Shown here: positions 1-64,000 of the stretch, in pieces
Layout of the letters: each line of letters opens with the position of its first letter
Numbering within the stretch: position 1 is the stretch's first letter
DNA from: Eledone cirrhosa
Lineage: Eukaryota
Reading direction: 5' to 3'
Assembly: GCA_964016885.1 (NCBI GenBank)
Contig: OZ024744.1
Coordinates: 39,184,001-39,248,000, forward strand
Length of the DNA stretch: 64,000 nt
Notes under the pieces: model-generated
Seen by the model: only the letters and a program-made list of their open reading frames with translations
The model's database searches: none
What the model was told of the DNA's origin: nothing
Made by a program: the position numbers and the translations under genes

Positions 1-286
1 TATGTATATATATATATGTATATATATATATGTATATATATATGTATATATATGTATATATATATATGTATATATATGTATATGTATATATATATGTATA
101 TATATATGTATATATATGTATATGTATATATATATGTATATATATATATATGTATAATATATATATATATATGTATATGTATATATATATGTATATATAT
201 ATATATATATGTATATGTATATATATATGTATATATATATATATATATGTATATGTATATATATATGTATATATATATATATGTAT

Positions 287-320
<34 letters not shown>

Positions 321-562
321 CGTATATGTATATATATATGTATATATATATATATGTATATGTATATATATATGTATATGTATATATATATGTATATATA
401 TATGTATATTGTATATATATGTATATATATATATATGTATATGTATATATAAATGTATATGTATATATATATGTATATATGTATATGTATATATATGTAT
501 ATATATATGTATATATATATATATGTATATGTATATATATATGTATATATATATGTATATAT

Positions 563-593
<31 letters not shown>

Positions 594-674
594 TATATGT
601 ATATGTATATATATATATGTGTATATATATATGTATATATGTATATGTATATATATATGTATATATGTATATGT

Positions 675-705
<31 letters not shown>

Positions 706-799
706 TATATATATATGTGTATATATATATGTGTATATATATGTATATATATATGTATATATATATATATATGTGTATATATATATGTATATATATATG

Positions 800-850
<51 letters not shown>

Positions 851-982
851 GTATATATATATGTATATATATATGTATATGTATATATGTATATATATAT
901 GTATATATATATGTATATATGTATATATATATGTATATATATATGTATATATATATGTATATATATATGTATATATATATAT

Positions 983-1015
<33 letters not shown>

Positions 1016-1219
1016 TATATATATGTATATGTATATATGTATATATATGTATATGTATATATATATGTATATATATATATATGTATATATATATATGTAT
1101 ATATATATATGTATATATATGTATATGTATATATATATGTATATATATATGTATATATATGTATATGTATATATATATGTATATATATATGTATATATAT
1201 GTATATGTATATATATATG

Positions 1220-1253
<34 letters not shown>

Positions 1254-1528
1254 TGTATATGTATATATATATGTATATATATATATATGTATATGTATAT
1301 ATATATGTATATGTATATATATATGTATATATATATGTATATGTATATATATGTATATATATATATATGTATATGTATATATATGTATATATATATATAT
1401 GTATATGTATATATATATGTATATGTATATATATATGTATATATATATGTATATGTATATATATGTATATATATATGTATATATATATATGTATATGTAT
1501 ATATATATGTATATATATATGTATATGT

Positions 1529-1559
<31 letters not shown>

Positions 1560-1590
1560 TATGTATATATATATGTATATATGTATATGT

Positions 1591-1621
<31 letters not shown>

Positions 1622-1836
1622 TATATATATATGTGTATATATATATGTGTATATATATATGTATATATATATGTATATATATATATATATGTGTATATAT
1701 ATATGTATATATATATGTATATATATATATATATGTATATATGTATATGTATATATATATATGTATATATATATGTGTATATATATATGTATATATATAT
1801 GTATATATATATATATATGTATATATGTATATGTAT
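1..1836. repeat. Degenerate (TA)n/(TATG)n microsatellite
   Basis: Almost pure alternating T/A with interspersed G on the + strand. The overlapping long ORFs are low-complexity artefacts. Confidence 0.98.
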
Positions 1837-2711
1837 ATAAATTGAAACAAAATGAAAACGAAATTTCATTTCTCACTCTTAGTATGGCACTTACTTAAAT
1901 GTAAGTATGCATGTATACGTACATACATATATGTATACAGACGTATAGTAGCATGCACATATATATATATATATACATATATACATACATATGCATACAG
2001 GTACACATACATATATGCACGTATCAGTTTAGCGGCGCTAACGTCGCTTTGTTCGTTTGTAAACAAACTGAACAGCCTGAATTTATGCCATACGGTGTTA
2101 AGGCAACCACGTCACCTTTTTGTTCAACACTGACACAGGAACGATGTACTAGTTTCAAGCTTGTTAGCTATCATCAGCACCGTTTACCCATCTGCCAGAT
2201 AGTTGAACGTTCGAAAGTATATACTTTCCTTATGAAAATTAACGGCTGAGCAGCCTAATTTGCATATTGAGTGAGTTAAATCGGTCAGGCATACCGAAAA
2301 CGATAAATTGAAACCAAATGAAAACGAAATTTCATTTCTCACTCTTAGTATGGCACTTACTTAAATGTAAGTATGCATGTATACGTACATACATATATGT
2401 ATACAGACGTATAGTAGCATGCACATATATATATATATATACATATATACATACATATGCATACAGGTACACATACATATATGCACGTATCAGTTTAGCG
2501 GCGCTAACGTCGCTTTGTTCGTAATAAATTCAGGCTGTTCAGTTTGTTTACAAACGAACAAAGCGACGTTAGCGCCGCTAAACTGATACGTGCATATATG
2601 TATGTGTACCTGTATGCATATGTATGTATATATGTATATATATATATATATGTGCATGCTACTATACGTCTGTATACATATATGTATGTACGTATACATG
2701 CATACTTACAT
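1835..2711 (-). mobile_element. 466-bp hammerhead-containing repeat (retrozyme-like), array 1: ~1.5 units plus an inverted arm
   Basis: Period 466 (identical ORF starts at 1852 and 2318). 2524-2711 is the reverse complement of part of the unit. Flanked by microsatellite on both sides. Confidence 0.85.
2140..2184 (-). ncRNA. Minimal type I hammerhead ribozyme
   Basis: Minus strand: AACGGUG-CUGAUGA-U-AGCU-AACA-AGCU-U-GAAAC-UA-GUA^CAUCGUU. 7-bp stem I, intact core, 4-bp stem II, palindromic ACUAGU stem III. Confidence 0.85.
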
Positions 2712-2781
2712 ATATGTATATATATATATGTATATATATATGTGTATATATATATGTATATATATATGTATATATATATAT

Positions 2782-2814
<33 letters not shown>

Positions 2815-3232
2815 TATATATATGTATATATGTATATATATATGTATATATATATGTATATATGTATATATATATTTATATATGTATATATATATGTATG
2901 TATATATGTATATATATATGATATATATATGTATATATATATGTATATATATATGTATATATATGTACATATATATGTATATATGTATATATATATATAT
3001 ATGTATATATGTCTATATATATATGTATATATGTAAATATATATGTGTATATATATGTGTATATATATGTGTATGTATATATATGTGTATATATATGTGT
3101 ATGTAAATATATATGTGTATATATATGTCTTTATATATGTGTATGTATATATATGTGTATATATATGTGTATGTATATATATGTGTATATATATATATGC
3201 ATGTATATATATATATATATATATGTATATAC

Positions 3233-3302
<70 letters not shown>

Positions 3303-3683
3303 GTATATATATGTATATATATATATATATGTATATATATGTATATATATATATATGTATATGTATATATATACACATATATATATACATATATATACAT
3401 ATATATATTTTCATATATATATATACACATATATATATATACACATATATATATTTTCATATATATATATACACATATATATATTTTCATATATATATAT
3501 ACACATATATATATATTCATATATATATAGATATATATATATACACATATATATATATACACATCTATATATATACACATATATACTCACACATATATAT
3601 ACTCACACATATATATACACATATATATACACATATATATTTACATATATACATATATATATATATAGACATATATACATATG
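2712..3683. repeat. (TA)n-derived microsatellite, switching from TATG-type to CATA-type near 3370
   Basis: Direct reading of the sequence. Confidence 0.95.
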
Positions 3684-4122
3684 TGAGTTACAAACGAAAC
3701 AAAATTTAATTTCGTTTCGTTATTTGTTTTTATCGTCTCCGTTGAACCGGTACGTACTCACACTATGCAAATTAGTCTGCCCACTACTAATTTTCATAGA
3801 AAAAGCATATAACGATATGTGCTTTTACGATTCTCCAGAAGGGCCGGTAGATAGGTAAATATTGCTGATGAGTTGTAACAACAACGAAACTAGTTCAATA
3901 TTCCTTGTCTGGCTTTCTGGAGAATAGAGGAAAGGTGTTTCCTCAAAAACCAGTATGACTCTAAAAACCGGTTTGTCTGTGTGTTTACATACAGAATAGC
4001 TGGATACTCACAGTAAAGTAACCAGTGAAAGACTTGGTACATCTACATATGTATACGTGTGTGTATTCATATGCATACTAGTATTTCAGTATACATATAT
4101 GGATGTACATTTTTAACTTAAT
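3684..4122 (+). mobile_element. Diverged relative of the 466-bp hammerhead repeat (single unit)
   Basis: Shares ordered blocks with the reverse complement of the 466-bp unit (ACTCAC..TATGCAAATTAG.CTGC, TAATTTTCATA..AAAG.ATATA, GG.AGAT.GGTAAA), followed by an HHR. Confidence 0.75.
3858..3902 (+). ncRNA. Minimal type I hammerhead ribozyme
   Basis: AAUAUUG-CUGAUGA-GUUGU-AACA-ACAAC-GAAAC-UA-GUU^CAAUAUU. Perfect 7-bp stem I, 5-bp stem II with G10.1-C11.1, palindromic stem III. Confidence 0.92.
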
Positions 4123-4384
4123 TGTATATATGTATATATATATATGTATATATATATATGTGTATATATATGTATATGTATATATATGTATGTATGTATA
4201 TATATATGTGTGTGTATATATATATATGTGTATGTATATATATATATATATGTGTGTATATATGTATATATATATATATAAATGTATATATATATATATA
4301 TATGTGTGTGTATATATATATATATGTGTGTATATATATATATATGTGTATATATATATATGTGTGTATATATATATATATGTG

Positions 4385-5486
4385 TCATTATCATCATCAT
4401 CAACGTTTAACGTCCGTGTTCCATGCTTGCATGGGTTTGGACGGGGGTAGTCCCACTTGAGGCAAGAGTGATTGTCTTGCTCGCATAGGACTGTCTGGCA
4501 GGTTTTCTACAGTTGGATGCCCTTCCTAACACCAACCACATTTACAGTGTGGGTCTGGGAGGTTTTTACCGTGTTGCCTACACGGCCACATTACAGCGTG
4601 GACTGTGTTTTTTTGTCGTGACACCTACACGATCTCATTTGTTTCGGCCTGGATGGCGCGGCACCAACATAACTTTACATAGAACGGGGTGGTGTGGATG
4701 GGGTGGGGGTGGTGGCGGGACGGGGTGTATTTTGTTAGAGATGCCTACTGGCAAGGCGGGTCTTCTCTGTTACTGAGTACCGCCAAAGGTCTAGGTCCAG
4801 TGACATTGTCTTGGAGAGGTGTAAGTGTGTGAGGTCGGAGTTTATCAGCTCATCCCAGGTTTTTCTAGGTCTGCCTATTCCGTGGCTACCGTCTATCTTT
4901 ATTGCCCTGCACTTTGTTATACAGCTATCGACTTTCATGCGCATCACGTGTCCATACCAACGCAGCCTTCTCTCGAGTAAACAACATCTGATCCCTCTTA
5001 TCTCTAATTTTTTCCTTAGTTCGTTTATGCTTTGCCGTTCACGTATATTACTGTTACACATCCAGCGGAGCATGCAAGCTTCGTTCCTCTCTAGTCTGCG
5101 TATATCCTCTGCACACAATGCCCAGGTCTCACTACCATGCAACATTGCTGTTCGTATGCAGGCATCGTACAACCTGTCTTTCATTTTTAGGGAGAACCCT
5201 TTAGCAGCTAATAGTGGTATAAGCTCTCTGAACTTTTTCCAACCAGTTCTGACTCTAGCTACAGTACTTTCAGAGCACCCTCCCACACTGCTGATTTTAT
5301 CGCCCAGGTAACGGAATCTGTCCACTATTTCTATAGAACCCTCTGCGCAATTGAAAGAGCTAGTATTTTGTGGGCACTTGCTGCTACTTATTGCACCAGA
5401 ACACCGGCCACATGCAAAATCTATGTTATTAGTTAGCTTACCTGTGATCCCACTACATCTTTTATGCACCCATACTTTGCATTTAG
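4385..5486 (-). mobile_element. RTE-clade LINE, family 1, 5'-truncated
   Basis: ORF 4735-5469 has FRYLG, MLHGSETW, RRLRWYGHVMR and GRPRKTW motifs. ~350-nt 3' UTR and (ATG)n tail. Confidence 0.93.
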
Positions 5487-5557
5487 GTGTATATATATAT
5501 ATTATATATATGTGTATATATATATATATATGTATATATATATTATATATATATATG

Positions 5558-5606
<49 letters not shown>

Positions 5607-5674
5607 GTGTGTATATATATATGTGTTATATGTGTATGTATATATATATGTGTATGTATATATATATGTGTATG

Positions 5675-5731
<57 letters not shown>

Positions 5732-6208
5732 GTGTATATATGTATATATATATATGTGTATATATGTATATATATATATATGTACATATATTTATATATA
5801 TGTGTATATATGTGTATATATTTATGTATATATATATATATATATGTGTATATATATATATATGTATATATATGTGTATATATATATGTATATATATGTG
5901 TGTATATATATGTGTATATATATATGTATATATATGTGTGTTTATATATGTGTGTATATGTGTATATATTTATGTATATATATATATATATGTGTATATA
6001 TATATAGTATATATATGTGTATATATATATATGTATATATATGTGTATATATATATGTATATATATGTGTGTTTATATATGTGTGTATATATGTGTATAT
6101 ATATATGTATATATATGTGTGTTTATATATTGTGTATATATGTATATGTATATATATGTATATATATGTATATATGTGTATATATGTATATGTATACATA
6201 TATATGTG

Positions 6209-6252
<44 letters not shown>
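5487..6252. repeat. (TA)n/(TG) microsatellite
   Basis: Direct reading of the sequence. Confidence 0.95.
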
Positions 6253-6257
<5 letters not shown>

Positions 6258-6287
6258 AACAAAAGATGGTTAAAGGAGTTCCACGTA

Positions 6288-6351
6288 TTTTATTATGCGC
6301 CTTTCAAAAACAAATATCATGCAATAGTATTTGTGTTTTCATCAGATAAAA
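6288..6351 (-). ncRNA. Type I hammerhead ribozyme (variant copy in PLE1 left arm)
   Basis: UUUUAU-CUGAUGA-long stem II-GAAAG-GCGC-AUA^AUAAAA. A G.A mismatch in stem III relative to the 9.5-kb copy. Confidence 0.7.
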
Positions 6352-9300
6352 CAGGAGGACATGATATGAAGGCTAAAAAACACTTTTGGATAGTGCAGTT
6401 TTAAATCAACATATGAGAAGTAATTTTAGATTGATATGTGATATTGGGAAATATATTTTATTTAGAGTGGGGTGGGGTGGAAAGGATGAAAAAAAGAGGA
6501 GGAGATGAGAGTGAAGGTGGAGAGGGAGGAGTATAGTGAGGAAGCATGAGATAGGAGGAGAGATGGGTGATAGAGAGAGAGAGATAGTTTTTATAACTGA
6601 GAAAGATATATTGTTTTACATAGAGAGGTTGAAAACCGTTGGAAGATAATGTATAAATTAAAAGAATTTGAAAATTAACGAAGAGAAAAAGAGAAAAATA
6701 TGTGCGAAGAAAGAGAAGGAGTTAATATGTATTGAGAATAATGAGTTAGATGATAGGGAGAAAAGAATAATGAATTGAGGATGAATAATCTAGCGTCAAA
6801 AAAAATGTATATGTTTACGAAGGATTTTACAAGGTGATATAGAGTAAGAGTAATGAGTAAACAAGTATTATAGAATGTATAATAACCTTTGAAATAAGGT
6901 AGAAAGATGGTATATTTTTAAAAGAAGTGTATATATATGTGACTTTGAGAAAAAGATTCTAAATTGATAAAGAATTGAATATTAGCTGTATACTTTGTGA
7001 AATGTTTTATGGAATTTATGCAAGCAGATAGAAAAAATGTCAGTGCGTCTATTTATTATAGAATCTAGATTAGAGATAATGTTCAATTTTTCATTTAGAC
7101 AGAGATTGCAGATTTTAGATAGAGAACTGTTTAAGTATGGAGACGCAGAAGAAACCTTCCTCCAAAAGATGCTATATTTAATGTTTTTGTCTTTCAAGGA
7201 CCATATGAGTTCTGAGAGAGCCGTGTTGGTTCTTTTAAGTTTGTATTTAAAAGATGAATGATGGTTATAAAGACGAGCTTTAAAAGAGGTGGAAGTGGAG
7301 CCAAAATAGGTGAAGGAATTGGTGTCAGTTATAACTTATACATTCGTAAATTAAGTTTTTATCAAGACAATGGTTGTTGAGAGGACATTTATTTTTAATA
7401 GGGCAATTGCAATTTCAATTAGAGAGATTATTAATGAGTGACCTAGTGTTATCTATAGAAGGAAGTGTATTGGAGAAGTTGTTTGCGATAGGAATAATAG
7501 TTTCTTGATTTAGAGTGGGATTATGAACATTTAGCGAAGTTGTGTTTGACGTTGTATTTGGGTTTGTAGAAATTAGCCTAGGGTTTACAATGACGTCGGG
7601 AGTACTATTATTATGAAATTCAGTGTTGGAAGGAAGAGATTTAGTATTTAGTATTTTATTGTTGTGTTTAGAGATAATGTTGGAAATGTTGGAGGATGTA
7701 GAACAAGAAAATTTTATGGTGTGTTTGTTAAATATTTTACTATAGATATGTGAGGGAGGGAAGCATTTATTTAAGGCACTAAAGAATAATTTAGGAATAT
7801 TGTTATTAATAGAGATGGAGAAAGGAGCATTATACCAAAATATTTTTTTGTATCTAGGTCTTTTGTTAAAATTATTGGAATGATGATGATTAATTATTCT
7901 ACTGTAAGTTCTTCTAGAATTTGTTTCTTTACTATATTTGATTTTATCAGGATAGCCGGCTTTAGAAAGCGCGTTATTATAGTAATTGGCGTTAGCATCA
8001 AAGATGTTTTTATTAGAAGATAGGTTAGATATTCTTTTTCCAATATTACTAACTATAGCATTCTTGATATTAGTAGGATGGTTAGATTTAAAGTTAACAT
8101 AATTTAGGTTCTCATTGCTTTTATAGGCCAGTGTCAAGGTTAAGAGATACATCCAAGAAATTAGCTAGTTTGATACTGTTATCAAATTCAATTTTTAGGT
8201 TATGTTGGTTAAAGAGATTACGTATATTGTTCTTAATAATATTAAGGTTAACTATATTGCAATTTAAGATAGTAAAGAGTCCATCGTCCTTCTGCGTCTT
8301 CATACTTGAACAGTTCTCTATCTAAAATCTGCAATCTCTGTCTAAATGAAAAATTTAACATTATCTCTAATCTAGATTCTATAATAAATAGACGCACTGA
8401 CTTGTTTTCTATCTGCTTGCATAAATTCCATAAAACATTTCACAAAGTATACAGCTAATATTCAATTCTTTATCAATTTAGAATCTTTTTCTCAAAGGCA
8501 CATATATATACACTTCTTTTAAAAATATACCCATCTTTCTACCTTATTTCAAAGGTTATTATACATTCTATAATACTTGTTTACTTATTACTCTTACTCT
8601 ATATCACCTTGTAAAATCCTTCGTAAACATATACATTTTTTTTGACGCTAGATTATTCATCCTCAATTCATTATTCTTTTCTCCCTATCATCTAACTCAT
8701 TATTCTCAATACATATTAACATTTTCTTTATCTTCGCACATATTATCAAATCCTTCAATATACAAACCTTAACTTTACATTATTTTTCTCAAATCCTTCA
8801 ATATACAAACCTTAACTTTACATTATTTTTCTCTTCGTTAATTTTCAAATTTCTATAATACCTGTTTTACTCTTTCTACATCACCCATATTTATCACTTC
8901 CTTTTCTTCTCTTCTAATATCTAACCACTAATCTGTACCTTTTCTCACTCTTGCCTAACATAGAATCAATTATTACATAATACAACACATTCTTACTCTA
9001 TATCACCTTATAAAAATCCTTCGTAAACATATACAATTGTTTTTGACGTTAGAATATTCATCCGCAATTCATTATACTTTTCTCCCTATCATCTAACTCA
9101 TTATTCTCAATACATATTAACTCCTTCTCTTTCTTCGCACATATTTTTCTCTTTTTCTCTTCGTTAATTTTCAAATTCTTTTAATTTATACATTATCTTC
9201 CAACGGTTTTCAACCTCTCTATGTAAAACAATATATCTTTCTCAGTTATAATAACTATCTCTCTCTCTCTATCACCCATCTCTCCTGCTATCTCATCCTT

Positions 9301-9490
9301 CCACACTATACTCCTCCCTCTCCACCTTCACTCTCATCTCCTCCTCTTTTTTTCATCCTTTCCACCACACCCCCCTCTAAATAAAATATTTTTCCCAATA
9401 TCACACATCAATCTAAAACTACTTCTCATATGTTGATTTAAAACTGCACTATCCACAAGTGTTTTTTAGCCTTCATATCATGTCCTCCTG

Positions 9491-9557
9491 TTTTATCTGA
9501 TGAAAACACAAATATTATTGCATGATGATATTTGTTTTTGAAATGCGCATAATAAAA
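9491..9557 (+). ncRNA. Type I hammerhead ribozyme (PLE1 right arm)
   Basis: UUUUAU-CUGAUGA-(~15-bp stem II, loop GCAU)-GAAAU-GCGC-AUA^AUAAAA. Palindromic AUGCGCAU stem III. Confidence 0.85.
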
Positions 9558-9705
9558 TACATGGAACTCCTTTAACCATCTTTTGTTCTTATATATTATG
9601 TATACTCCAGTCCCACAAACTGTAGAGTGCTTCTTATACGATATCTGCATTGCTTTATTGTACTACAATAAAACTCACCTCCTACATTATATATATGTAT
9701 ATATA

Positions 9706-9741
<36 letters not shown>

Positions 9742-9804
9742 GTATATATATATATGTATATATATATTTATGTATATATATATGTGTATATATATATATG
9801 TATT

Positions 9805-9835
<31 letters not shown>

Positions 9836-9914
9836 GTGTATATATATATATGTGTATATATATATATGTGTATATATATATATGTATTTATATATATATA
9901 TATGTATATATATG

Positions 9915-10023
<109 letters not shown>

Positions 10024-10134
10024 GTGTATATATATATATATGTGTATATATATATATATGTGTATATAAATATATGTGTATATATATATATATATGCGTG
10101 TGTATATATATATGTGTATATATATATATATGTG

Positions 10135-10165
<31 letters not shown>

Positions 10166-10167
<2 letters not shown>

Positions 10168-12700
10168 CATCATCATCATCGTTTAATGTCCGTATTCCAC
10201 GCTTGCATGGGTTTGGACGGGAGTTTTCCCACTTGAAGCAAGAGTGGTTGTCTTGCTCCCATAGGACTGTCTGGCGGGTTTTCTACAGCTGGATGCCCTT
10301 CCTAACACCAACCACATTTACAGTGTGGAACTGGGAGGTTTTTACCGTGTTACCTACACGAACACATTACAGTGTGGACTGTCTGGCCGGTTTTCTACAG
10401 CTGGATGCCCTTCCTAACACCAACCATGTTTACAGTGTGTACTGGCAGGTTTTTACCGTGTCGCCTACACGGCCACATTACAGCGTGGACTGTGTGTTTT
10501 TTGTCGTGACACCTACACGACCTCATTTGTTTCGGCCTGGATGTTGTGGCACCAACATAACTTTACATTGAAAGGGGCCGTGTGGATGGGGTGGGGGTAG
10601 TGGGACGGGGTGTATTTTGTTAGAGGTGCCTACTGACTAGTAGGTTTTACTTTGTATTTAGGTAAGGCGGGTCTTCTCTATTACTGTGTAGCGCCAAAGA
10701 ATTCGGTTCAGTGACATTGTCTTGGAGAGGTGTAAGTGTGTGAGGTCGGAATTTATCAAGTCGTCCCAGGTTTTTCTGTGTCTGCCTACTCCCTGTCTAC
10801 CGTCTATTTTTATTGCCCTGCACTTTTTTATACAGCTGTCGTCTTTCATGCGCATCACGTGACCATACCAACGTAGCCTTCTCTCGAGAAAACATCTGAT
10901 CCCTCTTATTTCTAATTTTTCCCTTAGTTCGTTTATGCTTTGCCGTTCACGTATATTACTATTACACATCAAGCGGAGCATGCAAGCTACGTTCCTCTCT
11001 AGTCTGTGTATATCATCTGCACACAATGCCCAGGTCTCATTGCCATGCAACATTGCTGTTCGTATGCAGGCATCATACAGCCTGCCTTTCATTTTTAGGG
11101 AGAACCCTTTAGTGGCTAATAGTGGTATAAACTCTCTGAACTTTTTCCATCCAGTTCTGACTCAGCTACTGTACTTTCAGAGCACCCTCCCCCACTGCTG
11201 ATTTCGTCACCCAGGTAACGAAGCTGTCCACTATTTCTATAGAACCATCTGTGCACCTGAGCACCGGCCACACATAAAATCTATGTTCTTAGTTAGCTTA
11301 CCTGTGATCCCACTACATCTTTTATGCACCCATACTTTGCATTTGGGACATAAAATGGAGTTTCTACCTACTCCTTTCCTACACACTGAGCATGGCCATT
11401 TCCCTGATGGGACCAGCGCCCTATTTTCCTTCCTACAAACTAGAACTTTAGTCTTAGACAGGTTAATTTTAAGGCCTTTTGATTCTAGGCCATGCTTCCA
11501 TGTTTGGAATTTCTTCTCTAGTTCGGCCATCGATTCAGCTATGAGCGTTAGATCATCTGTGTATAGGAGTTCCCATGGGCAGCCGGTCTTGAACTCCACT
11601 GTTATAGCCTGAAGGGCAATAATAAATAGTAGGGGGCTAAGAACGGAGCCCTGATGAACACCAACTTTTACGCTAAACTCTTCATTATATTCGTTGTTAA
11701 TTCTAAACATGGCTTGTATAGCTCTCACAAGCCATTCATCAACACCTAGTTTTCTAAGAGCCCACCAGATAATGGAACGGGGGACACTGTCTAAGGCTTT
11801 CTCCAAGTTAACAAAAGCTAAGTATAGGGGTTTACTTTTAGCTAGGTACTTCTCCTGTAGTTGTCGTACAATGAAAAGAGCGTCTGCAGTACTTTTGCCT
11901 GACCCAAACCCGAACTGCATTTCATCTAGATCAATTCTCTCTCTGATTAGTTGCGCTATTACTTTTTCTGTGACCTTCATGACCTGGTTGATTAATTTAA
12001 TGCCTCTATAGTTACTCCTATCTAGGGCATCTCCTTTTCCCTTGTAGCAGTTAATGATGATGCTGCTATGCCAGTCCTTCGGAACAACCCCATTCTGTAT
12101 TACTATCCGGGTGACCATGGTGTGTCCCACCATTCAAGAAGCTTTCAGCATTTCAGCAACTATTTCCGAAGGCCCAGCCGCCTTACCCGTCTTCATATCT
12201 TTGATTGCCTTACTTATTATACTATCTTCGACTAACACTGCTGGTCCCTCTATTGGGTCGATGTGGGGGAGACTGTCTTTCTCCCATTTATTCTCCTCAT
12301 TTAGTAGCCTTTCGTAGTGACACTTCCAAGCTACCTTCTTATCAGCGTCAGTGATGGCAAGTACACCATCATCATTAAGTACACACTTCTCCCTGACAAT
12401 ATCACGGTTTTCTTTGACACATTGCCTAGCAATCCTGAACACCTCACGTTTTTGGTCCTCGCATTGTTGAACATGCTTGAACTTTCTTTCCTCTGCTTCC
12501 CTTCTTGCGAAGTACACCTGTCTCCTAGCTTCCCTCCTAGCCACTTGATAGTCTTCTCTACTTCCCCCATCCCGCCATACTTTCCAAGCCTGCTTTTGGG
12601 CCTTAATTGACTCCTCCACCTTACTGTTCCACCACCATGTTACTCTCCTCCTGCCTACAGGCCTGCTCCAGCCACAGACTTCGTCTGCCGCCATCAGCAG
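10166..12700 (-). mobile_element. RTE-clade LINE, family 1, 5'-truncated, disrupted
   Basis: ORF pieces 12134-12694, 11237-12133 ([16 protein letters not shown]) and 10658-11092. A ~115-nt block of the 3' UTR is duplicated. (ATG)n tail. Confidence 0.93.
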
Positions 12701-12709
12701 CGTTGCTTA

Positions 12710-12758
<49 letters not shown>

Positions 12759-12936
12759 ATATATATAAATGTGTATATATATACATGTGTGTATATATAT
12801 ATATGTGTGTATATATATATGTGTATATATATATGTATATATATATATGTATATATATATATGTATAAATATGTATGTATATATATATATGTATATATAT
12901 ATATGTATATATATATATGTGTATGTATGTATATAT

Positions 12937-14885
12937 ATCATCATCATCAGGTTTAGCGTCCGTGTTCCACGCTTGCATGGGTTTGGACGGGGTTTTCCCA
13001 CTTGAGGCAAGAGTGGTTGTCTTGCTCGCATAGGACTGTCTGGCGGGTTTTCTACAGTTGGATGCCCTTCCTAACACCAACCACATTTACAGTGTGGGGC
13101 TGGGAGGTTTTTACCGTGTTGCCTACACGGCCACATTTACAGCGTGGACTGTGTGTTTTTTTGTCGTGACACCTACACGATCTCATTTGTTTCGGGCTGG
13201 ATGTTGTGGGACCAACATAACTTTACATTGAAAGGGGCGGTGTGGATGGGGTGGAGGTGGTGGGAGGGGGGGGGGTGTTTTGATAGAGATGCCTACTGAC
13301 TGTAGTAGGTTTTTACTTTGTATTTAGGTAAGGCGGGTCTTCTCTATTACTGAGTACCGCCAAAGGTCTCGGTCCAGTGACATTGTCTTGGAGAGGTGTA
13401 AGCGTGTGAGGTCGGAATTTATCAGCTCGTCCCATGTTTTTCTGGGTCTGCCTACTCCGTGGCTACCATCTATCTTTATTGCCCTGCACTTTGTTATACA
13501 GCTGTCGTCTTTCATGCGCATCACGTGACCGTACCAACGTAGCCTTCTCTCGAGTAAACATCTGATCCCTCTTATTTCTAATTTTTTCCTTAGTTCGTTT
13601 ATGCTTTGCCGTTCACGTATATTACTATTGCACATCCAGCGGAGCATGCAAGCTTCGTTCCTCTCTAGTCTGCGTATATCCTCTGCACACAATGCCCAGG
13701 TCTCACTGCCATGCAGCATTGCTGTTCGTATGCAGGCATCGTATAACCTGCCTTTCATTTTTAGGGAGAACCCTCTAGCGGCTAATAGTGGTATAAGCTC
13801 TCTGAACTTTTTCCATCCAGTTCTGACTCTAGCTACTGTACTTTCATGGCCATTTCCCAGATGGGATTGCCGCCTTATTTTCTTTCCTACAAACTAGAAC
13901 TTTAGTCTTAGCCAGGTTAATTTTAAGGCCTTTTGATTCTAGGCCGTGCTTCCATGTTTGGAATTTCTTCTCTAGTTCGGTCATTGATTCAGCTATGAAC
14001 GTTAGATCATCTGCGTATAGGAGTTCCCATGGTCAGCCGGTCTTGAACTCCTCTGTTATAGCCTGAAGGGCAATAATAAATAGTAGGGGGCTAAGAACAG
14101 AGCCCTGATGGACACCAACTTTTACGCTACACTCTTCACTATATTCGTTGTTAATTCTAACCTTACTGACTGTTTCTTTATACATGGCTTGTATAGCTCT
14201 CACAAGCCATTCGTCAACACCTAGTTTTCTAAGAGACCACCAGATAATGGAACGGGGGACTCTGTCGAAGGCTTTCTCCAAGTCGACGAAAGCTAAGTAT
14301 AGGGGTTTACTTTTAGCTAGGTACTTCTCCTGTAGTTGTCGTACAATGAAAAGAGCGTCTGTGGTACTTTTGCCTGACACAAATCCGAACTGCATTTCAT
14401 CTAGATCAATTCTCTCTCTGATTAGTTGCGCTATTACTTTTTCCGTGACCTTCATGACCTGGTCGATTAATTTAATGCCTCTATAGTTACTCCTATCTAG
14501 GGCATCTCCTTTTCCCTTATAGCAGTTAACGATGATGCTGCTACGCCAGTCCTTCGGAACAACCCCATTCTGTACGACTTGGTTAACTATCCGGGTGACC
14601 ATGGTGTGTCCCACCGAACCAGATGCCTTCAGCATCTCAGCAACTATTTCCGAAGGACCAGCCGCCTTACCCGTCTTCATATCTTTGATTGCCTTGCTTA
14701 TTGTACTACCCTGGACTAACACTGCTGGTCCCTCTATTGGGTCGATGTGGGGGAGACTGTCTTTCTCCCATTTGTTCTCCTCATTTAGAAGCCTTTCGTA
14801 GTGACACTTCCAAGCTACCTTCTTATCAGCGTCTGTGATGGCAAGTATGCCATCATCGTTAAATACACACTTCTCCCCGACAATA
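12937..14885 (-). mobile_element. RTE-clade LINE, family 1, truncated, internal deletion near 13846
   Basis: RT motifs ([24 protein letters not shown]) in 14033-14885 and C-terminal ORF 13324-13758. The zinc-finger region is deleted. Confidence 0.92.
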
Positions 14886-15537
14886 CATATATATGTATAT
14901 ATATGTATATGTATATATATGTATATGTATATATGTATATATATATATATATATATGTATATGTATATATATATGTGTATATATATGTATATGTATATAT
15001 GTATATGTATATATATATATGTGTATATATATGTATATGTGTGTATATATGTGTATATATATGTATATGTATATATATATGTGTATATATATGTATATGT
15101 ATGTATATATATATATGTATATGTATGTATATATATGTATATGTATGTATATATATATATATGTATGTATATATATGTATATGTATGTATATATATGTAT
15201 ATGTATGTATATATATATGTATATGTATGTATATATATATGTATATGTATGTATATGTATGTATATATATATGTATATGTATGTATATATGTATATGTAT
15301 GTATATATGTATATGTATGTATATATATATATATGTATATGTATGTATATATGTATATGTATGTATATATGTATATGTATGTATATATGTATATGTATGT
15401 ATATATGTATATGTATGTATATATGTATATGTATGTATATATATATATGTATATGTATGTATATATGTATATGTATGTATGTATATATGTATATGTATGT
15501 ATGTATATATGTATATGTATGTATATATATGTATATG

Positions 15538-15594
<57 letters not shown>

Positions 15595-15595
15595 G

Positions 15596-15626
<31 letters not shown>

Positions 15627-16126
15627 GTATATATATGTATATGTATATATATGTATATGTATATATATGTATATATATGTATATGTATATATATGTATAT
15701 ATATATATATGTATATATATGTATATATATGTATATGTATATATATGTATATGTATATATATGTATATATATATATATGTATATATATGTATATGTATAT
15801 ATATGTATATATATGTATATATATATATATGTATATATATGTATATGTATATATATGTATATATATATATACGTATATATATATATGTATATATATGTAT
15901 ATGTATATATATATATATGTATATATATGTATATGTATATATATGTATATATATATATACGTATATATATATATGTATATATATGTATATGTATATATAT
16001 ATGTATGTATATGTATATATATATGTATATGTATGTATATATGTATATGTATGTATGTATATGTATATGTGTACGTATATGTATGTATATGTATATATAT
16101 GTATATATATATATATATGTATATAT
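14886..16126. repeat. (TA)n/(TATG)n microsatellite
   Basis: Direct reading of the sequence. Confidence 0.95.
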
Positions 16127-16367
16127 ATGTAAGTATGCATGTATACGTACATACATATATGTATACAGACGTACAGTAGCATGCACATATATATATATAT
16201 ATACATATATATATACATATGCATACAGGTACACATACATATATGCACGTATCAGTTTAGCGGCGCTAACGTCGCTTTGTTCGTTTGTAAACAAACTGAA
16301 CAGCCTGAATTTATGCCATACGGTGTTAAGGCAACCACGTCACCTTTTTGTTCAACACTGACACAGG

Positions 16368-16412
16368 AACGATGTACTAGTTTCAAGCTTGTTAGCTATC
16401 ATCAGCACCGTT
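16368..16412 (-). ncRNA. Minimal type I hammerhead ribozyme
   Basis: Identical to 2140-2184. Confidence 0.85.
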
Positions 16413-16833
16413 TACCCATCTGCCAGATAGTTGAACGTTCGAAAGTATATACTTTCCTTATGAAAATTAACGGCTGAGCAGCCTAATTTGCATATTGAGT
16501 GAGTTAAATCGGTCAGGCATACCGAAAATGATAAATTGAAACAAAATGAAAACGAAATTTCATTTTTCACTCTTAGTATGGCACTTACTTAAATGTAAGT
16601 ATGCATGTATACGTATATACATATATGTATACAGACGTACAGTAGCATGCACATATATATATATATATACATATATATATACATATGCATACAGGTACAC
16701 ATACATATATGCACGTATCAGTTTAGCGGCGCTAACGTCGCTTTGTTCGTTTGTAAACAAACTGAACAGCCTGAATTTATGCCATACGGTGTTAAGGCAA
16801 CCACGTCACCTTTTTGTTCAACACTGACACAGG

Positions 16834-16878
16834 AACGATGTACTAGTTTCAAGCTTGTTAGCTATCATCAGCACCGTT
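16834..16878 (-). ncRNA. Minimal type I hammerhead ribozyme
   Basis: Identical to 2140-2184. Confidence 0.85.
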
Positions 16879-17299
16879 TACCCATCTGCCAGATAGTTGA
16901 ACGTTCGAAAGTATATACTTTCCTTATGAAAATTAACGGCTGAGCAGCCTAATTTGCATATTGAGTGAGTTAAATCGGTCAGGCATACCGAAAATGATAA
17001 ATTGAAACAAAATGAAAACGAAATTTAATTTCTCACTCTTAGTATGGCACTTACTTAAATGTAAGTATGCATGTATACGTACATACATATATGTATACAG
17101 ACGTACAGTAGCATGCACATATATATATATATATACATATATATATACATATGCATACAGGTACACATACATATATGCACGTATCAGTTTAGCGGCGCTA
17201 ACGTCGCTTTGTTCGTTTGTAAACAAACTGAACAGCCTGAATTTATGCCATACGGTGTTAAGGCAACCACGTCACCTTTTTGTTCAACACTGACACAGG

Positions 17300-17344
17300 A
17301 ACGATGTACTAGTTTCAAGCTTGTTAGCTATCATCAGCACCGTT
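17300..17344 (-). ncRNA. Minimal type I hammerhead ribozyme
   Basis: Identical to 2140-2184. Confidence 0.85.
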
Positions 17345-17765
17345 TACCCATCTGCCAGATAGTTGAACGTTCGAAAGTATATACTTTCCTTATGAAAATT
17401 AACGGCTGAGCAGCCTAATTTGCATATTGAGTGAGTTAAATCGGTCAGGCATACCGAAAATGATAAATTGAAACAAAATGAAAACGAAATTTCATTTCTC
17501 ACTCTTAGTATGGCACTTACTTAAATGTAAGTATGCATGTATACGTACATACATATATGTATACAGACGTACAGTAGCATGCACATATATATATATATAT
17601 ACATATATATATACATATGCATACAGGTACACATACATATATGCACGTATCAGTTTAGCGGCGCTAACGTCGCTTTGTTCGTTTGTAAACAAACTGAACA
17701 GCCTGAATTTATGCCATACGGTGTTAAGGCAACCACGTCACCTTTTTGTTCAACACTGACACAGG

Positions 17766-17810
17766 AACGATGTACTAGTTTCAAGCTTGTTAGCTATCAT
17801 CAGCACCGTT
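17766..17810 (-). ncRNA. Minimal type I hammerhead ribozyme
   Basis: Identical to 2140-2184. Confidence 0.85.
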
Positions 17811-17956
17811 TACCCATCTGCCAGATAGTTGAACGTTCGAAAGTATATACTTTCCTTATGAAAGTGCCATACTAAGAGTGAGAAATGAAATTTCGTTTTC
17901 ATTTTGTTTCAATGTATATATATGTATATATATATATATATATGTATATGTATATG

Positions 17957-17987
<31 letters not shown>

Positions 17988-18009
17988 GTATGTGCACGGT
18001 TTTCCAATT

Positions 18010-18944
18010 GGTGCTCTGAAAGTACTGTAGCTAGAGTCAGAACTGGTTGGAAAAAGTTCAGAGAGCTTATACCACTATTAGCTCCTAAAGGGTTCTCCCT
18101 AAAAATGAAAGGCAGGTTGTACGATGCCTGCATACGAACAGCAATGCTGCATGGCAGTGAGACCTGGGCATTGTGTGCAGAGGATATACGCAGACTAGAG
18201 AGGAACGAAGCTTGCATGCTCCGCTGGATGTGTAACAGTAATATACGTGAACGGCAAAGCATAAACGAACTAAGGAAAAAATTAGAGATAAGAGGGATCA
18301 GATGTTGTTTCCTCGAGAGAAGGCTACGTTGGTATGGACACGTGATGCGCATGAAAGTCGATAGCTGTATAACAAAGTGCAGGGCAATAAAGATAGACGG
18401 TAGTCACGGAATAGGCAGACCTAGAAAAACCTGGGACGAGCTGATAAACTCCGACATCACACACTTACACCTCTCCAAGACAATGTCACTGGACCGAGAC
18501 CTTTGGCGGTACTCAGTAACAGAGAAGACCCGCCTTACCTAAATATATAGTAAAACCTACTCCAGCCAGTAGGTATCTCTAACAAAATAGCCCCCCCCCC
18601 CCACACCCCCACACACCCCCACCCCATCCACACCACCCCGTTCTATGTAAAGTTATGTTGGTGCCGCGCCATCCAGGCCGAAACAAATGAGATCGTGTAG
18701 GTGTCACGACAAAAAAAACACACAGTCCACGCTGTAATGTGGCCGTGTAGGCAACACGGTAAAAACCTCCCAGACCCACACTGTAAATGTGGTTGGTGTT
18801 AGGAAGGGCATCCAACTGTAGAAAACCTGCCAGACAGTCCTATACGAGCAAGACAATCACTCTTGCCTCAAGTGGGACTACCCCCGTCCAAACCCATGCA
18901 AGCGTGGAACACGGACGTTAAACGTTGATGATGATGATGATGAT
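18010..18944 (+). mobile_element. RTE-clade LINE, family 1, 3' fragment
   Basis: C-terminal ORF ending 18542, 3' UTR and (ATG)n tail. Confidence 0.92.
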
Positions 18945-19594
18945 ATATATGTATATGTATATATATATCTATATATATATGTATATGTATATATATATGT
19001 ATATGTATATATATATGTATATATATATGTATATGTATATATATATGTATATGTATATATGTATATATATATGTATATATATATGTATATGTATATATGT
19101 ATATGTATATATGTATATATATGTATATAAGTATATATGTATATATATGTATGTATATATATATATGTATGTATATATATATATGTATGTATATGTATGT
19201 ATATGTATGTATGTATATGTATGTATATGTATGTATATGTTTGTATGTATATGTATGTATGTATATGTATGTATATATATGTATATGTATATATATGTAT
19301 ATGTATATATATGTATATGTATATATATGTATATGTATATATATGTATATATATATGTATATGTATATATATGTATATATATGTATATGTATATATATGT
19401 ATATATATGTATATGTATATATATGTATATATATGTATATGTATATATATGTATATATATGTATATGTATATATATATGTATATATATGTATATGTATAT
19501 ATATATGTATATATATGTATATGTATATATATATGTATATATATGTATATGTATATATATGTATATGTATATATATGTATATAAATATGTATAT

Positions 19595-21370
19595 ATCATC
19601 ATCATCATCACCGTTTTATGTCCGTTCTTCCATGCTAGCATGGGTCAGACGGGTTGTCCTGTTGTGGGCAGTGTCTGGTCGGCTGACCATGCCTTGCTCA
19701 TATAGGAACTGATTTGGCTTGATTTCTACAGCTGGATGCCCTTCCTAACACCAACCTCATTTACAGTGAGTGCTGGCTGCTTTTTCGTGGCGCCTACACG
19801 TCCATTTTACACTGGGCTGGGTGCTTTTTTGCCGTGGCACCTCTACGACCACCTTGCGGTGGGGTGTGTGGGGGAATAATATCTATATGCTTCAGCTTGT
19901 ACCCATGGGAGGTCGGGTACTCTGTATTACTGTGTGACGCCAGAGGTCACGGTCGTGTGTCATCACCTTTGAGAGGTGTAATTGGGTAAGGTCGGCTTTT
20001 ATCACCTCATCCCAGGTCATCTTGGGTCTCCCCAATCCGTGGTTTCCATCGACTTCTAGTGCTCTGCACCTTTTTATGCAGCTGTCATCCTTCATACGCA
20101 TCACATGTCCATACCAGCGCAACAGCCTCTCCTGCACACAGCATTTGATTCCTCTTATGCTCAGTCTCTCTCTCAATTCATTTATGCTTTGTCGTTCACG
20201 TATATTACTGTTACACATCCATCGGAGCATGCAGACTTCGTTCCTCTCTAATCTACGTAAGTCTTCCACCTTCAGCACCCAGGTCTCACTACCATGCAAC
20301 ATCGCTGTTCGGATACACGCATCATACAGTTTGCCTTTCATTATGAGGGAGAAGCCTTTTGCAGCTAGCAGTGGTAGTAGTTACCTAAACTTCTTCCATC
20401 CCGTTCTTACCCTAGTTATTGTATTTTCTGAACACCCACCTCCGCTGCTAATTTGGTCACCTAGGTAGCAGAAGCTGTCTACTGTTTCTACAGAGCCCTC
20501 CCAGAGATTGGTGGTACTTGTTTCCTGTGGCTGTATGCTGCTTGCTGTCCCAGCACAGCTGCTGCATGTGAAGCCTACATTCTTAATTAAGCTTCCTGAG
20601 ATCCCGCTACATCTCTTGTGTACCCATTGTTTGCATTTGGGGCAGAGAATGGAGTTCCTACCTACACCTTTCTTACATACTGAGCAAGGCCATTTGCCTG
20701 AGGGGATCTGGGTTCTGTTTTCTCGTCTACTTACAAAGACCTTAGTCTTTGTCATGTTGACTTTGAGACCCTTTCTTTCTAGTCCCTGCTTCCAAATTTG
20801 GAATTTATTCTCTAGTTCTACCATAGATTCAGCTATAAGTGCGAGGTCATCAGCACACAGGAGTTCCCATGGGCATCTGGTCTTAAACTCCTCCGTTATT
20901 GCCTGCAGGACTATGATGAACAGGAGGGGGCTAAGAACAGAGCCCTAGTGGACCCCAACCTGTACGCTAAATTCCTCGCTATACTCATTGCTAATCCTAA
21001 CTTTGCTGACTGCTCCCCTATACATGGCTTGTACCGCTTTCACAAGCCATTCATCTACTCCTAGTTTTCTAAGAGCCCACCAGATTACAGCACGTGGAAC
21101 TCTGTTCCAGGTTTTCTCAAGGTCAACAAATGCCAGGTAGAGTGGCTTACTTTTAGCTAGGTACTTTTCCTGTAACTGCCTGACAAGGAAGAGGGCATCA
21201 GTGGTGCCTCTTCCTGGTACAAACCCAAATTGCATCTCGTCTAGTTTCACCTGGTCCCTAATCAACTGTGCTATAACTCTTTCTGTTACTTTCATGACCT
21301 GGTCCATCAGCTTCATACCTCTATAGTTTCCTCTATCTAGTGCATCACCTTTACCTTTGTAGCAGTTGAC
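19595..21370 (-). mobile_element. RTE-clade LINE, family 2, 5'-truncated, with stops
   Basis: ORF pieces 20945-21370, 20381-20824 and 19892-20341. Distinct 3' UTR shared with 24568-27358. Confidence 0.92.
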
Positions 21371-21376
21371 ATATAT

Positions 21377-21407
<31 letters not shown>

Positions 21408-23692
21408 TAAAAACTACTGGACGACCTTAAAAATACCAAAGGAATTGTAGTAAAAGCGGACAAAACATCAAACCTGTACACTATGGATTGCACTACATAC
21501 AACAACTTCATTCGAAAAGAATTACATAAAAAATATAGAAAAACGAATGAAGTAACTCTTAAGCACATCAATGATGAGGCATGCGAAATAGTGAAAAATC
21601 TCGGAATTGAAGATAGGACAGGACCACTCTTACCGGCGGTACCCACCTTCAATCTTAAGGACCATAAGGTAAACTTTGATAATGACCCTAAAATTAGATT
21701 AATCTGCCCCTCTAAATCAGATATAGGTAAAATAAGCAAATATATCTTAGATAGAATCATCCCCCAAATTAAGGCTAAGGTTAACATTAAACTCTGGGGG
21801 AAGACCCAAGAAGCAATAAGATAGATTTATTCTTATTGCTAATGCTATTAAACCAAGTTTATCCAGTTTGATATCGATAAATATTACTCATCGATATCAC
21901 CTGAAACTTTGAATAGAGCCATTAAGTTTGCTAAGGATAACTCTGACCTTATAAACGATGAAATTAAGATTATATTAGAAGCTAGGAAAACTATAGTCAA
22001 ATTTGAGAACAGTTATTGGGTACGTAAAGATAGACCCTCTAACTTTGACATAACAATGGGCTCTAACGATTCGGCGGAAATAACTGATATTGTGGGGTTA
22101 TTTATCGCCTTTAGACTCCAGGAAAAATTCAGCAATCTCCACGGCGGAATATACCGCGACGATGTTCTCCTCCTAATTAAAAACCTAAATAACCAAAAAC
22201 TAGAAAAACTACGCAAAGATATAAGAAAACTACTACTCGAAATAGGACTAACTATAACATATGAATACAACCTTAAAGTAGTTAACTTCCTGGATGTCAC
22301 ACTCAATTTAAACTCTGGTTTGATTAAACCATTTCATAAATTGAATGAAAATCTCAAATACGTAAATGTTGGGTCTAACCACCCCATCTCTATAATTAAA
22401 TCTATCCCTAAAAATATTTCCCTTAGAATCTTGGGTCTATCTTCTAACATACAAGTATTTAAGGAACACACCGAGTACTACGATAACGCCCTTAGTAAAG
22501 CAGGCTACCTCAACAAAATAGAGTATATAGATGGGAACTATCAAAACACCAAAAATAAATCCCACATAGGTAGATATAATAACACAACACCAAACCACAC
22601 TTACTACCATAGTATGCACACCAGTAAACCAACAAACAAAACTAATAGAAAGCGATGCAAAGAGTACTTATGGTATAACCCCGAATACAATAGTTCCATT
22701 AGTACAAATTTACCAGTACTCTTCTTTAAAATAATTAAGAGACATTTTCCTACATCACACAAATACCACAAAATCCTAAACCCTACCACTATAAGACTGT
22801 CATACTCTACAGCGTTAAACCTTGAACAAAGATAAAAAAGATCAATACTAGAAGGTTAAACGAAAACACTAAGAACTTAAGTACAAAGAACACAAAAAAA
22901 AACAGTAGACAATACACTACAGAACATAAATAAACCACACTTAAGTTCGTCCTCAATACTACTCCAGAGAAAACCCAACGTACACAACTGTAACTGCACC
23001 TATCCTGACAACTGCCCCCTCGGCAATAACTGACTGGAAAAAAATATTATTTATAAGTGTACCATTAAATCCGGAGGCAACGAGTGGTATTACGTGGGAT
23101 CAACGGCAACATCGTTTAAATCTCGATTATATAGGCATTCTTACTCAATAAAACACCAGAGCCAAAGAAATGTAACAACTTTAGCAGAAAAAGCTTGGAC
23201 GCTCAGGGATAGCGATCAAAAGTTTACCCTAAAATGGGAGAAATTAGCTAAAACTCAAAGCTTTTCCAGGAGCCAAAATTTCTGCAAATTGTGTAATCTT
23301 GAGATTTATTACATAATCACACACAAGAAGAAATTACTGAATAACAGAATTGAACGAACATTATTCTGCCGTCACAGAACTAAAACCCTTTTTTCCCACT
23401 ACAAGCCGAATATTACATAAAAGAGGGACATCCCCCCAACTATATAAACCTCAATCTAGTTAGAAAAATATAAAAACAATCTCTTCTCAACATATATTAA
23501 TAACCTTAAATTACCACACTAATAATGGAAAGATATGCTGATGAGAATAGGTGCAAATATGCGATAATGAATGTGTCTAAAAACGTCCATAAGTATGTAT
23601 ATATATGTGAAAATGTATATAAATAAGTAAATATATATATATATGTTTGATGTGTATAGTTAGATGTAAGTGTATTCATGTATTAAAGTGCT

Positions 23693-23732
<40 letters not shown>

Positions 23733-24556
23733 GAGATGTGTATGTATATGTATATATGTACACATAGACTAGAGTATGTATGTATATATGTGTGTGTCTA
23801 TATGTGTGTATATAAAGATAAGTTGAGTATGAAAATGTATACACATGAATGCGTATGTATGTACATGAATACATGTGTGTATATATATATGTATGCATGT
23901 GTATATGTATGTAAGTATGAACATGTTACTATGTGAATGTGAGTATATGTATTTTGTAGAGGTGTGCAAATATATTTGTGTGTGAATGCATGGGTGAAAG
24001 GATACGTACACTTGAAAGAAAAATTTAAGTCTGAATGTTAATTAAGTGCAAACACAAAACCAACCACGCATATCTTTACTATCTCTAATCCTTCTATAGA
24101 TTTAGAAAAATAACCAATAATATATTCTATAAAAATGTCAAAACAACAGATGGGAATCTAATTACTCACTGCCACCAAAAATTCTCACTGCTATCAAAAA
24201 ACCACTCCCTCAACTATTCTTCTAACAACTTCACCCCTCCCTCCTAATATTCTCTATAAAAACCAAATAGGTCCCCTCAGTAATATTATTCTGATGAAAT
24301 GACAGTAAATAATAACATTGAAATATTGAATGTCTGCATAACTAAAACTTTGTAGATAGCAGCTGTTTTCAGGTTATGTAACTGTTATAGAAACACGTGT
24401 CAATAAATTCCTTTCAACTAAACTGTATCCATTCAAATCTTTCTATTTTTCTCCGGATTACTTTTGGAACTACAACTGGAACCGTCGAGCAAACTCTACG
24501 CGAGCTGTCAATCTACTGTGTGTAATATTTATATTACAACACAACGGAAAATACTG
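21408..24556 (+). mobile_element. Penelope-like element 2, 5'-truncated, disrupted
   Basis: KADKT, LKDHK..RLICP, FDI..YY, TMGS, IYRDD and NFLDVTLNL RT motifs, a CNC..CPL linker and GIY-YIG (IIY..YVGST..RL..H; ORF 23094-23420). Long 3' UTR with an HHR. Confidence 0.9.
24286..24406 (+). ncRNA. Type I hammerhead ribozyme with a large branched stem II
   Basis: UUAUU-CUGAUGA-AAUGACAGU...ACUGUUAUA-GAAAC-ACGU-GUC^AAUAA. Palindromic ACACGUGU stem III. Confidence 0.75.
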
Positions 24557-24567
24557 TATATATGTAT

Positions 24568-27358
24568 ATCATCATCATCATCATCATCATCACCGTTTTA
24601 CGTCCGTTCTTCCACGCTAGCATGGGTTAGACGGGTTGTCCTGTTGTGGGCAGTGTCTGGTCGGCTGACCATGCCTTGCTCATACAGGAACTGATCTGGC
24701 TCGATTTCTACAGCTGGATGCCCTTCCTAACACCAACCTCATTTACAGTGAGTGCTGGGTGCTTTTTCGTGGCGCCTACACGTCCACTTTACAGTGTGGG
24801 CTGGGTGCTTTTTTGCCGTGGCACCTCCACGACCACCTTGCGGTGGGGGGGGGGGCATATTGTTTATATGCTTCAGCATGTACCCATGGGAGGTCGGGTA
24901 CCCTGTATTACTGCGTGACGCCAGAAGTCACGGTCGTGTGTCATTGACTTTGAGAGGTGTAGTTGGGTAAGGTCGGCTTTTATCACCTCATCCCAAGTCA
25001 TCTTGGGTCTCCCCACTCCGCGGTTTCCATCAACTTCTAGTGCTCTGCACCTTTTTATGCAGCTGTCATCCTTCATACGCATCACATGTCCATACCAGCG
25101 TAACCGCCTCTCCTGCACGCAGCATTTGATTCCTCTTATGCTCAGTCTCTCTCTCAATTCATTTATGCTTTGTCGTTCACGTATATTACTGTTACACATC
25201 CATCGGAGCATGCAGGCTTCGTTTCTCTCTAATCTACGTAAGTCTTCCACCTTCAGCGCCCAGGTCTCACTACCATGCAACATCGCTGTTCGGATACACG
25301 CATCATACAGTCTGCCTTTCATTCTGAGGGAGAAGCCTTTTGCAGCTAGCAGTGGTAGTAGTTCCCTAAACTTCTTCCATCCCGTTCTTACCCTAGTTAT
25401 TGTACTTTCTGAGCACCCACCTCCGTTGCTAATTCGGTCACCTAGGTAGCAGAAGCTGTCTACTGTTTCTACAGGGCCCTCCCAGAGATTGGTGGTACTT
25501 GTTTCCTGTGGCTGTTTGCTTGCTGTTTCAGCACAGCTGCTGCATGTGAATCCTACATTCTTAATTAAGCTTCCTGAGATCCCGCTACATCTCTTGTGTA
25601 CCCATTGTTTGCATTTGGGGCAAAGAATGGAGTTCCTACCTACACCTTTCCTACATACTGAGCAAGGCCATTTCCCTGAGGGGATCTGGGTTCTGTTTTC
25701 TCGTCTACTTATAAGGACCTTAGTCTTTGTCATGTTGACTTTGAGGCCCTTTCTCTCTAGTCCCTGCTTCCAGGTTTGGAATTTATTCTCTAGTTCTACC
25801 ATAGATTCAGCTATGAGTGCGAGGTCATCAGCATACAGGAGTTCCCATGGGCATCCGGTCTTAAACTCCTCCGTTATTGCCTGCAGGACTATGATGAACA
25901 GGAGAGGGCTAAGAACAGAGCCCTGGTGGACCCCAACCTGTACGCTAAATTCCTCGCTATACTCATTGCCAATCCTAACTTTGCTGACTGCTCCCCTATA
26001 CATGGCTTGTACCGCTTTCACAAGCCATTCATCTACTCCTAGTTTTCTAAGAGCCCACCAGATTACTGCACGTGGAACTCTGTCAAAGGCTTTCTCAAGG
26101 TCGACAAATGCCAAGTAGAGTGGCTTACTTTTAGCTAGGTACTTTTCCTGTAATTGCCTCACAAGGAAGAGCGCATCAGTGGTGCCTTTCCCTGGTACAA
26201 ACCCAAATTGCATCTCGTCTATATTCACCCGGTCCCTAATCAGCTGTGCTATAACTCTTTCTGTTACTTTCATGACCTGGTCCATCAACTTTATACCTCT
26301 ATAGTTTCCTCTATCTAGTGCATCGCCTTTACCTTTGTAGCAGTTGACAATGATGCTACTGCACCAATCTTTTGGTATGGCCCCCTCTAGTATTACCTGG
26401 TTAACGATACGTGTGGTTATAGTGTGACCTACAGACCCAGATGCCTTCAGCATCTCGGCAGCTATACCCGATGGACTGGTTGCCTTCCCTATCTTCATAT
26501 CTCTGATTGCCTTACTTACTACGCTGCCGCTGACTTGTACTGCTGGTCCCTCTATAGGGTCTACGTGGGGTAGGGTCTCTCTTCCCATGCATTCTCCTCA
26601 TTTAGTAATCTATCATAATGACTCTTCCATGCATCTTTCTTCTCAGCACTTGTGAGGGCAAGCTCACCTTTATCATTCCGGATACACTTCTCTCCAATGA
26701 CATCACAACTATCTCTGACACACTGCCTCGCAATCTTGAATACCTCCTGTTTCTGGTCCTCACGTTGTAAAACATGCTTGAATTTTCTATCCTCTGCTTC
26801 CCTCCTAGCTAAGTATACTTGTCGCCTAGCTTCCCTCTTGGTCTCTATGTAATGTACCCTGCTCCCCCCGTTCTTCCATTCTTTCCATGCCTGTCTCTTG
26901 GCCTTGACTGCTTCATCTACCTTATTGTTCCACCACCAAGTCACTCTCCTCCTGCTTGAGGTCTTACTCCAGCCACAAACCTCATCCGTCGCCTCTAGTA
27001 AGTTATTTTTTAGGAACTCCCAGTTCTCTTCTACGTTAAATGTCTCTATCTGTTCTTCTTTACTGTCGTAGGCGTTGAGTAAAATATCTTTAAATCTGTT
27101 ACTGGTTGAGGGGACTTTCAGCTTCCAGATCTTTCTTCTCCAGGTTGGCCTCTGTTTCAGGGCTCGTCTAGTTCTGACCGTGAGGTCGCTGACAACTAAG
27201 CTATGTTGGGATGTACATTCCTCACTAGGGAAGGCTTTTGTGTTTACGACCGTCCATCTGTCACGTCCTCTGATGAGGATAAAATCTAACTGACTAGAGT
27301 GCTCCCCTGATCTATAGGTGATCAGGTGGTTGTCGGGTTTTTTAAAGTTTGTGTTACA
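24568..27358 (-). mobile_element. RTE-clade LINE, family 2: end of APE domain + RT + C-terminus, one frameshift near 26580
   Basis: ORF 26561-27358 (LDFIL, SQH) and ORF 24873-26588 (571 aa, YADD, PHD-like finger). (ATG)n tail. Confidence 0.95.
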
Positions 27359-27421
27359 TATGTATATATGTATATATATGTATATATATATGTATATATA
27401 TATGTATATGTATATATGTAT

Positions 27422-27471
<50 letters not shown>

Positions 27472-27506
27472 GTATATATATGTATATATATGTATATATA
27501 TGTATA

Positions 27507-27580
<74 letters not shown>

Positions 27581-27583
<3 letters not shown>

Positions 27584-28606
27584 TAGCATTAAAGCCCGGC
27601 ATTGCTCGGGGTCAGTAAGTTACCAAAGTTAGGTTGCACCACCCATTTTATGGCAGCATTTTTTGTCTGCCAGGCACTGGGTGAATGAATTGCAGACCTG
27701 GACTGCCGAAGCAGGAGCTGCGCCAGCAGTGACAATTGTAGTTTCGCCTCTGGATATTATCTCTGTGCAAAGAAGTGTTGAAATTTATTGTTTCACAGTC
27801 CTTACGCAACACGCGCGTAGACGATGCCAGCCGAACAACAGAGCTGCGATGGAGTTGTTCTGCATGGTTGTCTGTGTTTTCTAAATTTAAGACAGTAGGG
27901 AGGGGTGTGATATGGGGAGAGTTAGCTATTGTTTCTAGCAGGTTTAGTGACCTCATAGAGGATATGTTTTCTAAATTTAAGACAGTAGGGAGTGGTGTGA
28001 TATGGGGGGAGAGTTAGCTGCTGTTTCTAGCAGGTTTAGTGACCGCATAGAGGATATGTTTTCTAAATTTAAGACAGTAGGGAGTAGTGTGATAATGGGG
28101 AGAGTTAGCTGCTGTTTCTAGCAGATTTAGTGACCTCATAGAGGATATGTTTTCTAAATTTAAGACAGTAGGGAGTGGTGTGATAATGGGGAGAGTTAAG
28201 TTCTCTTTGTCATTGAAGTAAATAAATGTTTGACCGTTCCACACTCAAAAACAAACGTTCTCTCTCTCTCTCCCTCTCCCTCTCTTCTCTCTCTCTCTCT
28301 TTGGTGTTCCTAAAGGAAGTTTGTAAGCATGTATGTAGTTTTATCGAATTTGAAGGGGAGTAGAGAGAGGTAAGCAGATTCTATTAGAGGGGTAAAGCGT
28401 CATGTATTTAGTTCTAGCGATTATTTCCATAATTGTGGGTGAGTTTGAATGGAATAAATAGTCGTTGACCTCAGTTAGATCATTTACAACATTCTCACAG
28501 ACTTTGAGTCGAATTGGTTTGAAATTGTGCAAATGTATAAACATGGAACATGCACACACACACACACACACACAACAACAACAATATGCCTTTTATAGAT
28601 AATGAT
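27581..28606 (+). mobile_element. Probable Helentron-associated non-autonomous element (DINE-1/HINE-like)
   Basis: Starts TACTAG with a subterminal GC hairpin CCCGGCATTGCTCGGG. Has an internal tandem array and ends (CA)n...TTTTATAGATAATGAT. Confidence 0.6.
27875..28199. repeat. ~91-bp minisatellite, ~3.6 copies
   Basis: TGTTTTCTAAATTTAAGACAGTAGGG recurs at 27875, 27965, 28057 and 28148. Confidence 0.93.
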
Positions 28607-29085
28607 ATATGATATATATATATATGTATATATATGTATATGTATATATATATAAGTATATATATATGTATATGTATATATATATGTATATGTATATATG
28701 TGTGTTTATATATATATGTATATGTATATATGTGTGTTTATAGATAATGATATATGATATATATATATATGTATATATATGTATATGTATATATATATAA
28801 GTATATATGTATATGTATATATGTATGTATATATATATAAGTATATATGTATATGTATATATGTATATATATATATATGTATATATGTGTGTTTATAGTT
28901 AATGATATATGATATATATATATGTATATATGTATATATATATATATGTATATGTATATATTATGTATATATATATATGTATATGTATATATCTATGTAT
29001 ATATGTATATATATATGCATATATATATATGTATATGTATATATGTGTGTATATATATGTGTGCATATATATATATGTATATATA

Positions 29086-30146
29086 TGTAGGAAAATAGGG
29101 CACCGGTCCCATCTGGGAAATGGCCATGCTCAGTGTGTAGGAAAGGAGTAGGCAGAAACTCCATTTTATGTCCAAAATGCAAAGTATGGGTGCATAAAAG
29201 ATGTAATGGGATCACAGGTAAGCTAACTAAGAATATAGAATTTTAATGTGGCTGGTGTTCAGCTGCAATAAGTAGCAGCCAGTTGCCACTGAATACTATT
29301 GGCCGCTAAAGGTTTCTCTCTAAAAATGAAAGGCACGCTGTATGATGCCTACATACGAACAGCAATGTTACATGGCAGTGAGACATGGGCATTGTGTGCA
29401 GAGGATATACGCAGACTGGAGAGGAACGAAGCTCGCATGCTCCGTTGGATGTGTAATAGTAATATACATGAACGGCAAAGCATAAATGAACTAAGGGAGA
29501 AATTAGGAATAAGAGGGATCAGATGTTGTTTACTCGAGAGAAGACTACGTTGGTATAGTCACGTGATGCGCATGAAAGACGACAGCTGTATAAAATAGTG
29601 CAGGGCGATAAAAATAGACTGTAGCCACGGAGTAGGCAGACTCAGAAAAAGCTGGGACGACTTGATAAATTCCGACCTCACACACTTACACCTCTCCAAG
29701 ACAATGTCACTGGACCGAGATCTTTGGCGTTACACAGTAATACAGAAGACCCGCCTTGCCTAAGTACAAAGCAAAACCTACAGTCAGTAGGCACCTCTTA
29801 ACAAAAATACACCCCTGTCCCACTACCCTCACCCCATCCACACCACCCCTTTCGATGTAAAGTTATGTTGGTACCACAACATCCAGTCCAAAATAAATGA
29901 GGTCGTGTAGGTGTCACGACAAAAAAAACACACAGTCCACGCTTTAATGTGGCCGTGTAGGTAACACGGTAAAAACCTCCCAGTCCACACTGTAAATGTG
30001 GTTGGTGTTAGGAAGGGCATCCAGCCGTAGAAAACCCGCCAGACAGTCCTGAGCAGGACAGCCAATCTTGCCTCAAGTGGGAAAATTCCCATCCAAACCC
30101 ATGCAAGCGTGGAAGATGGACGTTAAACAATGATGATGATGATGAT
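29086..30146 (+). mobile_element. RTE-clade LINE, family 1, degenerate 3' fragment
   Basis: ORF 29299-29598, zinc-finger remnant, internal deletion near 29285, (ATG)n tail. Confidence 0.9.
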
Positions 30147-30170
30147 ATATATGTATGTATGTATGTATAT

Positions 30171-31636
30171 ATCATCATCATCACCGTTTTACGTCCATTC
30201 TTCTATGCTAGCATGAGTTAGACGCAACCGCCTCTCCTGCACACAGCATTTGATTCCTCTTATGCTCAGTCTCTCTCAATTCGTTTATGCTTTGCCATTC
30301 GCATATATTACTATTACACATCCATCAGAGCATGCAGGCTTTGTTTCTTTCTAATCTACGCAAGTCTTCCACAGACAGTGCCTAGGTCCCTCTACCATGT
30401 AATATTGCTGTTCGTATACACGCATCATACAGTCTGCCTTTCATTTTAGAGGGAAAAGCCCTTTGCAGCTAGCAGTGGCAGTAGCTCCCTGAACTTCTTC
30501 CATCCTGTTCTTACCCTAGTTATTGTACTTTCCGAACACTACACCTTTTTTTTTTTTACAGTTATCATCCTCCATTCATATCACATCCATAACATTTTAA
30601 TCTCCTCTTCTGCATGCTGCATCTGACACTTCCCCATTCATGCACCCTAATATTACATGTCCATTGAATCAAGCAAGCTTCTTTTACCTGGCACATATCT
30701 GAGCTGCATCTTATCTAGGTTAATTCAGTTCCTAATTAGCTGTCTGATAACTCTTTCTGTAGCTTTTCTGACCTGCTCCATCAACTTGATGCCTCTATAG
30801 TTTCCTCTGTCTAGTGCACATTCTTTGCTCTTGTAGCAGTTGATGATGCTGCTGCTACACCAGACATTGGGTATGACACGATCCTGTATTACTTAGTTTA
30901 TGATATAGGTGGTTATGATGTGACCCACAATTCCAGATGTTTTCAGCATCTCAGCTGCTTAGCCTGTCTTCATATCCTTATTACACTACTGCTGACTTGT
31001 TCAGCTGGTCACTTTGTTGGTTCCGCTTGGAGCAGACAATCTTACTCGCATGCATTCTCCTCATTCAGCAGTCTTTCATAATGGCACTTCCATGCTACTT
31101 TCTTTTCAGCGTTCGTGTAGGCAAGTGCATCACTATCATCTCAGACATACTTCTTCTCAATAACATGATTTTCCCTGACACACAGCTTTGAATTCCTGAA
31201 TATTTCATATTTTTGGTCTTCACATCACCAATTTATATATTTTCTTCTTCCATCCTTGCAAAGTATACTTGTTACCTAGCTTCTTGGTAATGTTCTCTGT
31301 TTGTCCCATTCTGCCATTCTTTCCATGCCTGTCCCTTAGCCTTAATTGTCTCATCTACATTACTATTCCACCACCAAGTTACTCTCTCCCTGGAGTCTTG
31401 CTCCAGTCACAGATCTTGTTTGGGGTCTTCAGCAGATTATCTCTCAAGAATTCCCACTGCTCCTCTGTATTGTATGTCTCTGTATTTCTTCTTCCTTACT
31501 GTCAAAAGTATCATGCAACATACCTCTCAATTTGTTACTGGCTGAGGGCTCCTTCAATTTCCATATCCTTCTCTAGGTTGGTCTCTGTCTCCAACTTTAC
31601 CTAGCCCTAACTATAAAGTCGCTAACTACTAGGTTA
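30171..31636 (-). mobile_element. Old degenerate RTE fragments
   Basis: Patchy similarity to family 2 (e.g. GCCTCTATAGTTTCCTCTGTCTAGTGCA, TATTCCACCACCAAGT). Confidence 0.75.
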
Positions 31637-31772
31637 TGTTGGGAGGTGCATTCCACATCAAGGAAGGAGGGACTTTGTTTACACACACATACATATGGTG
31701 TGTTCTTTTCTTTCCTATTTTTTTCTTTTGTTTGCATTTTTTTTTCATTGTACTTTTCATTATTTCTTCCCC

Positions 31773-31962
31773 ATGGCGGTGGATTGGCAGTATCGGTAGA
31801 GGGTCGGATGCCATGCTTTCCAGCATAGTTACGTCCCTTTACGATCTGAGTTCAAATCCCGCCGAGGTTGACTTTGCTTTTCATCCTTACGGGGTCGATA
31901 AAATAAAGTACCAGTAATGCACTGGGTAATTGCTGGCCTTGTGTCTAAAGTAGAAACAATTT
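31773..31962 (+). mobile_element. tRNA-derived SINE
   Basis: A-box-like TGGCAGTATCGG, B-box GAGTTCAAATCC, body GCCGAGGTTGACTTTGCTTTTCATCC..GGGGTCGATAAAATAAAGTACC. Relatives at ~57752-57950 (+) and ~59840-60025 (-). Confidence 0.75.
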
Positions 31963-32225
31963 CTTCCCCACTCCATCCATTATTACTTCAGAGATATTTC
32001 AGCTAAGATGACACGAAAATGTCAGTTACAAAAATAAACAAGAGATGTTAATAGTGCAAGTAATTATTTATTCTTTAGTAATCCCTTATACAGAAATATA
32101 GAAATAGGATAGTTGTGAGATTTCTATTCTTTCATTTATTTGTTCACTGGTTTCGGTCATTGTATTGTGACCATGCTGGGGCACTGTCTTCAACAGTTTT
32201 TATTTGATCACATTGACAACAGTAC

Positions 32226-32449
32226 TTAAGCATTTAAACTGGCTGTATTTGGCCAGAATTCTCTCACCTCTTTCTGCTCAAACTGGTTGTAACTGGCTGC
32301 TCATACTTATGTTATGGTATTGTTCTCAAAATAAATAATATCAAAATCTCATTGTAGATTTGATATTATGTGAGATATTATGTAAGATAAAGCCTTTGCT
32401 GTGAACATACAATAGTATATATAGAGTAATGTAAATGCTAAAGGGTTAA
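32226..32449. mobile_element. piggyBac-type MITE, left TIR damaged
   Basis: Same internal sequence as 58749-58961. Right end TAAATGCTAAAGGGTTAA. Confidence 0.7.
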
Positions 32450-33769
32450 TTAATTCTGGTACCATATTTGATCACATATAAAACCTTCTTCTAGGGAATG
32501 GGGTGAGGGTGGTTAATCAAAAATCCTAAAAGATATCAACTGCATCTTATATATGAAAAGTTAAGATATTGTACATTCCCAATACTTGTAGCTGGTTTAA
32601 TATATCTATGTAAAGTATGATATTTTCACTGTAAATGACAGCTCTTCTTATCTGATCTTTTGATTTATCAGCATTTTCATCCCTACTGATGTCTTTTTTT
32701 TTTTTTTACTGTTATAACTAAGCTGCTTTTCCCTTCTCTCTCTCTTGTAAATTACAAGATATCATTAAAAAGGTTTTTATTTGCCGTGTGCTTTCCTTTA
32801 TTTTTTTTCTTCCTGCTAAAATGTTGTTAATATTTTAATGATTTTTAGATGTAAATTCTGTGAATGCAGCATGGTTGAATGGTAAAGAAAGTCATATCAT
32901 GGTTATTAAATCCCAGCTTTGATCTCTTTGTGTGACATTTGCCATAGCTATGGATCCAATCATATCTTGTGAGTGAAATTGGGTGGAGTGTTTGTAAGGC
33001 TCTTGGATGAACTATACCTGTAATTCAAAGGGTCAGCCATGTGACACACACACTTTGTCATGCTGAATCGCCCTGAGAATTTCATTAAGAGTACAGAGAT
33101 CTGTAGAATGCTCAGCCATTTGCATGTTAATTTCACAAGCAGGCTGTCCTTTTGATTAAACAACTGGGACATTCATTGTCGAAACTGTTCTTTACCCAGA
33201 ATTTCACGCAAATACAAAAATTTCCATAATATTTCCAGTTGGAATTGGGCTAGGGTGGAGTATTATATGCATGTGTGTCTTATATAATTAAGACCACCAT
33301 TTGCCTTAACTAGAATGTAAACAAATCTAAACTGAACCCATAGTATCCACAAACTTAAGAAAAGGCAAACCTTAATCCTACAATCACCCCCACCCCCATG
33401 TACATACCACATAAATCATAAATTAAATTCAAACATGTCTTTCAGAGCCATACCACAGCCTTTACAGTAAAAACACCAACCAAGCTACTCTAATTACTGG
33501 TTTAGGACTGATGGATGCCATTGGTTTGCAGTTGTCATCAAATATTCTTTAAATACATCGAGTACTCCTATAATCTCCTTGGTCTCAACACTGCAGACTC
33601 TCTCTAAATCTCAGTCTTGTTGACAAAGGACTGTTGTGCTGGACAAGGCATGTCCAACCCATGCAAGCATAGGAAATTGGATGTAAAACGGTGATGATGA
33701 TGAGAGTTGTGTAAGTTGCTACTCAGTGGGATCAAGTCTCAAACCACATATTTATATATTTAATCATAT

Positions 33770-35323
33770 ATCATCATCATCATCATCATCGTTTAACGTC
33801 CATATTCCACGCTTGCATGGGTTTGGACGGGAGTTTTCCCACTTGAGGCAAGGTTGGTTGTCTTGCTCACATAGGACTGTCTGGCGGGTTTTCTATGGCT
33901 GGATGCCCTTCCTAACACCAACCACATTTACAGTGTGGAACTGGGAGGTTTTTACCGTGTTGCCTACACGGCCACATTACAGCGTGGACTGTGTGTTTTT
34001 TTGTCGTGGCACCTACACGACCTCATTTGTTTCGGGCTGGATGTTGTGGTACCAACATAACTTTACATTGAAGGGGGTGGTGTGGATGGGGTGGGGGTAG
34101 TGGGACGGGGGTGTATTTTGTTAGAGGTGCCTACTGACTGTAGTAGGTTTTACTTTGTATTTAGGTAAGGCGGGTCTTCTGTATTACTGTGTAGCGCCAA
34201 AGATGTTGGTCCAGTGACATTGTCTTGGAGAGGTGTAAGTGTGTGAGGTCGGAATTTATCAAGTCGTCCCAGGTTTTTCTGGGTCTGCCTACTCCATGGC
34301 TACCGTCTATTTTTATTGCCCTGCACTTTTTTATACAGCTGTCGTCTTTCATGCGCATCACGTGACCATACCAACGTAGTCTTCTCTCGTGTAAACAACA
34401 TCTGATCCCTCTTATTTCTAATTTTTCCCTTAGTTCGTTTATGCTTTGCCGTTCACGTATATTACTATTACACATCCAGCGGAGCATGCAAGCTTCGTTC
34501 CTCTCCAGTCTGCGTATATCCTCTGCACACAATGCCCATGTCTCACTGCCATGTAACATTGCTGTTCGTATGCAGGCATCATACAGCCTGCCTTTCATTT
34601 TTAGGGAGAACCCTTTAGCGGCTAATAGTGGTATAAGCTCTCTGAACTTTTTCCATCCAGTTCTGACTCTAGCTACTGTACTTTCAGAGCACCCTCCCCC
34701 ACTGCTGATTTTGTCACCCAGGTAACGGAAGCTGTCCACTATTTCTATAGAAGCATCTGTGCAATGGAAAAAGCTAGTATTCTGTGGGCACTTGCTGCTA
34801 CTTATTGCACCTGAGCACCGGCCACATATAAAATCTATGTTCTTAGTTAGCTTACCTGTGATCCCACTACATCTTTTATGCACCCATACTTTGCATTTGG
34901 GACATAAAATGGAGTTTCTACCTACTCCTTTCCTACACACTGAGCATGGCCATTTCCCGGATGGGACCGGCGCCCTATTTTCCTTCCTACAAACTAGAAC
35001 TTTAGTCTTAGACAGGTTAATTTTAAGGCCTTTTGATTCTAGGCTATGCTTCCATGTTTGGAATTTCTTCTCTAGTTCGGCCATTGATTCAGCTATGAGC
35101 GTTAGATCATCTGCGTATAGGAGTTCTCATGGGCAGCTGGTCTTGAACTCCACTGTTATAGCCTGAAGGGCAATAATAAATAGTAGGGGGCTAAGAACGG
35201 AGCCCTGATGAACACCAACTTTTACGCTAAACTCTTCACTATATTCGTTGTTAATTCTAACCTTGCTGACTGTTTCTTTATACATGGCTTGTATAGCTCT
35301 CACAAGCCATTCATCAACACCTA
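33770..35323 (-). mobile_element. RTE-clade LINE, family 1, 5'-truncated
   Basis: ORF 34161-35084, 3' UTR and (ATG)n tail. Confidence 0.93.
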
Positions 35324-35949
35324 TATATATATATATATATATTATTTATTTATTTATTTAATATAAAGAATGATGTGCTCATGTATGGAGATGCTATTAA
35401 ATAGCTTATAACAGAGGGTGAAGACCCATAAAAGCCGGAAAAAGAAGTTGCCATCAGCTGCTATGAGGAATTGAACCCTGTATCTCGCAGGTTGTGGTTG
35501 GGCACTTTAGGCGATTAAGCCAAGGGACCATGACAACTCTTACCATCTTAAATTAGATAGCTGAATCACAGCTTTTAGATGTCTATAAACATCGTAGTAA
35601 ACAAATATTGTGTATATTTAGCTGATCTTTTGGACTTTTACAAAGTGCTGAGAAGATAAAGTTAATATAAAGAATGATGTACTCATGTATGGAGATGCTA
35701 TAAAATAGCTTATAAGATAAGACCCTTTAAGGGCAGAAGGGATGAAGACCTTTTAAGGGCAGAAAAAGAAGTTAATATCTGCTGTTTATATTTCTTTTCT
35801 CTCTCAGCTTGACTGTTTCATCATTCATGCACATTAACATCATCCATCCATCGAAGCATGCTTGCTTTTTATTTATTTCCAATCTTCGCATATCGTCTGC
35901 ATTTAATGCCCATGTTTTACTTTGTGTGTGTGTGTGTGTGCATGTACTT
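35323..35949. repeat. Segment duplicated in inverted orientation at 40985-41616
   Basis: By eye, identical reverse complement apart from simple-repeat lengths. Matching ORFs 35772-36041 (-) and 40982-41164 (+). Confidence 0.92.
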
Positions 35950-36396
35950 ACGTGTGCATGTGTGTGTGTATATATATATACGCATATATGCATAAGCATG
36001 TCTCTTCTCTCTTGGTTGTCCATCGTAAACGATGATGACATCTTCTTTATTGTTGTTCCAGTCTGCTGCGGGAACGAAGGTGGCTGTGGATGCTGATCCT
36101 TGACTTGGAGGTCCGAGGACAGTGGGGACAGGGGAAGAGACTGGAGTCAGACTGGCAACTTCCAGAGGTTACCTCCATCTGTTACCTCCACCTCTCGCCC
36201 ATCGCCACAGGGCTTTGGGAGTGCACGCTAAAGAAGAAACCTGTGCGGGAAAGGTTTATAGTGGAAGGGCCAGTGCACAGATAAGCATGTATATATATAT
36301 ATGTTTATGTATATGTATATATGTATATGTATATATATATATGTTTATGTATATATATATATGAAAAATCAGTGATGTATCTGAAATCAATTTATT

Positions 36397-36485
36397 GTGT
36401 TACAATGGTTTCGCCGGAGGACAGCTCGAAACACGATCATTGCATGGATCTTGTCTGACTCTGGACCTGCGGGCTCATCGGACAC
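36397..36485 (-). ncRNA. Hammerhead-like motif with U4C core variant and extended stem II
   Basis: GUGU-CCGAUGA-GCC...(~60 nt)...GGC-GAAAC-CAUU-GUA^ACAC, followed by AAUAAA. Confidence 0.55.
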
Positions 36486-36508
36486 GTCAAATGCTTTCGG
36501 AGCAAATT

Positions 36509-36716
36509 CTTCACTGGAGTGTTGGCGTCAAAACTTTCACTGGGGTGTTGGCGTCAAAACTTTCACTGGGGTGTTGGCGTCAAAACTTTCACTGGGGTGT
36601 TGGCGTCAAAACTTTCACTGGGGTGTTGGCGTCAAAACTTTCACTGGGGTGTTGGCGTCAAAACTTTCACTGGGGTGTTGGCGTCAAAACTTTCACTGGG
36701 GTGTTGGCGTCAAAAA
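36509..36716. repeat. 26-bp minisatellite, ~8 near-perfect copies
   Basis: Unit TTGGCGTCAAAACTTTCACTGGGGTG. The 26-aa periodicity in all three frames equals 3 units. Confidence 0.95.
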
Positions 36717-37225
36717 ATTTCTCTTCGCGTGTCCCGTTATTGGCTGCTGCTTTTCTACGTCATCGTAAATCTGACCACCAATTCGGCTGACCATTCTGCC
36801 ACACTTTGATGAGTTACTACTGGGTTTGGTAGTTCACACGTTCACGTGTGCACTCGCACACACACATATATACACACACACGCACACACATATATACACA
36901 CACACGCACACACATACAATCCCCAAGAAAACATCCATACGCATAGACTCCCGCTATACACACACACTTAAGGAGGACATATAAAAAAACTATAGACATA
37001 CGCATACACAGACGCCTGCCTACATGCCCATATACAGACACAGATACAGACTCGCTCGCAAACACACACACATATATATATATATATACACACACACACA
37101 TATATAAACATATATATATATATATATATACACATATATACACACACATACATACATATACACACACACACATACATTTACACACATATATATCTATATA
37201 TATATATATACACACACATACATAC

Positions 37226-37776
37226 ATCTATCTATCTATCTAAGGCGGGTAAAATTCCCGAGATCCATGGACGAGTTCTCTCCAGCGGTCTCTGTCCCTC
37301 ATTATCGCTGCCATATCCTGCATCTCCAACAGACCAGTGTCTGTCCTTAGGGCATCAACATATGTTAACCTTGGTCTTCCTCTTCTAGTGTGTCCATGTA
37401 GGGGCTCCCAAAGGAGCACCGAGTGCAATGTCAACTCTGGATGTCGGTGAGCATGTCCAGCCAACCTCAGTCTCCTCTGTGTCACTTTTGAGCTGACTTT
37501 TGGGATGCTCCCATACAGCTCTGAGTTTTTCATCCTCAGTGTATACTGATTAATGTTCAGAGCCATCCTCAGCATTCTCGTGTAGCACCCATCCACCATC
37601 TGAGTGAGTCTCTTGGTCAGTGTCCAAGTTTCAGACCCATACAGCAGCACAGACTCCACTACAGCAATGAAGAGGCGGATTTTCAGGTCTCTACGAAGGT
37701 CCGACTTCCACACCGATCTCAAGCTGTGACACGCCGCCCAGGCCTTGCTCTTCCTTTCAACCACATCATCTTCCGA

Positions 37777-37780
<4 letters not shown>
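37226..37780 (-). mobile_element. RTE-type LINE, family 3, 3' fragment with (TAGA)n tail
   Basis: VLLYGSETWTL, RRLRLAGH, RGRPRLTY and DRDRWR motifs in ORF 37240-37878. Confidence 0.88.
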
Positions 37781-37807
<27 letters not shown>

Positions 37808-38211
37808 CATATATATACACACACATAAATATATATATACACATATCTATACACACATACATATATACACACCAACAAGCCCTTTCGCTACATTATGTGC
37901 TTGTACACATACACACACTGGCTCATATACGCTCATACAAATATGCACATATTCACATACAGGCCCACGCACGCCTACAAAGATATATACACATACACAG
38001 ATATACATACATACACATACACACACACACACTTATATATATATATACACAAATAGGATATATACACAAGGCCATATAAGGATACACAATGGGTCATACA
38101 ATTGGTCATGCATGAATGATACATTTTGTTATAAGCATGCACATATACAAACAATATAATCAAACACATATATACCCATATATACACACACATATATCTA
38201 CATATATATAT

Positions 38212-38621
38212 ATCATCATCATCATCATCATCATCATCATATGTCCGTTTTTCCCTACTTGCAAGGGTGGGATGGGTCTTATTCAGCACAGCATCTTTTC
38301 ACTTGTCACGGTCCTTCGTCATGTCCACCGTGGGATTCAGTGATCTGAGGTCTGTTCTCACCACCTCCGCCCATGTTTTTCGTGGTATACCTCTACCACG
38401 TCTTCCTTCAACTAGCATTTCCTGGCACTTCTTTCTTTACCCAGCGGTCATCCTCCATGTGCATCACATGTCCATACCACCTCAGTCTCCTCTCCCATAC
38501 ACTACATTCTATCCCTCTCAGACACAGTTTCTCTCTCAACACATTTATGCTGGGTCGTTCACGCACATTTACACTGCACATCCAACGGAGCATGCTTGCC
38601 TCATTTGTCTCCAGCCGTCGC
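38212..38621 (-). mobile_element. RTE-clade LINE, family 4, 3' fragment with short 3' UTR
   Basis: ORF 38408-38623 (MLRWMC, RRLRWYGHVM) and (ATG)n tail. A tiny 3' copy lies at ~50766-50839 (+). Confidence 0.85.
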
Positions 38622-39068
38622 ATATATATGTATATATATATATATATTTCCAGGATTCATAAAAATGGCTTCTCTCGGCCCTCTAAATCGCTATCACCCC
38701 CACTCTCTCTATCATATACGTCCCTCTCTCTCTGTCTCTCTCTCTCACTCCCTACTCGCACAAAATATAAATAAACCTGTTACGAGGGACAATATTCAGA
38801 ATTTGTCAACTCTTATTAATGGTCAGTCCACTTCTACGAAATGTAATGTATAAATAACATTTTCTTCTTGTCTACCTATCCTTCCGTTCATTCATCCATA
38901 TATCTATAATCGCCCAGAATCCAAATCCTACTTCATAATTGCTATTCTATAATTCTGTCTCACTGTTCTAAATAATCTTCTCCTTGCTAACTACCCCATA
39001 CCCCTCCATCCCGCCCCCACTCTCCACCTTTATTATTAGGACCAATCACAAGTCAACGGCCTATGCTA

Positions 39069-42000
39069 TCACATCTGGTTGCTTTTCGATATGATGGATG
39101 GACTAAGGAATTTCTGGAGAGTCTGAAGAATCTGGACACTCGAAGACAATGCCAAAGATAATGACAAATTCACCTCATGCTGCCGGACGAAAGGGCAAGG
39201 CCACCTCCTCTTTGTTGCGGCCGCGGATGGCCAACATAACCCCAACCCCATCCCCTCACCCCTCCCTGCGCCCCACCCACCAAACGCAATCCAAAACTTC
39301 AGAGTTGGTACCATGAATGTAGGCACCTTAAAAGGTCGCTCTCACGAGGTTGTAGAAATACTTGAACGTAAGGAGGTTGATGTGCTGTATCCAAGAGACC
39401 AGGTGGAGGGGCGGGTCTGCTAGATTCATTGTGGGTAAAAACCGATGCTATAAGCTTTTCTGGGTGGGAAATGACAATGGGCTGGGTGGGGTAGGAATCA
39501 TGTTAGCAGAAAAATGGGTGAATAAGATAATAGACGTAAATAGAGTGAATGACAGAATAATTAAAATAAGATTTGTTCTAAATAGAACTACTGTGACAGT
39601 AATATCTGCGTACGCGCCCCAATCCGGATTGCCTGGCGCTATAAAAGACAGATTCTATGAGACACTGATGCTCACTACCTCCCAAATAACCGACAGTGAC
39701 TATATAATTATTGCTGGCGACCTAAATGGTCACGTTGGACAACATTGTGACGGCTATGACGGAATCCACGGAGGCTATGGGTTTGGTACTAGAAATGAGG
39801 AAGGCTCCAGAATCCTGGAATTCTGTGACGCAAATAACCTAACTATCTGTAACACTAACTTCAAAAAACGAGACAATCACTTGATCACCTACAGATCAGG
39901 GGAACATACCAGCCAGGTAGATTATATCCTTACCAGAAGACGTGACAGAGTGTCTGTTGTAAACACTAAATCCCTCCCCCATGAAGAATGCACCTCCCAA
40001 CATAGACTGATAATTAGCAACCTCATAATCAGGACGAGACGTACTCGACAGCAGAATAGGACTATCCTCAGGAGAAAAATATGGAAGCTAAAGGACCCCA
40101 TAGCCAGAAATAAATTTAAAAGCATATTACTTGATGCTTTCGACAGTAAGGAAGAGCATTTAGAGTCGTACAATATAGAGGAACAGTGGGAATTCCTGAA
40201 AGCAAACCTGCTGATGGCGGCAGATGAAGTCTGTGGCTGGAACAGGCCTATAGGCAGGAGGAGAGTAACATGGTGGTGGAACAGTAAGGTGGAGGAGTCA
40301 ATGAAGGCCAAAAAGCAGGCTTGGAAAGTATGGCGGGATGGGGGAAGTAGAGAAGATTATCAAGTGGCCAGGAGGGAAGCTAGGAGACAAGTGTACTTCG
40401 CAAGAAGGGAAGCAGAGGAAAGAAAGTTCAAGCATGTTCTACAACGCGAGGACCAAAAACGCGAGGTGTTCAGGATTGCTAGGCAATGTGTCAAGGAAAA
40501 CCGTGATATTGTCGGGGAGAAGTGTGTACTTAATGATGATGGTGTACTTGCCATCACTGACGCTGATAAGAAGGTGGCTTGGAAGTGTCACTACGAAAGG
40601 CTACTAAATGAGGAGAATAAATGGGAGAAAGACAGTCTCCCCCACATCGACCCAATAGAGGGACCAGCAGTGTTAGTCGAAGGTAGTATAATAAGTAAGG
40701 CAATCAAAGATATGAAGACGGGTAAGGCAGCTGGGCCTTCGGAAATAGTTGCTGAAATGCTGAAAGCTTCTGGAACGGTGGGACACACCATGGTCACCCG
40801 GATAGTAAACCAAGTCATACAGAATGGGGTTGTTCCTAAGGACTGGCGTATCAGCATCATCATTAACTGCTACAAGGGTAAAGGAGATGCCCTAGATAGG
40901 AGTAACTATAGAGGCATTAAATTAATCGACCAAGTCATGAAGGTCACAGAAAAAGTATTACGCAACTAATAAGAGAGAGAATTGAAGTACATGCACACAC
41001 ACACACACACACAAAGTAAAACATGGGCATTAAATGCAGACGATATGCGAAGATTGGAAATAAATAAAAAGCAAGCATGCTTCGATGGATGGATGATGTT
41101 AATGTGCATGAATGATGAAACAGTCAAGCTGAGAGAGAAAAGAAATATAAACAGCAGATATTAACTTCTTTTTCTGCCCTTAAAAGGTCTTCATCCCTTC
41201 TGCCCTTAAAGGGTCTTATCTTATAAGCTATTTTATAGCATCTCCATACATGAGTACATCATTCTTTATATTAACTTTATCTTCTCAGCACTTTGTAAAA
41301 GTCCAAAAGATCAGCTAAATATACACAATATTTGTTTACTACGATGTTTATAGACATCTAAAAGCTGTGATTCAGCTATCTAATTTAAGATGGTAAGAGT
41401 TGTCATGGTCCCTTGGCTTAATCGCCTAAAGTGCCCAACCACAACCTGCGAGATACAGGGTTCAATTCCTCATAGCAGCTGATGGCAACTTCTTTTTCCG
41501 GCTTTTATGGGTCTTCACCCTCTGTTATAAGCTATTTAATAGCATCTCCATACATGAGCACATCATTCTTTATATTAAATAAATAAATAAATAAATAATA
41601 TATATATATATATATAGGTGTTGATGAATGGCTTGTGAGAGCTATACAAGCCATGTATAAAGAAACAGTCAGCAAGGTTAGAATTAACAACGAATATAGT
41701 GAAGAGTTTAGCGTAAAAGTTGGTGTTCATCTGGGCTCCGTTCTTAGCCCCCTACTATTTATTATTGCCCTTCAGGCTATAACAGTGGAGTTCAAGACCG
41801 GCTGCCCATGGGAACTCCTATATGCAGATGATCTAACGCTCATAGCTGAATCAATGGCCGAACTAGAGAAGAAATTCCAAACATGGAAGCACGCCCTAGA
41901 ATCAAAAGGCCTTAAAATTAACCTGGCTAAGACTAAAGTTCTAGTTTGTAGGAAAGAAAATAAGGTGGCAGTCCCTTCCGGGAAATGGCCATGCTCAGTG

Positions 42001-43161
42001 TGTAGGAAAGACGTAGGTAGAAACTCCATTTTATGTCCCAAATGCAAAGTATGGGTGCATAAAAGATGTAGTGGGATCACAGGTAAGCTAACTAAGAACA
42101 TAGTTTTTATATGTGGCCAGTGCTCTGGTGCAATAAGTAGCAGCAAGTGCCCACAAAATACTAGCTCTTTCCATTGCACAGATGGTTCTATAGAAATAGT
42201 GGACAGCTTCCGTTACCTGGGTGACAAAATCAGCAGTGGGGGAGGGTGCTCTGAAAGTACAGTAGCTAGAGTCAGAACATGATGGAAAAAGTTCAGAGAG
42301 CTTATACCACTATTAGCCGCTAAAGGGTTCTCCCTAAAAATGAAAGGCAGGCTGTATGATGCCTGCATACGAACAGCAATGTTGCATGGCAGTGAGACCT
42401 GGGCATTGTGTGCAGAGGATATACGCAGACTAGAGAGGAACGAAGCTTGCATGCTCCGCTGGATGTGTAATAGTAATATACGTGAACGGCAAAGCATAAA
42501 CAAACTAAGGGAAAAATTAGAAATAAGAGGGATCAGATGTTGTTTTCTCGAGAGAAGGCTACGTTGGTATGGTCACGTGATGCGCATGAAAGACGACAGC
42601 TGTATAAAAAAGTGCAGGGCAATAAAAATAGACGGTAGCCACGGAGTAGGCAGACCCAGAAAAACCTGGGATAAATTCCGACCTCACACACTTACACCTT
42701 TCCAAGACAATGTCACTGGACCGACATCTTTGGCGCTACACAGTAATAGAGAAGACCCGCCTTACCTAAGTACAAAGTGAAACCTACTACAGTCAGTAGG
42801 CACCTCTAACAAAATACACCCCCCGTCCCACTACCCCCACCCCATCCACACCACCCCTTTCAATGTAAAGTTATGTTGGTGCCACAACATCCAGTCCTAA
42901 ATAAATGAGGTTGTGTAGGTGTCACGACAAAAAAACACACAGTCCACGCTGTAATGTGGCCGTGTAGGTAACACGGTAAAAACCTCCCAGACCCACACTG
43001 TAAATGTGGTTGGTGTTAGGAAGGGCATCCAGCCAAAGAAAACCCGCCAGACAGTCCTATACGAGCAAGACAACCACTCTTGACTCAAGTGGGAAAACTC
43101 CCGTCCAAACCCATGCAAGCGTGGAAGATGGACGTTAAACGATGATGATGATGATGATGAT
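39069..43161 (+). mobile_element. Near full-length RTE-clade LINE, family 1 (APE + RT + PHD-like finger), interrupted at 40985-41616
   Basis: APE motifs (GTMNV, QETRW, YAPQ, GDLNGHVG, VDYIL, SQH) in 39300-40969. RT in 41635-42282, C-terminus in 42340-42780. Frameshifts and stops present. 5' boundary approximate. Confidence 0.92.
41407..41482 (+). other. tRNA-like Pol III head (SINE-like) within a ~320-bp partial tandem repeat; mirror copy at ~35453-35529 (-)
   Basis: TGGCTTAATCG (A-box-like) and GGTTCAATTCC (B-box). Flanking AACTTCTTTTTC...CATCATTCTTTATATTAA block occurs twice. Confidence 0.5.
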
Positions 43162-43170
43162 GTATATATA

Positions 43171-43262
<92 letters not shown>

Positions 43263-44340
43263 TACACATATACACATACGTATATACACATATATAAAAA
43301 ATAAACATGCAACATATTAAAGGTGGAGATATAACGTCCCATAGAGATATATAAAAAGAATGAGGAATGTGTATGCGTATGAGATATTACACAGGAGAAG
43401 CATGAGATATACAGAAAATATACAGACAATATAATATGTGTTACAAGATGAGATACGTGGAGAGTATGGACTCTCTATTGAAGAGATACACATGAAAGGG
43501 GTGCGTGGACTGGCCATTCTGAAGTATGTCACTGTGGTTGAGGTATATTGTCATGTAGGTGTAATGCATTTGACTGCATCGGCTTGGACTATGTTCTTTC
43601 CTAGAGTGATGTTTATGTATATATATATATGTTTATGTATATATATATATATGTTTATGTATATATATATTTATGTATATATATATATATGTTTATGTAT
43701 ATGTCTAAACAAAATGTTTTTAAATAGAATAGTGTAGTCATTAAACCATTCAGTGTCAATGTGATGGCATCAATATAGTTCATCTTCTGAATTATGGGAA
43801 TATGTAAAGCTGATATTTGATATACTGAAAAGTTGTACAAACATCAGTTACTGTTAATGATATACAGTCTCTGCTTGGATGTTAAACTTGGACAGTTTCA
43901 TATCTTAGATTTTTTTTCTTTGGTGGCATCTAAGTTTAATGGTCTTGAGGCTCCTCATGTTTTATCAAATATTTCTATGGAAAAGATTTTTTTAATGTCG
44001 GTTGATGAATATTCATGTTACTCTTAACGATCCAAAGCAGAACCACTCCTTACAACCATAGAGATAATAGCAATGCAAGAGAATCATTCAGACAATATGG
44101 AAATTTGTATTGTTGGTTCTAAGATTCACAGAATCTCGTTGGGAATGTATCCTATTTTGGGTTGTTTATTATACTCTGAAATACACATCAAAGTTATCTT
44201 AACAACATTATCACCATCATATTCATTTTTCCATTCTTGCATAGTCTTCTTTAGTACAGCTCTATGTATTGCACTATACCATTATCATGTCTATCTAGTT
44301 GGTATGTGGCTCCAAGTACAAATATGGTTTGTTGTTCACA

Positions 44341-44621
44341 AATACCCCCCCCCCCCCACCCCCACCCCCTCCTATGTAAAGTTATGTTGGTGCCACACCA
44401 TCCAGGCCGAAACAAATGAGATCGTGTAGGTGTCACGACAAAAAACACACAGTCCACGCTGTAATGTGGTTGGTGTTAGGAAGGGCATCCAACTGTAGAA
44501 AACCTGCCAGACAGTCCTATGCGAGCAAGACAATCACTCTTGCCTCAAGTGGGAATACCCCCGTCCAAACCCATGCAAGCGTGGAACACGGACGTTAAAC
44601 GTTGATGATGATGATGATGAT
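44341..44621 (+). mobile_element. RTE family 1, 3' UTR-only fragment
   Basis: Matches the UTR at 18580-18944. (ATG)n tail. Confidence 0.88.
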
Positions 44622-44664
44622 ATATATATGTTTATGTATATATATATATGTTTATGTATATATA

Positions 44665-45002
44665 TCATCATCATTTCATTTTAGATCCACTTTTCCCTGC
44701 TTGCAAGGGTGGGACGGGAACTGATTCTGGCTTGATTTCTACAGCTGGATGCCCTTCCTAACACCAACCTCATTTACAGTGAATGCTGGGTGCTTTTTTG
44801 CCGTGGCACCTCCACGACCACTTTGCAGTGGAATGATAGGGACCCCAGTCCCTATCATCTCATTTCTACAGCTGAATAAACTGGAGTAATGTGAAATAAA
44901 GTGTCTTGCTCAAGGAAACAACACATCACCCGGTCTGAGAAATGAACTCACAACCTTTCGATTGCAAGGCCAATGCTCTAACCACTAAGCCATGTGCCTC
45001 CA
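44665..45002 (-). mobile_element. tRNA-derived CORE-like SINE with RTE-derived 3' end
   Basis: TGGCTTAGTGG A-box, GAGTTCATTTC B-box-like, CCTTGAGCAAGACACTT..CTGTAGAAATGAG core, RTE-like tail. Confidence 0.85.
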
Positions 45003-45311
45003 TATATGTTTATGTATATATATATATATATGTTTATGTATATATATGTTTATGTATATATATATATATGTTTATGTATATATATGTGTTTATGTTTATG
45101 TATATATATATGTTTATGTATATATATATATGTTTATGTTTATGTATATATATATATATGTTTATGTAAATATATATATATATATATATATCCAAAATTA
45201 AATTAAGAGTGTCATGTCTGAGAGACATGTACCATATCCACTGTAGAATATCCTCAAAGATTCCAATAAATAGATTCGAGCATATATATCAGCTAGAAAT
45301 TGACAAACACG

Positions 45312-45354
<43 letters not shown>

Positions 45355-45356
<2 letters not shown>

Positions 45357-46928
45357 CATCATCATCATCAACGTTTAACGTCCGCGTTCCACGCTCGCAT
45401 GGGTTTGGACGGGGGTTTTCCCACTTGAGGCAAGGTTGGTTGTCTTGCTCACATAGGACTGTCTGGCAAGTTTTCTACAGTTGGATGCCCTTCCTAACAC
45501 CAACCACATTTACAGTGTGGGTCTGGGAGGTTTTTACCGTGTTGCCTACACGGCCACATTACAGCATGGACTGTGTGTTTTTTTGTCGTGACACCTACAC
45601 GATCTCATTTGTTTTGGCCTGGATGGTGTGGCACCAACATAACTTTACATAGAAGGGGGCGGTGTGGATGGGGTGGGGGTGGTGGGACGGGGGTGTATTT
45701 TGTTAGAGATGCCAACTGACTGTAGTAGGTTTTACTTTGTATTTAGGTAACGCGGGTCTTCTATATTACTGAGTACCGCCAAAGGTCTCGGTCCAGTGAC
45801 ATTGTCTTGGAGAGGTGTAAGTGTGTGAGGTCGGAGTTTATCAGCTCATCCCAGGTTTTTCTAGGTCTGCCTATTCCGTGGCTACCGTCTATCTTTATTG
45901 CCCTGCACTTTGTTATACAGCTATCGACTTTCATGCGCATCACGTGTCCATACCAACGTAGCCTTCTCTCTAGTAAACAACATCTGATCCCTCTTATTTC
46001 TAATTTTTTCCTTAGTTCGTTTATGCTTTGCCGTTCACGTATATTACTATTACACATCCAGCGGAGCATGCAAGCTTCGTTCCTCTCTAGTCTGCGTATA
46101 TCCTCTGCACACAATGCCCAGGTCTCACTGCCATGCAACATTGCTGTTCGTATGCAGGCATCATACAACCTGCCTTTCATTTTTAGGGAGAACCCTTTAG
46201 CGGCTAATAGTGGTATAAGCTCTCTGAACTTTTTCCATCCAGTTCTGACTCTAGCTACTGTACTTTCAGAGCACCCTCCCCCACTGCTGATTTTGTCACC
46301 CAGGTAACGGAAGCTGTCCACTATTTCAATAGAGCCCTCTGCGCAGTTGAAAGAGCTAGTATTTTGTGGGCACTTGCTGCTACTTATTGCACCAGAGCAC
46401 CGGCCACATGTGAAATCTATGTTCTTAGTTAGCTTACCTGTGATCCCACTACATCTTTTATGCACCCATACTTTGCATTTCTGACACAAAATGGAGTTTC
46501 TACCTACGCCTTTCCTACACATTTAGCATGGCCACTTCCCGGAAGGGACCGCCGCTTTATTTTCTTTCCTACAAACTAGAACTTTGGTCTTAGCCAGATT
46601 AATTTTAAGGCCTTTTGATTCTAGGCCGTGCTTCCATGTTTGGAATTTCTTCTCTAGCTCGGCCATTGATTCAGCTATGAGTGTTAGGTCGTCTGCGTAT
46701 AGGAGTTCCCATGGGCAGCCGGTCTTGAACTCCTCTGTTATAGCCTGAAGGGCAATAATAAATAGTAGGGGGCTGAGAACAGAGCCCTGATGGACGCCAA
46801 CTTTTACGCTAAACTCTTCACTATATTCGTTGTTAATTCTAACCTTGCTGACAGTTTCTTTATACATGGCTTGTATAGCTCTCACAAGCCATTCGTCGAC
46901 ACCTAGTTTTCTAAGAGCCCACCAGATA
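45355..46928 (-). mobile_element. RTE-clade LINE, family 1, 5'-truncated
   Basis: ORFs 46523-46885 and 45761-46522, 3' UTR and tail. Confidence 0.93.
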
Positions 46929-46950
46929 TATATATATATATATATATATA

Positions 46951-49346
46951 TTGTTATACTTTGGGAGGGTCATGTTCCAGGCCTGGAACAATGACGTGCC
47001 GGCGTTGTATGGGCTTCGAAAAGACCATAAAACGGGCAGTGACCCTGTCGCGGGACCACCAACACGGCCAGTCTGTGGGGCTAACATTGCTAGTAACTAC
47101 AGACTGTCCTACTTCCTCTCCCTGATCATACGCCCCATCATTGAAATGTTCCCAGATGTATGTGACAGCACGGAGGACCTCCTCAGCAGAATCGGCGAGA
47201 GTAACCGATCTAGGGACCTAACAAACTGCATAATAAGCAGTATGGATGTTGTGTCCCTGTATCCATCTATTGACGTGGATTTTGCTGTGGAGAAATGCGT
47301 AGAAATGATCAGTGAGAGCAATGTTGAGTTCCGTGGGATTGATACCAGTGAGCTGGGACTCCTACTTAAACTTACCTATAGTAATAATTACCTAGACACA
47401 TATGACGTTAGCAACCTGTGCCCTACAAGACCAGCAAGAGGCAGACCACCTACCATTACCTCAATGGCCAAGAAAACCCACACAGATAGATGGAACGGGT
47501 GGACCAGAGCCATACGGACACCCGAAAACCACGATGAACTGAAGAAAATGATTGCACATGCGGTAGGGGCCAGCATAAAACTAACCCTTAAGGAACATAT
47601 GTTCAAATTTAATGGAAAAACATATGCCCAAGAGGAAGGAGCAGCCATTGGTTTTAGTATTGCAGGCGACATAGCTAACTTATTCATGGTATGGTGGGAA
47701 AGTAGACTTAAACTTAAACTTAAAGAACAATTAGAAGACCCCTTAACCCTGATAATGTACTCCCGCTACGTTGATGATAAAACATCGTAGTTAAGACACC
47801 CCGATTAGAGAACAGTCAGGAACTAGAGAAAAACACAATGGAAAGCATCCAGCAAATAGCTAACTCCATCCACCAGAGCATTAGAGTTACTATAGACTAC
47901 CCAAGTAAACACCCCAACCATCGATTACCTGTACTAGACACAGAGCTCTGGTTAGATACCATTAATAACAAAAAACAAATCCTCCATTCCCATTATGCCA
48001 AACCCATGACTTCCAAACATCTGATCCACCGAAACTCGGCCGTTTCGGACCATGCCAAAATCAACATACTGATTGCGGATTTGGTACGGGTGATGAGAAA
48101 CGTGTCCCGCATGTGCAACCCCGAAGAACTAGAGAGACACATACAACACTTCATCCACCGTATGCAGTTCTCTGGCTACAATCAGAGAGATAAAATCAGA
48201 GTGTATAGAGGAGCCAGAACCAAATGGGAAAAAATGGTAAATAATGACATAAATGGGACCTGCCCCTTGTATAGGAGCAAATTTTGGAATAGAATAGAAA
48301 GAACTAGGAACAAGGCTAATAGAATAAACTCATGGTATGATAGCAATAAATACCAGAGTGTAATGTTCATCAATACAACCCCTAGAGGTGAATTAGCTTA
48401 CAAATTTAGAAGGGACCTAGATAAACATAAACTCAATATTAAGATAGTAGAAAGACCAGGTACCTCCGTAAAAACACTTATTAGCAAGACATACCCTTTT
48501 CAAAGACCCTCATGTATAGATAAGAAATGTATAACCTGTAAAATAAGCCCCCATATTAACTGTAAAACTAGAAATGTAGTGTATAGCATAAGATGTACTG
48601 AAGGACAATGTAGAGATAAAAATATAGTGTACATAGGTGAGACAGCTCGTAGTGTAGGGGAACGGATAAATGAACACTGGCGAGACATTCATGATAGTAA
48701 AGAATCATCTGTACTCTACCAACATGCTAAAATAGAACACAAGGGTAAATTAGAGAACATAGAAATAAAAATAGAATCTACACACAGAAAAGACGCAATG
48801 TTTAGACAAATCACAGAGGCAATAAGCATAAAAGAATTACAACCAAAATTAAATAGAAAATATGAGTGGAACAGCAACATAACAACTTACAATTAAGGAC
48901 AAAATGAAAACACACACACACATAGAACAAACAACCAACCAGTAACATGTAAATAAACAAATAAATAAATGAACATAAACACACACAGACACCCGGATGT
49001 GGCGCATGCGCAGACTGAGCACACAACACACATGCAGAAACAAAATGGCGTAGGACAGAACAAAGGAGAGGCACAAAAACAAAGAAAGGAATCCCCAGTC
49101 ACTGAAGAGGTCACAGAGTGTGTGACGAAAGAACTATGACAATATATAAACAACTATCTGGTTGTGGAACCAACCAACCAACCAGAAATTTATAAATTTA
49201 TTATAAATTTATTATAATAAATTGAAGTGAAAGCAACTGGTGCGTGTGTTTCTTATTGGCAACATGACCCTCCCAAAGTATAACAATATCGGTTTCAACA
49301 CACGATTTCAGATAAAGAATCTTGCTAAACAAATTCAGAAACGAAA
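46951..49346 (+). mobile_element. Penelope-like element 3 (RT + Cys-rich linker + GIY-YIG), 5'-truncated, one frameshift near 47780
   Basis: LYGLRKDHK..RPV, SMDVVSLYPSI, QEEGAAIG, RYVDD and LPVLD motifs; NVVY..C...YIGETARS..ER..EH. 46951-46976 is an inverted copy of 49261-49286. Confidence 0.93.
49098..49140 (+). ncRNA. Minimal type I hammerhead ribozyme in the PLE3 pseudo-LTR
   Basis: GUCA-CUGAAGA-G-GUCACA-GAGUG-UGUGAC-GAAAG-AA-CUA^UGAC. Confidence 0.7.
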
Positions 49347-49367
49347 TATATATATATATATATAATT

Positions 49368-49510
49368 ATGAAAATAAACCAAAGAAGCCTTCAATACATC
49401 AAAAGTCTTTATTAGCCAACAATGTTTCGTCCTATTAAGGACTCATCATTTTCATTTCTATAATACGAAGAGGGTGTTTAACTCCAACAGGCTCCAGTAT
49501 TTTAATCCTT
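49368..49510. mobile_element. Tiny two-armed Penelope-type remnant with a truncated hammerhead (49418-49448, minus)
   Basis: Minus strand UGAUGA-GUCCU-UAAU-AGGAC-GAAAC-AUU-GUU. C3 and the 5' strand of stem I are lost at an ATTTTCAT junction that mirrors ATGAAAAT at 49368. Confidence 0.55.
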
Positions 49511-49665
49511 ATATATATATATATAAAAGAGTTAAACAAGATTCAATGAGTATGTACAGCTACATGTAGGTCACTACAAGTACATCAAAGAATGTGTTTT
49601 ACAGTAGTTCTACCTTGATTAAATCTTAACCATTTAACATCTCAGGGTATGTCATGTATCATTTT

Positions 49666-49718
49666 ATTTTATCTGATGAGGACGTAATGTTGTACCTCTG
49701 AAATATGCATAATAAAAT
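49666..49718 (+). ncRNA. Type I hammerhead ribozyme in an orphan pseudo-LTR-like fragment (~49524-49765)
   Basis: AUUUUAU-CUGAUGA-GGACGUA-AUGUUG-UACCUCU-GAAAU-AUGC-AUA^AUAAAAU. Confidence 0.72.
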
Positions 49719-49787
49719 TTAATCGATCACAAGAACATCTATTTTATTAATATTTGTATTTTAATATATATATATATATATAAAAAA

Positions 49788-50041
49788 TGGAGGCACATGG
49801 CTTAGTGGTTAGACACTTTATTTCACATTGCTCCAGTTTACTCAGCTGTAGAAATGAGATGATAGGGGCTGGGGTGGAAAGTGGACGTGTAGGTGCCACG
49901 GAAAAAAAGCACCCAGCACTCACTGTAAATGAGGTTGGTGTTAGGAAGGGCATCCAGCTGTAGAAATCAAGCCAGAATCAGTTCCCGTCCCACCCTTGCA
50001 AGCAGGTAAAAAGCGGACGTAAAATGAAATGATGATGATGA
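49788..50041 (+). mobile_element. SINE of the 44665-45002 family, with B-box region deleted
   Basis: GGTTAGA is joined directly to (AGA)CACTTTATTTC, an AGA microhomology deletion. Confidence 0.82.
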
Positions 50042-50052
50042 TATATATATAT

Positions 50053-50218
50053 ATAAAATAAACATATGAAACAATCACAGGGAATAATTTGTAAAGTCTG
50101 TAAGCACACACAGCTAGGTAGGTAACTAATAAAAGTTTAACTAGAACCTCAAATATGGTTTTAAGATGATTAATTAAGATGATTAATTCCCTGTGATTGT
50201 TTCATATGTTTATTTTAT
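50053..50218. repeat. Short element bounded by a perfect 33-bp inverted repeat
   Basis: ATAAAATAAACATATGAAACAATCACAGGGAAT at 50053-50085; reverse complement at 50186-50218. Confidence 0.8.
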
Positions 50219-50261
50219 ATATATAAATATATATATATATATATGTCAATCAATTTCTAGT

Positions 50262-50304
<43 letters not shown>

Positions 50305-50307
<3 letters not shown>

Positions 50308-50715
50308 TTATACTTTGGGAGGGTCATGCTGCCAATAAAAACACACGCACCTGTTGGTTTTCACTTCAATTTATTATAATTTTCTGGTTGGTTGGTTGGT
50401 TGGTTCGATAACCGGATGGTTGTTTATATATTGTCAAAGCTCTACACATGTGTAGGACAGAACAAAGGAGAGACACAAATTAAAAACCCAGTTACTGAGG
50501 ATGTCACAGAATGTGTGACAAAAGAGCTTTGACAATATATCAATAACCATCCAGTTATCAAACCAACCAACCAACTGGAAATTTAAATAAATTGAAGTGA
50601 AAACCAACAGGTGCATGTGTTTTTATTGGCAGTATGACCCTCCCAAAGTATAACAATATCTGTTTCAACACACGTTTTCAGTTAAGAATCTTGCAAAACA
50701 AATTAAAAAACGAAA
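50305..50715 (+). mobile_element. Non-coding derivative of the PLE3 family: inverted pLTR arm + direct pLTR + tail
   Basis: 50305-50440 is the reverse complement of the pLTR 3' part. 50450-50715 aligns to 49049-49346. Degenerate HHR at 50491-50533 with G12 changed to A. Confidence 0.85.
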
Positions 50716-51945
50716 TATATATATATATATATATTTATGTTTGTGCATATATATATAGAGAGAGAGAGATGCTGTGCTGAATAGGACCCGTCCCACCCTT
50801 ACAAGCAGGGAAAAGCGGACATATGATGATGATGATGATTATATATATGTGTGTGTGTGTGTTTATGTATATGCATGTATGTATGTATACACACACACAC
50901 ACACACAAATATACACACATATACTTTCCCAAGAAATATCTAATATGGATAATCAGAGCTTAACTTTTTATGACACTTCACTTGAGTAGTATTAGTTTTA
51001 ATGTTCTTTCATAGTCTCTCCAATGTCTTCTTGCACTTCAGAATTGTGCAATACTAACCTTTTTTTAATCTAAATGTCATGTTAAGTATCACATAACCTT
51101 ATTAATGATGATTCGCTTTTTGTTTTTGTTTTTTTTAACGACCTAACGAAGGAGACATTTTCCATGTTGCTTGATCTTTTAGAAGAAAAAAAACATTTAG
51201 CATCCAATACTTTCTTAATTATACCCTACCCTTTTAAAGATAGGAAGAACTTGATTTGCATTAGTTGACATAGTCCTCGGCAAACTGAACTAAAATTCAA
51301 TTTGATGGTCATGGCTAAATTCTTTCTCAATTATAGCCTAACCTTTTAAAAACAGGAAAGACTCTACTCACTTTTGATGAAGTCATTCTAGATACACTCG
51401 CTGAATTTAACAAAGAAAAACCAAAAATGTTATGGCTATGCCTAAATTCTTTATCAATTATGGTCTACCCTTTAAAAAAATAGGCTGGACTTGATGTGCA
51501 ATGGATGTCCTAGTTTTTTATGCCTGTATTTGTATTGAAATGCACCGAATTTCATTTAATTGATGAAGAAGTTTGGAGGGTTTACTAAAATTATTAATAA
51601 TTTCATTACTAAGATAGTAACTTAACATATTGTTCTTATTTGATGTTGTTGTGGATGTTGGTGTTGTTACTATTGTGTAGTCTCCAAGTCTTCCTTGATA
51701 GATCAGATCTGTAATCAAAAGTATTCTAACAATGACCTTCCAGTCTTTTTTCTTCCTCCAAATATCATGACTTTCATCATCACCGTAATCATTTAATGTC
51801 CATGTTCCACATTTGCATGGGTTAGATGGGTTGTCACCTTATGAGACAAGTCAGGCCTGGAAACCACATGTTCATATAGATCTGTATTTTGGTTTGGTTT
51901 CTACAACTGGATGCCTTTCCTAATACCAACCATATTATAGGTGAA

Positions 51946-52145
51946 CTGGGTGCTTTTTTGTTGTGTCACTAATACAACCACTTTACAGTGTGGACTGGGT
52001 GCTTTTTATTGTGGCACTAATACAACCACTTTACAGAGTGGAATGGGTGCTTTTTATTGTGGCACTAATACAACCACTTTACAGTGTGGACTGGGTGCTT
52101 TTTATTGTGGCACCGAAACGACCACCTAACAGGGTGGACTGGGTG
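51946..52145. repeat. 48-bp tandem repeat (~4 copies) in an old RTE/SINE 3' UTR remnant (~51775-52150)
   Basis: Unit CTGGGTGCTTTTTATTGTGGCACTAATACAACCACTTTACAGTGTGGA. Confidence 0.8.
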
Positions 52146-52356
52146 TTTTTGTTGTGTCAAGTATTACATTATCCAATGTAGTCTTAAATATCATTTTAAA
52201 GATGTGTGTGATTTAAGGGGAATTTGGCAGCTATTTTTAGTGCTGTAGTTAGGACAAATTATTTTGATAATAGGTTTCCAGTTGTTCAAACAATGGAATG
52301 GCATACTTATTGAATTAATGTGTAAGTGGCTGAGCAGTTTATTGATACATGAATTC

Positions 52357-52583
52357 TTAACCCTTTAGCATTTACATTACTCTATACTTACTATCATATT
52401 TTCACAGTAAAAGCTTTACCTCATATAATTATCTCATATAATATGGAATCTATGAGATTTTGAGATATATTTTGATAACAATACCTTAACATCAGTATGA
52501 GTAGCCAGTTACAGCTGATTTGAATAGAAAGAGGTGAGAGAATTCTGGCCAGATATGACTGGTTTAAATGCTAAAAGGATTAA
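52357..52583. mobile_element. piggyBac-type MITE inserted in a SINE
   Basis: TTAA-CCCTTTAGCATTTA...TAAATGCTAAAAGGA-TTAA. The paralogous SINE near 54440 has a single TTAA at this site. Confidence 0.85.
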
Positions 52584-53998
52584 TGCAAATACTTGGGGAG
52601 ATTCACTGTGACATAATATGTGACAAGGCTGACCCTCTGAATTACAGGAACTGTGTCCTTCTGACAGAGTTCTAAACAATTTCAGGCAATCCAATTCCAC
52701 TCATATAGCTTGAGTTGACCTGAGGCTATAGTAAAAGATCTGATGTCACACAGTGAGATTGAACCAGGAATCCCATGATTGTAAAACAAATTTCTCAACC
52801 ATTAAGACATACTATGTTAATTTGTTATGTTGATTTTGTGAATCACTGAACCACCTCATGAAATACATAATCTACTTTTTGACCACTCAAACTACTGTTT
52901 CACCAATTATTTTTTGTTTTGTTTTGTTTTGTTTCTTTTTCTTATTTTTTAAATGTGAAAATATAGCTTTGAAGCTTAAAAAATGAACTAATGACTGAGT
53001 CCAAGCAATGCATTAGCCACTGTGTTATAATATAATCATACAATGGTTACAGCAAGTGTTGAGGATATAAAATATTCAACAGTTTAGCTATACAGTTGTT
53101 TGAAATATTAAGATAAATGAATAATCACACTGATTGGTCAATTTATTTTATTTTCGTAAGCAGGGAGAGGGACTGTGTTATATTATTCTACTCTTTTATT
53201 CTTTAGTTGGTTTGGGGCATTAAACTGTAGCCTGTTGGGGTAATGCTTTGAAGGGTTTTAATCAGTTATGTCAATCCTAGGGCTTATTTTTGTTTTCAAT
53301 TCTGGTACCTATTTTATCCAACTATTTTTCTAAGCCTGCTTACTAACAAAACATAAACAAATGCTCACACACACACACCAATACATACACATGCACATAT
53401 ATTTATATCATGGGTTTCCACACAATTTCCAGCTAACAAATCAGGCTCACAAGGCATTGACCAACCCAAGGATATATATATAATAGAAAACAATCCAAGA
53501 TGCCACACAGTGGGACTCAACCTGAAACCATGCTTAACCACACAACTATGCCTGCACCTTCATTATTTCATATTAAAAAAACAAAACAATAATCAACTTG
53601 TAGCCATATTTCTAATAAAAGACACTGAATTTCAGTTAAATAATGAAGGATTTTGACAGGCTTATAAAACTATTCTTTCATCATTACTAAGATTCTAATT
53701 TTTTCATAAAAAATTATCTTGGTATAGATTTTAATTTAAAACACGGACCCTTTAAAATGTGGGGCTTTGTTTCATAGAACTTGAGTCATTTTTAGCTTGA
53801 TACTAAAAGAGTTAGTTAAATCCAATGGTAGAATTGTTTTTATTCCATTACCAATGAAGACAATAAAGTCATAGAATTTCAATCTTAACTGGATTTCTTG
53901 TGTGAGATGTCAAACTCAACTCAAGATTATTTAAGAAAATGATTGTTTTTTTTTAAAATAGTCACAAGGCCTGGTATTTGTGGGGAGATGTTGCTTGA

Positions 53999-54229
53999 TT
54001 AACCCATTAGCATTTACATTACTCTATATTTGCTATTGTATTTTCATGGTAAAGGCTTTATCTAACATAATTATCTAATATATTCACAAATCTACAAGAT
54101 TTTTAATGATGTTATTGTTTATTTTAAGAACAATATCTTAACGTTGGTGTGAGCTGCTGGTTACGACTGGTTTCAGAAGAGGGAAAGAATTCTGGGTGGA
54201 TGCAACCAGTTTAAATGCTAAAGGGTTAG
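53999..54229. mobile_element. piggyBac-type MITE
   Basis: Same TIRs and internal sequence as 52357-52583. Confidence 0.8.
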
Positions 54230-54330
54230 ATTAACCCTAATACGTGACTGGTATTTAATTTTTTGTCGACCCCGGATGGATGAAAGTCAAAGTTAATCTT
54301 GGTGGGACTTGAACACAGAACATAAAAAAC

Positions 54331-54653
54331 TGGCTCTCCATTGGTTACAGTGATGAGTGTTCCAGTTTATATCATCAATGGAACAGCCTGCTTATGAAAT
54401 TAACGTGCAAGTGACTGAGCATTCCACAGATACATGTATTCTTAATGTTGTTCTCAAGAAAATTCATTTTGACACAAAATGTGACAAAGATGGCCTCTTT
54501 GAATTACAGGTACAACTTATTTTTGCCAGCTGAGTGAACTGGAGTAACATGAAATAAAGTGTCTTGTTGAAGGAAACAATGCACTGCTGGAAATCCAACT
54601 CACGAGCTTATGATCATAAGCCAAATACCCTAACCAAAAAGCCACACGCCTTC
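54331..54653 (-). mobile_element. tRNA-derived CORE-like SINE
   Basis: Head and core shared with 44665-45002, different 3' part. Related fragments at ~32870-33190 and ~52275-52810. Confidence 0.75.
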
Positions 54654-55859
54654 ACACCGAACATGAGTTAATACAAATGCTACAAAGCATATCTGTCACT
54701 CAGTTTAACACCATTGCCTGGTCCTTTGTTGTCTTTAGTGGAGTTTACTCCATTGCAAATATTGGGACCAGATCTCCAGTTTTAGGATAGCTTCTTCCTT
54801 CTCAACAGTTTTGGCAGTCCTGGAAGATAAAGAGACAAAGGTCATTCACTCCTCACCCATACCACACTGTCTAAACTGTACCCTCCCTCCACCAAACATC
54901 TTGTTTGCATTATCCCTTTTGTTACCATATTTCTAACGATATATGCTGCCTATGTCTATAATTTAATTATGAAAATTTGAAGAATTTAATGAGAGAACTA
55001 ACCTTTTCATTTAGAAAACTGATATTTGAAAGATTACTTAACAAACATTTAAAAAATAAAATGAAGATGGAAGGTTTTAATATAAATATGAATAGTTTAA
55101 AATGAGCAGTTCTGTACCACAAAACCAAGGTGGTTTCAGGCAGGTTGGTATGAAATGGGTTAACTACAAGGTATTAAGATTTTAACCTAGACACATTTAT
55201 AGTATATCTGGAGTTGACTGGACATATGAATCACATATAATGTTTGCTTGACTACCTACATGCCGTAGATCTGCTCAACCAGGGTTAAACTCTGATGTGT
55301 GTGTATGTGAAGGTGAGAGCTGCACAACAACAACATCACACACACAAAGCTTAGTAACTTGAGTGCATTTGTGACTACCATTAGTAATTAGTACCTAATT
55401 AATGCTTACTATGTTCTGTGAGGGAATGCTGTTGTCATTAATTAGCCCCTGGTCAGCCCTGATCAAGCAGACCTATGATCAAAGACATTCCAGTTATGAC
55501 CATCCTGTCTTTTCATATTGTTGCAGACAGTGAGTGGACTACATTATTTGATGTGTCCTTATTATTTTAATGGTTTCACTCATTAGGCTGTAGAGATGCT
55601 GGGCACTGTCCTGAAGAGATTTAATCATTCATATCGAACCCAGTACTTTTTTTTAATGTCTGGTATTTATTTTATTGACCTATTTTGTTGAACTTCTAAG
55701 TTACAGAATGATTTTTGGCAAAACTTTTTCTGATGGAAATTTCTAGTGATTATGTAAAGGATAACTTGAGTAATATGGGAAGCTTAAGGAGAATTGAAAC
55801 TGTGACCCTGGTTTAATTCTTAGCTGTAACTATTTCTTTCACTTTACTTTTATTTTTAT

Positions 55860-56190
55860 TTTTCTTGGTAGGTCTGGAGGAAGGGACAGTACCCTTGGCT
55901 TTCATTAGCCCTCCAAAACTAGAGAAATTGATACCATTGTTGTTTCAGGCTCTACTCATTTCTTTTAGAAAGACATGAGGAAGGACTGAGAGTAGTGATT
56001 AGTGTCAGGTCTGGGAAGGGCTGGAAAACATGGGTAATGAAAGAAGCGTGTCAGGAGGGCCCAAATGGAGATGACATAAGATTAGCACAAGTTCTGGGGA
56101 GCAGAGACCATTGTAATAGCAGTAAAAGAGACAGAGAGAAGAGACAGCATGTCTGTGGGTCAGAGGTTGGAGAGTTTCAATGAGTGACTT
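55860..56190 (-). mobile_element. Old CR1/Jockey-group LINE 3' fragment
   Basis: Minus strand translates ETLQPLTHRHAVSSLCLFYCYYNGLCSPEL, resembling the L.PL..RR..SL.LFY.YY.G.CS.EL C-terminal motif. Confidence 0.6.
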
Positions 56191-56873
56191 TATAACAATA
56201 CTGATGCTATATAGAAAGGCATGAATACCACAACACTTATTATTCCATCACAAGATAACTACTTGTTGTTAATTAACTCCAGTTTAAATCTGTTCCACCA
56301 TGTGACCATCTCGTCTAGTTAGGAATATCTATGACTACATTTCCACTGTATCGTTTGCATTTTTAATATAGTAGGGTGTGATTTTAAGGAGGCATGGCTG
56401 CAATTTCTAGCAGGTTGCATGACCACATATTGTACAAGCAATCCATTCTATTTATGACACTACTGTATAGGATAATATCCATATAATTTATTTATCTATT
56501 TATACATTTGGGCTGACTTTCCATTAGTTCATCCATTGGGGAAAAGAAGTTAAAGCATCATGTACTCAGTCGCTTCATGCTATGAAACCAGGATAAGCAC
56601 CACCGGCCTAACAAACCTTCTGGCTTAAGACACACTTTAGACTTGGACTTGTGTTTCCTGTGGTCATTTGCTCCTTACTTCCCCGGTGCAGGGGTTACAT
56701 GTATAAAACCTACATTTTTAGCTAAACTTCCTGAGATCCCACTTCATCTCTTGTGTACACATAGTTTGCATTTGGTCGTTAAACAGTGATGATGATAATG
56801 TTATATATATGATTATATATTTACACACACACATATGTATATATGTGCGTGTATATATTTATGTATATATATG

Positions 56874-56926
<53 letters not shown>

Positions 56927-57956
56927 ATAGGTGACATGTTGAAGGACATGTTGAAGGACTGAACCCACAACCAACTGGTTGTGAAACAAATTCTTTAACC
57001 ATTCAGCCATGCTTGCACCTATATGTTTATATATCAAGGGAAAAATTAAAAATTAAAATTGATGGTAACAATTTACCTGTACTAAATGTATATGTCCAAA
57101 CCTATTAGAGGAAGAAAGGATACTTCAATCATATTTGTGTTTCAGACCACTTTGTGGCACATTTCTGAAAGTGAATTTTCTGTAGAAACCTATTAGTTTT
57201 CTGTCCAGGCCACATAGCTTTTTGTTTTGTGATCTTTCAGTTTAAATTATTCTATTAATTTTTTAGGGCAAGCATAATTCATTTGGGGTCTAGTGTTCAT
57301 GCACAGCACTACTACCATTGTGCACCCAGTGGAGCATGTTTGCTTCATTTATTTCCATTCTTCACAAATCCTTTACATTCAATGACCATGTTTAACTATC
57401 ATGCATCATTTCACTTTTTAGACAAGCATCATACAATCTATCTTTCATTTGTAGCATAAGAAAATAAATTCCCTTTGTTACCAGCAAAAATAATAATCTC
57501 CGGGAATTTTTTTACTATGCATTCTGAGCACCACATGCTTCACTACTAATTGGATACACCTCAACTGTTATCAAAAGAGGAGAAATACTGTTCAAAAAGA
57601 AAACCATTTCTTATATCACATACTTCTGACCTACATCTTCTGTTGTTCACTAATTTTATTTTATTATTAAACACTAGAGTTGATATAATCGACTTTCCCC
57701 TCCCCTCATATTGCAGGCTTTCTTCTTAGATTTGAAATTAATATTAAGTGTGGGAGCTTGGCAGAATAGTTATTAGTGCATCAAATGCAATATTTCATTG
57801 CAATATTTCATTATGACTATCTATGTTTTTAGTTCAAATCTTGCAGTGGTCAACTTCTGGGGTCGATAAAATAAAGTATCAGTTAAGTACTGGGGTCGAT
57901 ATAATTAATTTCCTCCTTCCTCCAAATTTATGGCTTTGACCCAGTTTTAGAAAAAA

Positions 57957-58014
57957 AATTTTCATTATCATCAGCATTATTATTTGCATAATAATGCTGA
58001 TGATAATGAAAATT
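57957..58014. repeat. Perfect 27-bp inverted repeat with a 4-nt loop
   Basis: AATTTTCATTATCATCAGCATTATTAT-TTGC-ATAATAATGCTGATGATAATGAAAATT. Confidence 0.9.
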
Positions 58015-58748
58015 CTAATTGAATGCCATAACTACTCCATATTTTCTTTTATTTTCTTGCCTGTGTATTTTATTCATTCTCGCATGCTCCGAAGATCTGA
58101 CTGGTTATAATTCTGTATTGGCGATCGAGTGACGCAAAATTAGGCGGATAGCGATCTCTAGACATACCAGCTCAGTGAAACAAATGTAAGCTATGTGATT
58201 AAAAACTTTTTTGTATAGCAAACCATGTAAACCTTCTTTCCTGATTTATTATTACTCCAAGTGTTTACAACATAGGAATTACAGCATACCCGCAGCATCA
58301 CTATGAAAACGCCTTGTTGAGTCAAACCAAGCCAAGCGTTAATATCATCCACTACCTGGAATACCATAACTGGACTTCACCTAAGTGGACTGCATTTAAC
58401 TATTATTTGTTAATCCGTATATATATATATATATATATATGAAGTTTTCATTAAATTTTAATATGATAACTCTGGAACTGTGTGTTCTTACACTCTTTAC
58501 AAATTATGCTGTCAATGTTTGATATGTTTTTTATATATATCTCAATTGACTTTTAATTTTTAATGAATGCTTGGATCTATTCATTAGATCTTTGAGCTTT
58601 GTCTACAGGTGATATGGCAGAAGTCTGAGATTTTCTCAGTCATGACTTCTATAAGATTGTTAGCATTATATATATATATATATATAACCCACGCTAGTGT
58701 GGAAGATGGACGTTAAACGATGATGATGATGGATGATGAAACGTGTCA

Positions 58749-58961
58749 TTAACCCTTTAGCATTTAAACCAGCTGTATCCAGGCAGAATTCTCTCACCTC
58801 TTTCTGTTCAAACCGGCTATAGCTGGCCCCTCATACTGACACTAAGGTGTTGTTTTCAAAATAAATATCAAAATCTCATAGATTCCATATTATGTGAGAT
58901 AAAGCCTTTACCATGAAAATACAATAGTAAATATAGAGTAATGTAAATGGTAAAGGGTTAA
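58749..58961. mobile_element. piggyBac-type MITE
   Basis: TTAA-CCCTTTAGCATTTA...TAAATGGTAAAGGG-TTAA. Confidence 0.85.
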
Positions 58962-59075
58962 GCTATAAGAGCCCTTGCCTTTTACTTGGACAGCATTGGT
59001 GGTGTGGAAAGAGATCTCTCTGCACTTGTCGTCACATGGTACCATGGGCCCAGCACTGTCAATAATTGTCGCAGG

Positions 59076-59147
59076 TGTAGTGTTTGTACCAGAGTTTTCA
59101 AGTCGCTAGCTGGACTAAAAAGTCACACTCGTTCAGCGCATCAGTAG
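59076..59147 (+). pseudogene. Isolated C2H2 zinc-finger coding remnant, probably a LINE C-terminus
   Basis: Translates CSVCTRVFKSLAGLKSHTRSAHQ*, followed by ~60 nt and a (TA)n run. Confidence 0.5.
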
Positions 59148-62100
59148 GGGTTCTCCTACATGGATATAAAGTAGTGGCCGTACTCAAAAACGAGTTGGCA
59201 GCCACCATATATATATGTATATATATATACACAAGCCTACCATGGAAAACAAGGAACATTAATTGAGGTTATATATATATATATATGTATGCATATGTGT
59301 GTGTGTGTACACATACACATCTGACTCATTTCCTCCAACTCTTTTTCTTCATAAATGACCAGTTGTGATTCTTGCAGGAAAGTTCTATTTTAGTGTCTGC
59401 ATAGGAATTATTTAAAATGATGGAATTTATGCCTTACTCCCATAGTTCCTTAATCTGAAGCCATCTCATATTTCACTCTTTTATTGTGCTATTTGACCCT
59501 TTCTTCCATTTTATGTCTTGTTTCATTTTGGTTTAGTCTCTAAAGAAAAAAAACGCCTTATATGTTTGTATAATGACACCCACATAAAAAAAGCATGTAC
59601 ATTTACATACAGCTAAACACACACTCACACATACAGACATATGTATATATGTCCACATATAGAGACACTTGTAATCAAGTACCCAGTATACACACCCAGA
59701 TGACACTTGTACTCCTGTACATTATACATGCCTACATTTTTATATATATATGCAATTGATAACTTCAAAATCAAAATCCCCAACACATACATCATATGAG
59801 GGAAGACATTCATATACACAAATATTCTCAATAATAATGTTTCTATTTTTGGCACAAAGCTAGCAATTACCCCAGTACATTACTGGTACTTTATCTTATC
59901 AACCCTGTAAGGATGAGAGGCAAAGTTAACCTCGGCAGGATTTGAATTCAGAACGTAAAGGGCCATAACTCTATGCTGCAAAGCATAGTGTCTGACACTC
60001 TACTGATACTGCCAATTCACCGCCCTATAATCAGATATCCAAGCACTGACATGTTCTCATATACATTTGCATTACATATATATATACACACATTCACAAT
60101 AAACATAATCACATGCACAATCAAACATATGTACACACACACACACCTTTCACACAAGTACACACCTTTTTACGTTCACAGTTATCTATCTCACACAGGC
60201 ACAATTAAGTTGACATATAAAAGATATGTACAAACATGAGTGCAATCATTAATTCGTGATTAAAAAAGGTTTGCTTGTGTTATGAGTTGAATTCCACTTT
60301 GTATCACCTAGGCAAGTGTCTTCTACTATAAGCATGACCAATGTTTTGTGACTGGAATTTTGTAGAAGGAAGTTGCGTGAAAGCCTATCATTTGACTTTT
60401 ATACTTTTGGGCTTGATAAAATAATGTATAGCCTCTAGCCTATCTCAATCCGAAGACCAACTTGCATGATATGATGTAAAGCCACATCCTAAATGAGGTG
60501 CCTCTGATATGGCTATCATAAAATAGTTTAGCAGAACAGTTCGGATCTAGAGGAGTAAGTCTTGATAAAAATCCTGCTTGTCTCACAGTAAGCAGTAGCC
60601 TGTGCGATATGATCATCAGTTTAATTAGATGATCTGTGTTGGGAACATGAGTGGCTTCACAGATGATCAACTATTAATTCAACAATGGGTTGGCACAACT
60701 GCTCCAGTTAGCAGAGAAATCTATGAGTATGCAGGTGTGGTGAGCCACAGATATTCTAGCCATTGGAAAAAGCAAAATGAATGCTTCACCTTTGATGGAG
60801 GATGACTCCAGGAGAAGAAGTAGCCTATGGAGTAAGATTGAAGGAATTGTTAATGTTGGAGATGCATTGTAGTATTTGTTCTGATTCTTTGGATTCTGAC
60901 ATCTTGGGAGGTAGACATTATTTATCCCCTAATTTAACTCTTCTGATATCAACCCGAATGAAACCACCCCTGGTTCTATGACAGTCACTTTATTTAAAAC
61001 CCTTTTGTGACTGCATCTCCAAAGAAATACACTCAATTTTAATTAATTAATGAAGAATATAAATTATGTTAGAAGATTAAAGAACCATTAAAAGGAGTAG
61101 TTTTCATTTCACAGTGTTAAATCCAGTTTTGGCCAAGTTGGTAGTGTTTGTATTTATCTAAAAAGCTTCCATCATAATCTTAAGAAACTTTGTTATGCTT
61201 CAAAGTAAATTTTCATAAATTCTTGATGATTTTTCAGATTAATTTGAAATCATAGAAATCTTTTATTAGAGATATTGTAATGAAAGGTTTTGCTAAGTTC
61301 TGTTTCCAAAGCAGGAATTTTTTCTAGCTTTTCAACAGATTTGGCTATAAGAAATAGGTCATCAACATACAGAAGTTACCATGAACAGCTAGGACCTGGA
61401 AAATTGTAGTAAACAGTAGAAGGGCTGAGGACAGAGCCTTGATGATCATCTACCTGCACATAGCAAACTCATCATTTATTCTCACTTTACTGACAGCATT
61501 CTATACATGGTTTTCACTGCTCTCACAAGCTACTCATCTATACCCAATTTCTATATGAATCACCAAATAGATCATTGCACTTTTTCAAAGGCCTTCTCAA
61601 GATCACACACACACACACACACATATAAACACATGGATATGCATATAAAATCAGCACCATTTAACATCTATTTTCCATGCTTGCATGGATTAGACAGGCT
61701 GTCATGTTATGAGGCCAGACCTTCTGAAAATCACTTGGGGTGGCAGTGCTTTTGTTATGGCACCAGTATGACTACCATACAAAGTGAGTTGGGTGCTTTA
61801 TATATATATCTTAGTGTGTGTGTGTGTGTGTGTAATTGTTGTTGTTTAGCCCCAGGTCAACCTTAATCAAGCAAACTTATGATTAAAGGCATTCTAGCTG
61901 AGAATGCATGTATTTTTTTCCTGTGTAAGGAAGTGAAAACTGGAATCATATTCACATTATGTGCATCTATGTTATTCTTCTTTCTAAGTCAGTGTGGGGT
62001 GAATTGAGGGAGATTGGGCTGCTATTTCTAGTAGATTGAATGCCTACATGGAAACTTTCTCATTGGTTTTTGGGTGTGTGTGTCTGTTCTAGGATCGTTA

Positions 62101-62629
62101 TGGTGGTGGTGTTGGATGAACATTTTTTTCTGAGTATCACTTAATATTTTCCTTCTTGTGTTCTGCCATTCCCAGAACCTCTGTAATAACCCATAGCTTG
62201 GAGTGAAGGGGAAAAGGTGGAGGAGAGCTATACTTTCAGGTATTTCTTGAGAGGGAAGGGATACGGGGTTACTGTGCTTCAGCTTAGTCTGCCTTATGGA
62301 TAATATGGGAGTGTGTATGCCCCCCCCCCCTCCCGGAGTTATTTTACCTCTCCTGTTTCACTCACACCACCCACCCCATCGGTCACATTGTTTTTATGCA
62401 TGATTGGCAGTCTTACTTTTTTTAAACCCTTATCTCTTTCCTATTTTCTCTCTACCATCACCCCTCTCCCTCTCTTTATCATCACCCCTCTCCCTCTCTT
62501 TCCACCCCCACCATTTCTTTACCTCCTCCTCTTTTGTCATCATCCAAAATTCCAGGGGTATTCAGTTAAAAATGTGTCAATGCTGTTTGTTAGTTATCAA
62601 CATAGAGCTAAGTGGATTAAAAGTATTAC

Positions 62630-62840
62630 TTGACTACTACTACTACTACTACTACTACTATCACCACCACCACTACTACTACTGCTATTACTGTTGCTGC
62701 TACTTCTACTACTGCTGCTACTACTACTACTACTGCTGCTGCTACTACTATTGTTACTACTACTACTGCTACTACTACTACTGTTGCTACTACTATTGTT
62801 ACTACTACTACTACTACTACTACTACCACAACCACCACCA
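62630..62840. repeat. (CTA)n/(CTG)n/(CCA)n compound trinucleotide microsatellite
   Basis: Direct reading. The poly-Y/T/V ORFs are artefacts. Confidence 0.95.
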
Positions 62841-63072
62841 TAGGGTCAGGAGTTCAGCCATACCTACTGCAGGTGTTTTATTGTGTTTGAGAGCAGTATA
62901 CTTAATTTTTTTTCTCTCACAGGGTTGGCAGATCATTTTTATAAAAAGTAGCTCTAAATTTACAAAAGTAGTGAATTGATTTATAAAGTAACCCCCAAAT
63001 GCCCATTTGTTTCACAATCACCTGGCTTGAGGTCCAGTCCCACTATGTGACACCCTTGGCATGTGTCTATAG

Positions 63073-63341
63073 CAGTGATTCCCAATGTGGGGGCAATTTG
63101 AATATTTAAGGGGGTCATTTGAAAATGATGTTAATGAGAACAAACTTCAGGTTTTACTTTATTACCTTTGCACCAAGGCAACTTTGGTGTACATTACTTT
63201 CAGAAACTCCTGTCTCACCTCCTCTTCCACATGTTATTGTGTATCTGGTACCACCTATATACTAATTTGTTTACACTTTGCAGTCGATCATTGCTACTTT
63301 TAGATTTTGAGGAGGAACATGGTACCCGTTGGGAACCACTG
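63073..63341. mobile_element. hAT (Charlie-like) MITE
   Basis: TIRs CAGTGATTCCCAA / TTGGGAACCACTG and a perfect 8-bp TSD GTCTATAG (63065-63072, 63342-63349). Confidence 0.88.
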
Positions 63342-63694
63342 GTCTATAGCCTCAGGTTGATCAATGCCTTGTTAGTGAATCTTAGCTAAGCAACCTAAAG
63401 CTTGAAGGCTCAGCCAAATTCCCCTAACTGCAGTTTAAAGGACCAAGAACAATACTGACCACCTCAATAGATTGAGGCTGTCCATTTTGGCCGAGCCTTC
63501 TAACCCTAGGTTAAATGGCTTGTGATGTTTTTTTTTTGTTATAGATTACTTTACTGGGATCTATCTGTTGGTGATTTTGTATTTTTGTATGTCCTATAAG
63601 TATATGTTTCTCTGATGTTAGATTTATTTTAGCAATCTTTTCATTGAGATGTTATGTACAGTGGTGACAAACTTAACTTTACTTATGTATGATA

Positions 63695-63900
<206 letters not shown>

Positions 63901-64000
63901 ATAAATATTTGCTCTACGGTTCTTATATATTTGATATATATATTTATCCTTATCGAGCCCTCTTTGGATTTTAGTCTTCAAATTTATTATTATTACTATA

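What the first reader, a model, noticed from the sequence alone, without database searches (positions are those of the whole stretch)
3684..4122. Diverged sister family keeps the hammerhead fold through compensatory changes
Seen: stem I is AAUAUUG/CAAUAUU here versus AACGGUG/CAUCGUU in the 466-bp unit. Stem II is GUUGU/ACAAC versus (U)AGCU/AGCU(U). The CUGAUGA and GAAAC core, the AACA loop, the ACUAGU palindrome and the 45-nt length are identical. Inference: covariation like this indicates selection on ribozyme structure, so this is an old, diversifying lineage rather than a chance match.
Basis: partly seen in the sequence, partly recalled or inferred. Interest (0 to 1): 0.85.

Follow-up and report, generated by a model that had tools for sequence, protein, structure and literature searches.

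The report
Young retrozyme families riding Penelope machinery
This 440-base piece is one young copy of a very abundant small jumping element that carries a hammerhead self-cutting RNA motif whose stems are kept by paired changes between sister families, and its insertions bear the same end marks as a neighbouring Penelope-type retrotransposon, which likely copies it from an RNA circle; the class is known, these families appear undescribed.

Summary
Family B (3683-4125) and the 466-bp family A share a type I hammerhead: 6 stem pairs change on both sides, 11-12 of 12 pairs are kept, and 20 of 21 non-stem bases are identical. The flanks align too (about 60% overall). The lineage is old, but this copy is young (about 99% to its family), so covariation lies between families, not among copies. 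A-B heterodimers are predicted to fail (4 of 12 swapped stem I pairs mismatch). The element fits non-LTR retrozymes, a known class. Added here: insertions sit in (TA)n as head-to-head arms, one arm with a 59-69-nt tail (26 of 27 B/C cases), as in a young Penelope-like element in this window. All units of one insertion share private variants, and 5' ends do not gather at the cleavage site. This favours rolling-circle copying of an RNA circle by Penelope enzymes. Cleavage, expression, circles and the partner are untested.

The parts
3683..4125 (+). Family B retrozyme-like element, one-armed solo copy lacking the first ~21 nt of the 466-nt unit; 3' end at the first fixed end site, inside a (TA)n tract
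   Evidence: 4 substitutions/indels against a tandem unit from L004
3693..3733 (+). Hairpin of the 'tail' segment and the second fixed 3' end site (3733) used by the other arm of two-armed insertions
   Evidence: loose end with TA repeat behind 3733 in run X1
3853..3905 (+). Extended type I hammerhead: GG/CC extension, 3x1 internal loop, stem I 3859-3864/3896-3901, CUGAUGA 3865-3871, stem II 3872-3885, GAAAC 3886-3890
   Evidence: Rfam Hammerhead_HH9 3847-3918, 38.6 bits, E 1.2e-07, below its gathering score 52
3889..3894 (+). ACUAGU palindrome, predicted 6-bp helix III of a double hammerhead
   Evidence: sequence; ACAUGU in 92 of the first 100 listed E copies, ACUAGU in 0
3893..3896 (+). GUU cleavage triplet; predicted cut between 3895 and 3896
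   Evidence: 6,082 GUU against 1,680 GUA/GUC/GUG copies in the B/C clade
1837..2718 (.). Family A two-armed insertion: minus arm 1837-2522 ending with the tail, plus arm 2524-2718 ending without it; hammerhead 2140-2184 (-), GUA
16124..17917 (.). Family A tandem array (3.7 x 466 bp, four hammerheads, minus arm) with a short inverted arm 17847-17917 carrying the tail
46950..49346 (+). 5'-truncated Penelope-like element (RT, CX4CXXC linker, GIY-YIG; different, minimal-type hammerhead at 49102) with a short inverted arm and a 60-nt tail at one end only; candidate source of enzymes
50304..50716 (.). Short two-armed insertion of a relative of the same Penelope-like family, tail on one arm only

Best explanation
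The stretch is a young solo copy of a non-coding 466-nt element with a structurally conserved type I hammerhead motif, one of five sister families with over 35,000 motifs in this genome, and it likely spreads as a retrozyme: tandem transcripts would self-cleave as double hammerheads, the monomer would be closed into a circle, and a Penelope-type reverse transcriptase and endonuclease would likely copy that circle round and round into (TA)n tracts. Shown: fold, covariation between families, copy number, absence of a long reading frame in the unit, two fixed 3' ends, one-tail-per-insertion rule, shared private variants within an insertion, no pile-up of 5' ends at the cleavage site. Inferred: cleavage, dimer mode, circle, identity of the partner. 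The single copy at 3683-4125 has one ribozyme only and is likely a dead end.
For: Fold: 95.1% of 204 cells paired, 8 of 17 pairs with two-sided changes, covariation score 0.468 against 0.193 +/- 0.028 (0 of 500 shuffles) and at most 0.136 when slid (12 rows, about four independent lineages). Copy number: 19,187 + 16,263 matches to two disjoint patterns, reversed controls 0. Whole monomers are highly self-paired as circles (z -6.7, -8.9, -5.0 against 30 shuffles) with two-sided changes in 20 of 86 consensus pairs. Ends: one arm with tail and one without in 20 of 21 B/C insertions and 6 of 6 more, 5 of 5 A, 3 D pairs readable; the same rule in 6 of 6 head-to-head pairs of the young Penelope-like family, read by eye, tail 60 nt against 59 (A) and 69 (B). 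This is the published Penelope signature (PMC3846280; PMC8557442). Template: units differ by 0.68 bases between arms of one insertion, 2.0 within arms, 14.2 between loci (94 units, 11 loci); 18 of 18 units identical across both arms of L164. 5' junctions at the cleavage site 4, at a control site 10 nt on 21. The candidate partner family is young (150 scored hits at 96-100% aa identity, one 1167-aa frame) and resembles RT/GIY-YIG clusters.
Against: No cleavage assay, no transcript, no circle was seen. GUU is the majority triplet in B/C and E and is recalled (not from a call) as a slow site; family A has a U.U at the base of stem II; 8 of 9 tested Xenopus retrozyme dimers gave no cleavage product in vitro (10.64898/2026.07.22.740005). 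Uncut read-through transcripts of a homogeneous array would also span the cleavage site. Long arrays L165 and L171 show recurring variant patterns, so part of the unit number comes from later local duplication. No convincing sequence likeness between the units and three Penelope 3' ends of the window or one further hammerhead-bearing repeat (best 2 of 200 shuffles among 8 tests). A second Penelope-like family also uses (TA)n and a one-sided tail (about 98 nt), so the partner is not fixed. Rfam gathering thresholds were not reached. 30 of the loci were best hits to this copy, which favours young full-length insertions.
Confidence: 0.8

Rival explanations
1. The units are simply the terminal repeats (pLTRs) of an autonomous Penelope-like element not yet found, and the copies are its 5'-truncated stumps.
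For: Insertion anatomy is that of Penelope elements; Xenopus retrozymes are related to pLTRs; an earlier AI note on another genome reached this reading (e1-7908855).
Against: The repeat unit closes on itself at 418-540 nt with no long frame and forms arrays of up to 31 units; in the loci read the arms start inside the unit against TA repeats, the other arm or unrelated DNA; the one Penelope frame abutting an A copy (L077) is cut before its endonuclease; the ribozyme is the canonical form, unlike the one in the window's Penelope element.
Confidence: 0.1
2. The ribozyme in B/C is now weak or idle (GUU), and the family spreads from uncut read-through transcripts of genomic arrays; the compensatory changes are relics of earlier selection.
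For: GUU in 6,082 of 7,762 B/C copies; no 5' ends at the cleavage site; most tested Xenopus dimers did not cleave.
Against: B and C, 97% identical, differ by a two-sided change in stem II, so selection on the fold is recent; N17 varies among A, C and U and is G in only 2 of the first 100 non-U copies listed; GUU is listed among cleavable sites (PMC3138052 passage); units of both arms share private variants.
Confidence: 0.15
3. Satellite-like DNA that spread by recombination and gene conversion, with the hammerhead a passenger.
For: Higher-order variant patterns in L165 and L171.
Against: Dispersed short insertions with two fixed 3' ends, variable 5' ends and a one-tail rule are not made by unequal crossing-over; it explains array growth only.
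Confidence: 0.03
4. The element is moved by the abundant RTE-type LINEs of this window rather than by Penelope enzymes.
For: Such LINE fragments are the commonest repeats of the window and also lie in TA tracts.
Against: Those LINEs end in CAT repeats, which the elements lack; head-to-head arms with a one-sided tail are the Penelope pattern.
Confidence: 0.03

Closest known systems
Metazoan non-LTR retrozymes (coral, mussel, axolotl; PMC7229834; vertebrate survey 10.64898/2026.07.22.740005)
   Same: Non-coding tandem units with a canonical type I hammerhead, low GC, thousands of copies in several families, highly self-paired monomer, co-occurrence with Penelope elements.
   Different: Unit 418-540 nt, at or above the 150-450 bp given in PMC7229834; GUU the majority triplet in two lineages; strict (TA)n targeting; inverted arms with a one-sided tail, a word search for 'inverted' giving 0 hits in PMC7229834 and no mention in parts 1-3 of the preprint; RNA not shown here.
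Amphibian satellite 2 and axolotl HHR_Amex1/Amex2 hammerheads (PMC7229834 passages)
   Same: Weak helix III with palindromic loop needing a dimer; U.U at the base of helix II as in families A and D.
   Different: No sequence likeness tested; B/C have a G-C there.
Endonuclease-bearing Penelope-like elements with CX2-5CxxC linker (Neptune/Nematis type; PMC8557442, PMC3846280)
   Same: Partial tandems, head-to-head inverted 5'-truncated arm, tail on one end, microsatellite targets, hammerhead near the 3' end.
   Different: No reading frame; tail 59-69 nt rather than 30-40; canonical rather than minimal hammerhead; no shown homology to a pLTR of this genome.
Rfam Hammerhead_HH9 (RF02275, clan CL00010)
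   Same: Full-model match at 3847-3918, E 1.2e-07.
   Different: 38.6 bits, under the gathering score of 52; multicopy mobile element rather than a conserved single locus (the last point recalled).

Membership tests
Canonical type I hammerhead ribozyme | CUGANGA and GAAA core in a three-way junction, open helix I | tested here: met
Canonical type I hammerhead ribozyme | Helix I of 6 bp, helix II of about 4 bp, helix III of 1-2 bp with palindromic 2-4 nt loop (PMC4209133) | tested here: met
   6, 4-5 and 2 bp with UA or AU loop
Canonical type I hammerhead ribozyme | NUH cleavage triplet | tested here: met
   GUU, GUC, GUA; GUU listed as cleavable in PMC3138052
Canonical type I hammerhead ribozyme | Loop 1-loop 2 tertiary contact | tested here: inconclusive
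   GGU..A / UCC and loop AANA/G positions are near invariant in 12 rows; contact itself not testable
Canonical type I hammerhead ribozyme | Self-cleavage | not testable with these tools
   needs an assay
Non-LTR retrozyme | Non-coding tandem units each with a type I hammerhead, dispersed at high copy | tested here: met
   the copy at 3683-4125 itself is a solo monomer
Non-LTR retrozyme | Highly self-paired monomer | tested here: met
Non-LTR retrozyme | Expressed as linear and circular monomer RNA | not testable with these tools
   no run on record as RNA was listed
Non-autonomous Penelope-like element | Tandem plus head-to-head inverted arm, tail at one end, variable 5' truncation | tested here: met
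   26 of 27 B/C and 5 of 5 A two-armed insertions
Non-autonomous Penelope-like element | Sequence homology to the pLTR of an autonomous family | tested here: inconclusive
   none convincing against four candidates; most Penelope families of the genome not examined
Autonomous Penelope-like element | RT plus GIY-YIG reading frame within the element | tested here: not met
   no such frame in the unit

The most novel reading that the evidence does not exclude
These families are a genomic record of rolling-circle reverse transcription: one RNA circle is copied many times into both arms of a Penelope-type insertion. The ribozyme has been tuned down to GUU in two lineages to keep circles and multimers intact, and divergence of stem I acts as a recognition code that stops sister families from cutting each other despite a shared palindrome.
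Probability: 0.3. Interest if true: 0.7.

Novelty: new member of a known kind. Interest (0 to 1): 0.45.

Why it matters
Which enzyme moves animal retrozymes is still argued from co-occurrence and pLTR likeness (PMC7229834; 10.64898/2026.07.22.740005). Here young retrozyme families and a young Penelope-like family with a long open frame share target, arm geometry and tail length in one genome, which makes a trans-mobilisation and circle-template test straightforward. Natural GUU hammerheads at thousands of copies offer a test of whether slow cleavage is selected.

Tried and rejected
Rfam at gathering thresholds: 0 matches in the window; the miRNA hits are TA-repeat noise. No RNA holder listed among 6 runs; contigs of X4 and X5 join the unit's end to its start, but the runs' kind is unknown and tandem DNA gives the same joint, so this says nothing on circles or expression; shares in organisms B-D were not interpreted. 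A pattern with a wrong spacer length gave 1 hit and was redone. A DNA search for hammerhead repeat F (L049) found nothing, not even itself, so it is uninformative. Pfam gave no hit on the 1167-aa frame and one weak RVT_1 hit among 5 window frames; PDB gave only a GIY-YIG endonuclease at E 0.51. L084 was dropped from the whole-unit alignment because its interval is not a clean unit. L033 was left out of the arm count because both ends abut LINE CAT tails; L070, L074, L095/096, L167, L171, L172, L178, L179 were left out because only one end was readable. L124's two Penelope ends are tail-to-tail and were not counted. The loci were counted, not inspected; one control site only, with TA microhomology in its favour. 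R-scape was not available. A paper search for U17/C17 rates found 0 papers. A-B heterodimer cleavage rejected on pairing grounds. Earlier findings: none for this genome or sequence.

Full report
Observation. The two 45-nt motifs are where and as described: 3858-3902 (+), here family B, and 2140-2184 (-), family A, with four more A copies in the 466-bp array. Fourteen of 24 stem bases differ, six pairs change on both sides, and B keeps 12 of 12 pairs and A 11 of 12. Random placement of 14 substitutions keeps as many pairs in 91 to 1331 of 400,000 trials. The flanks are homologous on both sides (0 of 1000 shuffles each), and whole monomers are about 60% identical. Rfam gives no match at gathering level but Hammerhead_HH9 at 3847-3918 with E 1.2e-07.

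The family in the genome. The window lies in a 3.0-Gb animal assembly; its repeats recall octopus genomes, a guess from memory that I did not test. Two disjoint patterns give 19,187 and 16,263 matches, with 0 for the reversed controls. Five families emerge: A, B, C (97% like B, one two-sided change in stem II), D (CUGACGA) and E (304 matches to a tight pattern). Tandem units of A, B and C are 466 nt, with variants of 418-540 nt. Median copy-to-copy identity round the ribozyme is 1.00 for 33 B copies (26 of them best hits, so biased up), 0.89 for 13 D and 0.80 for 10 E. The lineage has thus amplified in waves, and B is a recent one. On 12 representatives the fold holds in 95.1% of 204 cells, with two-sided changes at 8 of 17 pairs and a covariation score above all 500 shuffles and all slid controls. 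The rows stand for about four independent lineages, so this is a count, not a probability. Within B there is no covariation: 51 of 55 motifs in 30 partly overlapping loci are identical.

Ribozyme anatomy. Stem I is 6 bp, then a 3x1 internal loop and a GG/CC extension; stem II is 4-5 bp; helix III is 2 bp closed by two bases. This is the canonical metazoan type I form, known to need a second copy to cleave well, and genomes with families full of compensatory changes are already reported (PMC4209133, passages; PMC7229834, passages and section 14; PMC6155905, passages). The palindrome itself covaries: ACAUGU in 92 of the first 100 E copies listed, ACUAGU in none, one event. In a double hammerhead the stem I strands are swapped as well as helix III (my inference from the topology). 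PMC1636495 (abstract and passages) names GUC, GUA and AUA in natural hammerheads and holds no 'GUU'; PMC3138052 (passages) lists GUU as cleavable. That GUU is slow is recalled, and a search for rates found nothing.

Insertion anatomy. 3' ends fall at two fixed sites, 59 nt apart in A and 69 in B, homologous between families and followed by (TA)n; 5' ends are scattered. Many insertions have two head-to-head arms, and one arm ends with the extra tail while the other does not: 20 of 21 B/C insertions with both ends readable, 6 of 6, 5 of 5 for A, and three readable D pairs. This is the published Penelope pattern (PMC3846280, passages; PMC8557442, passages and section 6). The window's own Penelope-like element (46950-49346) shows it with a 60-nt tail; 6 of 6 head-to-head pairs follow the rule, read by eye. 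That family is young (150 scored hits at 96-100%), has one 1167-aa frame and resembles RT/GIY-YIG clusters at 0.96-0.97, though Pfam did not hit it. A second Penelope-like family has a tail of about 98 nt. No convincing sequence likeness links the units to these 3' ends, so the partner is a candidate only.

Template. A cut linear monomer would leave 5' ends at the cleavage site; there are 4 such junctions against 21 at one control site, and every counted motif spans the site. Among 94 units from 11 B/C arrays that I picked from listed hits, units differ by 0.68 bases between arms of one insertion, 2.0 within arms and 14.2 between loci; in L164 all 18 units of both arms are identical and carry private variants. 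This fits repeated copying of one circular template. It does not exclude uncut transcripts of a homogeneous array, and L165 and L171 show later local duplication. Monomers fold far better than shuffles as circles with two-sided changes outside the ribozyme. No RNA evidence was obtainable.

Mechanism, with status. Shown: structure conservation, abundance, end rule, unit homogeneity. Inferred: transcription of arrays, dimer cleavage, ligation to a circle, priming at TA-like sites by a Penelope endonuclease nick, rolling copy of both arms. The solo copy at 3683-4125 likely cannot yield a monomer. Confidence 0.8.

Comparison and novelty. It works like, and meets the sequence-level tests for, a non-LTR retrozyme. 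PMC7229834 proposes circles as templates and Penelope elements as a strong candidate; the 2026 preprint (parts 1-3 of 5 read; supplements not seen) adds pLTR kinship in Xenopus, and found cleavage in 1 of 9 tested dimers. Searches listed no paper describing these families, or the one-tail rule for retrozymes; the library lacks most subscription journals, and repeat databases were not searchable. Earlier AI notes on other genomes report the same Penelope end marks on other small elements, which lowers the surprise. Interest 0.45.

Noticed in passing
L077 (minus strand, about 280-1500): A Penelope RT fragment, cut before its endonuclease, joins directly to the 5' end of an A array with no TA tract between; a template switch or a deletion. 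One case.
   Followed up: partly
window 6255-10167: Two-armed insertion of a second Penelope-like family with its own hammerhead-like motif (6345 minus, 9497 plus) and a one-sided tail of about 98 nt.
   Followed up: partly
window 21411-23600: Third Penelope-like fragment (RT and C-terminal GIY-YIG-like frame) with a CUGAUGA at 23538 that lacks a clear downstream core.
   Followed up: no
L049:2520-3000, L176: Hammerhead repeat F with the same architecture (U.U base pair, AAUA loop) but an ACGCGU palindrome, as an inverted pair; parent unknown.
   Followed up: partly
L069, L072, L089: Several family E copies carry an inserted SINE-like segment downstream of the ribozyme (SINE label from recall).
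   Followed up: no
L167: The two arms of one B insertion differ at N17 (GUC in three units, GUG in two).
   Followed up: no
L004, L006, L012, L016, L028, L040, L065, L072: Many further, unrelated hammerhead-like motifs lie in the flanks, so this genome holds many more ribozyme-bearing repeat families.
   Followed up: no
window 4380-5487 and many other places: Abundant RTE-type LINE fragments ending in CAT repeats, nested in the same TA tracts (RTE label from recall).
   Followed up: no
window units A, B, C: A and B/C are only about 60% identical with different indels, yet both have a 466-nt unit; D is 418-428 and A variants 484-540, so this may be chance.
   Followed up: partly

Follow-up and report, generated by a model that had tools for sequence, protein, structure and literature searches.

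The 466-bp tandem repeat analysed here, family F1, is most probably a non-autonomous Penelope-like element (PLE) of the non-LTR retrozyme kind, mobilised in trans by a PLE protein that unites a reverse transcriptase (RT) with a GIY-YIG endonuclease. Judged from the shape of its copies, the family has most likely spread by means of the borrowed enzyme of these retrotransposons. F1 forms two arrays in the window, a stretch of 64,000 nucleotides of Eledone cirrhosa (assembly GCA_964016885.1, contig OZ024744.1, positions 39,184,001 to 39,248,000 of the forward strand), where it is accompanied by a single arm of a sister family, F2. Coordinates given below are those of the window, phase 1 is the first base 3' of the predicted ribozyme cut (17306 in one unit), and genome-wide counts refer to the 3.0-Gb assembly. 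The arms of the arrays end at two internal sites of the unit, A and B, and the stretch between these sites is called the tail.

1837..2522, minus strand: 1.47 units forming one arm of array 1, with the outer end at site A (phase 310) in (TA)n
2524..2711, plus strand: inverted arm of array 1, covering phases 61-248, with the outer end at site B in (TA)n
3683..4125, plus strand: single arm of sister family F2, ending at the F2 site B in (TA)n
14883..16126, no strand: (TA)n-type microsatellite, left part of the array 2 target
16127..17863, minus strand: array 2 long arm of 3.73 F1 units, with its RNA-sense 3' end (16127) at site B, phase 248, and its RNA-sense 5' end at phase 376
16997..17058, minus strand: F1 tail of one unit, about 60 nt, between site B (phase ~248) and site A (phase ~310)
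17059..17180, minus strand: long TA-rich self-complementary hairpin (predicted fold), phases ~128-248, ending at site B
17862..17913, plus strand: inverted short arm of array 2, which covers phases 255-306 from its start at site A to a stop beside site B
17914..17991, no strand: (TA)n-type microsatellite, right part of the array 2 target

TRF assigns to 16127-17863 a period of 466 bp with 3.7 copies and 99% matches, and the four units of array 2 show only three single-base differences in total. That the repeat is non-coding, as claimed in the preliminary description, is borne out by the reading frames of the circularised unit: the longest ones, of 79 aa in sense and 112 aa in antisense, are both of low complexity, run through the TA-rich hairpin and are not credible, and the ATG within the CUGAUGA core opens just 16-19 codons. 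The tandem units were originally thought to extend over 16127..17913, which is correct up to 17863, whereas 17862-17913 is the inverted arm of 52 nt; this short arm is the tail alone and overlaps the long arm by 2 nt. F1 arrays end in (TA)n junctions without LTRs, and the copies are numerous and dispersed, with matches spread over 11 contigs among the 40 matches scored. The identification as a retrozyme therefore stands, resting as it does on non-coding, dispersed tandem units with hammerheads and without LTRs. The predicted RNA of F1 is highly self-paired (z -7.6). The F2 unit is also 466 bp long, its predicted fold is similar, and it has a predicted hairpin at the same place as the TA-rich hairpin of F1.

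Each complete F1 unit carries one type I hammerhead on the minus strand, just as first reported; four consecutive complete cores lie in the tandem repeat of array 2, and F2 has a hammerhead of its own.

2140..2184, minus strand: type I hammerhead of array 1, H17 at 2147
3858..3902, plus strand: F2 hammerhead, with ACUAGU stem III as in F1
16368..16412, minus strand: type I hammerhead, predicted cut 3' of A (H17) at 16375
16834..16878, minus strand: type I hammerhead, predicted cut 3' of A (H17) at 16841
17300..17344, minus strand: type I hammerhead, predicted cut 3' of A (H17) at 17307
17766..17810, minus strand: type I hammerhead, predicted cut 3' of A (H17) at 17773

The F1 motif is made up of a 7-bp stem I, CUGAUGA, a stem II of a U-U followed by 4 bp, GAAA and an ACUAGU stem III, with predicted cleavage after GUA; in F2 the cut would follow GUU. 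When the unit was resampled 20,000 times with a first-order Markov model, a hammerhead-like match with a stem I of at least 6 bp arose three times. Comparison with Rfam, which had been proposed as a check, gave a divided answer, as F1 does align to Hammerhead_HH9, but with 18.5 bits and an E value of 0.049, far under the gathering score of 52; in the scan of the whole window miRNA matches to TA repeats dominate, and the F2 hammerhead is the only hammerhead among the matches listed. Genome-wide there are 38,463 cores of the F1/F2 hammerhead type, and the core is of F1 or F2 type at every one of the 30 loci and 100 listed places from the core search. Among 654 cores in the fetched loci, with overlaps counted repeatedly, H17 is never G and N7 is only U or C. 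Moreover, in a set of 11 hand-picked and mutually related variants of F1, F2 and a third relative, two-sided changes occur at 8 of the 13 stem pairs, and the covariation score of this set is 0.485 as compared to at most 0.10 in slid controls. By these sequence comparisons, the hammerhead structure looks to be under selection in F1 and its relatives. Divergence is 0.013 in the hammerhead region versus 0.021-0.039 in the rest of the unit.

To which type of hammerhead does the motif belong? The preliminary description had likened it to the minimal hammerheads of PLEs, a reading that has to be given up: a stem I of 7 bp, a stem II of 4-5 bp and a 1-bp stem III with palindromic tetraloop constitute the canonical metazoan type. 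The minimal form found in PLEs is described as having neither stem III nor loop 3, a helix II of 7-8 bp and a helix I of 4-5 bp, and the canonical metazoan form as having a palindromic stem III of 1-2 bp that is completed in dimers (PMC4209133). By analogy, F1 RNAs would be expected to cleave as dimers. Since stem II of F1 closes with a U-U, and since one out of nine Xenopus retrozyme dimers tested in a recent preprint cleaved (bioRxiv 10.64898/2026.07.22.740005), ribozyme activity should not be assumed. Two read sets, X4 and X5, each contain one contig near unit length (470 and 486 nt, depth 7-10), which may derive from RNA or from trace DNA and was not used.

The strongest indication of how F1 spreads comes from the anatomy of its insertions. 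Both arrays in the window consist of two arms joined 5' to 5', the RNA-sense 3' ends of which run into (TA)n; the outer ends lie at phase 248 on the left and phase 306 on the right in array 2, and at phases 310 and 248 in array 1. Of the F1 two-armed inserts in which both outer ends were seen, 10 of 11 combine site A (phases 304-310) with site B (phases 245-251), L049 being the exception. Exact matches to junctions between site A and (TA) number 850 genome-wide, whereas the same pattern search yielded 0 F1 matches to junctions between the cut site and (TA). A sample of 50 of these 850 places, all on C1 and picked solely by their site-A junction, had a visible partner outer end in 22 cases, 19 of them at site B (one, L121, read by eye), two unclear, one cut short and none at site A; at the other 28 loci no partner arm was detected or the fetched stretch ended first. 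F2 inserts behave similarly, with A and B combined in 20 of 23, two unclear and one ending at the cut (phase 465); here the two sites lie at phases 298-302 and 228-233, giving a tail of about 70 nt. Pairings of A with A or of B with B were never seen in F1 or F2 inserts. Furthermore, 7 of 49 A arms stop within 70 nt, that is about at site B, versus about two expected, and A arms stopping at site B are what twin priming on one RNA predicts; the short arm of array 2 belongs to this group. It should be noted that target-site duplications are unreadable in a (TA)n target.

These junctions also bear on the possibility that F1 behaves like a SINE, with the enzyme of a LINE of the RTE type priming at the 3' end of a ribozyme-cut monomer. 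RTE elements are abundant in the window beside (TA)n tracts, and one F2 arm stops a single nucleotide before the cut, which would fit such a mechanism. We nevertheless regard it as barely credible, because no F1 junction of cut site and (TA) stands against the 850 junctions at site A and because both ends of the inserts are fixed and internal. Priming at the 3' end of linear cleaved monomers is refuted as main route by the lack of F1 cut-site/(TA) junctions. The F2 arm in question lies at L072:2211-2300 and is mirrored across an (AT)n tract. Dense nested LINE fragments abut (TA)n at 4392-5484, 10174-14877, 18010-21364, 24557-27600 and 33778-46925, among other places in the window; we take them to represent two families of the RTE type.

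Two individual loci deserve mention. At L051:4500-5000 two consecutive F2 units contain an 18-nt duplication that re-enters exactly at site B, as if the RT had re-initiated there or as if one unit had been duplicated later. In L137, about 250 nt before the site-A match, a short B arm is followed by an inverted copy of the flank, unrelated sequence and an A arm consisting of the tail only, which suggests template switching onto target DNA.

Which enzyme could produce inserts of this shape? A purified PLE protein has been shown to nick both strands of AT-rich DNA and to extend them, reverse transcription starting at two internal sites of the RNA; the stretch between these sites becomes a genomic tail that has been called unique to PLEs (PMC11167929, Frangieh et al.). 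Head-to-head arms with the tail on one arm have been described for PLEs (PMC3846280; PMC8557442), Naiads prefer (TA)n, and a bias towards microsatellites was proposed for Neptune (PMC8557442). As F1 and F2 show two fixed internal start sites together with the tail signature of PLEs, their insertion can be attributed to PLE chemistry. The initial suggestion of mobilisation by a PLE RT/endonuclease is thus supported by the start sites, the head-to-head arms and the (TA)n target. The further suggestion that the PLEs within the window are the partner is not upheld, since these are without DNA similarity to the F1 unit. One of them is useful for comparison only.

21400..24557, plus strand: broken copy of an active-looking coding PLE (start approximate)

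The family of this coding PLE has two end sites in (TA)n, at 24446 and ~24557, which occur 12 and 8 times in 20 loci, and both two-armed inserts that could be seen in full (L146/L147 and L150) use one site per arm. At least 150 matches at 99-100% exist for its endonuclease part, several of them in frames of 785 aa. By sequence, autonomous PLEs are present in the same genome and this one is active-looking. Its tail is 110 nt long and unrelated in sequence to F1. On the basis of the cysteine linker, not of a tree, we presume the element to be Neptune-like. A second, different PLE with RT and GIY-YIG-like frames occupies 46915-50740; its 3' repeat recurs inverted and, on inspection by eye, seems to end at either of two sites separated by about 58 nt. 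In L156 an F2 array is joined tail to tail with a 3'-truncated copy of the window's coding PLE, a junction that is probably due to insertion or deletion and not to chimeric retrotransposition.

It could be argued that the unit is a mere pseudo-LTR (pLTR) of a coding PLE and that the arrays are truncated by-products. All cis features of a pLTR are indeed present in the unit (hammerhead, tail and inverted arm), and Xenopus retrozymes are reported to be homologous to pLTRs (bioRxiv 10.64898/2026.07.22.740005). However, the arms reach lengths of more than 68 pure units, and in those F1 and F2 loci that were scanned for ORFs or PLE protein matches none of them leads on into an ORF. The core search, with exclusively F1- or F2-type cores at its 30 loci and 100 listed places, also speaks against this explanation, which we consider improbable. 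No PLE ORF in register with the unit was found in F2 loci, in older F1 loci or in 13 of the 30 loci picked by their core, and none was found at six single-copy ACUAGU cores. Likewise, no homologous pLTR of a coding PLE was found in the window or in the fetched F1/F2 loci. Pieces of PLE ORFs near some F1/F2 copies are separate insertions that lie beyond (TA)n tracts.

Outside the ribozyme, the most conserved stretch of F1 and F2 is ATGCAAAT together with its pairing partner at phases 347-381 (16926-16960, minus strand). The region lies just 3' of site A and pairs in a predicted hairpin in F1 and F2, making it a candidate for an RT-binding hairpin or for an octamer promoter element. For newt satellite 2, use of an snRNA promoter has been reported (cited in PMC2220036). 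In F1 and F2 alike, however, the word is base-paired within a predicted hairpin, so that an snRNA-type promoter would be a tentative reading.

From the anatomy of the inserts and from what is known of other retrozymes, the following route seems the most likely. Tandem genomic copies would be transcribed, and the hammerheads would cut the transcript, probably as dimers and incompletely, to yield multimers, monomers and perhaps circles. A PLE RT/GIY-YIG protein acting in trans would then bind the RNA and nick both strands of a (TA)n tract, whereupon one nicked strand would prime at site A and the other some 60 nt further upstream at site B, aided by an AU match of 2-3 nt. Both cDNAs would extend toward the 5' end of the RNA, mostly straight across the cut site, and would finally be united head to head, with a few bases overlapping or added as filler. 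Because both cDNAs mostly cross the cut, the tandem arms would largely be made at insertion and not only by later unequal crossing-over. The template would be a mix of RNAs that are unbroken at the cut, be it a circle or an uncut multimer, and RNAs with a 5' end or an obstacle for the RT at the cut.

Unequal crossing-over is the core of yet another explanation, according to which the arrays are an ordinary satellite derived from decayed pLTRs, with a hammerhead-like motif that is non-functional. Very long heterogeneous arrays as found on C11 and C7a would agree with it, as would the proposal that the terminus of a PLE can be amplified locally (bioRxiv 10.64898/2026.07.22.740005) and the divergence of the hammerhead region, which is just modestly lower than that of the rest. 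But crossing-over leaves unexplained the 850 dispersed identical junctions, the strict pairing of A with B, the variants common to inverted arms and the compensatory changes in the stems. A satellite origin is accordingly very improbable and, as origin of the arrays, largely refuted. The C11 array (C11:4.2645-4.298 Mb; L087, L067, L031, L032) comprises more than 68 F1 units over 32 kb, its left end not being reached. Its short inverted arm is normal and terminates at site B; the array is possibly a source locus or an incipient satellite.

Was the RNA that gave rise to an array a circle or a linear multimer? The preliminary description had assumed that each array arises from one template and that the arrays are marked by diagnostic variants, and both assumptions hold in part. 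The word noted for array 1 is indeed rare, with 13 places genome-wide: it is present in 3 of 3 of array 1's copies, in both arms, and in 10 other places. The word noted for array 2, CAGACGTACAGT, on the other hand, is the norm of the family (84 of 108 loci). Over 345 positions in 178 units, the mean distance is 0.93 within arrays as compared to 6.58 between arrays, a comparison that is dominated by long arrays. In C4 and in C10 all 8 of 8 units have one length and do not differ at the 345 positions compared, and in C9 two changes are fixed in 11 of 11 units and occur in no other sampled locus. The C10 insert carries two mutations in 9 of 9 copies, eight of them in one arm and one in the inverted arm, with no other match in the assembly. 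Such private mutations in all copies of both arms favour one repeatedly copied template. In contrast, the array at C6:61.33 Mb (L209) is mosaic, with three adjacent units that have the array-1 variant and at least five that lack it, and the arrays on C11, which is very long, and C7a are heterogeneous from unit to unit. The three arrays show that template mixing or later local spread also acts. The C10 insert bears out the assumption of one template per array; the mosaic C6 array and the very long C11 array do not.

Further information comes from the 5' ends of the arms. They were determined for 78 F1 arms at 49 loci, excluding L204 as mis-parsed and placing by hand one B arm as well as five ends that lie within the TA hairpin. 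Phases 1-31 contain 14 of the 63 stops, corresponding to 4.4 per kb versus about 1.0 elsewhere. The best 62-nt window of stops starts exactly at phase 1 and is matched by 33 of 5,000 null scans. At the same time, 96 of 116 passes that enter the 62 nt before the cut go across it, and in arms that are past a first crossing of the cut the excess of stops is weak (7 of 34, p 0.055). For F2, in a sample that is biased to long arms and in which four arms were entered by hand, 14 of 56 stops lie in phases 1-62 (p 0.004-0.008), with a peak at 32-62. Alternatively, the pile-up of stops after the cut could reflect stalling of the RT at the long closing stem.

These data can be accommodated by two models. 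Just short of an even chance, in our estimate, the main template is a monomeric circular RNA rolled by the PLE RT, in which case every unit copies one and the same molecule. Evidence of this kind includes the two C10 mutations, which are shared by both arms and absent elsewhere in the assembly, the uniform units of C4 and C10, the fixed changes of C9, the high proportion of passes across the cut, and the accumulation of known retrozymes in circular form (PMC7229834). A circle, however, lacks a 5' end, whereas the 31 nt after the cut show an enrichment of stops of about 4-fold; moreover, the source array of the C10 variants may sit on the other haplotype or be lost, and the mosaic L209 demands a second template or later spread. 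A template in the form of a linear, partly cleaved multimer from an existing array, which makes a circle unnecessary, seems to us a serious contender, though we would not bet on it. It would account for the excess of stops at phases 1-31 in F1 and at phases 1-62 in F2, and copying of a heterogeneous array would fit the mosaic L209 and the two-unit duplication in L051; in addition, uncut RNA was the main substrate of an anole PLE in vitro (PMC11167929). The multimer is at odds with the weakness of the stop excess after one crossing of the cut, with the position of the F2 peak at phases 32-62 instead of 1-31, and with C10 variants that are without parent array in the assembly, and stalling at the long closing stem would pile up stops similarly.

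Taking the circular template one step further, the arrays could possibly, with somewhat less than even confidence on our part, be the record of a PLE enzyme rolling up to ten or more times round one monomeric, viroid-sized hammerhead circle. Both strands of the (TA)n target would prime at the two fixed sites, and stops would arise preferentially at the ribozyme junction, where the circle is re-cut or the ligated bond blocks the enzyme, a detail that we hold equally tentatively. If true, such rolling would supply the retrotransposition step in the cycle of animal retrozymes, and the RNA signal recruiting the enzyme would be the conserved hairpins around site A.

F1 and F2 are surrounded by related motifs. 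Further hammerhead families with palindromic stem III are found at 9489-9559, 49666-49718 and ~24291-24402 of the window, all on the plus strand, and in many fetched loci; some have a very long stem II, and the one at ~24291-24402 sits in the 3' repeat of the coding PLE. L089 (C14:25.32 Mb) harbours a tandem family with a spacing of about 300-310 bp, a CUGAAGA core and an ACGCGU stem III; older F1 copies are interspersed with it, and both are part of a larger block that is itself repeated. The third relative of F1 and F2, at L056:5304-5354 on the minus strand, has an ACAUGU stem III and ends in (TA)n. Outside the main pattern there are 129 ACUAGU hammerhead-like cores as compared to 12 in a reversed control, many of them single (L216-L221 among them); with their unrelated flanks and weak stems these are probably relics of older families.

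How animal retrozymes re-enter the genome is an open step of their cycle. A review of 2020 describes retrozyme repeats as being without a motif that points to a partner (PMC7761336), and the insertion mechanism is left open in the preprint of Li, Clavereau and Pollet (bioRxiv 10.64898/2026.07.22.740005). What is new here is unusually direct evidence on retrozyme mobilisation, which was previously argued mainly from shared motifs and kinship. The F1 family, a retrozyme of a cephalopod or octopus and a tail signature in retrozymes were not found in a literature search that covered subscription papers thinly. F1 and F2 are young and very abundant and have exact start sites, which opens the way to a direct assay: the RNA, the sites and the (TA)n target are known, and the genome itself encodes intact PLE proteins to be used. 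Moreover, the two families let genomics tell a circle from a linear multimer and may show hammerhead cutting in the germ line.

F1 joins the described class of non-LTR retrozymes, and both this class and the PLE hypothesis are already published. Metazoan retrozymes are known from coral, mussel and axolotl, together with newt satellite 2 (Cervera and de la Pena 2020, PMC7229834). Like them, F1 is a non-coding tandem repeat whose units are a few hundred bp long and each contain a single canonical type I hammerhead with a short palindromic stem III; its predicted RNA is highly self-paired, its cores number in the tens of thousands, and PLEs occur in the same genome. HHR_Amex2 of axolotl has the same U-U at the base of its stem II, and the 466 bp of the unit are slightly above the 150-450 bp given for metazoan retrozymes. 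Circles and cleavage were shown by experiment for these retrozymes, whereas F1 is known from sequence alone; conversely, the mobilising enzyme is a hypothesis in that article, which, as far as it was accessible, describes neither fixed start sites nor inverted arms nor a targeting of (TA)n. The PLE link, suggested in PMC7229834, is argued for in the preprint of Li, Clavereau and Pollet, who arrive at the same conclusion as we do for F1. Their evidence consists of co-occurrence and pLTR homology, mostly in vertebrates, and tandems are discussed as local amplification, whereas the evidence for F1 is insertion anatomy, with no homologous pLTR found in the examined loci. With the endonuclease-bearing (EN+) PLEs (PMC11167929; PMC3846280; PMC8557442) F1 and F2 have in common the two internal RT start sites, the tail on one arm, the AT-rich or microsatellite target and a hammerhead upstream of the start sites. 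Unlike these PLEs, F1 and F2 have no ORF, their arms are pure tandem multimers, and their tails measure about 60 nt (F1) and 70 nt (F2) instead of the 30-40 nt described for EN+ PLEs. Multicopy head-to-tail insertions are likewise described for MRC1, a non-autonomous Chlamys PLE of Chlamydomonas (PMC8557442), which F1 resembles in this respect.
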